64,000 nucleotides of DNA from Alphaproteobacteria bacterium (GCA_965261735.1 OZ253470.1:1856001-1920000); one strand, 5' to 3'. Counted from the first letter of the stretch, positions 1-64,000 are shown. The notes: generated from the sequence alone by a model not told the origin. Program-made: numbers and translations.

Positions 1-57
1 GGCGGCCCTATCCGGAGCGCCGCGCACGACGGCGGGGGAGGCGGCGGGACGCGCGCC

Positions 58-1185
58 ATGACCAACGAGCCGGGCGCTCCCTCCCGGGTGAGCGTGGCGC
101 TGGGTGAACGCAGCTACGACATCGTTATTGGAAACGGCCTGCTCCGCGACGCCGGCACTTGGGCCGCTCCGCTGCTGTCGCGACCGCATGCCGCGATCGT
201 TACCGACTCGACTGTCGCCGCGCTTCACCTGCCGACGCTGGAAGAAGCGCTCGATAGTGCCGGCATTGGCCATCGCGCGATCGTTCTCGATCCCGGCGAG
301 GCGACCAAGGCGTTCACGCCTCTCGCGCAGCTGCTCGACGACCTGCTCGATGCAGGGGTCGAGCGCGGCGACACGATCCTCGCCCTCGGCGGCGGCGTCA
401 TCGGCGATATCGCCGGCTTCGCCGCCAGCGTTCTGCACCGCGGCGTCGACGTCATTCAGCTGCCGACGACGCTGCTGGCGCAGGTCGACAGCGCGGTCGG
501 CGGCAAGACCGGCATTAACACGCGGCACGGCAAGAACCTCGTCGGAAGCTTCCATCAGCCGCGGCTCGTCCTGGCCGATTCCGGCGTTCTCGATACCCTG
601 CCGCGCCGCCAGCTGCTTTCCGGCTACGCCGAGACCCTCAAATACGGCCTCATCGACGATGCCGATTTCTTCGCGTGGCTGGAGGCGAACGGGGCGGCCG
701 TCATCGCCGGCGATGGGCCCGCACGGCGCAAGGCGGTCGCTACCGCGTGTCGCGCCAAGGCTCGGGTGGTGGCGGCGGACGAGCGCGACAGGGGCGCCCG
801 CGCGCTCCTGAATCTGGGTCATACCTTTGCCCACGCGCTCGAGGTCGAGACCGGATTCGGCGCGAGCCTGCTGCATGGCGAGGCGGTCGCCATCGGCCTC
901 GCCATGGCGTTCGACCTGTCGGTCCGGCTCGGCTTCTGTGCGGCCGAGGATGCCGAGCGGGTGCGCCGGCACTTGGCGGTGGTCGGCTTGCCGACCTGCC
1001 CCGCGGATGCGGGGCTCGCGGCGGGCGAGGCCGATCGCCTGTTCGCCCACATGGGCCACGACAAGAAGGTGAGCCGCGGCAAGCTCATGCTGGTGTTGGT
1101 GCGGGGCGTCGGACAGGCCTTCCTGAGCGGCGACGTGGAAGGCGATGAAGTGTTGAACACCCTGCGGCGCGCTATGGCCGCTTGA
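58..1185 (+). CDS. aroB: 3-dehydroquinate synthase
   Basis: Motifs LGGGVIGD, PTTLLAQVDSAVGGKTGIN, GKNLVG, LNLGHTFAHA, LHGEAV. Confidence 0.97.
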   Translation: MTNEPGAPSRVSVALGERSYDIVIGNGLLRDAGTWAAPLLSRPHAAIVTDSTVAALHLPTLEEALDSAGIGHRAIVLDPGEATKAFTPLAQLLDDLLDAGVERGDTILALGGGVIGDIAGFAASVLHRGVDVIQLPTTLLAQVDSAVGGKTGINTRHGKNLVGSFHQPRLVLADSGVLDTLPRRQLLSGYAETLKYGLIDDADFFAWLEANGAAVIAGDGPARRKAVATACRAKARVVAADERDRGARALLNLGHTFAHALEVETGFGASLLHGEAVAIGLAMAFDLSVRLGFCAAEDAERVRRHLAVVGLPTCPADAGLAAGEADRLFAHMGHDKKVSRGKLMLVLVRGVGQAFLSGDVEGDEVLNTLRRAMAA

Positions 1186-1272
1186 GGCCGCGACCGCGGT
1201 GGGCGAGGTCATCGGAGACAGACGCCGTCAGCCGCCCGGCCGCGTGCGCGGCGCGTCCTGAACGGCCCCCCA

Positions 1273-2562
1273 ATGGACACGGCACTCGTCATCTCGCTAG
1301 CGGTGATCCTCGCCCTTCTCGTTCTGTCGGCCTTCTTCTCCGGCTCGGAAACCGCGCTGACGGCGGCCTCGCACGCCCGCATGCATCATCTCGAACGCCG
1401 CGGCAGTCGGCTCGCGGGCACGGTCAACCGGCTGACCGAGCGCCGGGAGGCGCTGATCGGGGCGATCCTTCTCGGCAACAACCTCGTCAACATCCTCGCG
1501 TCGGCGCTGGCCACCAGCCTCCTTATTGGTGTGTTCGGCTCCCTCGGTGTCGTCTACGCCACGGTCGCGATGACGGCGCTGGTTGTCGTGTTTGCCGAGA
1601 TTCTCCCCAAGACCTATGCCATCCGCCGCCCCGAGCGGGTTGCGCTTGCGGTTGCCCCGGCCATTCGCGTGGCGGTGTGGCTCCTGGCGCCGGCGACGAC
1701 GGCGGTCCAGGCTGTGATCGCTGCGACCTTCAGGCTGTTCGGCTACTGGCCCGGCGAGCGCCGCAGCCTGGTGTCGCCGGCGGAGGAGATTCAAGCGGCC
1801 GCCGATCTCTACACCCGTACCGGCGGACTCGTGGGCCACGAACGCGACATGATCGGCAGCATCCTCGATCTGTCCGAAGTGGCCATTTCCGAGGTCATGG
1901 TCCACCGGCGGGCGATGTTCATGGTCGATGCCGACGAAACCCCCGAGGCGATCATCGGGCAAATCCTTAGCAGCCCCTATACGCGCGTTCCGGTATGGCG
2001 GGACAACCCGGAAAACATCGTCGGCGTACTCCACGCTAAGGACGTGCTCGCCGCCATCATCAAGAATGGCGGCGCCACGGAGGGTATCGAGGTCGTCGCG
2101 CTGGCGCGCGAGCCGTGGTTCGTGCCCGAGACGACGATGCTGCACGAGCAGCTCAACGCCTTCCGCCGCCGCGCCGCCCACTTCGCGCTGGTCGTCGATG
2201 AGTATGGGGCGCTCATGGGAGTGGTCACCCTCGAGGACATCATCGAGGAGATCGTCGGCGATATCACCGACGAGCACGACGTCGCGGCGGCGGGCATTCA
2301 TCCGGCGGCCGACGGTAGCTGCGTGGTCGACGGGACGGTGACGATTCGCGATCTCAACCGTCAGTTCGACTGGGACCTGCCCGACGAGGAGGCGACCACG
2401 ATCGCCGGCTTGACCCTGCACGAGGCCAAGGTGATCCCCGAGGTCGGCCAGGTCTTTCGCGTTCACGGCTTTCGCTTCGAGGTCCTGCGCCGCCAGCGCA
2501 ATCAGATCACGGCGCTTAGGGTCACCCCCCCGGTGCCCACGCCCGATACGCCGCCCGCGTAG
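1273..2562 (+). CDS. HlyC/CorC (CNNM) family transporter: DUF21 + CBS pair + CorC domain
   Basis: SAFFSGSETAL, FAEILPK, YTRVPV, VVDEYG..G.VTLEDIIEEIVG motifs. Confidence 0.93.
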   Translation: MDTALVISLAVILALLVLSAFFSGSETALTAASHARMHHLERRGSRLAGTVNRLTERREALIGAILLGNNLVNILASALATSLLIGVFGSLGVVYATVAMTALVVVFAEILPKTYAIRRPERVALAVAPAIRVAVWLLAPATTAVQAVIAATFRLFGYWPGERRSLVSPAEEIQAAADLYTRTGGLVGHERDMIGSILDLSEVAISEVMVHRRAMFMVDADETPEAIIGQILSSPYTRVPVWRDNPENIVGVLHAKDVLAAIIKNGGATEGIEVVALAREPWFVPETTMLHEQLNAFRRRAAHFALVVDEYGALMGVVTLEDIIEEIVGDITDEHDVAAAGIHPAADGSCVVDGTVTIRDLNRQFDWDLPDEEATTIAGLTLHEAKVIPEVGQVFRVHGFRFEVLRRQRNQITALRVTPPVPTPDTPPA

Positions 2563-2608
2563 CGCCGATTTTGTTGCGGATAGGAGCGCGAGCGGCGCCG
2601 GCCCCGGC

Positions 2609-3484
2609 ATGATCGCCCAGCTGTTCGGCGTGATTGCGCCCTTGATCGCGTGCTCGGCGCTGGGCTACGGCTGGGCGAAGACGGGCCAGAGTTTCGACAC
2701 GCGCGGAATCGCCGCGTTGGTGTCCAACATCGGGCTGCCGTGCCTCGCCTTCACGACGCTGGTCACCGCCACCATCGACTCGCGAGCCGCCTCGGAGCTG
2801 GCGATCGCCGCCGCTCTCGCGCTGTTGGCCTTTCTCGGCATCGGCCTCGTGATCCTCAGGTCGGTCGGGCTCCCCGCCCATACCTACCTGCCGGTGGTCG
2901 CCTTACCCAACGCCGGCAATATGGGCCTGCCGGTGTGCCTCTTCGCCTTTGGCGAGCTCGGCTTGGCCTACGGCATCGTGTGGGCCATCATCGCCGCGCT
3001 GATGCACTACACCTTCGGCGTGTGGATCGCGAGCGGGCGCGGCTCGCCGGGCTTTCTGGTGCGCACGCCGCTCGTCTACGCCATCGCCATCGCGTTCGCC
3101 TTCGTGCTCACCGACGCGGCCCCGCCGGGCTGGGTGCTCGATACCACCCATCTGCTCGGGGGGGTCACCATCCCCTTGATGCTGGTCACGCTCGGCGTGT
3201 CGCTCGCGCGCCCGACCACCGTCCGACTGGGGCGCGGCCTTGCGCTCGCGCTGGCGCGGCTCGCCATGGGTTTCGGCGTCGGCCTCGGTCTTGCCGAGCT
3301 CTTCGGCCTGCACGGGATCGCCCGCGGCGTGATGATCATCGAATCGGCGATGCCGGCGGCGGTGTTCAACTACATCCTGGCCGAGCGCTACGCTCGCGCC
3401 CCGAGCGAAATTGCCGGTATCGTCGTTCTCTCGACGCTGCTCTCCTACGCGACGCTACCCTTGCTCTTGCTCGTGGTGCTGTGA
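2609..3484 (+). CDS. AEC (auxin efflux carrier) family membrane transporter
   Basis: Very hydrophobic 291 aa; PNAGNMGLP and SAMPAAV motifs. Confidence 0.88.
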   Translation: MIAQLFGVIAPLIACSALGYGWAKTGQSFDTRGIAALVSNIGLPCLAFTTLVTATIDSRAASELAIAAALALLAFLGIGLVILRSVGLPAHTYLPVVALPNAGNMGLPVCLFAFGELGLAYGIVWAIIAALMHYTFGVWIASGRGSPGFLVRTPLVYAIAIAFAFVLTDAAPPGWVLDTTHLLGGVTIPLMLVTLGVSLARPTTVRLGRGLALALARLAMGFGVGLGLAELFGLHGIARGVMIIESAMPAAVFNYILAERYARAPSEIAGIVVLSTLLSYATLPLLLLVVL

Positions 3485-3792
3485 GTGTCGGGCGCGGTTT
3501 TACCGGCGCCGCCCTCATCGATGCCGGCTTCGGCCGGGGTTTCGGTGACGAGCGACAGCGCGTGGATCTGGTTGGCGAGCTCGGGCGCCAGGATCTCGTA
3601 GACCGCGCGCTGGCGGGCGATCCGCGACTGGCCGGCGAATGCGGCGGCGACGATGCGCACGCGGAAATGGCTCTCGCCGCCGGCTCGCGCGCCGGCGTGG
3701 CCCGCGTGTAGGTGCGATTCGTCCGTGATCTCGAGCGCCGCGGGCTCAAGGGCCGCCTCGAGCTTGCGCTTGATCGCCTCGGCCACGCTCAT
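3445..3792 (-). CDS. bolA: BolA family protein
   Basis: DESHLHAGH..GGESHF, RIARQRAVY, IHAL; start placed at ATG 3792 inside the longer ORF. Confidence 0.9.
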   Translation of the reverse strand: MSVAEAIKRKLEAALEPAALEITDESHLHAGHAGARAGGESHFRVRIVAAAFAGQSRIARQRAVYEILAPELANQIHALSLVTETPAEAGIDEGGAGKTAPDTHSTTSKSKGSVA

Positions 3793-3916
3793 ATAGAGCT
3801 TCCGCTTCTGCCGCCGTGGCCGCAACCATGAGGGTCGAACGGGGTCGATGTCAAGCCGCCGACGGGCGCGGTCGCGCCCTTGCATGGGGCTTCGCCAGCC
3901 CCCATAATTCGACGCG

Positions 3917-4480
3917 ATGGATGGATTGGATCTCGCTGGCTTGGATCCGGCGGGGCCGGAGGCGCGGCACTGCGAGCATCCGGGCTGCGCTGAAAACGGC
4001 GAGTTTCGGGCGCCCAAGTCGCGCGATAATCTTGGCAACCACTATTGGTTTTGCCTCGCCCACGTGCGCGAGTACAACTCGGCCTGGGATTACTTCGTGG
4101 GCATGACTCAAGAGGAGATCGAGAGGTATCAGCGCGAGGACGTCACATGGCACCGCCCCACTTGGCGCCTCGGGGCGCGCGCCGCGGATGCGGCGACTTC
4201 GCCGCCGCGCGATAATTTCGGCTTCTTTGGAGCGAGGGAGTCGGGACGGCACGAGCGCGGCGCTGGCGCGGCCGAGCCGTCAACCCCGGTGCGCAACGCC
4301 CTCGCGGTCCTCAATCTCGAGACGTCGGCGACCCCCGACGAGGTGAGGACGCGCTACAAGGAGCTCGTGAAGCGCTTCCACCCCGACCTCAATGGCGGCT
4401 CCAAGGACGCCGAGGAGAGACTCAAGGTTATCAACCAGGCGTACGCTCATTTGGCCGCGCGCGGCCCCACGGGGCCCTAG
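3917..4480 (+). CDS. DnaJ-domain protein (N-terminal Cys/His cluster, C-terminal J domain)
   Basis: [21 protein letters not shown]; HPD motif in [10 protein letters not shown]; typical bolA-J-cobS-cobT synteny. Confidence 0.9.
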
Positions 4481-4505
4481 CCTCGCCGGTCGCGCGGATT
4501 TTCAT

Positions 4506-5534
4506 ATGTCAACGGATCAAGGTGATATGACCGATTTGGACTCCATCGGCGTCACGGATGGAATGCCGAGCGGCCTGCCGGACATTCAGGTTTCGGTGCG
4601 CCAGCTCTTCGGCATCGACAGCGATCTCGAGGTACCCGCGTTCTCGCAAACCAGCGAGCACGTGCCCGATACCGACGAGGCCTACTGCTTCGACCAGGAC
4701 ACCACCCTCGCCATCCTCGCCGGCTTCGCCTTTAACCGCCGCGTGATGATTCAGGGCTATCACGGGACGGGCAAGTCGACCCACATCGAACAGGTGGCGG
4801 CGCGCCTGTGCTGGCCCTGCATCCGCGTCAATCTCGACAGCCATATCAGCCGCATCGATTTGGTGGGCCGGGACGCGATCGTGCTGCGCGACGGCAAGCA
4901 GGTGACGGAGTTTCGTCAGGGCATGCTGCCTTGGGCGCTGCAGTCGCCGACCGCGATCGCGTTCGACGAGTACGACGCCGGTCGCCCCGACGTGATGTTC
5001 GTGATCCAACGTGTCCTCGAGGCCGACGGCAAGCTGACTCTGCTCGACCAGAATCAGGTGATCCGCCCACACCCGGCGTTCCGCCTGTTTTCGACCACCA
5101 ACACCGTCGGCCTCGGCGATACCACCGGGCTCTACCACGGCACGCAGCAGATCAACCAGGGCCAGCTCGACCGCTGGAACATCGTCGCGACCCTCAATTA
5201 CCTACCTCACGACGACGAGATGAGGATCGTCCTCTCCAAGGTGCCGTCCTACGACACCGCCGACGGGCACAAGACGGTAAGCGCCATGATCGTGGTCGCC
5301 GAGCTTACGCGCGCCGGATTCATGGCCGGCGACATCTCGACGGTGATGTCGCCCCGGACGGTCATCCACTGGGCCGAGAACGCGGAGATCTTCGGTGGTG
5401 ACCTGTCGTTCGCCTTCCGGGTGACCTTCCTCAACAAGTGCGACGAGACCGAACGCGCCAGCGTGGCCGAGTACTTCCAGCGCAGCTTCGGCCTCGAGCT
5501 TCCCGAATCCAGCGCCAACGCCACGATGGGATGA
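4506..5534 (+). CDS. cobS: Cobaltochelatase AAA+ subunit CobS
   Basis: Walker [40 protein letters not shown]; start approximate. Confidence 0.95.
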
Positions 5535-5544
5535 TACGGGCCGG

Positions 5545-7395
5545 ATGATCGAGTCCGACGAGCCGGTCGAGGTCTTCACCCGCGCGGTCGCCGCCGCGAT
5601 GCGGGCCGTCGCCGAAGAGCCGGAACTCGCCGTGACCTTCGGCCGCGAGGCGCCGCGACTGGTCGGTCACGAGGCGCGCATGCCGATGCCGGCCGACACC
5701 TCGCAGTCGCGCGAGGTTGCCGCCCTGCGCGGCACCGGCGATGTGATGGCGCTCCGGGTGCGCTATCACGATGCCGGCGTCCACGCGGCGCACGCGCCCG
5801 CGGGCCAGGACGTCCGGCGCGTGTTCGATGCCCTTGAGCTCGCGCGAATCGAGTCGCTCGGCGCGCGCCGCATGCAAGGCGTCGCCGACAACCTCCACGT
5901 CCTGCTCAACGAGCACTGCCGGAGCGCCGGCTACGCCCATCTCGCCGGTAAGGACGAGGCGCCGCTCGCCGAAGCGCTCGGCCTGATGCTGCGTGAGCGC
6001 ATTACCGGCCGCGCGACGCCGCGCGACGGCCATCGCCTGGTCGAGGTATGGCGCGACGAGGTCGAGCAGAAGGCAGGCCAGGATGTGCGCGCACTCGTCG
6101 ACGCCGTCTCCGATCAGGAGGCGTTCTGCCGCCACGCGCGCAAGCTCATCGTCCACCTCGACCTCGCGCCCGAGGAAGACGACGAGGACGAGGAACAGGG
6201 CGGCGAAGGCAGCGACGAGAATCGCAGCCCCGGCGGCGGCGAGGGGTCCGAAGGGGACGACGCGGCGGCCGAATCGCTGAGCGGGGCGGCCGAGCTCGAC
6301 GGCAGCGCCGAGGACCAGGGCGAGGAGCTGGCGGCGACGAGCGACCAGAGCCAGCCCGCGGGCGGCGAAGAGGTCGGCCGCGCCCGGCGCCCCTCGCGGC
6401 TCGATGCGTCATCGCCCGATGCCACCAACTCACCGACCTACGGGATCTACAGCAGCGCCTTCGACGAGGTCGTCAAGGCGTCCGATCTGTGCGAGGCAGC
6501 GGAGCTCGCGCGCCTCAGGAACCATCTCGACCAGCAGCTCCAGCACCTCCAGGGGTCGGTCGCGCGCCTCGCCAACCGGCTCCAGCGCCGGCTGCTGGCC
6601 AAGCAGCGGCGGTCGTGGGAGTTCGACCTCGACGAGGGCATCCTCGATGCGGCGCGGCTCGCCCGGGTGGTCGTCAACCCGGTCCACTCGCTGTCCTTCA
6701 AGGTCGAGAAGGAGAGCAAGTTTCGCGACACCGTCGTGACCATGCTGGTCGACAACTCGGGTTCGATGCGCGGCCGGCCGATCAGCGTCGCCGCAATGTG
6801 CACCGACATCCTCGCGCGCACCCTCGAGCGCTGCGGCATCAATGTGGAGATCCTCGGCTTCACGACCCGGGCGTGGAAGGGCGGCCAGTCGCGCGAGCAA
6901 TGGTTGGGTGCCGGCAAGCCGGCCAACCCGGGGCGCCTCAACGACCTGCGCCACATCGTCTACAAGTCGGCGGACGAGCCGTGGCGGCGGGCGCGCCGGA
7001 GCCTCGGCCTGATTATGCGCGAGGGCCTGCTCAAGGAGAACATCGACGGCGAGGCCGTGCTGTGGGCGCACAGCCGGCTGCTCGGGCGGCCCGAGCAGCG
7101 CCGCATCCTGATGGTGATCTCGGACGGGGCGCCCGTGGACGACAGCACCCTATCGGTCAATTCCGGCAACTACCTCGATCGCCACCTGCGCGACGTGATC
7201 GGCTGGATCGAGGCGCGCTCGCCGGTCGAGCTCATCGCCATCGGCATCGGCCACGACGTCACCCGCTACTACCACCGCGCTGTCACCATCGTCGATGCCG
7301 AGCAGCTCGGCGGCGCCATGATCGAGCAGCTCGCGGGCCTGTTCGAGGAGGAGACCGCCCCGCCACGCCGCCGCGCCGGCGCAGGGGCGCGTTAG
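5545..7395 (+). CDS. cobT: Cobaltochelatase subunit CobT (acidic linker + vWA domain)
   Basis: [40 protein letters not shown]; directly follows cobS. Confidence 0.95.
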
Positions 7396-7416
7396 TCGTG
7401 TGCTCATGAACTGAGG

Positions 7417-7490
7417 GTCTGCCTACGGCCACATTGCAGACCTTCAGAGACCGGCGCACGCGGTGCCGGTTATGACCCCATTTCGGACAT
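7417..7490. repeat. Bipartite palindromic site, copy 1 (GTCTGC-N13-GCAGAC plus degenerate partner)
   Basis: GTCTGC-N13-GCAGAC at 7417-7441; partner about 7465-7488 ending TGACCCCATTTCGGAC. Confidence 0.6.
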
Positions 7491-7962
7491 CGTGACACCG
7501 GGCGTGGACCAAAACGTGCGATGGTCTACCTGCGACACGCATGTTTGCTCATGAGGCCCCAAATGGCGGACGCGAAGCGCCGGTTGGCTAGCAACGTTGA
7601 GGGTGATTTCTTCGTCGACTCGAGCTGCATCAATTGCGGCGTCAGCCGAAGCTACGCGCCGAAGACCTTTGGCGACGATGGTGCTCACGCGTTCGTCAAG
7701 AATCAACCGTCCTCGGAGCCGGATACTCTCGCCGCCCAAATGGCCCTGTTGGCTTGCCCGGTCGTCGCCATTGGAACGTCGCAAAAGCAGGACCTATCCC
7801 TCGCACGCAGTTCGTTCCCATTTGCCGTCGCGGACAGCGTCTTTGTCAACGGATACAACGACCGCTCCTCTTACGGAGCTCACAGTTACTTTATTCGTGG
7901 TGACAATGAGAATTGGATGGTGGACGCGCCCCGCTTCACCAAGCACCTGGCGAACAACATCG

Positions 7963-9067
7963 CTTGCCTATCCGGTTTACACCCACACCCACTAGGGCTA
8001 GAATGGGCGCAACCCGGATATAGGGGAGCGCGCCATGGATGTTCTCGACCGCGCCGATCTCCCATTCCCGCATTCGCTACCCGAGTTCCAGCGACTTTTC
8101 CCCGATGATGCGGCCTGCGCCGCCTACCTGGAGAAAGCCCGCTGGGGAGACGGCTTTGCCTGCCCGCACTGCGGCACGGCGGGAGAGCCGTTCCACTTTG
8201 AAAACCGCCCTGGCGTCCTGCGCTGCCGCAAGTGCCGCCAGAACACCGGGCTGACGGTGGGAACAGTGATGGAGCGTAGCCACACTCCGCTGAACGTCTG
8301 GTTCTGGGCCGCTTATCTGGTCGCCAGTCAGACGCCCGGCATGTCCGCCGTGCAGTTTCAGCGGCAACTTGGTCTTTCGCGCTACGAGACGGCCTTTCAA
8401 ATTCTCCACAAGCTCCGCTCGGGCATGGTGCGGCCCAACCAAGACAGGATCGGTGGACAGCCCAAGAACCATGTTGAGGTGGACGAAACCTGGGTTGGCG
8501 GGCGAACGCGTGGGGAAGGCCGTGGTGTTCACCACAAGGTTCCCGTCTCCTGTGCCATCGAGGTGCGTCATCGAAAGCCGGGCACCAAGCTCGACAACCG
8601 GAAAGACGGACGCTATGCCGGACGCGTTCGGCTCGCCGTCGTGCTCGACCGTAGCGCCGAGTCGCTCTGTGGGTTCGTCGAGAGCACCGTCGCGCCGCGA
8701 TCGCTGATCGTTACTGACGATTGGAGCGGCTATGCTGGCCTCGGTAAGCGCGGCTATGAGCACTTCGCTGTTGCCGAGTGTGGTGATCCAGAGGTTGCCG
8801 AGCAATACCTGCCGATCATCCATCTGGTTTTCGCCAACCTGAAGACGTGGCTGATCGGTATCCACCACGGCGTTAGCCACCAGCACCTACAAGCCTACCT
8901 CAACGAGTTCACCTTCCGCTTCAACAGGCGGTTCTACCCGTTCAACGCCTTCCGCTCATTGCTCGGCATCGCGGGCGACACCTCTGCTCCAACCTATGCC
9001 GAGCTTTACTCGGGAGAGTGGCGGCACCCTACATGTAGCGGTCATGGGCGTTAACCGGATAGGCAAG
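7963..9067 (+). mobile_element. IS1595-family insertion sequence (1105 bp)
   Basis: 15-bp perfect terminal IR CTTGCCTATCCGGTT; 8-bp TSD CAACATCG at 7955-7962 and 9068-9075. Confidence 0.95.
8035..9054 (+). CDS. IS1595-family transposase
   Basis: Zn ribbon CPHC..CRKC, VEVDET, TDDWSGY, HGVSHQHLQAYLNEFTFRFNRR. Confidence 0.95.
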   Translation: MDVLDRADLPFPHSLPEFQRLFPDDAACAAYLEKARWGDGFACPHCGTAGEPFHFENRPGVLRCRKCRQNTGLTVGTVMERSHTPLNVWFWAAYLVASQTPGMSAVQFQRQLGLSRYETAFQILHKLRSGMVRPNQDRIGGQPKNHVEVDETWVGGRTRGEGRGVHHKVPVSCAIEVRHRKPGTKLDNRKDGRYAGRVRLAVVLDRSAESLCGFVESTVAPRSLIVTDDWSGYAGLGKRGYEHFAVAECGDPEVAEQYLPIIHLVFANLKTWLIGIHHGVSHQHLQAYLNEFTFRFNRRFYPFNAFRSLLGIAGDTSAPTYAELYSGEWRHPTCSGHGR

Positions 9068-9558
9068 CAACATCGAGGCGGTGGGTGGCCTCGATTGCAT
9101 CTTCCTCACACACCGCGACGACGTCAACGACGCTCATGAGTACGCGGCATTCTTCGGCGCCGAGCGCGTCATCCATGAGTTCGAAAGGGCGGCCCAGCCG
9201 GGCGCTGAAATCATCCTAGAGGGGGAGGACGACCACAAGGTTAGAAGCGCGCGGATCTTGTTTACCCCGGGCCACACGAAAGGTCACATGGTACTCTTGT
9301 GGCGGGATGCCTACTTGTTTGTCGGCGATCATTTCGCGCCTAGCACCGCCTGCTGGCACTCTTGGGACGCACAAATTGAGTCCACCAGGAAGCTTGACGA
9401 CTTGACCGGGGTGGAGTGGGTATTTCCCGGTCATGGCAAGTGGTTTCCGGTTCCGCCAAGAGATTTCCCAAAGGTAATCAGACAAAGAGTGCGCAAGATG
9501 GTTGCGGAGCGGTGATCGACGCTGATAAGCGCGCGCTAGTCGCTACCCCCGAAATTCC

Positions 9559-9629
9559 GTCTGCTTCGCCTGGCGGAGCAGACTCTCTAGCGATCCCGCC
9601 GTTCGTCCGGCCATGACCTGGAGCGGATG
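9559..9629. repeat. Bipartite palindromic site, copy 2
   Basis: GTCTGC-N13-GCAGAC at 9559-9583; partner GTCCGG-N12-GCGGAT at 9605-9628. Confidence 0.6.
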
Positions 9630-10013
9630 CTCGCAGAATTCCTAAAGGGTCTGTTTGAGCGCTATTTTGGTGTCGGCGGGCGCGTCCATGCAAGCGTAGC
9701 ACCTGATGCGGCCGCCTCCGTTGCGCACGAGCACCTCGGCGCGCTTGAACGTGGCCCCTAGTTAAGGGCGGCACAATGTTGAACCAAATCATCGTGGCAA
9801 GACTGAAACGCATCATTGACTGGTACGCCCATACACCGCCGGAATTGCCGACCGGTGAGGCACGCATCCATACAGGCGCGAAGATTGGGTACAGAGTATG
9901 GATGATGGTTCGGGCTGCAACCGCCCTCTGGCCGGGCTGCCCGCCTCCCGCGACGACCGCGCCCAGGCCATTGCGCGGTTGGCGCTTGCCATGGTCGCAG
10001 TCGCAGACGATGT

Positions 10014-11462
10014 GATCGTGTCCCGCGGAGTGGTGTAAGAGCGTTGCGCTCTACGCGGCTCCCGGCGGGTAGGGCCGGGACGTTCAGGCTGCCACGGTGG
10101 GCAGCGTGATGGGGACACCATCGCTCAGCGGAGCGATGGATTCCAGCGTCATGTATCTCCTTGAGACGGCCCACTCGTCGTTCTGCTCGAGAAGGATGGC
10201 GCCGACGAGCCGTGTGATGGCGGCTTCGTTGGGAAAGATACCGACGACGTTGGTGCGACGCTTGACCTCGGCATGGAGCCGTTCGATCGGGTTTGTGGAG
10301 TGCAATTTCTGGCGGTGCTCCCTGGGGAAGCTCATGTAGGCGAGGACGTCGTGCTCGGCTTCGTCCATGAGAACTGCCAGCTTGGGCACCTTGGGCCTGA
10401 GCTGGTCGGCGACCTGGCGCCACTGGACCTTCGCGCTGTCGGCGTCCTCCTGGGCGAAGGCGGTGGCGACGAAGGCGGAGACGACGCGCCGGCCCTGGCG
10501 GCCGGCATGGGCCAGCAGGTTGCGGGCGAAGTGCACGCGGCAGTGCTGCCATGTGGCGCCGAGGATCCGGGTCGCGGCGGCCTTCAGGCCCTTGTGGTCG
10601 TCGGAGATCACCAGCTTCACGCCGCGCAGCCCGCGCCGGGCCAGCGAGCGCAGGAACTCGGTCCAGAAGGTCTCGGCCTCCGACGCGCCGATCGCCACGC
10701 CCAGGACCTCGCGGCGGCCTTGGTCGTTGACGGCCACAGCCACGGTCACCGCGACCGAGACGATGCGTCCGGTCTGGCGCACCTTCACGTAGGTGGCGTC
10801 GAGCCACAGATAGGGCCAGTCGCCCTCCAGCGGTCGATCGAGGAAGCCGTTGACCTTATCGTCGATCTCGCCGCACAGCCTGGAGACCTGGCTCTTGGAG
10901 GCGCCCGACATCCCCATCGCCTGAACCAGATCGTCGACCGAGCGGGTCGACACCCCCTGGATGTAGGCCTCCTGGATCACCGCAGCCAGCGCCTTCTCGG
11001 CCATCCGCCGCGGCTCCAGGAAGCCCGGGAAGTAGCTCCCCTTCCTCAGCTTCGGGATCTTCAGCTCGACCGTGCCGGCCCGCGTCTCCCAGGACCGGTC
11101 GCGGTAGCCGTTGCGATGGGTGATACGATCCGCCGAGCGCTCGCCGTGCCCGGCGCCGGTCAGGCCCTCAACCTCCAGTGCCATCAGCCGCTCGGCCGTG
11201 AAGCCGATCATCTCGCAAAGCAGATCGGCATCGGAGCTCTTCTCCAAAAGCGCGCGCAGGGTCATCATGTCCTGGGTCATCGTGGTTCTCCTTCGGGTCA
11301 GGTTGGTTTGCACTAGCCCAACCCTAAACCGGAACCGCGATGGCCTCCGCTGTGGATAGCCGGCTTGCCTACGCCAGACTCTCGGCGGTCGCTACGGCAA
11401 GCCGCCTACCCACAGCTACCAGAGGCTCCAACAACTCCTACACCACGTCCTGGGACACGACC
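10014..11462 (-). mobile_element. IS256-family insertion sequence (1449 bp)
   Basis: Imperfect IRs G(A/G)TCGTGTCCC..GTGGTGTA; 8-bp TSD GACGATGT at 10006-10013 and 11463-11470. Confidence 0.93.
10084..11313 (-). CDS. IS256-family transposase
   Basis: [40 protein letters not shown]; start may be a few codons later. Confidence 0.95.
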
Positions 11463-11797
11463 GACGATGTGGCGGGGGAGACAGGCGAACCGCTGCAAAT
11501 CCGGGTTGGCATCCATTCCGGCGCGGTGGTCGCCGGCGTTATCGGCCAGCGCAAGTTTGCTTACGATATCTGGGGCGACACAGTGAACGTCGCCGCATGG
11601 AGAGCCACGGGGTGGCGGGACGGGTGCAGATCAGCGCTGAGACAGCCGACTTCCTCGACGGTGACTTCGACGTGGAAGCACGAGGCGAGATTGAGATCAA
11701 GGGTAAGGGCATGATGATGGCGTATCTCTTGAATGGGGAGAAAGCCGCTGCGGTTGCACAAGCGATTTAGGCCCCATTTCAAGATCCCCTGAACAAG

Positions 11798-11870
11798 GAC
11801 TGCTATCGGCTCTACCCGGAAGTGAGGGGAAGCTCCGTCAGAGGTCTGCTTTCAGGCGCCGAGCGGACAT
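11798..11870. repeat. Bipartite palindromic site, copy 3 (halves in reverse order)
   Basis: GTCTGC-N13-GCGGAC at 11844-11868; degenerate partner GACTGC-N12-CCGGAA at 11798-11821. Confidence 0.55.
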
Positions 11871-12140
11871 CGATGCCGCACTCCGTCGTCTAATTCCGAC
11901 GTTTCATAATGATATGGCCCAGGCCGGACCACGCTTTCCGGGGCGGGCCGTCCGACTCCATTACCCGTGATCTACCGGTTGCGCCAGCGCACGGCGTCCC
12001 ACCTTTCGCTCCATTGCGGCCCACGGCGTATCTTCGACGGGATGCTAACCGGCGAGGCCATACATCGTGGCCAACAGAACCGCGCGTCGGGGCGCCGACA
12101 GCGGTCTTCGCACCTCCATTGCCTATCGGCTGCGGCCCCG

Positions 12141-12596
12141 CTAAGAGCGATGGTAGGGGTGGTGCGACAGGATCGCGTGGGCGCGGTAGAGCTGTTCGGC
12201 GAGGAGGGCGCGCACCAGCAGGTGGGGCCAGGTCATGGCTCCCAGCGACAGCACCAAGTCCGCGCGGGCGAGAACTGCCTCGCCGTGGCCGTCGGCGCCG
12301 CCGATGAGGAAGGCGAGGTCGCGGCCGTCGTCGCGCCAGCGCGCGAGCCGGTCGGCGAAGGCGCGGCTCGACAGGGGCTCGCCCGATTCGTCGAGGGCGA
12401 CGGCGAGGGTGCGCTCGGGCACGAGCTTGAGCAGCGCTCGCGCCTCGCGCTCGCGGCGTTCGCGGGCGTGCGCGGCTTTCGCCTCGGCCACCTCGTGCAC
12501 GGATACGGGCCATGGCAGCCGCCGCGCATACTCGTCATAGAGCGCCTTGATGGGGCCGGCGCGCAGGCGGCCGACCGCCGCGATCGTGAGGCGCAT
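12141..12596 (-). CDS. rlmH: 23S rRNA (pseudouridine1915-N3)-methyltransferase RlmH
   Basis: MRLTIAAVGR, FLIGGADGH, LSLGAMTWPH, EQLYRA..HPYH. Confidence 0.95.
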   Translation of the reverse strand: MRLTIAAVGRLRAGPIKALYDEYARRLPWPVSVHEVAEAKAAHARERREREARALLKLVPERTLAVALDESGEPLSSRAFADRLARWRDDGRDLAFLIGGADGHGEAVLARADLVLSLGAMTWPHLLVRALLAEQLYRAHAILSHHPYHRS

Positions 12597-12615
12597 GCGA
12601 GCGCCCTTCGCGTCC

Positions 12616-12981
12616 TTACGCCGTCGCCTGGTCGGCCGGCGACTCGGCCGACCACAGCTTCTCCAGGTTGTAGAAGGCGCGCACCTCGGGCTGGAAGACG
12701 TGGACGATAATGTCGTCGGCATCGACCAGGACCCAATGGCACTGCGGCACGCCTTCGATGCGGGGCGCGCCGCCGCGCGCCTTGAGGCGCTCGCGCAGGT
12801 GCTCGGTGATGGCGCCGACGTGGCGCGTCGAGCGCCCCGAGGCGATGATCAGGTAGTCGGCGATGCTGGACTTGCCGGCGAGGCTCATGACGACGACGGC
12901 TTCGGCCTTGTCGTCGTCGAGCGAGGCCAGGATCGCGGCGCGCAAGGCGGCGACCGAGGCCGGGGGGGTTGCTCTGGCTAT
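12616..12981 (-). CDS. rsfS: Ribosome silencing factor RsfS (Iojap)
   Basis: LDDDKAE, IADYLIIASGRSTRHV, WVLVD, HVFQPEVRAFYNLEKLW; start uncertain (ATA at 12981 behind an SD-like sequence). Confidence 0.9.
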   Translation of the reverse strand: MARATPPASVAALRAAILASLDDDKAEAVVVMSLAGKSSIADYLIIASGRSTRHVGAITEHLRERLKARGGAPRIEGVPQCHWVLVDADDIIVHVFQPEVRAFYNLEKLWSAESPADQATA

Positions 12982-12994
12982 CTGATCCTTCTCC

Positions 12995-13630
12995 CTATTC
13001 GTCGCTATTTGCGTTCGCGCGCAAGGCGGTGGCCGATACCGGATCGTGGGCCACCGGCAGGAACACCCACGCCGGCGGCGTTCGGCCGGCCAGGCCGCGG
13101 GCCCGCTCCTGGACGATGCGCGCCGCCCGGTAGCGCCGGGCCGCCTTGCCTGCGAGCGCAACCAAAGAATAGGTGGGGCGGTCGAACACCGCAATGGGCA
13201 CGGTCGCGAAGATGCGCGTCCAGTGGCGCCATAGCGGCATCTGCGCGAGATTGTCAGCGCCCATGATCCACACGAAGCGAGCGGCCGGAAAGCGGCGCAC
13301 GACGGCGCGCAGCGTATCGTCCGTGAAGCGCGTGGCCAGGCGCCGCTCGAGATTGCTGACGCGAATGCGCGGATGGCGGGCCACGGCGCGGGCGCGAGCG
13401 AGCCGTGCCTCGTAGGGTGCCAGCCCCGCGGGCGGCTTGAGCGGGTTACGCGGCGTCACCAACCACCACACCTCGTCGAGCCCGAGCAGCCTCAGGGCGA
13501 GCAGGCTGATGCGGCGGTGGCCGCCGTGGGCCGGGTTGAACGAGCCGCCGAGAAGGCCGACGCGCTTGCCCGGCGCCGCGCGCCGTGACGACCGTGCCCT
13601 TACGGTGGGGCCGAATCCGTGGATCGCCAC
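12995..13630 (-). CDS. nadD: Nicotinate-nucleotide adenylyltransferase
   Basis: GLLGGSFNPAHGGH, WIMGADNL, VSATALR. Confidence 0.93.
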   Translation of the reverse strand: MAIHGFGPTVRARSSRRAAPGKRVGLLGGSFNPAHGGHRRISLLALRLLGLDEVWWLVTPRNPLKPPAGLAPYEARLARARAVARHPRIRVSNLERRLATRFTDDTLRAVVRRFPAARFVWIMGADNLAQMPLWRHWTRIFATVPIAVFDRPTYSLVALAGKAARRYRAARIVQERARGLAGRTPPAWVFLPVAHDPVSATALRANANSDE

Positions 13631-14929
13631 TCAGGGGCGGGTCTGGCCCGAGCCGCGGACGACGTACTTGAAGATCGTCAGTTGCTCGACGCCGACGGGC
13701 CCGCGCGCGTGCAGCTTGCTGGTCGAGATGCCGATCTCGGCGCCCATGCCGAATTCGCCGCCATCGGCGAACTGGGTCGAGGCATTGTGCATGACGATGG
13801 CGCTGTCGACCTCGGCGAGGAAGCGGTCCGCCGCCGCCTGATCGCCGGTGACGATGCTCTCGGTGTGGCTCGATCCGTGGCGCGCGATGTGGCCGATCGC
13901 GGCGTCGAGCCCCTCGACGAGCGCGACCGAGATGACGGCGTCGAGATACTCGGTGTCCCAGTCCGCCTCGCCCGCCGCGACGATACGCGCATCGAGCGCG
14001 GACGCCGCCGCGTCGCCGCGCACCTCGCAACCGGCGGCCGCGAGATCATCGACGATGAGCGCTAGATGTGTGGGCGCCACGGCGCGATCGACAAGCAGGG
14101 ATTCGGCGGCGCCACAGACTCCGGTGCGCCGCATCTTGGCGTTGACGACGATCTTGCGCGCGAGCTCGATGTCCGCGCCCTCATGGACGTAGACGTGGCA
14201 GTTGCCGATGAGGTGGGCGATGACGGGGATACGGCTTTCCGACTGGACCCGCTCGATCAGCGATTGCCCGCCGCGCGGCACGATGATGTCGATGTAGTCG
14301 CTCATCGCCAGCATCTCGCCGACGGCCGCGCGCTCGCGCGTCGGCACCAATTGAATGGATGCCGCCGGTAGCCCGGCTGCTACGAGCCCGCGCTCGAGAC
14401 AGGCATGAATCACGATCGAGGAGTGGAGGCTTTCGGAGCCGCCCCTTAAGATCGCCGCGTTGGCCGATTTCAGGCACAGCCCGCCGGCATCCGCGGTGAC
14501 GTTGGGCCGCGACTCGTAGATGATGCCGACCACGCCGAGCGGCGTGCGCACGCGTGCGATGCTGAGCCCGTTGGGGCGCGTCCATTCCGCCATGACCTCG
14601 CCGACCGGGTCGGGGAGGGCGGCGATATCCTCGAGCCCCTTGGCCATCCCCTCGATGCGCCCCTCGTTCAGCGCGAGCCGGTCGCGCAGGGTGGCACTCA
14701 GTCCGTGGGCATCGTCGAGGTCACGCCGATTGGCGTCGAGGAGCACGGCCCGGTCCTCGCGCACGGCCTCGGCCGCTGCTACGAGCGCCGCATTCTTGGT
14801 CTCGCTCTTGGCTCGGGCGAGCGCGCGGGCGGCGGCGCGCGCCGCCTTGCCGAGGCCGATCATGAGTTCGTGGATCTCGGCCGCGGCCTCCGCCGCCGTA
14901 TTCTCTCCCACGGCGTGGGCTACCGTCAT
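13631..14929 (-). CDS. proA: Glutamate-5-semialdehyde dehydrogenase
   Basis: [44 protein letters not shown]. Confidence 0.97.
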
Positions 14930-16098
14930 GACCGCGTCACCCCTTCGTCGCGAGCGTTCCAGGTCAGCACCAGGTCGTCGCGATGAATCATTTCGTCGCG
15001 CCCACGGTAGCCGAGAAGGGCCTCTATTTCACGGCTTTTGTGACCCATGATGCGTTCCGCATCGGCGGCCGCGTAGGCGCACAGCCCGCGCCCGAGATCG
15101 GTCCCGTCGCGGTCGCGCACGGCGACCGCATCGCCGCGGTCGAAGTCGCCGGCCACCCCGACCACGCCGGCCGGTAGTAGGCTTTTTCCGTCCGCGAGGG
15201 CCCGTTTGGCGCCGGAGTCGATGGTGAGGGTGCCGGCGGGCTCCAGGCTGCCGGCGATCCACTGCTTGCGCGCGGCCCATGGCGTTCGCCCGGCGGTAAA
15301 CCAGGTGCAGCGGGCGCCCTCGGCGATCGCGGTCACCGGGTGGTCAACGCGTCCGTCGGCGATGACCATGTGGCATCCGGCGGCGAGCGCAATGCGCGCG
15401 GCCGCGAGCTTGGTCACCATGCCGCCCGACGCGTCCCGCAGCCGCTCCTTGCCCGCCATCGCGACGATCTCGGGCGTTATCTCGCGAACCTCGGGAACGA
15501 GCTCGGCCTTTGGCGAAAGGGCCGGATCGGCGCTGTACAGGCCGTCGATGTCGGACAGCAGAATCAGGCACTCGGCGCTCGTCATCTGCGCTACCCGGCC
15601 GGCGAGGCGGTCATTGTCGCCAAAGCGAATCTCCGCCGTCGCCACGGAGTCGTTCTCGTTGATCACGGGCACAGCGCCGCGCCGCAGCAGCGCGTTCAGC
15701 GTGTTTCGCGCGTTGAGGTAGCGCCGCCTCTCTTCCGTGTCGCCGATGGTGAGGAGGATCTGCGCAACGGTGAGGTCGTGCCGCGCCAGCACCTCCTGAT
15801 AGGCGTGGGCGAGGCGAATCTGTCCCGCTGCGGCCGCGGCCTGGCTGTCCTCGAGCTTGAGCGGCCCCGGCGGCAGGTCGAGGTCGCGGCGCCCGAGCGC
15901 GATGGCGCCCGAGGAGACGATGACGATCTCCTGACCCCGCGCCCGGCAGCGGGCAACGTCCTCGGCCAGCGCCTCGAGCCAGGAGCGGCGTAGCTTGCCC
16001 GAACCTTCGTCGACCAGCAACGAGGAGCCGATCTTGACGACGAGGCGGCGCGCGCCGGTGAGCCGCTCGCCGCCCGCGCCCGGCGCACCCGAACTCAC
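14926..16098 (-). CDS. proB: Glutamate 5-kinase with PUA domain
   Basis: [38 protein letters not shown]. Confidence 0.97.
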
Positions 16099-17117
16099 CC
16101 GCTCGCGCTCCGTAGTGGTGGCCGAGGCTCGCGCCTCGCGAGGTGCGATGCGAGCCGCTCCAACGCCTCGCCCCGGCCCCGCCCGCTGAGCGAGGACAGG
16201 GCCACCACAATGGCCCCCGAGGCCTCCTGAAGGGCGGTGCGGCCGGCCTCGATGGCGCGGTCATCGAGGCTGTCACACTTGGCGAGCGCGACGACTTCGG
16301 GCTTGGCGGCGAGGCCGTGGCCATAGGCATCGAGTTCGCGGCGCACCGTGCGATAGTTTTCGGCGACGTCGTCGGCGGTGCCGTCGACGAGGTGCAGCAG
16401 CGCGCGGCAGCGCTCAATATGGCCGAGGAAACGGTCGCCGAGGCCGGCGCCAGTGTGGGCGCCGGCGATAAGGCCCGGAATGTCGGCCAGCACGAACACC
16501 TTGTCGCCGATTGCGGCGACCCCGAGTGTCGGTGCGAACGTGGTGAAGGGGTAGTCGGCGACCTTCGGGTGGGCCCGCGACACCGCGGCGAGGAAGGTCG
16601 ACTTGCCGGCGTTGGGCAGGCCCACGATTCCAGCATCGGCGATGAGTTTCAGCTTCAGCCACAGGGCGCGCTCCTCGCCCGCCCGGCCGGGCTCGGCGAA
16701 GAGCGGGGCGCGGTGCGTCGAACTCTTGAAGTGGGCGTTGCCGAAGCCGCCGTCGCCGCCGCGCGCGAGCTCCATGGTCTGATCGGGTTCGGTGATATCC
16801 CACAGCGCGACTTCGCCGTCCGCATCGCGGATCTCGGTGCCGGGGGGCACCTCGATCGTGAGGTCGGACGCGTTTGCGCCGGTACGGTTTTGCGGGCCAC
16901 CGGGCCGGCCGTCGCGGGCACGGAAGTGCTGGCGGTAGCGGAAGTCGATGAGCGTGTTGAGGGCGGCATTCGCGCGTACCCAGACGCTGCCGCCGCGGCC
17001 GCCATTGCCACCGTCGGGGCCCTTGGACCTGCCACGCTTGTCGTGCAGAAAGCTCGCGCAGCCGGCACCGCCGGCGCCTGCGCGTACGAAGATCTTGGCC
17101 TGGTCGAGAAACTTCAT
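16095..17117 (-). CDS. obgE: GTPase ObgE/CgtA
   Basis: Gly-rich Obg fold, GLPNAGKST, ADYPFTT, DIPG; downstream of rplU-rpmA. Confidence 0.95.
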   Translation of the reverse strand: MKFLDQAKIFVRAGAGGAGCASFLHDKRGRSKGPDGGNGGRGGSVWVRANAALNTLIDFRYRQHFRARDGRPGGPQNRTGANASDLTIEVPPGTEIRDADGEVALWDITEPDQTMELARGGDGGFGNAHFKSSTHRAPLFAEPGRAGEERALWLKLKLIADAGIVGLPNAGKSTFLAAVSRAHPKVADYPFTTFAPTLGVAAIGDKVFVLADIPGLIAGAHTGAGLGDRFLGHIERCRALLHLVDGTADDVAENYRTVRRELDAYGHGLAAKPEVVALAKCDSLDDRAIEAGRTALQEASGAIVVALSSLSGRGRGEALERLASHLARREPRPPLRSASG

Positions 17118-17198
17118 CCCGCGTTTAGGGGGGCCGGGTCGGCCACAGAAGCGGAGCCGATTTCCTCCCCTCGCCCGCGCCGGTAACGGGTCCGGCGT

Positions 17199-17462
17199 CT
17201 AGGCGGGCGGCACCACGGAGACGGTCGTTCTCTTGCCGCCCCGTCCCTTCTTGGCGAAGCAGACGCGGCCCGCGATCAGCGCGAAAATAGTGTGGTCGCG
17301 GCCGAGCCCGACGTTGCCGCCCGGATGCCAACGGGTGCCGCGCTGGCGCACGATAATGTTGCCCGGCACGACCGCCTCATCGCCGTATTTCTTGATTCCG
17401 AGCCGCCGGCCGGCCGAATCGCGGCCGTTGCGCGAGCTGCCGCCCGCCTTCTTGTGTGCCAT
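17199..17462 (-). CDS. rpmA: 50S ribosomal protein L27
   Basis: [34 protein letters not shown]. Confidence 0.97.
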
Positions 17463-17962
17463 CAGTCCTTCTCCTCGGCCGGCTTGGCCGGCGCCTTGGG
17501 CTTGGCGCGGCGCGCCTTGGCTTCCGGCGCCGCTTTCGGCTTCGCCGCTGCCTTCGACGCGGGCTCCGCCGTCTCCGTCGCCGCGGGCTCCACCTTCGGC
17601 TTGGCCGGCGTCTTCTTGCTGGCGCCCTTGGCCGCCGGTTTGGCCTTGCCGTCGGGTAGGATGTCGGTGATCCGCAGGACGGTGAGGTCCTGGCGATGGC
17701 CACCCAGGCGACGATAGTTCTTGCGCCGCTTTTTCTTGAAAATCAGGATCTTGGGGCCGCGGCTTTGCTCGACCACGCTGGCCATGACCTTGGCGCCATC
17801 GATGAGCGGCGTGCCCGCCGTCGTGCTTCCATCGTCGCCGATCAGGAGGACGTCCGCGATCTCGACCGCGTCGCCGGCCACGCCAGCGAGGCGTTCGACC
17901 TGGATGACGTCGTCCTCGGCGACCCGGTATTGCTTGCCGCCGGTCCTGATGACAGCGTACAT
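17462..17962 (-). CDS. rplU: 50S ribosomal protein L21 with Ala/Lys/Pro-rich C-terminal tail
   Basis: [29 protein letters not shown]. Confidence 0.97.
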
Positions 17963-18088
17963 GGCGTCTCACTCGGGGGAACCAGCGCTAAGGGCGACAC
18001 TACAGCCGCCTGCGCGCGAGCGGAATATAGCCCAGGCGCGCCCCCTGTCAACGCCCTTGAGCGCCGCTGGCGCCGCGCCCGCCGCCGC

Positions 18089-18907
18089 TCAGGCGCGAGT
18101 GGTTCCGAGCAGGCCCTGCGGCCGGAATACCATCATGACGATGAACAGCAGCCCGAAGAACACGAGCCGCAGCTCCGGCTGCACGAAGTACAGAATCCAC
18201 GGCAGGTAGACCACGAGCGCCATGCCCACGACCGCGCCCCAGAAGTTGCGGGTGCCGCCCAGGATCGGGGCTAACAGCAAGAGCACGGACATGACGAAGC
18301 CGAACTCCGGCGGTGAGATGACGCTCACGCGGTGGGCGTGGAGCGCCCCGCCGGTTGCGGTCACGCTGCAGCCGAGCATCCACGCCAAGGTCTTCATCGC
18401 CTGAACGTTCACGCCCATCGACCCGGCCACGACCTCGTCGTCACGAACGGCGCGGAAGGCCATGCCGAAGCGGGAGATCTCCAGCCGATGGGTGAGGAAC
18501 AGCAGCACCGGGACCAGCAGCAGCACGTGCAGTGGCCGCGCTTCCATGGGAATGCTGTGAAAGCCGATGGCTGAACCCACGTAATCGACGTTGAGCCAGA
18601 ACGTGATTATTGCCTCGCCGAGCGCGAAGGTCCCGAGCGCCAGATAGATGCCCGACAGGCGCGACGCAATGACGACGGCGATGATGAAACCGGAAGCAGC
18701 ACCAACGAGGGCGCACAGCGGGATGACCGCGTAGTACGGCACGCCGAGCTTGACGGTCATGATAGCGGCCGAATAGGCGCCGATGCCGACGATCGCGCCA
18801 TGGCCGAGCGAGAGTTGCCCGCACAGCATGAGAATGTGCAGCCCCAGCCCGAACAGCAACCAAACGCCGTAGTCGGTGAGCAGATCGAGCGCGAACGAGG
18901 CCGACAT
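18089..18907 (-). CDS. Branched-chain amino acid-type ABC permease (LivM-like)
   Basis: GQLSLGHGA, LSGIYLALGT, RAVRDDEVVAGSMGVN, RPQGL; start at ATG 18907. Confidence 0.9.
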   Translation of the reverse strand: MSASFALDLLTDYGVWLLFGLGLHILMLCGQLSLGHGAIVGIGAYSAAIMTVKLGVPYYAVIPLCALVGAASGFIIAVVIASRLSGIYLALGTFALGEAIITFWLNVDYVGSAIGFHSIPMEARPLHVLLLVPVLLFLTHRLEISRFGMAFRAVRDDEVVAGSMGVNVQAMKTLAWMLGCSVTATGGALHAHRVSVISPPEFGFVMSVLLLLAPILGGTRNFWGAVVGMALVVYLPWILYFVQPELRLVFFGLLFIVMMVFRPQGLLGTTRA

Positions 18908-18912
18908 GGGCC

Positions 18913-19803
18913 TTACACCGCGCGCCCGGTGCGGGCCTCGTGGCCGAACAGGCCGGTCGGGCGAAACAGCAGGATCAGGATGAGGCTCAGATAGGCGATG
19001 ATGTCGCGATAGGTCGCCTCCCCGAAGATGACGACGAAGGACTCGAGCAAGCCGAGAAGGACGCCGACGGCGAGCGCGCCACGCATGTTGCCGACCCCTG
19101 CAACGATGATGACAACGATTCCCTTGAGGCCGAAGAAGGTACCGATATAGGGCTCGGTCGAGCCGAACGTCACGGAGTTGATCATGCCGGCAACGCCGCC
19201 CAGCGCCCCGCTCAGCGCGAAGGTGTACATCGTCACCCGCCGTGTATCGATGCCGACGCACTGGGCGATGTCCTGGCTTTGGCCGAGCACGCGAATAGCC
19301 TTGCCGAGCGCCGTACGGGACAGGAACAGCACGACCCCGACCATCAGAAAAAACGACAGGATGACGAGGAGGATCTGGAGGTTCGAGACTTCGGCGTCGC
19401 CGACCACCCGGTAGTAGGTGACGTTCTCGAACGGGCGCGGAAAGCTCTCGGGGCGCGGGTTGGTGACGTAGCTGACGATGTTTTCGAGAAAGAAGGCGCA
19501 CCCCACCGTGGCGACGGCGGTAGTCCATTGATTGCCCTTGAGCGGGCGCACCGCGAAGCGCTCGATCGCGAGGCCAACGGCGGCGGCCCCGATGACTCCC
19601 ATCAAACAAGCGAGCCAGAAGCTGTCGGTCAGTAGGAAGAACGAGTACAGCGCCGCGTAGGTGCCGACCATCATGATCGCGCCGTGGGCGAAGTTGAAGA
19701 CGTTGAGGACGCCGAAGACGAGATTGAAGCCGATGGCGATGAAGGCGTAGACGGCGCCGGTGGTCAGGCCGATGGCCAGCGCCTCGACGGCGAGTGACAT
19801 CAT
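18913..19803 (-). CDS. Branched-chain amino acid-type ABC permease (LivH-like)
   Basis: GFNLVFGVLNVFNFAHG, RTALGKAIR, FRPTGLFG. Confidence 0.92.
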   Translation of the reverse strand: MMSLAVEALAIGLTTGAVYAFIAIGFNLVFGVLNVFNFAHGAIMMVGTYAALYSFFLLTDSFWLACLMGVIGAAAVGLAIERFAVRPLKGNQWTTAVATVGCAFFLENIVSYVTNPRPESFPRPFENVTYYRVVGDAEVSNLQILLVILSFFLMVGVVLFLSRTALGKAIRVLGQSQDIAQCVGIDTRRVTMYTFALSGALGGVAGMINSVTFGSTEPYIGTFFGLKGIVVIIVAGVGNMRGALAVGVLLGLLESFVVIFGEATYRDIIAYLSLILILLFRPTGLFGHEARTGRAV

Positions 19804-19934
19804 GGCGCGCGCCCTCGTTTTCCGCCCGCGCCGCGAGCCCCGCGCACCGCGCGAGACCTAGCGCCCACCAGCCTAAGGATCAATGGGCCGCCCGCGTTTC
19901 TGCACACCCCGAAGGCGAGCCTGGGCACCCGGCC

Positions 19935-20786
19935 TCATGCCGCGCCGAGGGAGTGGTCCGCCGCGGGCCGCGGCCATACCCGGGGGAACAGATCGTGCGC
20001 GGGCGGAAACGGATCGCCGTGCGCGAGGCCGGCCTCGGCCAGCAGCGGCGGCGCCGCCTTGCGCACCGCGAAGGTCGCGTCGTCCCCGGCCCAGCGGTAG
20101 GTCAGCGCCCGGCGCCGGATATCCGAATCGTTGCCGCGCGAGTAGTGCAGCACGAGCAAATGGTTGACCAGGATGTCACCCGGTTCCATGTCGAAATGGA
20201 CGATGTCGTAGCGCGCGCGTTCGCCCTCGATGTCGGGGATGGGCTCGAACTCACCCCTGGCGAACGATTTGGTGGGGTCGAACGCTTCGGCTTCGTACCA
20301 GTGGCCCCAACGGTGCGAGCCGCGAATCCACTCGGCCGCACCGTTGGCCAGAGACGCCGTATCGAACGGGATCCACATTCCGCAAACCTGCCAGCCATTG
20401 ACGCAGTTGTAGGGCTGATCGTGATGCCAGGGGGCCTCTTTCGGCGTGTGTGGTTCCTTCACCAGCAACATGTCGGCGAGTATGTTGACGTGGGCCGAGC
20501 CAAGGCAGGCGGCGGCGATCTCGGCCACCGGCGAGTCGAAGGCGAAGGCGCGAAACTCCGGATCGCGCGCCCACATGTACACGTCCTGGAAGAAGCGGCC
20601 CGGCGAGCCGTCCTTGTTGAGGTCGGTCCCGAGCGGCCCGGGGTCGGCCATGACGCGATCGGTAGCGGCGCTCATGCGCACGATCCACTCGCGGTCGAGC
20701 ATGCCGCGCAGGCAGACCAGCCCATCGTCCGAAAAAGCGCGCACCTCCGAGTCGGTAATGGCGCGTAGCGGGCGACGGTTCATCAC
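19935..20786 (-). CDS. Phytanoyl-CoA dioxygenase (PhyH) family Fe(II)/2OG oxygenase
   Basis: PWHHDQPY (HxD), WIP.D..NGA..IRGSH, GD....H..LH, RRA. Confidence 0.9.
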   Translation of the reverse strand: MMNRRPLRAITDSEVRAFSDDGLVCLRGMLDREWIVRMSAATDRVMADPGPLGTDLNKDGSPGRFFQDVYMWARDPEFRAFAFDSPVAEIAAACLGSAHVNILADMLLVKEPHTPKEAPWHHDQPYNCVNGWQVCGMWIPFDTASLANGAAEWIRGSHRWGHWYEAEAFDPTKSFARGEFEPIPDIEGERARYDIVHFDMEPGDILVNHLLVLHYSRGNDSDIRRRALTYRWAGDDATFAVRKAAPPLLAEAGLAHGDPFPPAHDLFPRVWPRPAADHSLGAA

Positions 20787-20910
20787 CCTCCCTCACTCGG
20801 CTCAGCAACGGGCCGGCAACCGGTGTCCGCGGCAGCATGCCGCGGACACCGTCACCACACGGGGAGGCCGAGCCGGGCCGCCCCTGACACGTAACTCACG
20901 GAACGCTACG

Positions 20911-22065
20911 CTACTCCCATGGCACCATGACGCCATCCTTCCAGGTGATCATCACCGGCTTGGACCGGACGACGTCACCGGGCTCGCTCCAGGTGATCTC
21001 ACCGCTGATCGTCTCGAAGTCCTTGACCGCGAGGAACGAGCGCCGGATGGCATCGCGCGAGAGATCGTCCGAGGTGTTGAGGACGTGGGCCAGCGCAATG
21101 AGCATGTCGTAGTACTGGACCACGAAATAGTCGGGAAAGTCCTCCGGCTTGCTCACCGTCTTGCGCCACAGCTGGATGAAATCCTGGACGATGGGCCGTT
21201 TGTCATGGGGATTGAAGATGCTGTAGGCGTAGGCGTTCTCGCCCTTGCCCTTCGACAGCCGCCAATAGTCGACACCCAGGATTCCGGGATCGCTCAGGAT
21301 GGGCACGTCGACGCCGCGCTCGCGCAGCTGGAAGGTGAACACGCCGGCGGTCCAGGGCTGTGAGGTCAGAACCACCGCGTCCACGTTGGCCGCGCGAATC
21401 TTGGCCACCTGCGCCGCCATGTTGGTGTCGTCGCCCTTGTAGGTCTGCTCCTCGACGATAGTGATGCCATGTCGCGGAAGCATCTTCCTGAGCTCGTTCG
21501 CATTGTTGACGTTGAACTCATCGTCCTGGGTATAGGCCAGCGCGACCTTTTTGGTACCGAAGACCGCCTTGGCCTTTTCCAGGATCGGCGGCATGGACGT
21601 CGCCACCTGCGGCCCGTAGCGGAAGGTCCAATTTCCGAAGCTCGGCTTCGGCCATTTGGCCAGCGACCCGGTGTAGGTCGGGACCTTGTACTCCTCGGTC
21701 AGGTCGATGATGGCGAGATGGCTTTTCGACGGACCGATGGGAAAGATGATGGGTATTTTCGGGTCGGACGCGAGGCGGCGGAAATCGGTGATCCAAGGCG
21801 CCGTTTCCGGAAAGCGGACGTCGACCTTGTAGAACTCCAGCGGGCGTCCCTTGATGCCGCCCTTCTTCTCGTTGAGTTCGGCAACGAAGGGAACCACGGC
21901 CTCGTTCCAGACGCGATCGCCGAAGTCTTGGGCGGTACCGCTGAACACGTAGGCGAAGGGCAGGCGCACGGGATCGCCCTTGGCCATCTGCGCCATCGCC
22001 TGGCCGCTGACCAAGGCTGCGGGAATTGCCAGCGCGACGAGCGCCAGGAGCATACGTCGTATCAT
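20911..22065 (-). CDS. ABC transporter substrate-binding protein (LivK/Peripla_BP_6-like)
   Basis: Signal peptide (AMA-Q), GGIKGRPLE, QVAKIRAANVDAV; adjacent to Liv permeases. Confidence 0.85.
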   Translation of the reverse strand: MIRRMLLALVALAIPAALVSGQAMAQMAKGDPVRLPFAYVFSGTAQDFGDRVWNEAVVPFVAELNEKKGGIKGRPLEFYKVDVRFPETAPWITDFRRLASDPKIPIIFPIGPSKSHLAIIDLTEEYKVPTYTGSLAKWPKPSFGNWTFRYGPQVATSMPPILEKAKAVFGTKKVALAYTQDDEFNVNNANELRKMLPRHGITIVEEQTYKGDDTNMAAQVAKIRAANVDAVVLTSQPWTAGVFTFQLRERGVDVPILSDPGILGVDYWRLSKGKGENAYAYSIFNPHDKRPIVQDFIQLWRKTVSKPEDFPDYFVVQYYDMLIALAHVLNTSDDLSRDAIRRSFLAVKDFETISGEITWSEPGDVVRSKPVMITWKDGVMVPWE

Positions 22066-22226
22066 TGGTTTCCTCCCTCGATGTTGTGCGCCCTTACCGC
22101 AGTGGCGGACGCAATCGGAATGGTAGCGCAGATAGGAGGGGTTGCCATGAAGAAAAGCCGCCGCGGCGCCGCACCGAGGGGTGCCTTGCCTTGCCCTGAG
22201 CGAGGCGATAGCGTCTTCGGGCGTGC

Positions 22227-23015
22227 ATGAAAACCACGGGTGAGGAGGCGATGGCGGGACGCCTCGATGGCCAAACGATGCTCGTTACCGGTGGCGGGCG
22301 CGGCTTTGGCGAGCACATGAGCCGCGCTGTCGCGGCCCTCGGCGCCAATGTCGTCATCGCCGACCTCGACGCCGACGAGGGCGGGCGCGTGGCCGGTGGT
22401 ATCGTGCAGGAGGGCGGCACCGCGATCGCCGTGGCCACGGACGTCACCGAGGCGGCGCAGGTCACCCGCATGGTCGAGGCCGCGACGGAGCGCTACGGCG
22501 CCGTCGACGTGCTCCTCAACAATGCCGGCATCGCCGGGCCCGCCGGCGACTTTGCCTCCATCGCGGCGGACGAGTGGGACCAGGCCTACGCCGTCAACGT
22601 CACCGGCTGCTTCCTGTGCGCGCAGGCGGTAATCCCGGCGATGATGGCGCGCCGCTCAGGCCACATCGTGCACATCTCGTCGGGCACCTGCCGGCCCGGC
22701 ATAAGGGCGTTCCGCGGACTCGTCTACATGTCGACCAAGTACGCGGTCGAGGGCCTCTCCTATGGCCTCGCCGTCAAGCTCGAGGAGTTCGGCATTCGCG
22801 TCAACTGCATCCGCCCCAACATTGCGGCGACCCATTTTTGGGAGGGCGTGGACAGGAGCCTGCTGGCCGGCGCACGGGTGTGGAAGCCCGACCACACGGT
22901 GGCGCCGCTGTTGCATCTGCTGACCGGAACCGAGGCCACCGGCGTGGTCGTCGACTCGGCGAACTGGCACGAGTCGCACGGCACGGCCGAAGCCTTCAGT
23001 TACGTCCACGAGTGA
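22227..23015 (+). CDS. Short-chain dehydrogenase/reductase
   Basis: TGGGRGFG, NNAGI, YMSTK (YxxxK), IRVNCIRP; true start may be ATG 22251 after GAGGAGG. Confidence 0.92.
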   Translation: MKTTGEEAMAGRLDGQTMLVTGGGRGFGEHMSRAVAALGANVVIADLDADEGGRVAGGIVQEGGTAIAVATDVTEAAQVTRMVEAATERYGAVDVLLNNAGIAGPAGDFASIAADEWDQAYAVNVTGCFLCAQAVIPAMMARRSGHIVHISSGTCRPGIRAFRGLVYMSTKYAVEGLSYGLAVKLEEFGIRVNCIRPNIAATHFWEGVDRSLLAGARVWKPDHTVAPLLHLLTGTEATGVVVDSANWHESHGTAEAFSYVHE

Positions 23016-23046
23016 GCGCCCCGGCCGCGCCGAGGGAGGGCCTCCG

Positions 23047-23868
23047 GTGATCGAGCTCTATCATTATTGGAACGCGGTGTGCGGCCAGAAGTCGCGACTG
23101 TGCGTGGTCGAAAAGGGCGTTGCGTGGACGAGCCGGCACCTCCAGATATTCAGGCAGGAGAACCTCGAGCCCGACTATCTCGCGCTCAATCCCAACGGCG
23201 TCGTTCCCACCCTGGTGCATGACGGCCGCGTCCTCGTCGAATCGAGCATCATCAACGAGTACCTCGACGACGCCTTCCCCGATCCGGCGCTCGCGCCCGC
23301 GGACCCGTACCAGCGCGCGCGCATGCGGCTGTGGAACAAGTACGTCGACAATTTCGTCCACAGCGCGACCCGGATCGCGTCCTTCAACATGATCATCAAG
23401 CCGGCCTTCGACTGGCTCTCCGAATCGGGGCTCGAGGCCGCGATAGCGCGCATCCCGACCACCGATGGCGGCGGCACGCGGGACCGGCGGCGGCGCTTTC
23501 GCGAGGGCGTGCGCGTCGGCCTCGGCGAGGCCGAGACCGCCGACAGCTTTGCCCGCCTGGAGCGCGTCCTCGACAGGATGGAGCACGATCTCGCGGCCGC
23601 GCCATGGCTCGCCGGCGAGCGCTATTCGCTGGCCGACATCAGCATGGCGCCCTATGTCCACCGCCTCGAGCAGCTCGGCAGGAGCGCATGGTGGAGTGCC
23701 GCCGTACGGCCCCGCCTCGGCGATTGGTACGCCCGCCTCAAGGCGCGGCCCGCGTTCCAGGAGGCCTTTTCCTTCTACGTCGCCGACGACCTTGGTGCCC
23801 CGTACCCGATCGGGCCCGAGATGATCTTCCTGCCCGCGGCGGTGAAGGCGCGCTACGCGCCGGGGTAA
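23047..23868 (+). CDS. Glutathione S-transferase family protein
   Basis: LNPNGVVPTL, ESSIINEYLD, WLAGERYSLADI. Confidence 0.92.
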   Translation: MIELYHYWNAVCGQKSRLCVVEKGVAWTSRHLQIFRQENLEPDYLALNPNGVVPTLVHDGRVLVESSIINEYLDDAFPDPALAPADPYQRARMRLWNKYVDNFVHSATRIASFNMIIKPAFDWLSESGLEAAIARIPTTDGGGTRDRRRRFREGVRVGLGEAETADSFARLERVLDRMEHDLAAAPWLAGERYSLADISMAPYVHRLEQLGRSAWWSAAVRPRLGDWYARLKARPAFQEAFSFYVADDLGAPYPIGPEMIFLPAAVKARYAPG

Positions 23869-23926
23869 GCGGATCGGCGGGCGCACTGGACGCCGGGGTG
23901 CGTCGGCGTTAGAACGTGCCCCTCGC

Positions 23927-24015
23927 GGAGGGGTGCCGGAGTGGTCGAACGGGGCGGTCTCGAAAACCGTTGTACCCTTTGGGTACCGTGGGTTCGAATC
24001 CCACCCCCTCCGCCA
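23927..24015 (+). tRNA. tRNA-Ser (anticodon CGA)
   Basis: GGAGGGG/CCCCTCC acceptor stem, anticodon arm GCGGT-CTCGAAA-ACCGT, long variable arm, GGTTCGAATCC, encoded CCA. Confidence 0.97.
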
Positions 24016-24315
24016 CACTTAAGCCATTGTTATAGAATGTTTTTTCAGGACTCGGGATGGATTCGAACTTGTCCCGAAACTTCCGGGGCTTACGCCTGAT
24101 ACGCCTTTCCGTCGTGGCCTAATGAGACCGGTCAGGTCCGGCCAACGGGTAGCTGATATCGCAAAAATCTCTTACGCTGGTTTTGGTGGTACGGCTAAAC
24201 AGGCGTTGGCGAGACACCGTCGGCCGGAATGTGGGTCGGATTCACACGGGAAAACATGCCGCCCCGCGCCTGGTCAACGAGGGGCCGCGGTCGAGCAAGC
24301 AACCGAGACCCTGGC

Positions 24316-26061
24316 TCAGGCGATCCCGAACCGGGCGCGCTGTTCTTCCCATGCGATTGGCAGGCGCGTGTCGCCTGCAAGCTTGTTCGCGGTCAGCTCG
24401 AGCGGATGGCGGTCCCGGAGGATGGTCTTCACGACCTCCGGCGCGAGGAAGCTGAGCCGCAGGATCCGGGTGAAGTAAGACCCACCGACGCCCGCCTCGA
24501 TGGCAAGCTCCGTCATCGTCCTGCCCCGGTTGTGCAGCACCATTTCGTGGAAGCGCTGCGCCTGGCTCAAAAGTCTGAGCAGACTGCGATCCGGGGATTT
24601 TCGTGCGCTGCCGTCCGCGCCTTCGATCAGAAGTCTGGTCTCCATTCCGGCGCGCTTAAGATGCGCCGGAACCGTGAAGGTTACGGTCAGCTCGTTGTCC
24701 CACAAAGCTGGCTCAAAGGTTTTTGGGTTGTCCTCTTCCCAAAGAATCTCCAGCAACCGGCTCGGTGCAATCCGGATTTCAAGTGTTTCCTGCGTAAGGT
24801 TGATCCGACTGACGAGACGTTCGAATATCTGGCGTTTCGTCGCCGGCTCCAGGTCCGGCCAGCGGGCGGCAAGGTCCGCGGCCAGGTCGACAACCTCCTG
24901 CCTTCTGTTCACATCATCAAAAAGCGGTTCGACAGCGTCGAAGATTTCACCCTGGCTTTTTAAGAAGACCGTAAGCCGTTCTTGTACCAACCGCTCGACA
25001 TCACTTGCCGGGACCCGTCGAGCTCTCGGCGCGGAACGCCGGATACCGCTGACCAGGGCTTGCGACACGTAATAGCGGTAGCGCGTCCCCTTCTTGTTGG
25101 CGTGGCTCGGCGTCATGCGCTGGCCGCTGTCGTCGTAAATCAACCCCGCTAGAAGGCTCGGCTCCGCGGCATGAGTGCCGGTCGCGCGGTCGATATGGTT
25201 GGCCGCCAGTTGCCGCTGCACCTCGTCCCAGAGCGCCTCGTCGACGATCGCCTCATGCTCGCCCGGATAGTGCTTGTCCTTGTGGACGATCCGGCCACGG
25301 TAGATGCGGTTCTGCAGCATCGTATAGAGCGCACCACGGGCAAGCGGGTTTCCGCCGGTCGCACGCCCGTACCTGTCGACCCGCACTTTGCTGACCACGC
25401 CATCGCGGTCAAGCTCCTCCTTGAGGGTCCAGACCGAGCCGAGCGTGGCGTATCGCCGGTAAATATGTCGGACCGTCTTGGCCTCCGCCTCGTCGATCAG
25501 AAGTTTCCGGTCCTTCACCACATAGCCGAGGGACACGTTGCCGCCCATCCACATGCCCTTCTTCTTCGAAGCCGCGATCTTGTCGCGGATGCGTTCGCCG
25601 GTGACCTCGCGCTCGAACTGGGCGAAGGAGAGCAGCATGTTGAGGGTCAACCTGCCCATCGATGTCGTGGTGTTAAACTGCTGGGTCACCGAGACGAAGG
25701 ACACGTTCCGCTTGTCGAAGATTTCCACGATCTTGGCGAAGTCACCGAGCGAGCGTGTCAGTCGATCCACCTTGTAGACGACCACAGTGTCGATCCGGTG
25801 GGCCTCGATATCCGCAAGAATCCGTTTCAGGGCGGGTCTCTCAAGGGTGCCGCCGGAGAGGCCGCCGTCATCGTACATCTCGGGCAGCGCGGTCCAGCCC
25901 TCGTGCTTCTGACTGAGGATAAAGGCTTCGCAGGATTCCCGTTGGGCATCGAGCGAGTTGAAGTCCTGCTCGAGGCCGTCCTCCGATGATTTCCGAGTGT
26001 AGATGGCGCAGCGGATTAATGCTTTGCCGTTCGTCCCCTTGCGAGTCGTGGATTTACCCAT
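24316..26061 (-). CDS. Large serine recombinase (resolvase + recombinase domain)
   Basis: CAIYTRKS, SLDAQRE, DDGGLSGGTLERPAL, VDRLTRS, FAQFERE. Confidence 0.93.
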   Translation of the reverse strand: MGKSTTRKGTNGKALIRCAIYTRKSSEDGLEQDFNSLDAQRESCEAFILSQKHEGWTALPEMYDDGGLSGGTLERPALKRILADIEAHRIDTVVVYKVDRLTRSLGDFAKIVEIFDKRNVSFVSVTQQFNTTTSMGRLTLNMLLSFAQFEREVTGERIRDKIAASKKKGMWMGGNVSLGYVVKDRKLLIDEAEAKTVRHIYRRYATLGSVWTLKEELDRDGVVSKVRVDRYGRATGGNPLARGALYTMLQNRIYRGRIVHKDKHYPGEHEAIVDEALWDEVQRQLAANHIDRATGTHAAEPSLLAGLIYDDSGQRMTPSHANKKGTRYRYYVSQALVSGIRRSAPRARRVPASDVERLVQERLTVFLKSQGEIFDAVEPLFDDVNRRQEVVDLAADLAARWPDLEPATKRQIFERLVSRINLTQETLEIRIAPSRLLEILWEEDNPKTFEPALWDNELTVTFTVPAHLKRAGMETRLLIEGADGSARKSPDRSLLRLLSQAQRFHEMVLHNRGRTMTELAIEAGVGGSYFTRILRLSFLAPEVVKTILRDRHPLELTANKLAGDTRLPIAWEEQRARFGIA

Positions 26062-26611
26062 CGCCCGCCTCCCCGATCGCGACGCCTGCCTCCGCTTTCC
26101 CGTTCAGACCAAAAAAACGCGGGCCGGACCAGTGAGCGTCGGTGATCTCGCGGGCGATCACCGACAGCGATCGCCATCGTTTGCCCTGCCATTCGAACCC
26201 GTCTTCGAGAACGATCACCGTGTGGGTTTGGCCGCGCCATTCACGCACCAGCCTCGCCCCGGGTTTCAGCCGTGCAACACGACGCCGGGCGAGGTCGCCG
26301 TCCTGTTCCATGGTCTTCGCCAGATCGGCGAGGCGCCGCTTGGTGGCTGCGCCAAGGCCGCCATAGGCCTGCTCCTGAATCTTCCAGGCGACACCAAGCA
26401 CGAGCAGATCGCGCGCCACCCGCTTCGGCGGATGGGCGCGGTAAAGCCGCCGCCATTCGACGCGCAATCCGTCGTAGGTCATACCCTCGAGAGCCCGAAG
26501 CCTGGCAGACACTGCGTCTTCGGAGCCCGCGTCACCTGGCGCGCCGTCTGCGCGCGTCGGGCTTTCTATGCGCGTCGGGCTTTCCATAGTGTGGATTTCC
26601 GTAACTGACAT
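26054..26611 (-). CDS. DUF2924 domain protein
   Basis: AWKIQEQAYGGL, PGARLVREWRG, SLSVIAREIT..HWSGPRFFG; overlaps the recombinase start. Confidence 0.85.
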   Translation of the reverse strand: MSVTEIHTMESPTRIESPTRADGAPGDAGSEDAVSARLRALEGMTYDGLRVEWRRLYRAHPPKRVARDLLVLGVAWKIQEQAYGGLGAATKRRLADLAKTMEQDGDLARRRVARLKPGARLVREWRGQTHTVIVLEDGFEWQGKRWRSLSVIAREITDAHWSGPRFFGLNGKAEAGVAIGEAGDG

Positions 26612-26614
26612 GGC

Positions 26615-26911
26615 TTACGCCTCGGCCGGTGCGAGCCGATAGGCCTTCCGTCCCACCGTCAATTCCAGACGAATGGCGAAGCCCGCTGACCGGAGCCGGC
26701 TCAGAGCGCCGTGGACCGAATGTTTCTGCCATCCCGTCGCATCGACAAGTTCCTCGATCGTCGCTCCGGCCGTTCGTTCGAGCCGGTCCACGATCAGGCC
26801 GAGCTTGCCGCTCGGGCGTCTGGCCGCATCCGATGTCGGAGTGCTCGTCGCGGCGCTCTTCTTCTTCGCACGGGTGCGCGGGCGCGTTTTGTTCGGGGTT
26901 CGCTTGGTCAT
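26615..26911 (-). CDS. DUF3489 domain (winged-helix-like) protein
   Basis: GATIEEL..ATGWQKHSVHGALS; usual partner of DUF2924 and the recombinase. Confidence 0.82.
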   Translation of the reverse strand: MTKRTPNKTRPRTRAKKKSAATSTPTSDAARRPSGKLGLIVDRLERTAGATIEELVDATGWQKHSVHGALSRLRSAGFAIRLELTVGRKAYRLAPAEA

Positions 26912-27148
26912 GGGGTGGTCCTCCGTCTCCGGCCGCGCCCCCTGCGCGGCCTCCCACCACCCCAGGCCCGGTAGGGATATGACCCCGGTCCGGGCGGGCG
27001 GAGAGCGGGGCCTGTCCCGTTCCTCGACCTGACGACAGTACCGCTTCCTTGCGCGCAGCAGTCCAGTACAAAGAGCTCGTTTGGCGCGGGTTTCTCAGAG
27101 CCTGAAGTGCTGAAAACACTCCGAAAAAACAAAGCGGTACGCAAAGCA

Positions 27149-27180
27149 TACCGTTGGTTCGAAGCCCACGCCCTCTGACA
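27149..27180 (+). repeat. Degenerate direct repeat of the tRNA-Ser 3' end (attR-like)
   Basis: 27/32 identity to 23984-24015; also followed by an AAGCTATTGATATAAATG motif similar to the one after the tRNA. Confidence 0.8.
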
Positions 27181-27314
27181 CCGCCCAAGCTATTGATATA
27201 AATGGTATAAATGCCAATTCTGCGATCCTGAATCTCCGCTATTCATCAGGGGGTTACGGGCTTCGGTCAGCGCCCTGCCGAGCGTCGAGACCCGAGCGGT
27301 GCGCGGCCATCTGC

Positions 27315-27359
27315 CTCATAACCTGAAGGTCGTTGGTTCAAATCCAACCCCCGCAACCA
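27315..27359 (+). other. 3' half of an initiator tRNA-Met gene (att-site remnant)
   Basis: CTCATAACCTGAAGGTCGTTGGTTCAAATCCAACCCCCGCAACCA covers anticodon loop to CCA; no 5' half upstream. Confidence 0.85.
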
Positions 27360-27362
27360 AAT

Positions 27363-27405
27363 AATCCCCGCTATTCCACGAGGTTAGCGGGGATTTTCTT
27401 TTTTT
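27363..27405 (+). terminator. Rho-independent terminator after the tRNA-Met fragment
   Basis: AATCCCCGCTA/TAGCGGGGATT stem followed by a T-rich run. Confidence 0.75.
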
Positions 27406-27595
27406 GGTATAGAACAGTGTTTTTCCAGGTACCACATAGGCACCGTTTTGTTTCCAAGTCGTGCGCAGCCCTGCGCAGGGTGAAAGGTAACGATTCGGTC
27501 GTGCCGTGGAGGCGGACGTGCTTCTGCGGCCGAGTAGGCGGGGGCATTGCTGCGCCCCGCCCCTCAGTTGCAGTAGGAATGCGCATTGCTGCGCA

Positions 27596-28937
27596 CCTGT
27601 GCCTCCCATTTATCTCATCCGGGGTGCATCAAGAACGCCGACCGGTCCGCCGGCACTGGTGATGGCACCATCTTCGCTGTGAGGCGGGCATAGTCATCTT
27701 CGGAAACGACGCCCACATCGATCGGCAACCGGCTTGGGGGGCCTTGCCATAGTAAGACGGATTGCTGAGGTTACGGCGACCCCGACGGCGTCAGAATCAT
27801 CGCCGCAAGCCGATTATACGATAGCCGGTGCCAGTCAGGCCGCCAACCGCTGGTACCGATGATGCAGCCCGCCGACCTGTGGAAACGCCACGATCTTCCC
27901 GGCGCCAGCCGGCTGAACCGATCGCCGTTCAGGGGTATCCTTGCCTAGCGCCAGGTGCGTGCGGGATCGCTGGTAGTAGTCGATGTACGACAAGAGTATC
28001 GCCCGCAGATGCCGTTCGTTTAGAACGATCACGTGATCCAGACACTCTCGCCTGATGGACCCGATCACGCGCTCAACGTACGGCGACTGCCACGGCGATC
28101 GCGGCGCCGTCACGACCTCTTCGATGCCCATCGCCTTTATCCGCGAACGAAAGGCAATACCGTACACACGATCCCGATCTCGGATCATATACCGTGGTGC
28201 TGTCTCCCACGGAAAGGCCTCCCGGATCTGTTGCGCGACCCACGCCGCAGTCGGGTGTGCCGTGGTGCCGATGTGAACAATCCGCCGACGCTCGTGCCGC
28301 AGCACAACGAGCACGAATAGAAGACTGAACGTCGCGGTGGGTACGACGAAGAAGTCTGTCGACGCTAGGCACCCGACGTGGTTCTCGAGGAACGTCCGCC
28401 ATGTCTGCGAAGGTGGCTTTGGATGGCGCGGCATGTACTTGGACACGGCCGCCTCGGAGACCTCGAAGCCGAGCATCCTGAGCTCACCGTGGATTCGGGG
28501 AGCGCCCCACAACGGATTCTCCCGAGACATCCGGCGGATAAGCCCTCGGAATTCGCTCGACACGGGCGGTCGTCCCGGCTTCCCCCGTCGCGACTTCCGG
28601 GTCCAGAAACGTCGGAAGCCCTTTCGATGCCAGCCGATAACCGTCTTCGGCTTGACGATCACCAGGATATCCCTCCAACCCGACCACAGCCGAGACAGGA
28701 CGACCCAGAAAAGGCGATCGGCCATCCGAAGCGATGGCCTGGCTCCTTTCCGATCTAAGGCGGCAAGCTGCTGTCGCAGGGCAAGGTTCTCAAGATGCAA
28801 CGCCGCGCGGCTGAGGAAAGCCTCACGGACCATGGCAAGGACAATTCGAATGGTCGTGCACATGTCGGAGACGCTATCCGGCACAAGCCGGGAATACTAG
28901 GATTTCTGCGGCAGATAGGATTTATGGGAGCCACAGG
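27596..28937 (-). mobile_element. IS481-like element with an rve integrase-core transposase
   Basis: Imperfect IRs CCTGTGCCTCCCATTTATC / CCTGTGGCTCCCATAAATC; no TSD seen. Confidence 0.75.
27835..28884 (-). CDS. Integrase-core (DDE) transposase
   Basis: ENPLWGAPRIHGEL, DFF, RDRD..YG, SPWQSPYVERVIGSIRRECLD, GGLHHRY. Confidence 0.9.
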   Translation of the reverse strand: MPDSVSDMCTTIRIVLAMVREAFLSRAALHLENLALRQQLAALDRKGARPSLRMADRLFWVVLSRLWSGWRDILVIVKPKTVIGWHRKGFRRFWTRKSRRGKPGRPPVSSEFRGLIRRMSRENPLWGAPRIHGELRMLGFEVSEAAVSKYMPRHPKPPSQTWRTFLENHVGCLASTDFFVVPTATFSLLFVLVVLRHERRRIVHIGTTAHPTAAWVAQQIREAFPWETAPRYMIRDRDRVYGIAFRSRIKAMGIEEVVTAPRSPWQSPYVERVIGSIRRECLDHVIVLNERHLRAILLSYIDYYQRSRTHLALGKDTPERRSVQPAGAGKIVAFPQVGGLHHRYQRLAA

Positions 28938-29042
28938 GGCTGTCCAAACGCGAGATCATGCGCTGCCTGAAGCGTTACGTGGCCCGCGAGATCTACCGCG
29001 TACTCACCGCCCCATCGAGTGCTTGACAAACATGAGAGCGTC
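28938..29042 (+). pseudogene. IS110-family transposase C-terminal remnant plus right end
   Basis: Translates GLSKREIMRCLKRYVAREIYRVL, then TTGACAAACATGAGAGCGTC, resembling an IS110 right end. Confidence 0.7.
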
Positions 29043-29425
29043 AGCCAAGACGAAGAACCGGCGCAAGATCGGCGATGGCCTGCCGATTGAGACAACTCTT
29101 TGGCTTGGTGGTACTCGCATAAAAATACCAAGGATGTGATCGCGTGGAAAGCAGTGGAAGCCATTCGGGCCCAAGTTCCAGACCCACAATGTGCCCACTG
29201 CGCCTTCGAACATGGACACCGGGACTAGGCCGGAACTGGTGGAATGCCCGACTTCGCTGGTCCGGGTCGTCGCTGTCATCGTCCCGGGATGTCGCCTGCC
29301 GGAGACGGCTGCGGGCATTCGGATTTTCGGTCGGATCGATTCGATGCGAGAATCGTGAAGGCACGGCGGACGACGTATCCGCATGAGTGCTTGCACATGG
29401 TGCGACGCTCGGCCACAACGGGGCG

Positions 29426-32400
29426 ATGACGGGAACGAACAAGAAACTGACAGCGGCAGTGGAGGCTTACTGTGCCGATCTTGGACGGGTGCGTGCCTCT
29501 GGCGGCGCGACCGGCGAACGGTCGAACTACGGGCCGCTCGCCAACCTGCTGAACGCCATCGGCGCGGCGCTCAAGCCGAAGGTATTCTGCGTCGGCGAAC
29601 TGGCAAACCAGGGCGCGGGCCATCCAGACTTCGGCCTGTATGCGGCGAAGCAGGTGCAGCGGGGTCGGCCTCGCGAAGGCCAGATACCGGAACGCGGCGT
29701 GGTCGAGGTGAAGGCGGCGGACGACGATGCCTGGCTCACGGCGGCGGGCGATCAGGTCAGCCGCTACTGGGGCCGCTACCGGCTGGTGCTCGTGACCAAC
29801 CTGCGCGACTTCGTGCTGGTCGGCGAGGACGCGGCGGGCCGCCCGGCGAAGCTTGAGACCTTCCGGCTGGCAGACAGCGCGGACGACTTCTGGCGCAAGG
29901 TGGAGAAGCCGCGCGCGTTGGCCAACGCGGCCGGTGCTGGTCTCGGCGAATATCTCGCCCGCGCCCTGTCGCACCGCGCCGCACTCTCCGAGCCGAAGGA
30001 TCTGGCTTGGCTGCTAGCATCATACGCGCGGGACGGGCTCGCGCGGGTCGAGGCGGCGGGTGATGCACCGGCACTTGCAGCGGTGCGTGGGGCGCTGGAG
30101 GACGCGCTCGGCGTCCGCTTCGAGGGCGCGCGCGGCGCACGCTTCTTCCATTCGACGCTGGTGCAGACGTTGTTCTACGGAATCTTCTCCGCGTGGGTCC
30201 TGTGGGCGCGGCAGAGTTCGACTCCGATCGGCGGGTTCGATTGGCGCACAGCGGTTTGGCACTTGCGAGCGCCGGTGCTCGCGGCCTTGTTCCAGCAATT
30301 ATCGCAGCCGGGACGGCTGCAACCGCTCGGTCTGGTCGAAGTGCTGGATTGGACCGCTTCCGCGCTCGACCGGGTGGACCGGGATGCTTTTTTCTCGCGC
30401 TTCAACGAAGGCGAGGCAGTTCCGTACTTCTACGAGCCGTTCCTCAAATCCTTCGATCCCGCGCTGCGCAAGCAACTCGGCGTTTGGTACACGCCGACGG
30501 AAGTGGTCCGCTACATGGTTGCCCGGGTTGACAAGTCGCTGAAGGACGATCTCGGTATCCCGGAGGGGCTGGCAGCGGAGAATGTTTATGTGCTCGATCC
30601 TTGCTGCGGCACTGGGGCTTATCTCGCAGAAGTGCTGCGCCGCATCGCGGCCAATCTGGAAGGACAGGGTCTCGGCGCACTTGCTGGCGCGCGGGTGAAA
30701 CAGGCGGCGACCGAACGCGTGTTCGGTTTCGAGATCATGCCCGCACCCTTCGTCGTCTCCCACTTGCAGATCGGGCTCACGATGCAGGACCTAGACGCGC
30801 CGCTCGCCGACGATGGGACCGAGCGGGCCGGCGTGTTCCTGACCAACGCCCTAACCGGCTGGGAGCCGCACACGACCAAGCCGTTGCCGTTCCCCGAGCT
30901 GGAGGAAGAGCGCGACCGCGCCGAGCGGGTAAAGCAGGAAAGGCCGATCCTCGTGATCCTCGGCAACCCGCCCTATAACGGCTTCGCAGGAATGGCGGTG
31001 GACGAGGAGCGGGAACTGTCGGAAGCATACCGCTCCACGAATCGGGTGCGGCGGCCCGAGGGCCAGGGGTTGAACGACCTCTACGTTCGCTTCTTCCGCA
31101 TGGCAGAAAGGCGTATTATCGAAAAGACTGGCCACGGCGTGGTCTGCTTCATCTCCAACTATTCCTGGCTCGACGGCCTTTCCTTCACGGGGATGCGGGA
31201 GCGGTATCTCGATGCGTTCGACGCGATTCGCATCGACTGCCTGAACGGCGACAAATACAAGACTGGCAAGGTCGCTCCGGATGGCACACCCGATCCCAGT
31301 ATCTTCTCGACGGAGGGCGATCCGGTGGGAATCCAGGTCGGGACTGCGGTCGCGACGCTGGTGCGTAAGGCGGAGCACAAGCCCGCAGACGGGGTGGATT
31401 TCCGGCACCTCTGGGGCCAAGCGAAGCCAACGGAACTGATTGCGACGGCGGAAACGGAACCGGACGCGCTCTACTCACCGATCGAACCCGTCCTGCCTCT
31501 CGGCCTTCCTTTCACGCATACGGCGGCAAGCGTTGGCTGGTTTGATTGGCCTTCTTTGCCCGAGCTGTTTCCGGCGTCGTTTCCGGGAGTAAAGACGAGC
31601 CGCGACGGGTTCCTCGTCGATACCGATCTCGACCGGCTCCGGGCGCGAATCGCGGACTACTTTGACCCCGGTCTGAGCCATGAGGACATCGCCCGATGCT
31701 ATCCGGTGGTCATGAAGACGACAGCGAGGTTCGACGCTCGCGCCGTGCGCGACGCGCTGCTGAAACGCGGTGGACCGAACGAGGCCGGTTTTGTTCCCTT
31801 CGCGTATCGGCCCTTCGACAACCGTTGGCTCTATTGGGAGAAGGACACAAAGCTGCTCGACGAGAAGCGGGCCGACTACAGGCCGCATGTGTTCGAGAGC
31901 AATCTGTGGCTTGGGTCCAGCAAGCGGGAGATTCAGGCCAATTTCACACACGGCACCTTGGTTCATGACCTTGCGAATTGGAAGTATGGTTTCTGGGGAG
32001 TCCATCTCTTCCCCGCTTGGCTCCTCGGTGACGGTCTAGACAGCAACGACGGCGCACGCCGTGCCAATCTCTCGGCGACCGCGCAACGCTATCTCGACCG
32101 ACTTGACCTGAATGTCGAAGATCTGTTCCACCATGTCCTTACCGTCATGCACGATCCCGCCTACCGCGAAGACAATGCTGGCGGATTCCGCATGGGATGG
32201 CCCCACATCCCATTACCAGGCTGGCCCGACGGTGACGCTGAAAGCGCGAAAACGGCACTCGCCCGGTCAGCAGCGCTCGGGCGCGAACTCGCTGCGCTGC
32301 TCGATCCTAATACCCCCGTTCCCGGCATTACGCAGGCACCGCTGAGGCCGGAGATCGCCACCACCGCTGTTCCCGCCACCGCCATCGGGCGCAATATGGT

Positions 32401-32779
32401 GAATGACGATTTCACGGTTACCGCAGGCTGGGGCCACTACGGCCAAGGTGATGCCGTGATGCCCGGTCAAGGTCGAGTCACTGAACGCGCCTTCGCGTCG
32501 GAGGAACGCGCCGCAATGGGCGACGCCCTGCCTGTTCTTGGCGAAACGACCTTAGACGTGTACCTCAATAGTACGGCGTTCTGGCGTAACGTCCCGGCAG
32601 CCATCTGGGCCTACAAGCTCGGCGGCTATCAGGTTCTCAAGAAATGGCTGTCGTACCGCGAAAGCGGTATTCTAGGCCGCCCGCTCAACGCAGAAGAAGT
32701 CCGGCACTTCACCGACACAGCAAGAAGGATCGCGGCGATTATAATTGGACAGGGTCGGAACATCATACATGACAGATAA
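29426..32779 (+). CDS. Single-chain restriction-modification enzyme (PD-(D/E)XK nuclease + N6-adenine MTase + Type ISP/LlaBIII-like specificity region; no helicase)
   Basis: PDFG..VVEVK; YFYEPFL..LGVWYTP; motif I DPCCGTG; motif IV GNPPY; YRPFD and GGYQVLKKWLSYR in the C-terminus. Confidence 0.85.
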   Translation: MTGTNKKLTAAVEAYCADLGRVRASGGATGERSNYGPLANLLNAIGAALKPKVFCVGELANQGAGHPDFGLYAAKQVQRGRPREGQIPERGVVEVKAADDDAWLTAAGDQVSRYWGRYRLVLVTNLRDFVLVGEDAAGRPAKLETFRLADSADDFWRKVEKPRALANAAGAGLGEYLARALSHRAALSEPKDLAWLLASYARDGLARVEAAGDAPALAAVRGALEDALGVRFEGARGARFFHSTLVQTLFYGIFSAWVLWARQSSTPIGGFDWRTAVWHLRAPVLAALFQQLSQPGRLQPLGLVEVLDWTASALDRVDRDAFFSRFNEGEAVPYFYEPFLKSFDPALRKQLGVWYTPTEVVRYMVARVDKSLKDDLGIPEGLAAENVYVLDPCCGTGAYLAEVLRRIAANLEGQGLGALAGARVKQAATERVFGFEIMPAPFVVSHLQIGLTMQDLDAPLADDGTERAGVFLTNALTGWEPHTTKPLPFPELEEERDRAERVKQERPILVILGNPPYNGFAGMAVDEERELSEAYRSTNRVRRPEGQGLNDLYVRFFRMAERRIIEKTGHGVVCFISNYSWLDGLSFTGMRERYLDAFDAIRIDCLNGDKYKTGKVAPDGTPDPSIFSTEGDPVGIQVGTAVATLVRKAEHKPADGVDFRHLWGQAKPTELIATAETEPDALYSPIEPVLPLGLPFTHTAASVGWFDWPSLPELFPASFPGVKTSRDGFLVDTDLDRLRARIADYFDPGLSHEDIARCYPVVMKTTARFDARAVRDALLKRGGPNEAGFVPFAYRPFDNRWLYWEKDTKLLDEKRADYRPHVFESNLWLGSSKREIQANFTHGTLVHDLANWKYGFWGVHLFPAWLLGDGLDSNDGARRANLSATAQRYLDRLDLNVEDLFHHVLTVMHDPAYREDNAGGFRMGWPHIPLPGWPDGDAESAKTALARSAALGRELAALLDPNTPVPGITQAPLRPEIATTAVPATAIGRNMVNDDFTVTAGWGHYGQGDAVMPGQGRVTERAFASEERAAMGDALPVLGETTLDVYLNSTAFWRNVPAAIWAYKLGGYQVLKKWLSYRESGILGRPLNAEEVRHFTDTARRIAAIIIGQGRNIIHDR

Positions 32780-33551
32780 CCACGCCATTCAGAGTTTGCA
32801 GAAACTAGGTGCTGCGGTGCAACGATTGGTAGAACCCCTTCAGCCCTTCATTCAATCAATGCAACGTGTCTCTCAGGCTATCGCGCCTGTCCTCGAAGGG
32901 ATAGCTCCGTACATCGAACACTTTGTGAAATATCACAAATTCATCGATTCAGTCCGTCCAACGGGCTGGCTACCTTATCATACTGTATCATTGGACTATG
33001 TTGAAGAATGTGGAGACGATGTTTCTCTGCTCGAAGCCCGTCTGGCAGAATTCTACGAGAACAATTGGCAAGACATCCGTCAAGATATCAAAACAAGAAT
33101 GGATCGCTATCACATATCAGGGGAAACCAAAGCGACATTTCTCGAAGCGCTTTCTGCACATGACGTGGGACACTATAGGTGTGTTTGTCGTGTGTTATTT
33201 CCGGAAATTGACAGAGAGTTTCGGATTCACTTTTTTGAAGACGCCGCTGGTTCAATTTCCTCGAAGAGAATGCTGGAGAGATTTGAGAATCGAACAACAC
33301 TAAGAGACGTCCTGCCAAGAGAGGCATATGGTTGGATACTATTTGATCGACTTGTTCATCACTTGTATGAACCAGTCCATGATAGTAATAGGGCTAAATA
33401 TGAGGAGGATTACGTTCCAAACCGTCATGCATCTACCCACGGACTTGTTCCATACTCTACGTTTAAACACAGCATGAACATGATTATTATGGCAGACTAT
33501 ATTTTTCAGATACTTACTTCGAGGGTTGAGCTGACATCGCCGAAGCAATAA
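32769..33551 (+). CDS. Hypothetical protein with a putative HEPN motif
   Basis: 260 aa, AT-richer, start overlaps the RM gene end; NRHASTHG (Rx4H) near the C-terminus. Confidence 0.65.
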   Translation: MTDNHAIQSLQKLGAAVQRLVEPLQPFIQSMQRVSQAIAPVLEGIAPYIEHFVKYHKFIDSVRPTGWLPYHTVSLDYVEECGDDVSLLEARLAEFYENNWQDIRQDIKTRMDRYHISGETKATFLEALSAHDVGHYRCVCRVLFPEIDREFRIHFFEDAAGSISSKRMLERFENRTTLRDVLPREAYGWILFDRLVHHLYEPVHDSNRAKYEEDYVPNRHASTHGLVPYSTFKHSMNMIIMADYIFQILTSRVELTSPKQ

Positions 33552-33829
33552 TGCTCCCGATCTGTTCGGTGGCCTCCACGAGATGGTTGTTGGCGAGATG
33601 CGCATAGCCCGCCGTGGTTCGGTGCCGTCGGCACCCGAGCAGGGAGAAGAACCCAGATTCGGATCGGGGCGAGTACAGGACTACGGGGCAGCGCCCGCCC
33701 GGAGGCTGGTTTGGTGAGTGGGGGCCTGAAGGGCTCGCAATGGAGCCGTTCGTGAGCGTCCCGCGTGACCGCCCTTCTGGCGGGTCAATGTGATGCCGCA
33801 GTTTTCTATGGTGACGATCCGGAGGTCGA

Positions 33830-34080
33830 TGGTGCCGGACCACCTGCCGCGCGAGGAGACGGTTCTCGCGCCGGGCGATCACTGCGCGGACTGCGGCGGC
33901 CGTCTCAAGCGTCTCGGCGAGGAGCTGGAGTACAGACCGGGACGCTTCGTGGTAAGGCGCATCGTGCGCCCGTGCCTGGTCTGTCGTAGGTGTGCGACGT
34001 TCCACCAGGCGCCCTTGCCGATGCGGCCGATCGAGCGCTGCCGTCCCGGCCCCGGCCTTCTGGCCCATGTGCTGGTTGTA
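33830..34080 (+). pseudogene. IS66-family transposase (TnpC) zinc-finger fragment
   Basis: PDHLPREE..CADCGG.L..LGE..LEYRP..F.V.R.VRP..C..C..QAP.P.RPI....PGPGLLAHVLV. Confidence 0.8.
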
Positions 34081-34616
34081 TGGACGCCTCCCGGAGCGCA
34101 AGTGCGATTTTCGTTTGGTGTAGACGTGCGATTTCAGGGCGACGGCGAAGGCCGACACCCCTGCCTGTGATGCCCTGCCCTCATTGGGGCACCTCGCTGG
34201 ATCGGCGCTCGCAAATCGATTCGTGGGGCCGGCATCGTTTGGCAGCACGTGCCACCGCCGGTCGCCGGTGCGCTGCGGGAAACCATGCCCAAGCGGCCGC
34301 ACCATCGGAGGAGAGAATATGACGGTTGTGGTACCCGGAAAGGAGCGGAATCGACACGTGGTTTCAATGCGATAGCGAAGGCCGGTGCCTTGCCTGAGAT
34401 GATCTACCGTCATCGAGGGTAAGCGTGACAAGGCTGCGCTTGTCGTTCCAACGGTGCTGACTTTCATGGCTCCAGGTTCTTCCCAACCTGGCAATGAGTG
34501 CCGAGGATACACGCGGGTTTGAGTCTTGTCGGAGACCCATACGGTGCCCCGACGGGCCGAGAAAGGCGGCGGCTCCAATGCCCCGCTCCCGATGCAGGAG
34601 GAGAACCGCTCTGGAG

Positions 34617-35000
34617 CTACCCGGCCTGCGGCGCATGCCGGTCGATCGCGCTGTCGCGCAGCGTCTGTTCGAGCAGGCGGAACGGCTCGAGGTCCTCGGC
34701 GGCGCGCCGGGTGACGAAGCCGGTGCGTCAGCGGCGCCGGCCGAAGGCGAGCGGCAGCGGCCTGAGCCGCGGCGCGGCCAGCCGGTCGAGGTAGTCGAGC
34801 GGCAGCCAGGCGAGCCAGGGCCCGGTCGACATCGGGAACAGGCCGGCGGCGCCGGCCCGGAGCACGGTCGCGGCGCGCCGGCCGGTGTCGCGGAACAGCC
34901 TCTCCAGCAGGCGGTCGAGGGCGGGCGGGTCGAAGTCGATCCACGGCCAGGCGGTGAGATCGCCGGGTGCGGGAGTGCCCTCCAGCAGCGGATGGCCCTC
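34617..35000 (-). pseudogene. LysR-type substrate-binding domain fragment with an internal stop
   Basis: HPLL....PGDLTAWPWI..., LAWLP..., LRPLP; TGA at 34728-34730; no HTH domain. Confidence 0.5.
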
Positions 35001-36062
35001 GAAGGAGGTCCCGCCGGACGACCTGACCCTGGAGCAGGCGCTCGCTCTGCTGGAGCCGCAGGAACGATGAAGCGCGGCAGCGGCATGCGGGAGGGTATCG
35101 TCTTTGGTGGTCGGTGCTTGCGCTCGCCGTTGTTGTTCCGGCCTTCTTCCTGCTCGGCGTATTGGTCGAGTTGCAGTTCGAGATTGTTCCCCGGCACGAT
35201 CCGAGCGGCGGCTGGAGCCGCCACATCTGGGACAACTATGGCCCTGCCATCGCCGAGTGCGCGATGGAAGCAAAGCGGGCGGACCGGGCGGTGAAGTGTT
35301 CGTTCGACGTTCGTAAACCATAATCGGCGCAGGCGCTGAACCGCCGCCGCCGAACTGTGTTTTCCATGCTGTCGATCACAGGAGGCATGTCAATCAGGCA
35401 ATTATCGAGATCAGCCACGTCGCTGGAACCTACTCCCCATCGGTCGGCTGCACGGAAATGCCGTCATCCACGGCAGTCATGTCTACTGCCACATACCGCA
35501 TAAACTCCAATCCGATCGTCGTTACCTGCCCCTACGCACGCCGGGAAGCTGCAGGGCCTCGGTGTTTCCGAACTGCTCAACATTGTGCTCAACTGTTGGG
35601 ACACAAAGAGATTTTCCGTATTGTGCCGCCTATGGGTAGCCCAGAGAACATTTGCCAGGATCGGTCTCCGTCGCCGTTTGTTAAGAGAATGCGAGCTAAC
35701 ACTTGCAAGTTCTAATGCGCAGGCGAAACTGACTGCATACCTGTTCATGATGCGGCTGGTCACGAGATGCCGACCAAACGAGAACCTGTTTATCCCTGAA
35801 AGTCATCCGGCAATGAGGAGGCGATAGGGCATGGGCGTGAGTGTCGCGGATAAGCAGGAACGAGAATGCTACTTGATTTTGGATCGAGACTTATGATTCG
35901 GTCTCAAAGACCGAGCTTCCCCGCATCCCATGTGCTCTCGATGCCTCCAGCCATCTCGCGTCAAACCAATTCTCTCCATCTGTGGCAACCAATAATTGGG
36001 TCTTGCTACGTTTCTAGAGTTATGCGCAATTTGTGACAAGCACCTAACGGAAGGCATTGGGT

Positions 36063-37070
36063 ATGATCGGAAGAAAGTCTTTAACCGTTCATTATCGTCG
36101 AATGGAGGATCCTGTGGGTGCCCTGAATGGCACGACACTTGAACTCGCCGTCCGCAAGGCAATGGATATGCCGATCAATGGCACAACCATTTCTGCAAAC
36201 TGGAATGAACGAGCGTGGCTTTTTCCTCCCGAAAATACCGACACTTACCTAATGAACATTTTCCATGATGACGGGATAAGTTTTTTCGGAGATCTTACTG
36301 TCTATACAAGTGGGTTTTTGCAAACACTCCTCAAAAATGAGCCAGACGTCCCTATGCTATCAGTCGAACAACACGCTCCGCCTAATAATCGTGAATATAT
36401 TCATTCTATGATGTATTGGCTAATTGTTGGGAACCACGTTCTCCTAATTCAAAGCCGATCGTTAACCTCCAAACACCTTGAACAATATCTGACTTGGCTT
36501 CTTAAAGACAAGACCCAGGAGATGGCAGGTAACGGCCACGTCATCCTAAATGCCAAGTTTGACGGTGATCAAGTGGGCGGTGACTTAGACGACGTTAAGG
36601 AAATCATTGTAGGCGGCACGGGAGTCCTCCAAGCTGCTATGCTCGACCGGCTCCCTCCACCTCCTGCCCAGGAACGTGATGTTGAACGCCATGTCGACAT
36701 CGATGAGCAAAGAGGGTGGGGAGAACGAGCCCTACGTGTCTTGACGGCTATCATGAGCAATGAAGCGGACGTTCAGCGGTTGCTGAATACCATCCCTCAA
36801 GATGCCGACCTCGATGTCTCAGTGCGCATAGGATACAAAACCTTACGTCGAACAGTGTCTCGCGCACCCATGCAACAAGCGCTTCGTAATTTACCTGATG
36901 GGGAAATTACGGCGATTGGAAAGTATGGTCGTGTAACAGGCGAGGACATTCGCCTTAGCTATCCAATTCGTGTTCAAACGAATGGTAGCCTTTTAGACCT
37001 CGAAGACGTACGTTCAAAACTCCGCTCGGCTTACAACCACTTTGTGGAAAATGGGAAGATCGACCCTTGA
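36063..37070 (+). CDS. Hypothetical soluble protein, possibly RexA/KwaB/RdgC-like
   Basis: Intact 335-aa lower-GC ORF; fold guess from the beta-rich pattern (VHYRR, FFGDL, YWLIVGNHVLL, LEQYLTWLL) and the membrane partner. Confidence 0.7.
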   Translation: MIGRKSLTVHYRRMEDPVGALNGTTLELAVRKAMDMPINGTTISANWNERAWLFPPENTDTYLMNIFHDDGISFFGDLTVYTSGFLQTLLKNEPDVPMLSVEQHAPPNNREYIHSMMYWLIVGNHVLLIQSRSLTSKHLEQYLTWLLKDKTQEMAGNGHVILNAKFDGDQVGGDLDDVKEIIVGGTGVLQAAMLDRLPPPPAQERDVERHVDIDEQRGWGERALRVLTAIMSNEADVQRLLNTIPQDADLDVSVRIGYKTLRRTVSRAPMQQALRNLPDGEITAIGKYGRVTGEDIRLSYPIRVQTNGSLLDLEDVRSKLRSAYNHFVENGKIDP

Positions 37071-37080
37071 CGGTAGCAGG

Positions 37081-37686
37081 ATGTCTGCGGTGCGATGGGT
37101 AAAGACTAGGTGGGACTTCGCCTCTGCGTTGATTCTAGCGCTGATAGGGGGGTTGGCGCTCACGCCAGATGCACCCAAGGCAGTAACTACAGAACTCATA
37201 TCGTTTTTCAGTATTCAGGCAGCGGTAATACTTCCAGCCATGATCTTTACTGCTGGCATAATGCGTTCCAACGGTTTAGAGCATTCGCAGGCTAAGCGAT
37301 ATCATGAGGCCCTCAAACAACAAATGACCTTTTGGTCGGTATTGCTGGCCCTCGACTTCTCGTCAGTTGTTCTGTTAATTATTGGAAAGGCTACATCATG
37401 GTCCTTGCCAGCTTTACTGATAGGTAATGACTATAGCGTGAACCTCGACGCATTATATATCGCTTGCCTTTCCTTTGTTGGCTCTCTCGCTCTCTTGCGA
37501 ACCATTCCTTTTATTCGCGGCGTATTTAGTCTACTTTCTTTGAATAGCGAAATGATTTTGGCGGAGATAAGACGTAGAAATCAACAGGAGGCCAAAGAGC
37601 GCAGAAGCCACACCGAACAGAACCCTATTAAGTTGCCGAAGGGATATGGAGCCATTGTCCCCAACGAAGAAAAAGACAATAGCTGA
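37081..37686 (+). CDS. Hypothetical membrane protein (about 4 TM helices, charged C-terminal tail)
   Basis: Four hydrophobic segments; 10 bp downstream of the preceding gene. Confidence 0.75.
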   Translation: MSAVRWVKTRWDFASALILALIGGLALTPDAPKAVTTELISFFSIQAAVILPAMIFTAGIMRSNGLEHSQAKRYHEALKQQMTFWSVLLALDFSSVVLLIIGKATSWSLPALLIGNDYSVNLDALYIACLSFVGSLALLRTIPFIRGVFSLLSLNSEMILAEIRRRNQQEAKERRSHTEQNPIKLPKGYGAIVPNEEKDNS

Positions 37687-37858
37687 CTATTGCTTCAACG
37701 CCGTTGTCTTGGCGTTTAGTTTGCTTTCCTCCAATCAGGAAAGTCGTTGGAATTCTGTGCTGTCTCGAGAAAATGCTGGGCGTTTTACAACGCAACATCA
37801 CAACAAGAAACAAACCTTACTATCAACTTCTAGCGCCCTACTCAGCCTGTAGCCTAAT

Positions 37859-39874
37859 TCACTGTGCATCGCACACATCGTGATTCATTGCCCTCCGGAA
37901 TGACGACACAAGTGCAGATGCGTGTGCGATGTTGATCTGGTCCCCGTCAGTCATCCTCAGATTTTTATCGGCAAGTGCTTTGGACCAGCGCTCTGCTTCA
38001 TGTCGCCCCGCGTTTTGATCTTCTGGATCGATTGATAGGGTTGGTAAGGGTTCGCCTAGCCGACATACCATCACGGCATCCCAAGAAATCGATCGCGCAC
38101 GCTTGTGTAGACTTGCACTGCTATCGCCATAAAGGGGAAACGTACAAATTGGCGTCAACCCCGCCTTGGCCATTGCAGAGGCGATGGCGTGCCAACCACG
38201 CCCGTCCAGATTTTGGTAGGTGAATACAACCCGGCCCTCAGGCTTGCAGACTCGGCGGATCTCTCGAAAGACGTTAGCCAGTTGTCGGGCGAAACGACGC
38301 TCTGACTTACTTGTTCGAGTCATCTGTGCGATTTGCCCCTTCGGAAAACCGCCCTTTCCACGTCTGCTTATTAATCGAAAACGACGAAACCATGGACTAA
38401 AGAAATGACCGAGTTCCGAATAGGAAATGTAATCGAAGTAAGGCGGGTCGGTGAGGACAAGATCGACTGTCTCCGATAGTATATGTTTCATTTTGCGGGC
38501 ATCACCGCAAATAACCTCCGTTGAACCACCGACTGAATCCCTGGTTCGCTTGAACAGTCCTCTCGGGCTTGGCTCTCGCGGATCCTTCAGTCCTTGCGAG
38601 GCCCGCGTTACGGCGCGTACTGAATTGGGGTAGGTCCCTCGCCCGTTATTTCGGAGCCATGGGTTGATCTCCACTGGTCGAGCTATATGGCGGTATGCGC
38701 GAATCGCGAACAGGGGAGCAAGCCGGCGCCACCCGCCAGCGTAGGTACACAACATGTTGGTCGTCGTTAGGTGGTCCGAGAAGGCAAACGCCAAACCGTC
38801 ACGTGCTGCACCTTTTACATCTTCAATTGCCGCTCCCAGTAACGCGAGATGAAGTTTCTGCCGTGCGTTGAACATCTCGAGGTAGTCTCGATAGCCGTAG
38901 TCGATCAGACGGTTGTCGGATCGACCCGTTCGCGGAATCGGACCTGCAGGCAAGGTATCCGGGTTCTCCAAAAGGAGTTGCTCAAGCCGACGTTCCGCCT
39001 TCCGGTAACAAATTCGATCGAATTCAGTAGCAGAGCGGATCGTTCGATCACGGATCTTTACCCTTCGGGCGTCGCCAACCGGTAGAGTCTCTACCGCAAA
39101 CATGCGGAACGTCGGGGGTACCCCTATCCGACGCGCATAGTCAATGAGCGCCTCCTGTTGACGACATCGGGGACAACTGGCCTTGCCATGTTCAACGCGG
39201 CCACCAGAGCACGGAGTTTCCGCTCCGCATGCACAAGTCACGCTTACAGCGTCCACATCCGCCTGAATGATGGAACTGCATGCGCCACAGGCAACCCACT
39301 GCCGGGATTCAACATCACTCCAAGCAAGGCGGAATTTCGGATGCGCATCGAACAAGAAACCGCACGTTTGACAATGAACCGTCTGAACCCAGAAGGCGTG
39401 CAGCAATGTTTCGGATCGGCCGTTAGCATCCTGTGCCTCATAGAATGGAGCTAGCTCGCATCCGACAGTTTCCACCAAGTGCTGCAAGGGCTCTTCTAAG
39501 TCGGGTAGATCGCGAAGCCTCGTCTGGAAGCGCGCGATCGCCGCAGCCACCGGCTCGATATCTACTCCCCGCGCGGACGCGCCAAGACGGGAAGCCTCAA
39601 GCAGCATGACACCACCGCCGACGAAGGGATCGAGTACGGTGTACCCCTTCATCACGTCGCCCTTGTAGAAGTTCCGCCAGAACGATTCCGAATGATCGCA
39701 CGCGGAACCGACTAGAAGGGCACGTGCAGTGACGGCAAGCCGCCGCGCGAACCATTTGTGTGCTTGGTAAACATCTCGAGGACGAACGCCCTCGCGCATT
39801 GCAATTCGAGCCAGTTCGGCAACAGGCAGGTCGCCCTTGTCCAATATAGATTCGGAGGGCAACGACCGAGTCAT
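37859..39874 (-). CDS. Zn-ribbon-containing amino-DNA methyltransferase (COG1743/DUF1156-like)
   Basis: HKWFARR, motif I VLDPFVGGG, several Cys pairs, motif IV LTDPPYFDYISYSEL, PEGRVVFTY. Confidence 0.85.
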   Translation of the reverse strand: MTRSLPSESILDKGDLPVAELARIAMREGVRPRDVYQAHKWFARRLAVTARALLVGSACDHSESFWRNFYKGDVMKGYTVLDPFVGGGVMLLEASRLGASARGVDIEPVAAAIARFQTRLRDLPDLEEPLQHLVETVGCELAPFYEAQDANGRSETLLHAFWVQTVHCQTCGFLFDAHPKFRLAWSDVESRQWVACGACSSIIQADVDAVSVTCACGAETPCSGGRVEHGKASCPRCRQQEALIDYARRIGVPPTFRMFAVETLPVGDARRVKIRDRTIRSATEFDRICYRKAERRLEQLLLENPDTLPAGPIPRTGRSDNRLIDYGYRDYLEMFNARQKLHLALLGAAIEDVKGAARDGLAFAFSDHLTTTNMLCTYAGGWRRLAPLFAIRAYRHIARPVEINPWLRNNGRGTYPNSVRAVTRASQGLKDPREPSPRGLFKRTRDSVGGSTEVICGDARKMKHILSETVDLVLTDPPYFDYISYSELGHFFSPWFRRFRLISRRGKGGFPKGQIAQMTRTSKSERRFARQLANVFREIRRVCKPEGRVVFTYQNLDGRGWHAIASAMAKAGLTPICTFPLYGDSSASLHKRARSISWDAVMVCRLGEPLPTLSIDPEDQNAGRHEAERWSKALADKNLRMTDGDQINIAHASALVSSFRRAMNHDVCDAQ

Positions 39875-42800
39875 CGAAATTTCAATTCACATGTCCCGAA
39901 CACCGGTAAGCTAATCTGTTCCGAGCGAGTGAGAAAACCGTCAACGAAATGTTTAAGCAAACGCGACTCTTCCAACGTGCGCCGGTCACGCGGGAGATAG
40001 TCGACAAGCGATCGACTGATAAGAGCAATGAATTTTGCTTGCGCCCGCGAGGCCGTGACATTGAAACGGTTGAGAGAATACATAAACGTCTCTTCAGCGG
40101 CGATCTGATCCGCATCCCCTAGTCCGAAACTCGCGAGCATCACTGCCTTTTCCTGACCTTGGAAGCGTTCGACAGTATCGATACTGTCGAATACGGCATT
40201 ACGATCGACCTGATCCGGGAGTACCGCAGCCAAACGATCAAATACAGCCGCCTGCTGTGCTCGATGTGGCGTGACGACGCCGACACCTCTCCGGAAAAAG
40301 TCTTCCGCTGAGTAGGGTTGTCCCTCTTCAGCTTCTAAGTCACAGAGACCGGCCCGGAACAAAGCGAGGATCAGCCCCGCGGCAAGATCCGCCTCACCGT
40401 CATTGCGCTGGCTGCTGAAGCGATCACTGTGAACGACAGCAACGAGCGGGTACTCCGGAGCGGTGATACGGGCTAAATGCGGAGAAAATGGTAATTGCTC
40501 AGGCCAGTCAATCGGCTGGATCGTTTCGATCTCCCGAACAGTGTCGATTCTTAGGTCAGCATTCCCTTCGGCAGCTTCCAAGTCTTCGCCGTATCCGGCC
40601 TCGCGCACGAACTCAACAATCTCACAATTGGAGCGGAAGCTGCGGTTTAGCATCACCGGTTCAATCTCGAACTGCGGTCCTTCATGCTTACGGTAGTGGC
40701 GGAAAAAGTCGTAGATCGACCCCACCAGGTGCTCCAAGCCGTCAGGCGCCTCAAGCGGGTGAATGGGCGCCATCTGCTTGTCATCGCCTACTACGACTAC
40801 GCGGGCACCTTCAGCGAGCTTACTAAACGCTACGACAGCGTGCGCCACGTCCAGTTGGGATGCCTCGTCGATCAATATGATGTCAAATAGTGATACGCAC
40901 TGGGCTGGTGCGCCCAGCTTGTACAATTGATCCACTGTGCTTGCGACGATCGTTACACCGTCCTCTTCGCTCAATCTTCGCTCCAGTTCCACCCGCCTGG
41001 GATTGGCGTCGTCCATGGGGACCACGAAGTCGGCCAACTGAGGATCCACGCCCCTCGTCGTCGCCCTGGAATTCAGCCGGCTCAGGCGGACATCCTCCGC
41101 GACAGCAGCGTTCACAAGAAGCTCCGGCAGACGACGAGCGACGTTGTCTATCGCCACCCATGTAAATCCGGAAATAGCGATGCGGAGCGGACGCCCCTCC
41201 CTAACGGCCTCAACGGCAATTGCGGTGAGATACGCTTGCGCTGTACGGCTCTTTCCCGTGCCAGGAGGGCCCCACCAGAGGGCGAGGCGGCGTGTAACGG
41301 CTCGAGTAATAGCTGCACTTTGACGCTCCGTTAGATCAGGCATCGACCGTTGCGCAATAGCAAGTACCGGACCTGGTGCCGCCGCTGATTCTGTTCTAGC
41401 CAACTGGTCGGCATTCCAGATGAACTCAGCGGCGGTACTGTCCGCGTCCCCGACACGCGGCCGACCTCCCCGCACCCGAGCTACATGTTGAGTCGGAAAC
41501 AATGGACGCTGCTGCGCGAGCGGAGGATTGCGGATTCCAGATCGATCCTCCAGGGTTCTGCGAAGCTTTTGGGTAAATACATCCATGGCCACGAGGTCCA
41601 GGATTCCGAAGCGACCTCTTGGGCCATCAAGGTTCATCTGCAGGAGGCCGAGCCGCAGAGTCTCGGCAAGCAGTTCACTAACTTCCACTGCTAGCAACTG
41701 ATTCCTACGATCAACTCTGAGGATATTGACCTTCAAGTCCTCACGGAGTTTTGTCCGCCACTCCCAGGGATTAATGGGTAAGGCATCCTGGATGGCCGGG
41801 TTCGTGGTTTTGAACTGCGCCACAGTAAGATCCTGGAGTTCCGGCAGATCCGCCTCGGGCAAAAACGACCAAGTGAACTCGCCTTCTTTTAAGCGCGCTT
41901 CCCTGGATCGCGCGGAAAGACGAAACAAATAAACAGTATCGTCCGCCGCCCGACCAGCAAGGCCAACTGCTTGAAGACCATCCCTACGCTCAGCCCCCAC
42001 CAATACGGCCTCGACTCGTGCCGAGTGATAGCGTGCCTCACGCTCGTGAGGAGGCATCGCCATCAAGAGGTCGACTTGTAGCCGTTGAGCAGCGGCCATG
42101 AGGCGTGTGTGCTGGTAAAGTATCTGTCCGTCGTCCCCCACTCCCGTAACCCTACCGGCTGGCTGGAAAACATCGCCGACCCGAGGTGCTTGGGATCTGA
42201 GGTCGTCTTGTAGAAACCCGATCAGCTTTTCCGCCACATAAGTGATGGCATGCAACTTTCGCCGGACTACCTTTCGCATCTCCTCCTGGTGCCACTGGAA
42301 GTCCTGATTCAAGAACGGCGAGGTTCGATTCCAGATTTCATGGCCACGCTCGGAAGGTACTTGGTCAGACAAAGGATCCCGGTAAAACTTGTTAACGTGG
42401 AACCACCATCGCTCACCGTTAGGAAGGTTTCGGCTCTCTGGCTCCAGTTCATTTGCCAAATCGATCAGGCCGTAGTGGTGCGGAATAGGCACTGCCATGA
42501 GGCTATTCACGGCGTCGGAGACAATTGTAATCGGAGAAGAGCGACTGACGAAATCGGGCTCCTCAAGCAAGCTATCTGCCGGAAACACCCAAGCTATCGG
42601 GTTGAGATCTGCTTGCCCTACCAATACTGGATCCTGCACGATATCCAAGTGACGTCCGAAAATGCGGCATAAATGATGGTACGTAAGCTGGTCCCACAAG
42701 AAGAACTGTACTGTGACGTCAGCCTTATCCGCATCACCCTGGTTGTGGTAGCCTTCCAGAATATCTGTCCGAACCCGGTGGATATCCTCGACTAGGTGTC

Positions 42801-44292
42801 GAAGCCACAACCGCAAGGTTGCGCCTTCGTCTCGTAAGGTTCGTTCCAGAACCAAAATTGGTCGTTCTATAGTAGCAAAGGCGCGCCCATACTGGGGACC
42901 GTCCATTCCATGTGGCCGTACCTGGTTAGGAACCCCGTAGTTGATTCGGTAGCCAAGAGCGAAGGTCAGACCGCTGCCAACATCAAAATCGGCGGATACA
43001 CATACCCGGATATCTGCGAACCTTGGCAAGACCGCGGATGTGCCCGCCCGATCCGGGATGTTCGCCTCCATTTGGTCGTGCAAAGTGGCTGCGCGGGCAC
43101 TGAGAACTGTCCGTTTGGCCCGAAGCATCTGGTGGATTTCAAAGGCAGGACTGCCCGCCGGCAGCGCTGCAACCGCCGCGATATCAAGAACACGTGCTTC
43201 CCGAAGCTTGCCGCATGCACCCTCTGTTAGCCCAGCCACTCGACTGAGGTGTTGAGTTTGCTCTGCCATCGGCCAGCAGTACCGCTCGTCAGGACGACGG
43301 TCATCATCAGGACGGCCCTCGGCACCTTCGTCGTCGTGACGAGACCAGCGATATCCAAGGTAGTCGCAGCCAGCACACCGATTGTCTATGTGCCAATCAA
43401 GTTCACGCCAATTCGGTTCGGCCAAGACCTCACGGAGATCGACTCGCAGGAAGCGCTGGATTCGACCGAGTACTACTTCGGGAGGCATGGCTTCAAGATC
43501 CGCCTCAAGGCCCTCTCGATACCGTTCAGGGTCGAGAACCGGGACGCCAGCGGCACGATCGTCCAGGAGAAGCCGACGGATAGTAGAGCCCTCGTGTGCA
43601 CCAGGCCATATTGCCGCTTCAGCAAGCACAACGAAACGATCGCTCCGTCCGGTATCCCCAAGCCATCCAGCTAAAGCCATACCGTAATACGCCAGCTCCG
43701 AAAAATGCGAAGGGGATGGTTCTCCCGCAATCTTGATGTCGATGATGCGAAGACCCAACCGTTCATCCTGAGGATCGATACGGATCAAGGAGCCAGACTG
43801 ACTAATGATCCGACGCCCCTCCCGTAGCACGGGAGGCTGCACCTGGAGAATGTCTGGACGGAGTGCCCCGAACCCTAGAGGCTCGCCCCCCGCCACTGCT
43901 GTTCCGTCCGCAAGATCCGCCAAACCGTGGGCAGCACGGAAGCTATCGGTCGTCTCGAACTGTGCCTCAAGTGCGAGTTGGTGCGGCTCCAAGCCATCAA
44001 TTATCGAATTAAGTTCGATGATCTCAAAAGCACGATCCTCTTCGGCCTCATATGCCCGAAGCGCACCACGAACCACCAAGCCCCCAAATACATCTTCCAG
44101 CTCGCGGAACTTCGTTCGTTCGTACTCCTTGCCCTGCTGTGTCAATAGGGCAAGTCCGGGTCGGCCAGCATCCTTTTCGGGAACACCAGCCAATCGTCGC
44201 TCCTGGACACCACTGTAGAGATCTAGCCGCAGTCGGCGACGGCAACCCGTACGAATGTACTGCGAAATGAGGCTCTTACCCAAGCGATACAA
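39871..44292 (-). CDS. Dna2-like protein: Cas4/RecB-type Fe-S nuclease + SF1B (UPF1/DNA2) helicase
   Basis: TTG start with AAGGAGG SD; C17..RPD..IDIK..ELAYY..CAGC..C; WGPPGTGKS, IDEASQ, GDDKQMAP, VTPHRAQ, TVERFQGQE, NRFNVTASRA. Confidence 0.87.
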   Translation of the reverse strand: MYRLGKSLISQYIRTGCRRRLRLDLYSGVQERRLAGVPEKDAGRPGLALLTQQGKEYERTKFRELEDVFGGLVVRGALRAYEAEEDRAFEIIELNSIIDGLEPHQLALEAQFETTDSFRAAHGLADLADGTAVAGGEPLGFGALRPDILQVQPPVLREGRRIISQSGSLIRIDPQDERLGLRIIDIKIAGEPSPSHFSELAYYGMALAGWLGDTGRSDRFVVLAEAAIWPGAHEGSTIRRLLLDDRAAGVPVLDPERYREGLEADLEAMPPEVVLGRIQRFLRVDLREVLAEPNWRELDWHIDNRCAGCDYLGYRWSRHDDEGAEGRPDDDRRPDERYCWPMAEQTQHLSRVAGLTEGACGKLREARVLDIAAVAALPAGSPAFEIHQMLRAKRTVLSARAATLHDQMEANIPDRAGTSAVLPRFADIRVCVSADFDVGSGLTFALGYRINYGVPNQVRPHGMDGPQYGRAFATIERPILVLERTLRDEGATLRLWLRHLVEDIHRVRTDILEGYHNQGDADKADVTVQFFLWDQLTYHHLCRIFGRHLDIVQDPVLVGQADLNPIAWVFPADSLLEEPDFVSRSSPITIVSDAVNSLMAVPIPHHYGLIDLANELEPESRNLPNGERWWFHVNKFYRDPLSDQVPSERGHEIWNRTSPFLNQDFQWHQEEMRKVVRRKLHAITYVAEKLIGFLQDDLRSQAPRVGDVFQPAGRVTGVGDDGQILYQHTRLMAAAQRLQVDLLMAMPPHEREARYHSARVEAVLVGAERRDGLQAVGLAGRAADDTVYLFRLSARSREARLKEGEFTWSFLPEADLPELQDLTVAQFKTTNPAIQDALPINPWEWRTKLREDLKVNILRVDRRNQLLAVEVSELLAETLRLGLLQMNLDGPRGRFGILDLVAMDVFTQKLRRTLEDRSGIRNPPLAQQRPLFPTQHVARVRGGRPRVGDADSTAAEFIWNADQLARTESAAAPGPVLAIAQRSMPDLTERQSAAITRAVTRRLALWWGPPGTGKSRTAQAYLTAIAVEAVREGRPLRIAISGFTWVAIDNVARRLPELLVNAAVAEDVRLSRLNSRATTRGVDPQLADFVVPMDDANPRRVELERRLSEEDGVTIVASTVDQLYKLGAPAQCVSLFDIILIDEASQLDVAHAVVAFSKLAEGARVVVVGDDKQMAPIHPLEAPDGLEHLVGSIYDFFRHYRKHEGPQFEIEPVMLNRSFRSNCEIVEFVREAGYGEDLEAAEGNADLRIDTVREIETIQPIDWPEQLPFSPHLARITAPEYPLVAVVHSDRFSSQRNDGEADLAAGLILALFRAGLCDLEAEEGQPYSAEDFFRRGVGVVTPHRAQQAAVFDRLAAVLPDQVDRNAVFDSIDTVERFQGQEKAVMLASFGLGDADQIAAEETFMYSLNRFNVTASRAQAKFIALISRSLVDYLPRDRRTLEESRLLKHFVDGFLTRSEQISLPVFGTCELKFR

Positions 44293-44852
44293 CCGAAACC
44301 TCCTTAGTTTGCACCCGCGTCCATTGAGGTACAGCGCAACGATGGCCGCGCATCATTTTTGGGGCACGGATGCCCGCGCCGCTAGCACCAACACGGCCGA
44401 AAAGCGACTGGTTGGCAACCGCTGAGAATCAAGCGCAGCCGCGAAGGGCTTTTCATTTCGGTGCAAATGACATTAGCTTCGAAACATATACGACCGCACT
44501 TGATGGGAAGGATTCCGCAACTCGGCAAATATCGTATTCTCTCCCAACACTTAGCTAAGTCCGAAATGCCTCGCCTTTATGTGCTCTACTAATCGAAATT
44601 TCAATCATCCTGTCGATCACACTGTCAATCGGCTCGGAGTTTTCCATTTCATTACCAACCTCTCCTGGTCCATCCCATAATCTGCGACGATGTACTTGAG
44701 CTGATCTAGCCTCAACGGCGCCGGTTGGCCGCGAAGGGCCTCCTCCCCCCGTTGGGCAACAGCGAGGGGATCTAAGACCGTCGGAGGTAGACGGTTAGCC
44801 GGTCCGCGGACGCCGCTACCATTTTTCCCTTACGTGATGTCGCCTTAGCTTA

Positions 44853-45821
44853 GAGTCCGTCCGGGGACTTTATGTAGGATTACAGAGTTTTCGGAGCATG
44901 AGTCGAATGGACGCGAGCTTGATGAAGGCGAGCGCGTTGCGGTTGAGGTTCTCCCAGTCCTTGGCCAGTCGGCGGCAGCGGTTGAGCCAGGCGATGGTGC
45001 GTTCGACCACCCAACGCCTGGGCTGGACGACGAAGCCCTTCACCCGATCGGATCGCTTGACGATCTCGGTCTCGAGATCGGGCAGGATGCCGGCCAGGGC
45101 GCGGTGAAAGACCGGGCCCTGATAGGCGCTGTCGGCGAACAATTTCCCGAGAAAGGGAAACAGACCGAACAAGGTCGCCAGCAGCGCGAGACCGCCGTCG
45201 CGATCCTGAACGTCGGCGGCGGTGACGATGCCGTGCAGCAGCAAGCCTTGCGTATCGACCAGAACATGCCGCTTCTTGCCCTTGATCAGCTTGCCGGCAT
45301 CGAAGCCGTGGCTGTCGATGCGAGCCCCCCTTTTTCAGCGCATTTCACACTCTGACTGTCGATGATGCAGGCCGTGGGGCTGGCTTCGCGCGCGGCTTTC
45401 TCGCGGCACTTGAGGTAGAGCGCATGATGGATGCGATCCAGCGTGCCGTCCCAGTTCCACAGGCCGAGGTAATCATGCACGGTGCTTCTGGGCGGCAAAT
45501 CCTTGGGCAGCGCGCGCCACTGGCAGCCGGTGCTCAGAATGTACATCACGCCGTTGATCACCTCGCGGATAGCGACGCGCCGTTTGCCGTCGCCGGGCTT
45601 GCCCGGCGGGATCAGCGGCTCGATATGCGCCCATTCCGCATCGGTCAGGTCGCTCGGATAACGCAGTTTGTCGCGGTTGTAGCGCGGGCGGTTGTCGGCA
45701 GTCCACATGGGGCACCTCAAGAGCAAATTCACCACCCCAGAGAATCACAGCTGATTCAGCTCTTCAAGAGGGGCCGCCGGATAACCGATTCATCCGACTC
45801 ATAAAGTCCCCGGACGGACAC
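44853..45821 (-). mobile_element. IS5-family (IS1031-like) element, 969 bp
   Basis: IR G(A/T)GTCCGTCCGGGGACTTTAT; 3-bp TSD TTA at 44850-44852 and 45822-45824. Confidence 0.92.
44870..45708 (-). CDS. IS5-family transposase in two frames (probable programmed frameshift)
   Basis: ORF1 YPSDLTDAEW..TGCQWRALP..IIDSQSVK; ORF2 ADSAY..RWVVERTIAWL..RRL.KD; slippery AAAAAGGGGGG at 45335-45325. Confidence 0.88.
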
Positions 45822-46187
45822 TTAGCAGGACGTTTCTTCGCCTCTAGATCCAAGGCGCTCCGCAGTTCTCATTGAATTGAGGGTTTCGATCAGCTTCGTC
45901 ACTTATTGCTTCTTGTGTGAGCTCTTCCAATTTCTCTGCCAAATGTTGATACCCCCATTTCTGTTTTTGAACTGAGCCGCGTTCCGCGGCGGGGTGTCTT
46001 GCCCGCCGGGTGTTCGCAGTGATCTCCCTACACCAAGCTAGTTGAAGCGGACCTTGCGGCTCGGCTTGCCGGGGCAAGTCCTGATCCGCGTTTCTCCCTC
46101 ATTGATAAATGGTCGTCGACTGCCTCACCGGCGAGCGAGAGCATAGGCGTGTTTTCGTGACCGCTCAGACCCAGAGGGAGAAGACCC

Positions 46188-47045
46188 ATGACACAGCTGC
46201 GCCAACGCATGACCGACGACATGACCGTTCGCGGACTCGCCGAGAACACCAAGAAGTCGTACCTCAACTCGGTTGCCGGGCTCGCACGTCACTATCGTCG
46301 CAGACCCGACCGGATCTCCGCTCCGGAAGTCCAGGACTACCTCCTCCATTTGCACGAACAGAAGGGGTTGACCTGGCAGAGCTGCAACTGCGTTCGCCAC
46401 GGCGTCCGCTTCCTGTACCGCATCACGCTCGGTTTGCCCGACCCGCACTTCTATCTGCCGGGTGCCAAGACGCCGTCCACCCTGCCCCGGATCCTCAACC
46501 GCGACGAGCTCGTGCGGCTGTTTACCGTGACCACCAACCGCAAGCATCGCGCCTTGCTGATGACGGCCTACGCCGCAGGGCTTCGGGCGAGCGAGCTGGG
46601 GCGGCTACAGCTCAGCGATATCGACTCCGAACGCATGTGTCTGCGCGTCGATCAAGGCAAGGGCAATAAGGACCGCTACGTCCCCCTCTCGCCCCGGCTG
46701 CTCGATGAACTTCGCGCGTACTGGCGCCGGCATCGTCCCCGGCACTGGTTGTTCCCCAGTGATCTCCGCAGCCGGCCGATGATGACGCGCGCGGGACCTG
46801 CGCACATTTACAAGGCAGCCAAGGACAAGGCCAGGATCGACAAGCCCGGCGGGATCCACACGCTGCGGCATTGCTACGCCACCGGGCTCCTCGAGGCCGG
46901 GGTCGAGCTACACGTCATTCAGCGCCGGCTCGGGCACAGCTCCATCCGCTCGACCATGCGCTATCTGCATTTGGCCCACGACAAGACTTCCGCCACCCCG
47001 TCTCCCCTGGACCTCTTAGAGTTCCCGCGGTCCGGCCAGTCCTGA
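46188..47045 (+). CDS. Tyrosine recombinase/integrase (SAM-like N-terminal domain)
   Basis: YAAGLRASE, GKGNKDRYV, HTLRHCYAT, LGHSSIRSTMRY. Confidence 0.93.
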   Translation: MTQLRQRMTDDMTVRGLAENTKKSYLNSVAGLARHYRRRPDRISAPEVQDYLLHLHEQKGLTWQSCNCVRHGVRFLYRITLGLPDPHFYLPGAKTPSTLPRILNRDELVRLFTVTTNRKHRALLMTAYAAGLRASELGRLQLSDIDSERMCLRVDQGKGNKDRYVPLSPRLLDELRAYWRRHRPRHWLFPSDLRSRPMMTRAGPAHIYKAAKDKARIDKPGGIHTLRHCYATGLLEAGVELHVIQRRLGHSSIRSTMRYLHLAHDKTSATPSPLDLLEFPRSGQS

Positions 47046-47048
47046 CCG

Positions 47049-48206
47049 GTGGCTCATGTCAGTCACGCAGCGCCGGCCACCCGGCCGGCGCTGGAGGTCG
47101 CGGACATCCTGCGCGAGCGTGGCGATGCTTATCGTGAGACGCATCGGCTCTCGGCCCAGCAACACAAGGTCGTGGACGCGCTGGTGAACTGTCGCACCGC
47201 CGCGCTCGGCGGGTTCAAGGCGCATTGCGACCAATGCGGGGCGGTGACGATCCAATACGCGTCGTGCAGGAACCGTCACTGCCCCAAGTGTCAGACCCTC
47301 TCGCAAACCCGATGGGTCGAGCGTCAGTGCGCCGATCTGTTCGACATCGACTACTGGCATGTGGTCTTCACCTTGCCCCACGACCTCAACCCCGTGGCTC
47401 AGGGCAATCCCGCGCTCATCTACAAGCTGCTCTTCAAGGCCGCATCCCAGACCCTGCTAGAGTTCGGCCGCAATCCCCGCTGGCTCGGCGGCGAGCTCGG
47501 CATCACCATGGTGCTGCACACCTGGGGCCAGAATCTGGGACAGCACATCCACGTCCACTGCATCGTCACCGGCGGAGCCTTGAGCCCGGACCAGCAAAGC
47601 TGGATCGCCCCCGCGCGCAAGGGATTCCTGTTCCCAACGGCCGCTCTCTCCAAGGTCTTCCGCGGGAAGTATCTCGACTTCCTCACCGACGCCCATCGCA
47701 AGGGCGAGCTGCGCATGCCCGGCCGCGATGGTCTCGACGGCAGCCGCGCCTTCGAATGTTTGAAGACCTCGCTTCGATCGAACAACTGGGTGGTCTATAC
47801 CAAGGCCCCGTTCGCCGGCGCCGGCCAGGTGCTGGCCTATCTCGGGCGCTACACCCACAAGACCGCCATCGGCAACCACCGTCTCGTCGAGTTCGACGGG
47901 GAGCACGTCCGCTTCCGGTGGCGCGACTACGCCGACGGCAACAAGGCCAAGGTGATGCGTCTCGACGCCGACGAGTTCATCCGCCGCTTCCTCCTGCATG
48001 TGCTGCCGCGCGGCTTCACCCGGCTGCGCCACTACGGATTGCTCGCCAATCGTTCCAGAACCGGCAAGCTCGCCCTGTGCCGAGCCATGCTTGGTCAGCC
48101 AGACCCGGAACCGCTCGAGCCGGAGACGACGCAGGAGATGATGCTGCGTCTGACGGGAATCGACATCACCGTGTGCCGGCAGTGCAGGAAGGGAACGCTG
48201 CGGTAG
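47049..48206 (+). CDS. IS91-family (Y2) transposase with Zn-binding N-terminus
   Basis: CRTAALGG, SCRNRHCPKCQ, HVVFTLP, HTWG..HIHVH (HUH), YLGRY, RHYGLLAN. Confidence 0.93.
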   Translation: MAHVSHAAPATRPALEVADILRERGDAYRETHRLSAQQHKVVDALVNCRTAALGGFKAHCDQCGAVTIQYASCRNRHCPKCQTLSQTRWVERQCADLFDIDYWHVVFTLPHDLNPVAQGNPALIYKLLFKAASQTLLEFGRNPRWLGGELGITMVLHTWGQNLGQHIHVHCIVTGGALSPDQQSWIAPARKGFLFPTAALSKVFRGKYLDFLTDAHRKGELRMPGRDGLDGSRAFECLKTSLRSNNWVVYTKAPFAGAGQVLAYLGRYTHKTAIGNHRLVEFDGEHVRFRWRDYADGNKAKVMRLDADEFIRRFLLHVLPRGFTRLRHYGLLANRSRTGKLALCRAMLGQPDPEPLEPETTQEMMLRLTGIDITVCRQCRKGTLR

Positions 48207-48764
48207 ATCCTCATTCTCGATCGGCGACTTCAAACGTCGATGCGGGCAACGAAGACCGGACCTCCGTGACGATGCGCCAGAGCCGACCAAGACCCGATAT
48301 CAACGCGCCGATCAACGCGCCACGGCCGCCCTTGTGCTGCTCTCATCCCGAGCGCCGGAGAAACATCGCCGGGTGCCGCTGCTCAGGCTCGGAAATCTCT
48401 TCCGAGCCCACTTTCGCAGTGGCCTCGCCTCAGCTGTGGGCAATCAACCCGACCGCTTTGATCTAATCGACACCCACCAAGCGGTTACTTTCCCCATAGC
48501 GCGGCACCGTCAGTGCCGCGCGGCTCAGCTCAATGCTCTTATCGGTCCTGCTGCGCACGACCGATAAGAGCCTATTCATAAAGTCATCTTGCCCCTGTGC
48601 TCCGCTACTGCTGCGAACTGATTTGCCCATTGTGCCTGCTTGATTTCCGCCACCAATGCGACGTGACATTCAGGATCGCCGACATCGCACCGAAAGCGCC
48701 CGGTTTCAACTTCCCGAACCTCGCCGTCCTCACTTGTCTCCGATCCGCGTCCGCTCCCGGTTCA

Positions 48765-48824
48765 CTACCCGTTGCCCTCATTCACGGCATTCCTGAGCGC
48801 CTTGCCCGGCTTGAACGCCGTCAC
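48765..48824 (-). pseudogene. HU/IHF-family C-terminal remnant
   Basis: Translates VTAFKPGKALRNAVNEGNG*, matching the HU C-terminal AFKPGKALKDAVN pattern. Confidence 0.55.
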
Positions 48825-49237
48825 CCGTCACCCCGGTCCTTGGCATGTCGTCGAAGTGCGGCGTGGATGCGCTCTTGGGGTGCGAGACGCTGCCGGGCCT
48901 CGCGCTCGACGATCCCACGCCGCAGGCCGGGCGTCTCAGCGCGGAAGCGGCCTACGGCTTCCCGGTGTTCGGCGGGCGCTTCACCGGGACGGCGTATCTC
49001 GACATCGCGCTCGGAGTGGAGGGCACGCGCCGTGTGAGTTGGGATGGGTCGCCCGAGCACGGGACCATGCTGCGCCTGATGTTGCGCTGGTAGCGGGCCG
49101 GAACCGGTTGAGGCGCCGGAAGCCTCGGGGTCCCCTCAAGTAACTACTCTCTACTCTACTGAATTTCTCGTTTCCGTGGATGGCTATCGGGCATTTGGTC
49201 TTGGGTAACCAAGCGCCACAAGGCGAGCGCGACGCTG

Positions 49238-52200
49238 CTATATGCCCATGCTTCGTCCCCGGGATCTTTTGTAGGTCTGGCGTTCTTCTTCCTCGACCGT
49301 TTCGCGCTTTTGAGAGTGGCGCTCAACATAGTCGTCGAATTCCTTTTGCGCCGCCTTGCGTTCTGCCCCCGTCGCGTTGTACGCGGCTGATTGAAGCCGG
49401 CTGAACTCGCGGGCCTCCCTTTGCGCCCGGTGCTGGCGTTCCTCGTGCGTCTCCTGAGGTGCGGATTGTTCGCTTTGGCGCTCCCGTTCAGCGGCCTGCG
49501 ATATCTGCTTGTCGTCCCTGCCGATCAGCCTGCCGATATCGGTGAGCGCCCAGCGCACGTGCTCCAGGCCGAGCGAGATGCCGTTGAGGTGGGGGGCATA
49601 GGTATCTTGGTCGTCTATGATACGCCGACCGGTCTCGGCCAGCCTGTCGATGTCCGCCCGCCACCTGTCATAGCCAGTGAGACCGGTAACCGGTTTGTTT
49701 AAATCGATCGCGACGGTTTCCAGCACCTCGCTGCGATATTCCAGCCGGTCCTTGACTGCAGCGAGATAATCCTCGATTTCACGGCGGGTTTCGGTCCCTT
49801 CGTCGAGGTGGGCGAGCACGTTCCCGAGCGACCGGCGTGGGCGGTCTTCAAGGGCCGGGTTTTCGGCCAACGCTTCCATGCGGGCGCGGAACTGCTTGTA
49901 GCCGTCCACATATATGGCATGGACACCGGCCCGTTCCGCGGCCGCGAGGTGACGACTCCAGTCCTTTCTCAAGGCCGAATAGGTGTCCCAGGCGACCTGT
50001 TTTTCCGTTGGTACGGTCGGTTTATCCACTGGCGGCGCCGGCGCCACTGCTGGAGGACCTCCGGCCAAGTCCCGTTCGGTTGGCATGGCAACCGTTTCAA
50101 TCGGGGGTGTGGCCTGCGCCGGGGTATGCGGTCTGCCATCGCCCGGCCTAGCCGGTCGACTGCGCCCGGGGGGCACGCCACCCGCTGTCTCGGCGGCTCC
50201 GCCCCCGAGCGGCTGCACGCCCTGGCGCATCTCCGGCTCGAGCCCCTGTTGATCCGCCTCCCGCTTGATCCGATGCACGTAGCGCATCGTGGCCGCGCGC
50301 CGGTGACGCCGCGCCCGTGTATGGAGATCCTCGAAGGCGTCAAGATCCTTGCGCCCGATACCGCAGCGCTCTGCCAGCAGGGAGGCGAAGTCGTCCGGCC
50401 GGGCGCGGAAGGCCGCGGCCTGTTTAAGCAGTGCCGAGTGACGGGTGAGCGTCTCCTGGTAAGCGGGCCCAAGCGCCACGGTATCGCCTTGCGTGCGGGT
50501 GCGCTCGCGCAGATCGTCGTATGCCGCCAGAATTTCCTCGCGGCCAGCGGCGAAGGTGGAGACTGCCTGGGCATGGCGCCAACCGAAGGCGGTGCGCCGG
50601 ATATCCCGCGCGATGCGGGACAGCGCGTTGTCGTTGGCTGCCGGACGAGCTTCCAGCGGCTCTTCCCGGGTTTCTCGGGTTTCTCGGATTGACCGGGAAT
50701 TGTCCTCCCGAACATGCTCCCGTCGGTCTTCCCATACGCCATCGGCCATGTAATCGAGCGCCGCTTCTTTGGGCTGCGACCGTGACCAGCGTTCGGCGAG
50801 ATACGACCGGATCTCGGTGTCCGTCACCACCGCTTTCCGGTCGTTGTCGGCCCTTCTATCGGCAATATCGAGAACGAGCGGCGCCCGGTTAACGTAAATG
50901 TCGAGCCCTTCGCGATGGCGTGTCGCCGCGGGATAGATGGTTTCACGCGCCGGCCGTGCATCGGCCAGCAGGAACGTCCGGTCCACGGTCAACCCCTGGG
51001 CCGATGTGATCGTGAGCGCATAGCCGTGATCGAGGCGGATATTGCCGTACCAGTCGCGGATTTCGTCGTGATGGAACGATACGGCTCGTCCGTCCTCGGT
51101 GCGCGCCGATATCAGGACACTTGGCTCCGTACCGGCCTCGCCTCTTTGAACCTTGAAGTCGTCGACCGTGACCACGGTGCCGTTGAACAGCTGCTTCTCC
51201 CAGTGGGTGGCGCCAATGCGCAGCCGGTCGCCGCGCACGATCTCCAGTGGCGAGGCTGTTCTCTCGTCTTCCGTGCCCCTGCTTACAATAATCGTCACTC
51301 GGTCCGCATGGACCCGATCCGGATCGGGCCGTTCCCCATTCGGCAGGGCGGTAAAACGACGTTCCCGCATCAGATGAGACAGTGCCCGCACTTCGGCCCG
51401 CGTGCGCGCCAGAACCACGCTGGATTTGTCGGGATGTTCGCGCTGGTAGCGATCCCAGTCATCGATCAGACCGGTCAACGTCTTTTCTTCATCGTACCCG
51501 ATATGGAACCGGCCCCTTGCGCGGTGGGCCGCTATGGCCGATGCCGCGTCGCCATCGCGAAGCGCTTCCGATGCCGCTACCTGCCACGGTGTGAATGCAG
51601 GCTTATCCTCCATCGCCTCGTATTCAGCAACAATTCGGGTGCGTTCCTGCTCCCCCATCATCCCCGTGCGGAACCGCGCAGCCTCCGGTGCCTCGCCATG
51701 GACATGAACCAGGATGTCTTCCAGGTCGGCCTTCTGGCGGCGGATTCGGTCAACCCGCACGCTGCCAACGGCGTCGCGCACCAACCTCAACCCCGGACCT
51801 GCTTCTACCGGCTGTTGCTGCTGCGTGTCGCCCGCGAATACGATCTTCGCTCCATGACGTTCTGAGAGTTGGAGAATATGATGCGCCTGGCGGGTCGACA
51901 GCATCCCCGCCTCGTCGACGATGATGGTGGTGTTTCCATCGATCTCGATCCCGCCCCGCGCGGCAAGGCGCAGCAGCTTGTCGACGCAGAACGGCCGCGC
52001 ATCGACATCGTTACCCAGCGCCACGGCGGTGCGCCAAGCCACAGCCGTGGCGATGATGTTCTTCCCGTGTTCACGGTAGAGATCGGCGATTGGCCGGAGC
52101 GTCGTGGTCTTGCCTGAGCCCGCCGCCCCTTCGATGATGGCTACACGTCCGCTCGAAGACGTTACGGCCCGAATCGCCTTGATCTGTTCTTGGCTCAACG

Positions 52201-53530
52201 GATAACCCGCCGCCAGAAGCCCCGCCACCTTGTTCTCGATTGCCTGGGCAGACAAGGAATGTCCCGTACCGGCGGCCATTCCTGCCGCCATGTCACGGAC
52301 TTCAAGCTCCATTTGGAGGTTGTGACGGGTTGAATAGAGCCTGGTATGCGCCATGTCGGCCCGGCCTTCGGCCGCCCGTGGCGGTCGGGTCAAGCGCACG
52401 ACCTCCGGGCTTAGAAGCACACGTTCGATGCTTGTTGCTACCGCCTCATGGTTCAACAGCCCGGCGGTGGCATTGCCAACCCGCTCGACGATATCCGGAA
52501 GACGGAACACCGCCTCCTCTCGCGTGAGGCGTTCCGGCAGGTCTTCCAGGATTTCCGTCAGCGCCCGGATCTGCTGCTGCGTAATGGCTTCCGCCTTGCC
52601 CAATATCGAGGCAATCAGTGCTTCGCGCTCGACATACCCCTCCGCTTCGCCGCGCCAGCGCGCGTGCCGGATTTCCGGGTCATTGTCGGGCGACTTGCCG
52701 GCCCGCGTGATCTTGTTCGCCGCTGCGGCCCGTGGCGCGTTGCCCTCGACCGTAAAGCCCATCTCCCGGGCCGCTTCGATAATCGCCGCCCGGCGCTTCG
52801 ACCAGTGACCGATCAGGTTCCCGGGCATGCCTGCAATGCGCGTGAACTCTCCATCCTTCCCATACTGTTCCATGCGAATGCCGAGACGCTCTTGGAGGCT
52901 CCATGCCATGGCATTGCGGTAGACTGCCCCCGCCGCCTTCATCCAGGTGTAGACCGGGTGCTGGTGCAGTGCCCGGTACTTGCCGTCCCGGTGTGTGCGG
53001 GCCGCATTGAAGATCACGCAGTGGGTGTGCAGTTGCGGGTCGTTGTCCCGGCTGGTTCCATGTTGGAACATCGCCGCTGATATATCGGCGGGCAGCACCT
53101 CGATCTCGCCGTCCCGGTTACGGATGCGGGTATAGGCGCAATGCCTCAGCACTGTTTCCTCAAGTGCTACTCGGGCCGCATCGTTATGCGCCTGCTCGAT
53201 CTCCGAACGCAGGTCTGGGTCGGCGACGGCCCACAAGGCGGAGACGCTCTTATCGGCGCTGAAGGTCATGTCGAGACCCGCGGAGCGCCGCTCGCTGCCC
53301 GCGTTTTGTGTGAGCTTGCCTCCGGTGTTCGGTGCGAAGCCGTTATACAGCCGGTGGAAGTCGCTGCTGTCGACCTTGCCGTCGTCGGTAAGGCCGAACA
53401 GGCCCTTCGGATTGAACCAGACGCCATCCGGTTCCTCTCCCGCTGTGTAGTACTCATTGGGATGACGAAAGGAGCGCTGGCTCTCCAGGTAATAGGCGGC
53501 CGATGCGGCCTGGGCCAGAGTGGCTACCAT
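49238..53530 (-). CDS. MOBF (TrwC/TraA-type) conjugative relaxase-helicase
   Basis: N-terminal YY..YY, DMTFSADKSVS, HGTSRDNDPQLHTH, WSKRR; RecD-like GAAGSGKTT, VDEAGM, HGYALTITSAQGLTVD. Confidence 0.92.
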   Translation of the reverse strand: MVATLAQAASAAYYLESQRSFRHPNEYYTAGEEPDGVWFNPKGLFGLTDDGKVDSSDFHRLYNGFAPNTGGKLTQNAGSERRSAGLDMTFSADKSVSALWAVADPDLRSEIEQAHNDAARVALEETVLRHCAYTRIRNRDGEIEVLPADISAAMFQHGTSRDNDPQLHTHCVIFNAARTHRDGKYRALHQHPVYTWMKAAGAVYRNAMAWSLQERLGIRMEQYGKDGEFTRIAGMPGNLIGHWSKRRAAIIEAAREMGFTVEGNAPRAAAANKITRAGKSPDNDPEIRHARWRGEAEGYVEREALIASILGKAEAITQQQIRALTEILEDLPERLTREEAVFRLPDIVERVGNATAGLLNHEAVATSIERVLLSPEVVRLTRPPRAAEGRADMAHTRLYSTRHNLQMELEVRDMAAGMAAGTGHSLSAQAIENKVAGLLAAGYPLSQEQIKAIRAVTSSSGRVAIIEGAAGSGKTTTLRPIADLYREHGKNIIATAVAWRTAVALGNDVDARPFCVDKLLRLAARGGIEIDGNTTIIVDEAGMLSTRQAHHILQLSERHGAKIVFAGDTQQQQPVEAGPGLRLVRDAVGSVRVDRIRRQKADLEDILVHVHGEAPEAARFRTGMMGEQERTRIVAEYEAMEDKPAFTPWQVAASEALRDGDAASAIAAHRARGRFHIGYDEEKTLTGLIDDWDRYQREHPDKSSVVLARTRAEVRALSHLMRERRFTALPNGERPDPDRVHADRVTIIVSRGTEDERTASPLEIVRGDRLRIGATHWEKQLFNGTVVTVDDFKVQRGEAGTEPSVLISARTEDGRAVSFHHDEIRDWYGNIRLDHGYALTITSAQGLTVDRTFLLADARPARETIYPAATRHREGLDIYVNRAPLVLDIADRRADNDRKAVVTDTEIRSYLAERWSRSQPKEAALDYMADGVWEDRREHVREDNSRSIRETRETREEPLEARPAANDNALSRIARDIRRTAFGWRHAQAVSTFAAGREEILAAYDDLRERTRTQGDTVALGPAYQETLTRHSALLKQAAAFRARPDDFASLLAERCGIGRKDLDAFEDLHTRARRHRRAATMRYVHRIKREADQQGLEPEMRQGVQPLGGGAAETAGGVPPGRSRPARPGDGRPHTPAQATPPIETVAMPTERDLAGGPPAVAPAPPVDKPTVPTEKQVAWDTYSALRKDWSRHLAAAERAGVHAIYVDGYKQFRARMEALAENPALEDRPRRSLGNVLAHLDEGTETRREIEDYLAAVKDRLEYRSEVLETVAIDLNKPVTGLTGYDRWRADIDRLAETGRRIIDDQDTYAPHLNGISLGLEHVRWALTDIGRLIGRDDKQISQAAERERQSEQSAPQETHEERQHRAQREAREFSRLQSAAYNATGAERKAAQKEFDDYVERHSQKRETVEEEERQTYKRSRGRSMGI

Positions 53531-53933
53531 GACGCCAGCCCGGTAACGACGTTGCCGGATAGGGATACAACCTGGGCGGAGTATAGCCGGAATATGACTG
53601 TCGTAGCTCTCATGATTCCAGCCTTGGGAATTCCTGTATTTTAAAGAGGCTTAACGAAATGGCCGTGCGGTCTTTACAATTCTGGGCAAAGTTCATTACA
53701 TATATCGAGATCAAAGCACCAAGGTGCAGCGGTGTGAGATGACTAATATAGTCTCTCATGTTTCGAGAAAGGATATAGACTGCATAATCGGAGATCAAGG
53801 GGAATTTGGCCCTGCCTTGGAACGTGGCGGCGCACTTGAAATGGCCGTTCGAATGGCGGAATTGACCGGCTGTCGGGCCAATGGCAGAATCCGGGCTTGA
53901 TCGCGGATTCTGGAAACAGCGGGGAGATGGACG
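53531..53933. promoter_or_regulatory. Probable oriT / divergent promoter region
   Basis: AT-rich intergenic region between the relaxase and a divergent small gene; nic site not identified. Confidence 0.45.
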
Positions 53934-54236
53934 ATGCCGGCGAAACGCTTCAACGAAGCGGATATCGACTTCGATGGCATAGACGGTGAGTTGGCGAAAC
54001 TTGAGCCGCCGAAGCTGAGCCTGACTGATGTACTGGACCGTTTGCGGAAGCGGCTGGTCAAGCAACAGGCGAAGGGGGTGACGGTGGCTCAAATGCATGA
54101 GGTGTTGAAATCAGGCGGCATCGCTATCACGGAGCGCAGTCTGCGGACGTTTCTGGACAAGGGCGTGTTGCCGGGAAGGAAGGTTGCCGAGGCTGCCAGG
54201 GCTATGGTGTCCGAAGAAGGTAAAGATCCGTTCTGA
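53934..54236 (+). CDS. Small hypothetical protein, probable relaxosome accessory/HTH protein
   Basis: Divergent from the relaxase; GVTVAQMHEVLKSGGIAITERSLRTFL resembles an HTH. Confidence 0.6.
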   Translation: MPAKRFNEADIDFDGIDGELAKLEPPKLSLTDVLDRLRKRLVKQQAKGVTVAQMHEVLKSGGIAITERSLRTFLDKGVLPGRKVAEAARAMVSEEGKDPF

Positions 54237-54541
54237 GACGAATGACGGCGCATATGGGTTCGTCGTGGCGGTTTTCGGGATGCGGATAATGAAGTTGCAA
54301 TGGGGGATGGCCGGGCGCCAGCGTGGCGCTTCAGCGCCCGCATACGGCGATGGCGCGAAGCGGCCGATCCGATAGGCGGCGATGCATCGTTCGAAGAACG
54401 AGGAGCCGACAGCGAGCGTAAGCTCGCACAATTGGCGGTGGCGCGAAGCGCCCCGCCATGGGCCGTGACTTTATGCACACGGCATAAAAAAGGGGCCGAC
54501 CTCCGCTGTGTGATGGCGGGGGCCGACCCTGAAGGGTGCCG

Positions 54542-55533
54542 TTATGCGGCGGCGAGAAGGACGGGGATTCCGATCTTGCGTGCCTTGTCGATCATGTTAT
54601 TCGTGATGCCGGAGCCTGGGAAGGCGACGAGGCCTTTCGGCAGGAAGTTGAGCAGGACGTCGTTACGCCGGAAGGGCGCGGCCTTGCCGTCCCGGTCCCA
54701 GTTCGGCTTGCAGACGACCTGGTGAACGCCGTTCTTCTCGGCCCAGCTTGCGGCGATCTTCTCCGCGCCGGGTCCGCCGCCGTGCAGCAGGACCATATCG
54801 TCGTACTTGATCTTGATGCTGTCCAGCGAGCGCCAGATGGCGGTGACGTCGGCAAAGTCCTTGCCGCCGGTGAAGGCGACCAGGGTGCCCTCGGGCAGAT
54901 GTGCGTTGGTCTCACGGTCCTTGCGGGCGCGGAGGTAGTCGCGGGCGTCGATGGCGGCGGAAGTTAGTTTGCCGGTCTGGCTGCTGTGCGACCCGTTGCG
55001 CGGACGCCAGGTATCGCCGGTCTCGGTGCGGTATCCCTCGGCGGCGAGGTCGCGCATGGCCTCGAAGGCATCGCTGGCCGGTCAGGTATCGCCGGTCTCG
55101 GTGCGGTATCCCTCGGCGGCGAGGTCGCGCATGGCCTCGAAGGCATCGCGCCGGTCACCGAGGTTCTGGACCCGGTCGGTCAGGCGTTCGAGTTCGCAAG
55201 ACTTGATCTCGGAGCCGTCTTGCTCGCGTTGGAGGTCCTTCATTTCGGGCGCGATCTTGTCGATGCCACGGTCGAGGCGCTGGACCTGGGCGTGCAGCGC
55301 ATTGACGAAGCCCCAGAGGAGGCTCTCGCGTTCGTCGGCGAGCTGCGTGCCATCCGGTGCGACCACACCGGCCAGGATGTGGATGGCTTCTTCGATCCCT
55401 GCAAGGGCTTCGTCCTCGTCCCAAGTCTCGCGGTTGTCGAACTCATCTCGACCGGGGGTCGCGCCGAACAGAGCGGCCTGTTCGCATGCCATTGCGGTCT
55501 GTGACGATGTTTCGGTGCTGATGAAGTTCTGCA
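54542..55533 (-). pseudogene. DUF2493 (YspA/SLOG-like) protein split by a 75-bp duplication that creates an in-frame TGA
   Basis: ESLLWGFVN.., VAFTGG, LLHGG..GAEKIA..WA, AAPFRRND, AFPGSGIT; both parts in the same frame; start approximate. Confidence 0.8.
55008..55155. repeat. Tandem duplication with a 75-bp period
   Basis: 55008-55074 is identical to 55083-55149. Confidence 0.95.
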
Positions 55534-55822
55534 TGAGTCTCTCCAATGCAATGTCGATATCCTCCGAAGCGGGCTGCCCCGTCGTGATGTCTCTTTGGGT
55601 CACGCGCTCGCAGCGGAGCCACGATGGCCGGAATGCCTGCGCCGGGGGGATGCGCGAGTGGTGCGGGCGCAGGGAGCGCAGCGACTGAGCCACGGTCGCG
55701 TATTGCACCGGCGCTAGCCGCGCAGCGGCGTGGCATTACGCGCTATCGCCGTAACGGAGCGCAAGCGGAGTGAAGGACCCCACAGGGGTTGGCGCAGTGA
55801 GAACGTGTGGGACAATGAGACA

Positions 55823-56860
55823 TCATGGCGGGGTAATTATTCTCCCACTTATACGCCTCTCTTCCACCGTTTCCCCGGACTCGGTGCTTGCAATAAGGGG
55901 CGCGATTTGAGCTGCGAGGGTTTCTTCCCCGAAGGCAATAAGATCGTCATTAAAATCGGAGTGTTCGGGGACAATCACGATTGAGGGAATTCTGCGTTCC
56001 ACGCAACGGCGCTGAAGACGGTTTGCGGCGTCCCCGCCTTCCATGTCTTTATCGCGGGCGATGACCAACAGGGCGAGGTCTTGGGGCGGTTCGAAGGCGC
56101 CCAGGCTTCCTGCCGATAGAGCCGCTGCGGCATGAATGCCGGGAACGGCGGTAACCAGCGACAGCACGGTTTCGATGCCCTCGCCGGCAAGCAAGGTCGC
56201 GCCGGAGGCGGACCCGCCGAAGCGAACGGCCCGGCCGTGGACGCGCCCAAGCGCTTTGCGCGGGCGGGTGAGGTTGGCTTTCTCGGGTAGCTTGGGGTCA
56301 AGCCAGGTGCGTTGCACGCCCTCGACGGCGTCGTCATCGTCGGTGACGGCGGCGACCAGTGCCGGCATGTGGTGGATGCTGTCATCGCCGCGATGGATGA
56401 GATCGGGATGAAACCGTAGCGCCGGGAAGCGGCAATGGCCGATGGCGCGGGCGTGCAGGTAGGCTTCGGCATGGGTGCCATCGATGGGCCGGCAACGCCG
56501 CCAGAGGCGGCGCGCCGCTTCCTCACGGTCATAGCCGCCGGCGTTATCGCCGCCATTAGCAGGAGCAGACCGCGGCAATGAGAGGAACGCGAGGGCTTCC
56601 TCCATGGCCTGCCGCAGCGATGCTCCGCCGGTGTGCAGACGGATGAGATCGAGCAGATCGCCATGCTCGTTGGTTGCGGCGTCGGTCCATTTTCCGGGTA
56701 TGCCTGGAGGCGCCAGGCGCACGAAGAGCGAGCGCCCCTTGACGCCGCTTGTGTCGCCGATGGTCCAGTATCTGCCCTGCCTGCGTCCGCGGGGAAGGTA
56801 GCAGCGGCAGACATCTTCTGCCCGTGTGCTTAACGCAGCGGCAATTTCAGTGGCGTTCAT
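55823..56860 (-). CDS. Toprim-domain (primase-like) protein of mobile elements
   Basis: GKWTDAAT.EHGDLLDLI, AEAYL.AR, GVQRTWL, GEGIETVLS, D.D..G, DFNDDL. Confidence 0.85.
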   Translation of the reverse strand: MNATEIAAALSTRAEDVCRCYLPRGRRQGRYWTIGDTSGVKGRSLFVRLAPPGIPGKWTDAATNEHGDLLDLIRLHTGGASLRQAMEEALAFLSLPRSAPANGGDNAGGYDREEAARRLWRRCRPIDGTHAEAYLHARAIGHCRFPALRFHPDLIHRGDDSIHHMPALVAAVTDDDDAVEGVQRTWLDPKLPEKANLTRPRKALGRVHGRAVRFGGSASGATLLAGEGIETVLSLVTAVPGIHAAAALSAGSLGAFEPPQDLALLVIARDKDMEGGDAANRLQRRCVERRIPSIVIVPEHSDFNDDLIAFGEETLAAQIAPLIASTESGETVEERRISGRIITPP

Positions 56861-57052
56861 GGGGCGCGATCCCTTAGGGGAGCGATGGTGCGAAACGGGT
56901 GCATGGGGAACCTCTCCTGCCTGTCGTGGGACGCCCCCTTCAGGCCCGCCGCGAACTCTTGACGGTGAGGGCCGCGAGAGCGGAGCGCGTAGCGCGGCCG
57001 CTCCGCGTCCAGGGTTTGGGAACGCTGTAGAGGCGGGCTCGAACGGGACTCC

Positions 57053-57096
57053 AAAAAAAGGGCCAGCCCCATGCCAACTTGGCGGGGACTGGCCCT
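57053..57096 (-). terminator. Rho-independent terminator downstream of ssb
   Basis: AGGGCCAG.CCCC/GGGG.CTGGCCCT stem with an A-run on + (T-run on -). Confidence 0.65.
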
Positions 57097-57122
57097 GAGT
57101 TATGCGGGATGGAGGAAGCCCG

Positions 57123-57566
57123 CTAGAACGGAATTTCGCTGTCATCCACCGTCGCGGCGGTTTCGCCGGAAGGCACGGTCTTGCCGTTCATCGCCGGTGC
57201 GCCGTTGCCGTTCGGCTTGTCTAAGAACTGGACCCTCCCGCCGGGGACCAGAAGGATCTCGGTCGAGAACCGGTCGCTGTCCTCGCCGTCCTTGCGCCAC
57301 TTGCGGGTCTGGAGCTTGCCCGAGACGTAGACCAGGCGGCCCTTCTTCGCGTGCTTCTCCATCATCTCCACCAAGCCCTCCTGGAAGGTGACGATGCGGT
57401 GCCACTCGGTGCGGTCCACCTTGTCGCCCGAGTTTTTGTCGAGGAAACTCTCGTCGGTCGCGATCGAGATGTTGGCGACACGGCCGCCGTTGGTGAGATG
57501 GCTGATGGTGGCGTCGGCGCCGAGGCGTCCGATCAACTGTGCGTTATTCAGTCCGAACATGATCAA
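57123..57566 (-). CDS. ssb: Single-stranded DNA-binding protein
   Basis: LIGRLGAD, TEWHRIV, KGRLVYVSGKLQTRKW, C-terminal DDSEIPF. Confidence 0.93.
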   Translation of the reverse strand: MIMFGLNNAQLIGRLGADATISHLTNGGRVANISIATDESFLDKNSGDKVDRTEWHRIVTFQEGLVEMMEKHAKKGRLVYVSGKLQTRKWRKDGEDSDRFSTEILLVPGGRVQFLDKPNGNGAPAMNGKTVPSGETAATVDDSEIPF

Positions 57567-57666
57567 TCTCCTATGATCCGGGTTATGACATCGGGTTAGC
57601 GAACGGGGTCAGGCCTCTCTCGACCCTTCCCCCTTCACACTTCTCTAAGCCCCCCTCTTCCTCTAT

Positions 57667-57858
57667 TCAGCCGTCTGCCCCGGTGTAGGTTCGGGAGCCG
57701 AGAACTTCGCGGATCGCGTGGGCCGGCATTCCGACCGCGGCCAGTAGCGCGCCGGCGTCGGGAAGCGGTGCGGTGAAGCCGGGATCGGAATCGCCTGTGC
57801 TGCCGGGATTGAAACGGGTGTCGTTGGACTCGGTTGAGCTATGAATGTGATCGAACAT
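57667..57858 (-). CDS. Small hypothetical protein (63 aa)
   Basis: ATG preceded by GGAG; co-oriented with the neighbouring backbone genes. Confidence 0.5.
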   Translation of the reverse strand: MFDHIHSSTESNDTRFNPGSTGDSDPGFTAPLPDAGALLAAVGMPAHAIREVLGSRTYTGADG

Positions 57859-58047
57859 TTTGCATCTCCGCTGGTAGGGGTGAGACGCAGCCCGGAGGGA
57901 ACTCTCTCTTCGCCTTGGGCGCGTCGCCCTTCTCTTTGCCTTCCTCAAACTCTCTTGCACGTTGGTCGAGGCGGGCCGGAGAGTCCGGTGGCATCGCACG
58001 ACGGCAACCGTTGGCACGATTGTGCGCGGCAAGCGCCGCGCGGGTTG

Positions 58048-58362
58048 TCAAAGGGCCGCGTCGTTGGCGTCCATGATGGCGATGATGACGTCGTCGAGGC
58101 TGCCCCTCGCGCTCATCAAGGTGTGCTCGAGATGGAGAAGCTGGTGGCGGAGCCCGGCGCGGTCGTCGCAGGACGGGTTGCCGGGCAGACGCATGATGGC
58201 GTTCCGCAACTCGGCGAAGCGCTCCGCCAGATCCTTCATGTGGCCGGCAGCCTCGCGTGCGCCGGTTCGGGCTTCCGGCAGGAACCCGCCGGGATCGGAC
58301 CGGGCGCCGGCCATGGTTTCGAAATCACCCGTCGCGGAGTGTGGTGTGAGGGTGTCGAACAT
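58048..58362 (-). CDS. Small helical hypothetical protein
   Basis: ATG preceded by GGAGGA; amphipathic helical sequence. Confidence 0.6.
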   Translation of the reverse strand: MFDTLTPHSATGDFETMAGARSDPGGFLPEARTGAREAAGHMKDLAERFAELRNAIMRLPGNPSCDDRAGLRHQLLHLEHTLMSARGSLDDVIIAIMDANDAAL

Positions 58363-58477
58363 CGGGTTCCTCCGTGGATTGCATGACAGAATGGCGGCGA
58401 TGCCGGGAAAATTGCCTCCCGTACACCGCCTGAATCACCCCTGCCGTGCTGCCCTCGGCCTCTACATCTTGTTGGGT

Positions 58478-58738
58478 TCAATGGGTGGCTTCATCGCGAG
58501 TGGCGGACATGGCGCGGGCAGCGATGGCGGACCAGGCATTGCGGTCGAGGCCGATGCGGGCGTTGAGTCGGTCGCAGATTCGCAAGGCATCGTCGAGGCT
58601 CAGCGCCACCAGCGCCGTGGGGACGTAGCCCGGCATCGAATCGAACACGATTCGTATTTGCTGCGGCATGTTGTCGAAGTCATAAGCGGGACAAAACGCA
58701 TAGACGGGATCGTCCGGCAGGGTGTGTGACGAAGGCAT
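58478..58738 (-). CDS. Small hypothetical protein (86 aa)
   Basis: ATG preceded by AGGAAGGA; co-oriented with the neighbouring genes. Confidence 0.6.
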   Translation of the reverse strand: MPSSHTLPDDPVYAFCPAYDFDNMPQQIRIVFDSMPGYVPTALVALSLDDALRICDRLNARIGLDRNAWSAIAARAMSATRDEATH

Positions 58739-58877
58739 GGCAATGTCCTTCCTATGGCAGGTAGTGCAATTGGCGGCAGTGGGCGGCGCAAAGGCGCAAA
58801 TCCCCGGAAGCGCGCGTAGCGGGCGGCGGCAAGCGTTCGGACGCCCCGCGCCGGATACCGGGTGGGAGCGTGCGGAT

Positions 58878-61800
58878 TTACGCCGGGTTCGCAGCCGCGA
58901 GGGGCCAACGATCGAGGATGCGGCCGAGGTCGATGTATTGGGGCACGAACACACGGGTCCGCCACGAAACGATCTCGGTGGCGCACCCCATGCGCTTGAG
59001 CGCCGCGAGGTCGCCGTCGTCCGGCCCCTCGATCTCGACGCGCCCGGCGCCCATCAGGCGCCGCCTTGCGAGGCGCCAGCCGTTGGCGAGATCGAAGGAC
59101 GCACCGCGGGTCAGGATCGCTTCGTGCATCTCGGCCGGGCTCATGACCGGTCCTCCGGCCAGCCCGAAGGCGTCGCGGAAGGCGTGCGCCTGCTCGGGCG
59201 TCAGAACCCGGCCGAGCAGGCTTTCCCCGGCATCGGTCGCAAGCCGGCGCACCCGCATGTTCTCGCCCGGCAGCCGGTCCCATATGGGGAGCAGCAAACC
59301 GGTGACCAGCCACAGGCGGGATTCGGTGTGGCTGGGCAGCCCTTCGATCTCCGCATCCCACAATGCGCGCCAGTGATCTTCAACGGAATCCTCCCAGTTC
59401 GAGGCGGCAAGGTCGGCCGTGGCCATGGGCTCGCGGGCGGCGGGACGGACCAGGCGGACCCGGGCCTCGACCCCGCCGTCCTCGAACATCCGCGACGGCG
59501 CGGGCAGAACAACGGCGGCGCGCTTCGAGCGGGTGTTGATGACGGGCCGCCCGTCGCGCAAGGCGAGGGCATCGTCGGCCTGGAGCGGCACGAGCCGGTC
59601 GCGGCGGACGATCTCGACAAGTTCGGTGGCGGCGCCCGAGGCTTGATGAACGTGAACCGCCTCGCGCGAGGCCACGGTGAGGGAGTCGGCCCGGATGGTC
59701 TCGACGCCCTGCTCGTGGGTCCCGGCCTCGATGGCCTGTTCGATATTGGCCTCGATGCGGGTTTCCAGCTCGGCGAACAGTTCGTTCTGCTCGGCGATGG
59801 GCAGGGCCAGTAGCCGGTTCAGGAACCGGGGCATCGGCGGCAGGTCTTCCTTGAGGGAGCCTTCCCAGATGAGCTTGAGTCCGGTGGCGTCCTCGAAGCG
59901 GTCCATGGACCAGCCCGCAATGTTGCCGCGCCACAGCGCGATGTAGAACTGGCGCAACGCCACCTTGGCGTAGGGGCTTTCCAGATTGTCGCTGGCCCGG
60001 AACAGGGTGGCGTCGCCGCCGCCCATGGCGGTCTGGCTGTCCCGCTGTCCCCGGGTGATGGCGCCCAGGCTGTCGAGACGCCGGGCAATGGTGGCGATGA
60101 ACCGCCGCTCCCCCTTCACATCCGTGGTGACGGGGCGGAACAAGGGGGCCGAGGCTTGGTGCGTTCGATGGGTGCGGCCCAGGCCCTGGATCGCCTGGTC
60201 GGCCCGCCAGCCCGGCTCCAGCAGATAGTGGATACGCCGTGCGGTATTGCCGCAGCCGAGATCGGCGTGATAGCTGCGCCCGGTGCCGCCGGCCATGGAG
60301 AAGACGAGGATGCGTTTGTCGCCCGCCATGAAGGCGGCGGTCTCGGCCAGATTGGCCGACGCCGGACGGTTGCGCAGCGCCAGGCGCTCGCCGGACGAAT
60401 CGGCGATACGCAAGACCCGGCGCGAGCGGCCGGTGACCTCGGCGACGGCCTCGCCGCCGAAACGGTGCAGAATCTGGTCGAGCGCCGCCTGCACCGGCGG
60501 CAATGCCGCGAGCTTCTCGATCAACGCGTCTCGCGCAGCGACTGCTTCCTGGCACAGGACGGGGTTGCCCTCGGCGTCGGTCACGGGCCGCGACATGAGA
60601 TTGCCCTCGTCGTCGGTGAAGGGTTCCTGCAATTGCACCGGGAAGGCGTGCGCCAGATATTCCAGGCACGCCTCCCTCGGCGTCAGGTCGACGGAGATGT
60701 CGTCCCATTCCGAGACGGGGATATCGGCGATGCGCCGGTCGAGCAAGGCCTCGCCGGTGGAGACCAGCTGGATGACGCAGGCATGGCCGGCCTCGAGATC
60801 GGCCTTCACGGACCGGATCAGGGAGGGGCATTTCATGGCGGTCAGGAGATGGCCGAAGAAGCGCTGCTTGGCCCCCTCGAAAGCCGACAGCGCGGCTGAC
60901 TTCGCGTTCTTGTTGAGGGTGGCATCGCCCTCCATGATGCCGGTGGCTTTCAGGGCGTCTTCTATATTGCGGTGGATCACCTTGAAGGCCCCGGCATAGG
61001 CGTCGTAGATGCGCCGCTGCTCGGGTGTCAGGGGATGTTCGAGCAGCTCGACCTCGACCCCGTCATAACTGAGCGCACGGGCCTGGTAGAGGCCGAGGGC
61101 CTTCAGATCGCGGGCAACCACCTCCATCGCCGCCACCCCGCCGGCCTCCATGGCGGTGACGAAATCGGTGCGTTGCTCGAAGGGCGTCTCGCCGCCTGAA
61201 TCCGCGCCGCCCCACAGGCCGAGACGGCGGGCATAGGCCAAGCCGGGCACCGTGGTAGCGCCGGTAGCGGAGACATACAGGATACGGGCATCCGGCAAGG
61301 CGTTCTGCAAACGCAATCCGGCGCGGCCCTGTTGCGAGGGGGCCGTGTCGCCGCGCGATCCCTTGGCCCCGGCGGCGTTGGCCATGGCGTGGGCCTCGTC
61401 GAACACGATGACGCCGCCAAAGGCATGGCGGGAGTCTTCGTCCATGCCATCCACGAGCCAGCCCACGATCTGTTCGAGGCGCGAGGACTTTCCCTGACGG
61501 GCAGGCGAGCGCAAGGTTGCATAGGTGGCAAACAGGATCCCGGCCTCTTGAGGAATTTCGGCCCCTTGGCGGAACTTGCCCAAGGGAATGATGTCGGCCT
61601 CCTTGCCGCCGATCGCGGCCCAGTCGCGGCGCGCGTCTTCCAGCAACTTGTCGGAGGCGGAGAGCCACAGCGCCCGGCGGCGACCGCGCAGCCAGTGGTC
61701 GAGGATGATGGCGGCGACCTGGCGGCCCTTGCCGCAGCCGGTGCCGTCGCCCAGCATCCAGCCGCGCCGGAAACGCACTGGCGCGGACAGGGCTTCGCCG

Positions 61801-63488
61801 TCGCCGGCCGCATCCGCGCCGGGTTCAAGACCGGCGCTTACGGCTTCTCCCTTATCTGCTTTATTGGCGGTCTCCGGGACGCTATCGCAGTCATCGCTGT
61901 TGTCATCGTCATCGTCCGCGACGCGTGCGACGGTCTCCCAGCCCTCGCCAATGCGGTAGAGCGCGGAAAGATGGCGGCCGTGGGCCTGACCGGCGAGGAT
62001 GACGCTTTCGAGCTGGGCGTCGGACAGCAGTTTGTCCGTCACGACACGCACGGGCAGCATCGGGCGGTACGACGGCACGGGATGGGGCACCGCCGCCATG
62101 GCGGCGGATTGCACCAGCGGCGTCGGATGTTCGCAGGCGCCGGGAATGCGCGCGGTCCGGGGACACCAGGGCTCGTAGACGCCGGCATGGGTGGCCTCCG
62201 GTTCGCTTACCTTGCCTTCAGGGTTGGCGGGTGAAGTTTCGTAGTCGAGTTCGGCCACCGGTCCCCAGTCGCGGACTTGCGGGTCTGCGGGTCTGGTGTT
62301 GGGCGCGGTGGCCGCTGCCCGCTTACGCGGGGCCGGCCGTGCGGCGGCATGGCCGAACAGATCGCCGGCCGGAACAAGGGCCGCGGCTATTGGCACGACC
62401 GCCTGCCGCTGCGGCACATTGGCGGCGATAGCTGCAAGCAGCCCGGCAGCGGTGGGGACGGATTCCCGCGCGTCGATCGGAACGCCGGATGCGTTCGCAC
62501 GATCGATTACGGTCAGCCGGGTATCGAAAGTCGTGCCGCGCCGTGCGTAGGCGCGCCCGTCGATGGCGATGGAAAAGACGGTGCGCGGCGGTGGATCGAG
62601 GCGCTCGAAGGCGCGGCTCCAGGCGGCATCGCCCGGGATGCAGCCGGCCGACGTGATCGCCACCAGCCGCCCGCCCGCCGGGAGCATGGAAAAGGCGGAA
62701 CGGATGTGGCGCAAATCCGCCTCATGGCGGATGCGCTGGACCCCGGGGCTTGCCGAGAACGGCGGGTTCATCAACACGATGGTGGGATGCAGGCCGGGCA
62801 GATAGTCGGCGATGGACTCGGCGTTGTGGCGGGTGACCGGCGCGTGTGCGAACAGGCCTGAGAGCAACCCGGCGCGAACGGCGGCAATCTCGTTCAGGTG
62901 CAGAGGATCCCCCGATCGCGCGTCATCGGTGCGCTTGCCGAGGGCGCATTCGGCCATAACGGCGAGCATGCCGGTGCCGGCCGAGGGCTCCAGCACGATG
63001 TCGCCGGGCCGGATGGCGGCGGCTTGCAGCGCGGCGTAGGCGAGCGGCAAGGGAGTGGAGAACTGCTGCAGGGCAAGCTGTTCCTCCGACCGCCTTGTCT
63101 GGGACGGCTCCAGCGCAGCCAGGGTTTCCAGCATGGCGAGCATGGCGGCGGCGGATCTCGGTCTGGCGCCGGCCTCGCGGCGCATGAGGCGGCCGTAACG
63201 CTGGATGAACAGCACCATTGCGGCCTCGGCCGCTTCGTAGGCGTCCTTCCAGACCCAGGCGCCTTGCGTGTCGCTGGCGCCGAAGGCCGCGCTCATGGCC
63301 TCGCGCAGGGTCTTTGCATCGAGCGCCCGGCCCGCCTCCAGGTCGGGAAGCAGAGCGGTTGCGGCGGCCAGCAACGCGGCAGGCTTCGGGCGGACGCCTG
63401 GGGTATCGGCAATAGCTGGGGATGCGGGAAGGGGCTGGACGGCGGGCGGACGCGCGGGCGCGTTCGCCGCCGGTTGGGCGTCGAGCAT
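58878..63488 (-). CDS. Strawberry-notch-like methyltransferase/helicase fusion
   Basis: QQFSTP, LEPSAGTG, MNPPF; GDGTGCGKGRQ, FDEAH, SATGAT, AGGTGRSYHAD, QGLGRTHRT. Confidence 0.9.
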   Translation of the reverse strand: MLDAQPAANAPARPPAVQPLPASPAIADTPGVRPKPAALLAAATALLPDLEAGRALDAKTLREAMSAAFGASDTQGAWVWKDAYEAAEAAMVLFIQRYGRLMRREAGARPRSAAAMLAMLETLAALEPSQTRRSEEQLALQQFSTPLPLAYAALQAAAIRPGDIVLEPSAGTGMLAVMAECALGKRTDDARSGDPLHLNEIAAVRAGLLSGLFAHAPVTRHNAESIADYLPGLHPTIVLMNPPFSASPGVQRIRHEADLRHIRSAFSMLPAGGRLVAITSAGCIPGDAAWSRAFERLDPPPRTVFSIAIDGRAYARRGTTFDTRLTVIDRANASGVPIDARESVPTAAGLLAAIAANVPQRQAVVPIAAALVPAGDLFGHAAARPAPRKRAAATAPNTRPADPQVRDWGPVAELDYETSPANPEGKVSEPEATHAGVYEPWCPRTARIPGACEHPTPLVQSAAMAAVPHPVPSYRPMLPVRVVTDKLLSDAQLESVILAGQAHGRHLSALYRIGEGWETVARVADDDDDNSDDCDSVPETANKADKGEAVSAGLEPGADAAGDGEALSAPVRFRRGWMLGDGTGCGKGRQVAAIILDHWLRGRRRALWLSASDKLLEDARRDWAAIGGKEADIIPLGKFRQGAEIPQEAGILFATYATLRSPARQGKSSRLEQIVGWLVDGMDEDSRHAFGGVIVFDEAHAMANAAGAKGSRGDTAPSQQGRAGLRLQNALPDARILYVSATGATTVPGLAYARRLGLWGGADSGGETPFEQRTDFVTAMEAGGVAAMEVVARDLKALGLYQARALSYDGVEVELLEHPLTPEQRRIYDAYAGAFKVIHRNIEDALKATGIMEGDATLNKNAKSAALSAFEGAKQRFFGHLLTAMKCPSLIRSVKADLEAGHACVIQLVSTGEALLDRRIADIPVSEWDDISVDLTPREACLEYLAHAFPVQLQEPFTDDEGNLMSRPVTDAEGNPVLCQEAVAARDALIEKLAALPPVQAALDQILHRFGGEAVAEVTGRSRRVLRIADSSGERLALRNRPASANLAETAAFMAGDKRILVFSMAGGTGRSYHADLGCGNTARRIHYLLEPGWRADQAIQGLGRTHRTHQASAPLFRPVTTDVKGERRFIATIARRLDSLGAITRGQRDSQTAMGGGDATLFRASDNLESPYAKVALRQFYIALWRGNIAGWSMDRFEDATGLKLIWEGSLKEDLPPMPRFLNRLLALPIAEQNELFAELETRIEANIEQAIEAGTHEQGVETIRADSLTVASREAVHVHQASGAATELVEIVRRDRLVPLQADDALALRDGRPVINTRSKRAAVVLPAPSRMFEDGGVEARVRLVRPAAREPMATADLAASNWEDSVEDHWRALWDAEIEGLPSHTESRLWLVTGLLLPIWDRLPGENMRVRRLATDAGESLLGRVLTPEQAHAFRDAFGLAGGPVMSPAEMHEAILTRGASFDLANGWRLARRRLMGAGRVEIEGPDDGDLAALKRMGCATEIVSWRTRVFVPQYIDLGRILDRWPLAAANPA

Positions 63489-63682
63489 GAATGATCTCCC
63501 GAATGGATAAGGGCGGGCCGGAGCCGGAGCCCCGGGGCCTTACGGCTCCGGCGAAGGGCTGGGTGGTGCCGGAAGCCGGTGTCCTCGCTCTCCCGGCCCC
63601 GGTTCACCCGGCCCGGGCGCAACCCGCCTCCTTGCGGGCGGGAGCACGGATATAGAGGATTATGCGGGCGCGGCCCGCGGTA

Positions 63683-64000
63683 TCAGGCTGGTCCGATGTC
63701 GATGCGCTCGCCCCAGGGCTCTCGGTTCCTTGTGCCCGGCGGCGGCCCCCAGACGCACCAGGCCACAGGATATAGGGGCGCGATTTCGGGGTAGCTGTCG
63801 CATTCCATGTCGGTCAGGTAGAGGCAGCAGCCTGGATGTACCCCATGCTCATGGAGCCAGGCGAAGCCAGGCCGGAAATCGGTCCCGCCGCGTCCCTTGA
63901 TCGTGATGCTGTCCGGTAGTTCCCCGGCGGGATATTCGGCCGCGTCCTGCAGCACCGCGTCGACCTGAAGGACGAAGATGCTTTCGGGCTGCAGTTCGGC
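63683..64000 (-). CDS. C-terminal part of a DUF2201/vWA-like domain protein (continues beyond the window)
   Basis: GRGGTDFRPGF, YLTD, PWG motifs. Confidence 0.8.
   Translation of the reverse strand, partial: AELQPESIFVLQVDAVLQDAAEYPAGELPDSITIKGRGGTDFRPGFAWLHEHGVHPGCCLYLTDMECDSYPEIAPLYPVAWCVWGPPPGTRNREPWGERIDIGPA

Follow-up and report, generated by a model that had tools for sequence, protein, structure and literature searches.

Two adjacent genes in the 64,000-nucleotide stretch of DNA analyzed here (the window) form, as we would propose with moderate confidence from sequence, predicted models and comparison with related enzymes, a two-gene restriction-modification (RM)-like defense module on an integrative mobile island. 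Gene 2 would mark host DNA, most likely with N6-methyladenine at one recognition motif, and gene 1, a relative of the nuclease-helicase Bad, would unwind and cut DNA without this mark. Gene 1 would combine a Cas4-like Fe-S endonuclease placed ahead of a 5′-to-3′ SF1B motor with a polymerase-exonuclease-like domain. The nuclease might sense the mark in a Type III-like manner, via methylase sitting on unmodified sites, or directly. We infer that the methylase acts on DNA and that methylation protects self DNA. The proposal is built on the structure of the genes, on their domain folds and conserved catalytic residues, on the co-location and co-divergence of the two, on methylase exchange and on the mobile or defense-island context.

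Gene 1 (39871-44292, minus strand) is an intact open reading frame with a TTG start and encodes a 1473-aa DNA2-like, Bad-family-like nuclease-helicase. Gene 2 (37859-39874, minus strand), also intact and with an ATG start, encodes a 671-aa amino-methyltransferase. An ATGA stop/start overlap (39871-39874, minus strand) couples both genes, and reading of the sequence placed a Shine-Dalgarno motif, AAGGAGG (44299-44305, minus strand), 6 nt 5′ of the TTG codon of gene 1. A preceding sequence-only reading had described two intact minus-strand genes with such an overlap, a strong Shine-Dalgarno motif and a GC content lower than that of the host, lying in an island, and all of this was confirmed. The GC content was 0.557-0.571 over 38-44 kb versus 0.65-0.70 at both window ends, and the surroundings contained a tRNA-Ser (23927-24015), a serine recombinase (24316-26061), a Type IIG enzyme (29387-32779), a tyrosine integrase with IS91 (46188-48206) and a TrwC relaxase (49238-53530). 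The gene pair is carried by an integrative island beside tRNA-Ser. IS fragments were also present within the island.

By sequence and predicted model, gene 1 is composed of four parts, namely a Cas4-like Fe-S PD-(D/E)xK nuclease, a family-B polymerase-exonuclease-like domain, a region rich in beta strands and a helicase of the DNA2-type SF1B group. The nuclease (residues 1-400, 43093-44292, minus strand) was assigned from its iron-staple Cys pattern and its nuclease residues. In an alignment of 23 gene-1 family sequences with identities down to 23%, the 1+3 cysteines C17, C306, C309 and C339 were invariant (23/23), as were D147, D185, K187 and Y203, in agreement with the 1+3 Cys arrangement around a nuclease that had been read from the sequence. 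The predicted model of this domain matched Cas4 (7mi4_A) with a Z score of 10.7 and an rmsd of 3.2 over 195 aligned residues (VIA); further matches were 8d3l_I (Z 9.9), MGME1 (Z 8.4) and Dna2 (5ean_A, Z 8.3). A helix-hairpin-helix-like segment, HLSRVAGLTEGACGKL (residues 339-365, 43198-43278, minus strand), was picked by eye and is plausible in view of the helices at residues 339-346 and 357-365 of the predicted model.

The long middle region mentioned in the sequence-only reading is present but not blank. Residues 424-747 (42052-43023, minus strand) adopt in the predicted model the fold of a family-B DNA polymerase 3′-5′ exonuclease (DEDD, RNase H-like), with the match to 5mdn_B at Z 12.2 and an rmsd of 2.9 over 170 aligned residues and those to pol epsilon, pol alpha, 3′hExo, RNase T and TREX1 at Z 9-12 (VIA). 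The nearest ESM Atlas clusters carry PDDEXK_1 together with RNase_H_2 (PF13482). For a TM0106-type RecB-like nuclease, in which RNase_H_2 follows a Cas4-like nuclease, a PF13482 match would be expected; a Pfam search returned none in gene 1 at E values up to 0.1. A paralogue at locus L050 matches PF13482 at 6.3e-16. In the 23-sequence alignment D437 was invariant and E489 was at least 90% conserved, and a fully conserved DEDD set was absent from the domain across the family. The exonuclease-like fold is recognizable in the model, and the domain may be catalytic. The incomplete DEDD set, together with the D150A variant of Bad, which is reported to have no residual nuclease activity (PMC7430649), counts against our preferred explanation with respect to this domain. 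The following beta-rich region and linker (residues 748-960, 41413-42051, minus strand), delimited by the secondary structure of the model, was kept within clades and diverged between clades in a windowed conservation analysis.

The C-terminal SF1B (DNA2/Upf1-type) helicase (residues 964-1452, 39937-41403, minus strand) contains the Walker A motif GPPGTGKS, whose K1014 was invariant in the 23-sequence alignment. The SF1B assignment, already made in the sequence-only reading, is borne out by AAA_11 and AAA_12, which both score above their Pfam thresholds, and the best PDB sequence match of the helicase in a profile search was DNA2 (5eax_A, E 1e-23). A PADLOC match to DpdJ (1e-40) was confined to the helicase part. 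Eukaryotic DNA2 likewise carries an Fe-S PD-(D/E)xK nuclease ahead of an SF1B motor, but its match to the whole gene 1 model was weak (Foldseek E 0.13, VIA Z 8.3), the polymerase-exonuclease-like domain (424-747) is extra in gene 1, and DNA2 is a housekeeping replication factor whereas gene 1 is mobile, sporadic and methylase-linked.

The enzyme Bad of Geobacillus stearothermophilus (NAR 2020) is described as an Fe-S cluster protein with ssDNA endonuclease and processive 5′-3′ motor activities, and as being active alone in vitro as an ssDNA-dependent nuclease-motor; a neighboring methylase was seen and a new restriction enzyme class was proposed (PMC7430649). By this description, Bad and gene 1 are alike in their N-terminal iron-staple RecB/Cas4-type nuclease, central domain and C-terminal SF1B helicase, and both are sporadic and adjoin a DNA methylase (PMC7430649). 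In both, the center of the protein holds a conserved domain that eukaryotic DNA2 lacks; in gene 1 it is represented by residues 424-747, which are conserved across the family and correspond to it by their position between nuclease and helicase. Differences from the published description are that gene 1, with 1473 aa versus 1245 aa for Bad, is about 200 aa longer, that gene 2 is a DPPY enzyme with zinc ribbons and a divided core whereas the neighbor of Bad is Type III Mod-like, and that the ATGA gene overlap is a feature of the present pair, set against the Bad locus. The equivalents of Bad D150 and K815 in gene 1 are D185-x-K187 and K1014, all invariant. The link between gene 1 and Bad was drawn indirectly, from the printed description and through P0388, a Bad-sized relative of 1274 aa. 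In P0388 the motif III Asp is residue 150 and the Walker A Lys is residue 819, compared to D150 and K815 as printed for Bad. Its alignment with gene 1 covered residues 1-656 (E 4e-12) and the helicase (E 5e-40), and its canonical CxxCx5C pattern was in register with C306/C309/C339. The pair is probably a Bad-family RM-like two-gene module with a different methylase. The substrates reported for Bad, with ssDNA and 5′-overhang junctions preferred and full duplex poor, count against an RM role, in which the enzyme would have to begin on phage dsDNA (PMC7430649). Of the antiphage models in PADLOC v2 and NCBIfam r20, none spans gene 1 beyond the helicase core, or the pair, and to this extent the suggestion of the sequence-only reading that the pairing is a new system held; the idea of restriction by a nuclease-helicase with a methylase, however, has been in print since 2020 for the related enzyme Bad (PMC7430649).

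According to sequence and predicted model (pLDDT 85.5), gene 2 belongs to the DPPY amino-methyltransferases, with an insert of two zinc ribbons interrupting its core. The SAM-binding motif I VLDPFVGGG (residues 80-88, 39611-39637, minus strand) has invariant D82, P83, F84, G86, G87 and G88, and the catalytic motif IV DPPY (residues 476-479, 38438-38449, minus strand) is invariant as well. Two four-Cys zinc ribbons, C168/C171/C196/C199 and C214/C216/C234/C237 (residues 168-237, 39164-39373, minus strand), form a region that is beta-rich in the model, and all eight cysteines were invariant in 24 gene-2 family sequences. The Rossmann core, split by the insert of about 330 aa, aligned over residues ~18-120 and 450-610; in comparison with the Pfam model PF01555 its layout is permuted, motif I coming first, then the insert and then motif IV. 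Gene 2 scored 32 bits for N6_N4_Mtase (PF01555, cut-off 26.7) and 23.4 bits for UPF0020 (cut-off 22.3), and a homologue with 52% identity is named ‘Adenine-specific DNA methylase containing a Zn-ribbon’ in its source. The catalytic residues are intact in both proteins, which counts for the RM reading.

Gene 2 had been called a COG1743/DUF1156-like DPPY enzyme. The DPPY motif and zinc ribbons were found, and with the DUF1156 (COG1743) methylases of the RL/BREX-related systems gene 2 shares DPPY, a helical segment at the N terminus and a large insert that follows core strand two, but its matches to DUF1156 models were weak and all below the curated thresholds. As a DUF1156 equivalog it was rejected (PF06634, 15.7 bits versus 24; NCBIfam NF042963, 52.7 bits versus 1000). 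A Pfam scan of 20 neighboring ORFs revealed no DUF499 ATPase or SNF2 helicase.

The solved structures nearest to the gene 2 core were the tRNA m2G methyltransferases Trm11, Trm14 and TrmN (Z 15.6-16.1, 21-22% identity, VIA), and the DNA methylases TTHA0409 (2.5e-3) and CcrM appeared only in a weak Foldseek list. These nearest folds count against an RM reading with a DNA methylase and, like the UPF0020 score, would fit a gene 2 that methylates RNA (m2G type, like Trm11/Trm14) in a system acting on RNA or RNA-DNA hybrids. The frequent action of Upf1-type SF1B helicases on RNA counts in the same direction. Such a role is nevertheless highly improbable, as gene 2 passes the N6_N4_Mtase threshold, other clades have typical DNA methylases (D12 and SPPY N6_N4) as partners, the gene 1 nuclease is of the Cas4/DNA2 DNA-nuclease type, and Bad is ssDNA-dependent (PMC7430649).

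Homologues of gene 1 numbered 216, mostly of 1400-1500 aa, and the family comprised 452 clusters at 50% identity. Taking an identical longest-contig size in both homologue listings as a shared contig, homologues of both genes were found on one contig in at least 41 cases among 118 gene-1 and 119 gene-2 homologues listed; with contigs of at least 8 kb only, at least 39 of 100 listed gene-1 homologues shared a contig with a gene-2 homologue. The shared contigs include Pseudomonas aeruginosa, Bradyrhizobium iriomotense, Kaustia mangrovi, Methylobacterium and Mesorhizobium records. Across the 41 pairs the identities of gene 1 and gene 2 correlated with a Spearman rho of 0.92, which is descriptive only because the pairs are mutually related. 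All three close loci that were checkable showed adjacency and the same ATGA overlap; for L050 and L052 the overlap was derived from ORF coordinates and translations. Among the relatives nothing beyond the gene pair was conserved in the flanks, and the neighbors of gene 1 family loci were defense or mobile genes. These observations support genes 1 and 2 as a conserved two-gene module.

The family is distributed sporadically, which, like the defense or mobile neighbors, counts for the RM reading. A full-length match was present in one of 401 class-sample genomes and one of 401 phylum-sample genomes, in both cases the window's own genome. This distribution bears on the possibility that the pair is a repair, recombination or replication accessory of the island, with DNA2-like 5′ flap or end processing in transfer or integration and methylation as a timing or strand mark. 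The closeness of the helicase to eukaryotic DNA2 (E 1e-23), the preference of Bad for 5′-overhang junctions (PMC7430649) and the relaxase and recombinases in the same island speak for such an accessory. We consider it quite improbable, however, given the sporadic occurrence (1/401 in each sample), the varied mobile or defense genes, with no conserved transfer genes, that adjoin the pair elsewhere, and the argument of the Bad authors that Bad is not a DNA2 orthologue in role (PMC7430649).

Other clades of the gene 1 family have other methylases. In a clade with about 29% identity (L001, the Bradyrhizobium plasmid L056 and the Rhizobium plasmid L057), a convergent 370-383-aa SPPY methylase was present at 3/3 loci, its 3′ end overlapping the gene 1 homologue. 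At the Fibrella locus L009 the gene 1 homologue is accompanied by a Dam-like D12 methylase running in the same direction, and in Geobacilli bad adjoins a Type III Mod-like methylase (PMC7430649). This supports an exchange of methylase families between gene 1 clades, as in RM systems. A distinct restriction enzyme class could be envisaged, in which a DNA2-like SF1B motor with a leading Fe-S endonuclease and a polymerase-exonuclease-like domain would unwind and shred foreign DNA and read the methyl mark on the threading single strand. A methylated site would then stop the enzyme or signal ‘self’, in a role similar to that of Chi for RecBCD. The enzyme would be modular, with any DNA methylase swappable, and might be reset by a zinc-ribbon DPPY, SPPY, Dam-like or Type III Mod-like methylase. 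We regard this as unlikely.

The RM-like interpretation given in the sequence-only reading gains from the conserved module and the methylase exchange; the co-occurrence of gene 1 with a methylase, evident from the at least 41 shared contigs, is on the other hand not universal in the wider family. Full-length relatives with no amino-methylase nearby were L004 (on a 12.5-kb contig), L061/G600 and L055, which suggests that the enzyme may not need a methylase and counts against the RM reading, as does the finding that neither protein has a hypervariable, specificity-domain-like region. The neighbor at L061/G600 is an HSDR_N_2 protein. In Methylorubrum extorquens AM1, a homologue without a detectable methylase is split by a frameshift, possibly a sign of decay as expected of an unguarded nuclease. 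Orphan methylases are common on conjugative-type islands, and the present pair lies on such an island. The two genes might be co-selected cargo without methylation sensing, gene 1 being a stand-alone Nhi/Hna-like defense that acts on replication or entry intermediates and gene 2 an orphan or anti-restriction methylase protecting the element, or a gene regulator. The relatives without any methylase, the missing specificity-like variable region in both proteins and the in vitro activity of Bad alone (PMC7430649) are in accord with this. For loose cargo, however, the 4-bp translational overlap, the at least 41 shared contigs and the co-divergence would be unexpected, as would the finding that independent clades have filled this position with methylases from three or four families unrelated to one another, and we judge the cargo explanation to be unlikely.

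The proposed RM-like module resembles Type III RM systems in that a methylase is joined by one large ATP-dependent helicase-family PD-(D/E)xK protein, and neither Type III Res nor gene 1 has an obvious specificity domain of its own. Res, however, has an SF2 helicase and a C-terminal nuclease whereas gene 1 has an SF1B helicase and an N-terminal nuclease; unlike in Type III RM, the nuclease gene comes first, and going by Bad a true unwinding motor would be expected. A Type III identity was rejected on the basis of the SF1B helicase (AAA_11/AAA_12, DNA2 and Upf1 matches) and the N-terminal nuclease. The antiphage protein Nhi is, like gene 1, one large nuclease with an SF1B-like helicase, but its helicase is reported to overlap DUF2075 and it is presented without a dedicated methylase (bioRxiv 10.1101/776245). 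Gene 1 was rejected as an Nhi, since the 13 PADLOC families that it matched at E values up to 0.1 included no Nhi model. UvrD-Cas4 fusions unite a Cas4-like nuclease with an SF1 helicase beside Type III RM or Dcm/Vsr methylases and have a proposed defense role, but their helicase is of the SF1A UvrD type, domain order and family differ from those of gene 1, and they are described as ancillary to complete RM systems (PMC5704561).

Genes 1 (nuclease-helicase, 1473 aa; 39871..44292) and 2 (DPPY methylase, 671 aa; 37859..39874) are intact ORFs on the minus strand that start with TTG and ATG, respectively, and overlap as ATGA (stop/start) at 39871-39874. The sequence AAGGAGG lies 6 nt 5′ of the TTG start, and the GC content of the pair is 0.56-0.57 compared to 0.65-0.70 at the window ends. 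The overlapping minus-strand genes, the Shine-Dalgarno sequence, the low GC content and the island setting described in the sequence-only reading were all seen in the sequence. The neighboring genes identify the region as an integrative mobile island. Its left edge is likely the stretch 23927-26611, which would also serve as integration module and comprises a tRNA-Ser (CGA) gene (23927-24015) and, behind it, genes for a large serine recombinase and for a protein with DUF2924; no att repeat was detected there with a 14-base exact-match seed. Just upstream of the operon (44870-48206), two ORFs (DUF4096, DDE_Tnp_1) make up an IS5-type transposase, and a tyrosine integrase is paired with an IS91 (Y2_Tnp) gene. 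An integrase-IS91 pair is also located upstream of the gene-1 homolog in the metagenome locus L048 (3863-7247). Further island genes comprise IS fragments and those for a TrwC relaxase and a Toprim/DUF7146 protein.

Word-indexed searches returned 216 homologs of gene 1 and 868 of gene 2, of which the best 120 each were listed, and co-location was scored as exact agreement of the "longest contig" values in both listings. Excluding P0033 (the fragment cluster of the window itself), P0083, which has no contig value, and P0002 itself, at least 41 of 118 gene-1 homologs matched the contig of one of 119 gene-2 homologs among the matches listed, and at least 39 of 100 did so, again among the matches listed, when only contigs of at least 8 kb were considered. 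The shared-contig records carried source names such as Pseudomonas aeruginosa, Bradyrhizobium iriomotense, Kaustia mangrovi, Methylobacterium platani, Methylobacterium sp., and Mesorhizobium prunaredense. For the 41 pairs, the identities to gene 1 and gene 2 of the window correlated with a Spearman coefficient of 0.92, which describes co-inheritance and is no test, because the pairs are related to one another. A metagenome scan with the N-terminal part of gene 1 gave seven loci, five of them usable. The same methylase is present directly 3′ of gene 1 in all three loci with downstream DNA (L049, L050, and L052, the first two with identical scores and possibly one sequence filed twice), and according to the coordinates its ATG overlaps the gene-1 stop codon as ATGA; L048 and L051 end before the methylase position. 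The linkage to the methylase in other genomes, which had been proposed as a check, was thus found on shared contigs as well as by direct adjacency. Fused methylase forms of more than 1175 aa were not found, which is weak evidence. Since the window and the five close loci share nothing outside the pair except integrase and IS91 genes in L048, the conserved unit consists of two genes. Downstream of the homologous pair, L050 (6699-11308) contains a gene for an M78 (IrrE-like) peptidase and, after it, one for a 1183-aa paralog with Pfam matches to RNase_H_2 (6.3e-16) and an AAA_11/AAA_12 helicase, which represents a second, shorter family of related architecture.

Pfam, motif and structure matches indicate that gene 2 encodes a predicted exocyclic-amino methyltransferase. 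It passes the cut-off of Pfam N6_N4_Mtase (32 bits versus 26.7). Its earlier assignment as DUF1156-like could not be maintained, as it stays under the thresholds of Pfam DUF1156 (15.7 bits, threshold 24) and NCBIfam DUF1156_antiphage (52.7 bits, cut-off 1000); according to the accessible text of PMC12839542, DUF1156 methylases sit in systems with other partners. HmaB, Type II methylases, and DUF1156_MTase were the PADLOC families matched, each of them only in part. An alignment of 24 homologs (51-79% identity) contained no hypervariable stretch and showed full conservation of motif I DPFxGGG (82-88), DPPY (476-479), and two four-cysteine zinc ribbons (C168/C171/C196/C199 and C214/C216/C234/C237). 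In the model (pLDDT 85.5, pTM 0.86), an insert of ~330 aa separates the two parts of the Rossmann core (residues about 18-120 and 450-610). The best VIA-align matches were the tRNA amino-methyltransferases Trm11 (6zxv_A, Z 16.1), Trm14 (3tlj_A, Z 16.1), and TrmN (3tma_A, Z 15.9); the weak Foldseek matches were headed by a Thermus DNA methylase (2zie_A, 2.5e-3), with CcrM further down. These nearest solved folds argue against a DNA-marking role and would suit an RNA-directed system. In contrast, the Pfam family and the partner methylases of other clades suggest DNA as substrate, and we regard an RNA-directed system as highly improbable.

Domain libraries matched gene 1 only in its C-terminal SF1B helicase, with Pfam AAA_11 and AAA_12 above threshold. 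The best PADLOC match was DpdJ (1e-40, helicase part only), and the NCBIfam models PLuB_AAA, ProA, and Hhe remained far under their cut-offs. When a profile of 21 homologs was compared with solved structures, mouse and human DNA2 ranked first (E 1e-23), for the helicase only. The N-terminal 960 residues represent a separate family. At 50% identity, this family falls into 452 clusters (E up to 0.001), or 199 if E is limited to 1e-30, and its complete members nearly all have 1400-1500 aa. In a broad alignment of 23 sequences with identities down to 23%, C17, D147, D185, K187, Y203, C306, C309, C339, D437, W654, and the helicase motifs are invariant.

Bad, the DNA2-like helicase-nuclease of Geobacillus stearothermophilus, is a 1245-aa protein according to the accessible text of Wilkinson et al. 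(NAR 2020; PMC7430649). Besides a RecB-type nuclease with iron staple (motif III D150) and a C-terminal SF1B helicase (Walker A K815), it has a "central conserved domain" whose structure and function are called "completely unknown". It has an Fe-S cluster, cleaves ssDNA and is a processive 5′-3′ motor; the D150A exchange abolished the observed nuclease activity. A 1274-aa relative of gene 1 encoded in genome G600 (P0388) carries the Asp of an IDVK motif at position 150 and the Walker A Lys at 819, compared to D150 and K815 in the printed description of Bad. Alignments of P0388 with gene 1 cover residues 1-656 (E 4e-12) and the helicase (E 5e-40), and the protein matches the gene-1 family profile from end to end. 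Because of these residue positions and alignments, the gene-1 protein is best interpreted as a putative relative of Bad, longer than the latter and placed inside its family or beside it.

Residues 1-960 of gene 1 were modeled with AlphaFold2 (25 sequences, mean pLDDT 85.4, pTM 0.84). A Foldseek search of the PDB with E up to 0.001 gave no match for the model of either protein, the top match for gene 1 being Dna2 (E 0.13). Comparison with 48,161 chains by VIA-align placed residues 1-351 closest to Cas4 (7mi4_A, Z 10.7, rmsd 3.2, 195 aligned; 8d3l_I, Z 9.9), with weaker matches to MGME1 (Z 8.4) and Dna2 (Z 8.3). In the long middle region of the sequence-only reading, residues 424-747 have an exonuclease-like fold. 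Family-B DNA polymerases gave the best matches with their 3′-5′ exonuclease domain (5mdn_B, Z 12.2, rmsd 2.9, 170 aligned; pol epsilon and pol alpha, Z about 11.8), and the DEDD exonucleases 3′hExo, RNase T, TREX1, and epsilon also matched (Z 9-10). The nearest ESM Atlas clusters combine PDDEXK_1 with RNase_H_2, some also with AAA_11, and agree with this fold at the level of a lead. Based on these two lines of evidence, the central domain is predicted to be polymerase-exonuclease-like with an RNase H fold; a fold is hence now predicted for this domain of gene 1, the central domain of Bad having been called "completely unknown" (PMC7430649). Of its acidic residues, D437 is invariant and E489 nearly so, D435, D534, and D721 are kept in the close clade only, and P0388 has Gln at the first acidic position. 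Residues 748-960 are beta-rich in the model.

The wider family was represented by nine other full-length loci; a genome-contig scan with alignment A1 picked generic helicase motifs and therefore led to full-length relatives in only 5 of 46 loci. A clade with ~28-30% identity includes a gammaproteobacterial MAG (L001), a Bradyrhizobium plasmid (L056), and a Rhizobium plasmid (L057), each with a convergent 370-383-aa methylase (motif I and SPPY) whose 3′ end overlaps the nuclease-helicase gene. Fibrella aquatilis (L009) has a co-directional Dam-like D12 methylase (DPPF) that matched PD-Lambda-5_B (5e-71). Despite this match, identity with PD-Lambda-5 was rejected, since none of the six nuclease-helicases scanned matched PD-Lambda-5_A. 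Both Fibrella genes lie (7490-20265) amid those for a Pycsar-type TIR effector, a patatin phospholipase, and a TIR-LRR-Roc protein. No amino-methylase was detected on the 12.5-kb contig L004, at the G600 locus (L061), or within 8 kb in the Methylorubrum extorquens AM1 megaplasmid (L055), where the 44%-identity homolog (8001-12333) is interrupted by a change of frame near residue 293-295, which may reflect either the decay of an orphan gene or an error in sequencing. Behind the P0388 gene in L061 (1886-7798), the place of the methylase is taken by genes for an HSDR_N_2 protein, an SF2 helicase, and a SIR2-like protein, so that the family also occurs with a different set of partners. The two Methanoculleus contigs (L011, L012) end just past the gene, so that the methylase position is unreadable. 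In total, a methylase is adjacent in four of the nine loci, absent in three and undecided in two. The neighbors (TerB with an AAA ATPase, anti-phage dGTPase, DUF262, HEPN, Pycsar-type TIR, patatin, TIR-LRR-Roc, AAA_13 ATPase) are typical of defense islands. A role of the pair in repair or in island transfer, for which a relaxase and recombinases in the same island might speak, is improbable.

The family is sporadic, as reported for Bad homologs in Firmicutes, some Proteobacteria, and Euryarchaea (PMC7430649). Full-length matches were confined to the window's own genome in 401 genomes of its class and again in a 401-genome sample of its phylum, where four further genomes matched the helicase part only. 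The phylum of genome G405 contributed matches in two of 401 genomes, one full-length and one a fragment at a contig end, so that the three samples together yielded a single additional full-length relative (G600). No relative was found in IMG/VR, and a phage collection gave one helicase-only match.

On balance, the methylase probably marks host DNA, and the DNA2-like enzyme would unwind and cut DNA without the mark. This core inference of the sequence-only reading was reasonable and is now better supported. The strongest argument is that unrelated methylases have been recruited time and again by one kind of nuclease-helicase. It has a precedent: in Geobacilli the bad gene always adjoins a Type III Mod-like methylase, and the combination was proposed in 2020 as a new kind of restriction enzyme (PMC7430649, accessible text). 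Against it stand the relatives lacking a methylase, which would fit co-selected cargo without methylation sensing, an explanation that the recurrent recruitment renders rather unlikely, and the preference of Bad for ssDNA and 5′ overhangs (PMC7430649). As neither protein has a variable specificity region, the specificity of the proposed self-marking system may be fixed within a clade and seated in the conserved insert of the methylase in the manner of Type III enzymes; alternatively, the motor itself may read the mark.

In the literature covered, mostly outside subscription journals, the Bad paper was the only match. A system composed in this way was neither named nor tested there, Bad was not taken up again as a restriction enzyme, and nothing appeared under "PLuB" (an NCBIfam name) or "TM0106". 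The arrangement of the pair was anticipated by the Bad-plus-methylase proposal. UvrD-Cas4 fusions beside Type III RM or Dcm/Vsr (PMC5704561, accessible text) are analogous to gene 1 but belong to another helicase family; the Type III Res subunit is an SF2 helicase, whereas gene 1 is SF1B. The Nhi helicase, as far as described, overlaps DUF2075, and gene 1 matched no PADLOC Nhi model. The novel elements are a methylase partner of the zinc-ribbon DPPY type, the translational coupling, the family breadth, the methylase exchange between clades, and the predicted central-domain fold. The proposal of DNA2-like enzymes as nuclease arm of unwinding-coupled restriction gains a comparative-genomic basis through the size of the family (at least 452 sequence clusters), its close and recurrent linkage to several unrelated methylase families, and its location in mobile and defense islands. 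The pair is a compact, translationally coupled two-gene version that is simple to clone. If it restricts DNA, a mechanistically new motor type (SF1B, 5′-3′, unwinding) would be added to restriction-modification, and the sporadic occurrence of DNA2-like enzymes in bacteria and archaea would be explained.

The same island carries a second restriction-type system, a 1130-aa Type IIG restriction enzyme-methyltransferase on the plus strand (29387-32779; PADLOC 1.7e-79; Pfam Type_ISP_C, N6_Mtase, Eco57I). Between it and the pair (32745-37686) are four ORFs of 268, 573, 337, and 214 aa without Pfam or PADLOC match, and the GC content drops to 0.478 at 36-38 kb of the window. A larger multi-gene system of the pair, the Type IIG enzyme and these ORFs was discarded, because relatives do not keep those flanks. 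Promoter and terminator scans yielded no more than shuffled controls. A 23-nt stretch across the gene 1/gene 2 junction (39873-39895) recurs with 83% identity (14 nt exact) at 44592-44614, ~300 nt upstream of gene 1, possibly by chance. Finally, a perfect 67-nt direct repeat is present at 55008-55074 and 55083-55149 with 75-nt spacing.
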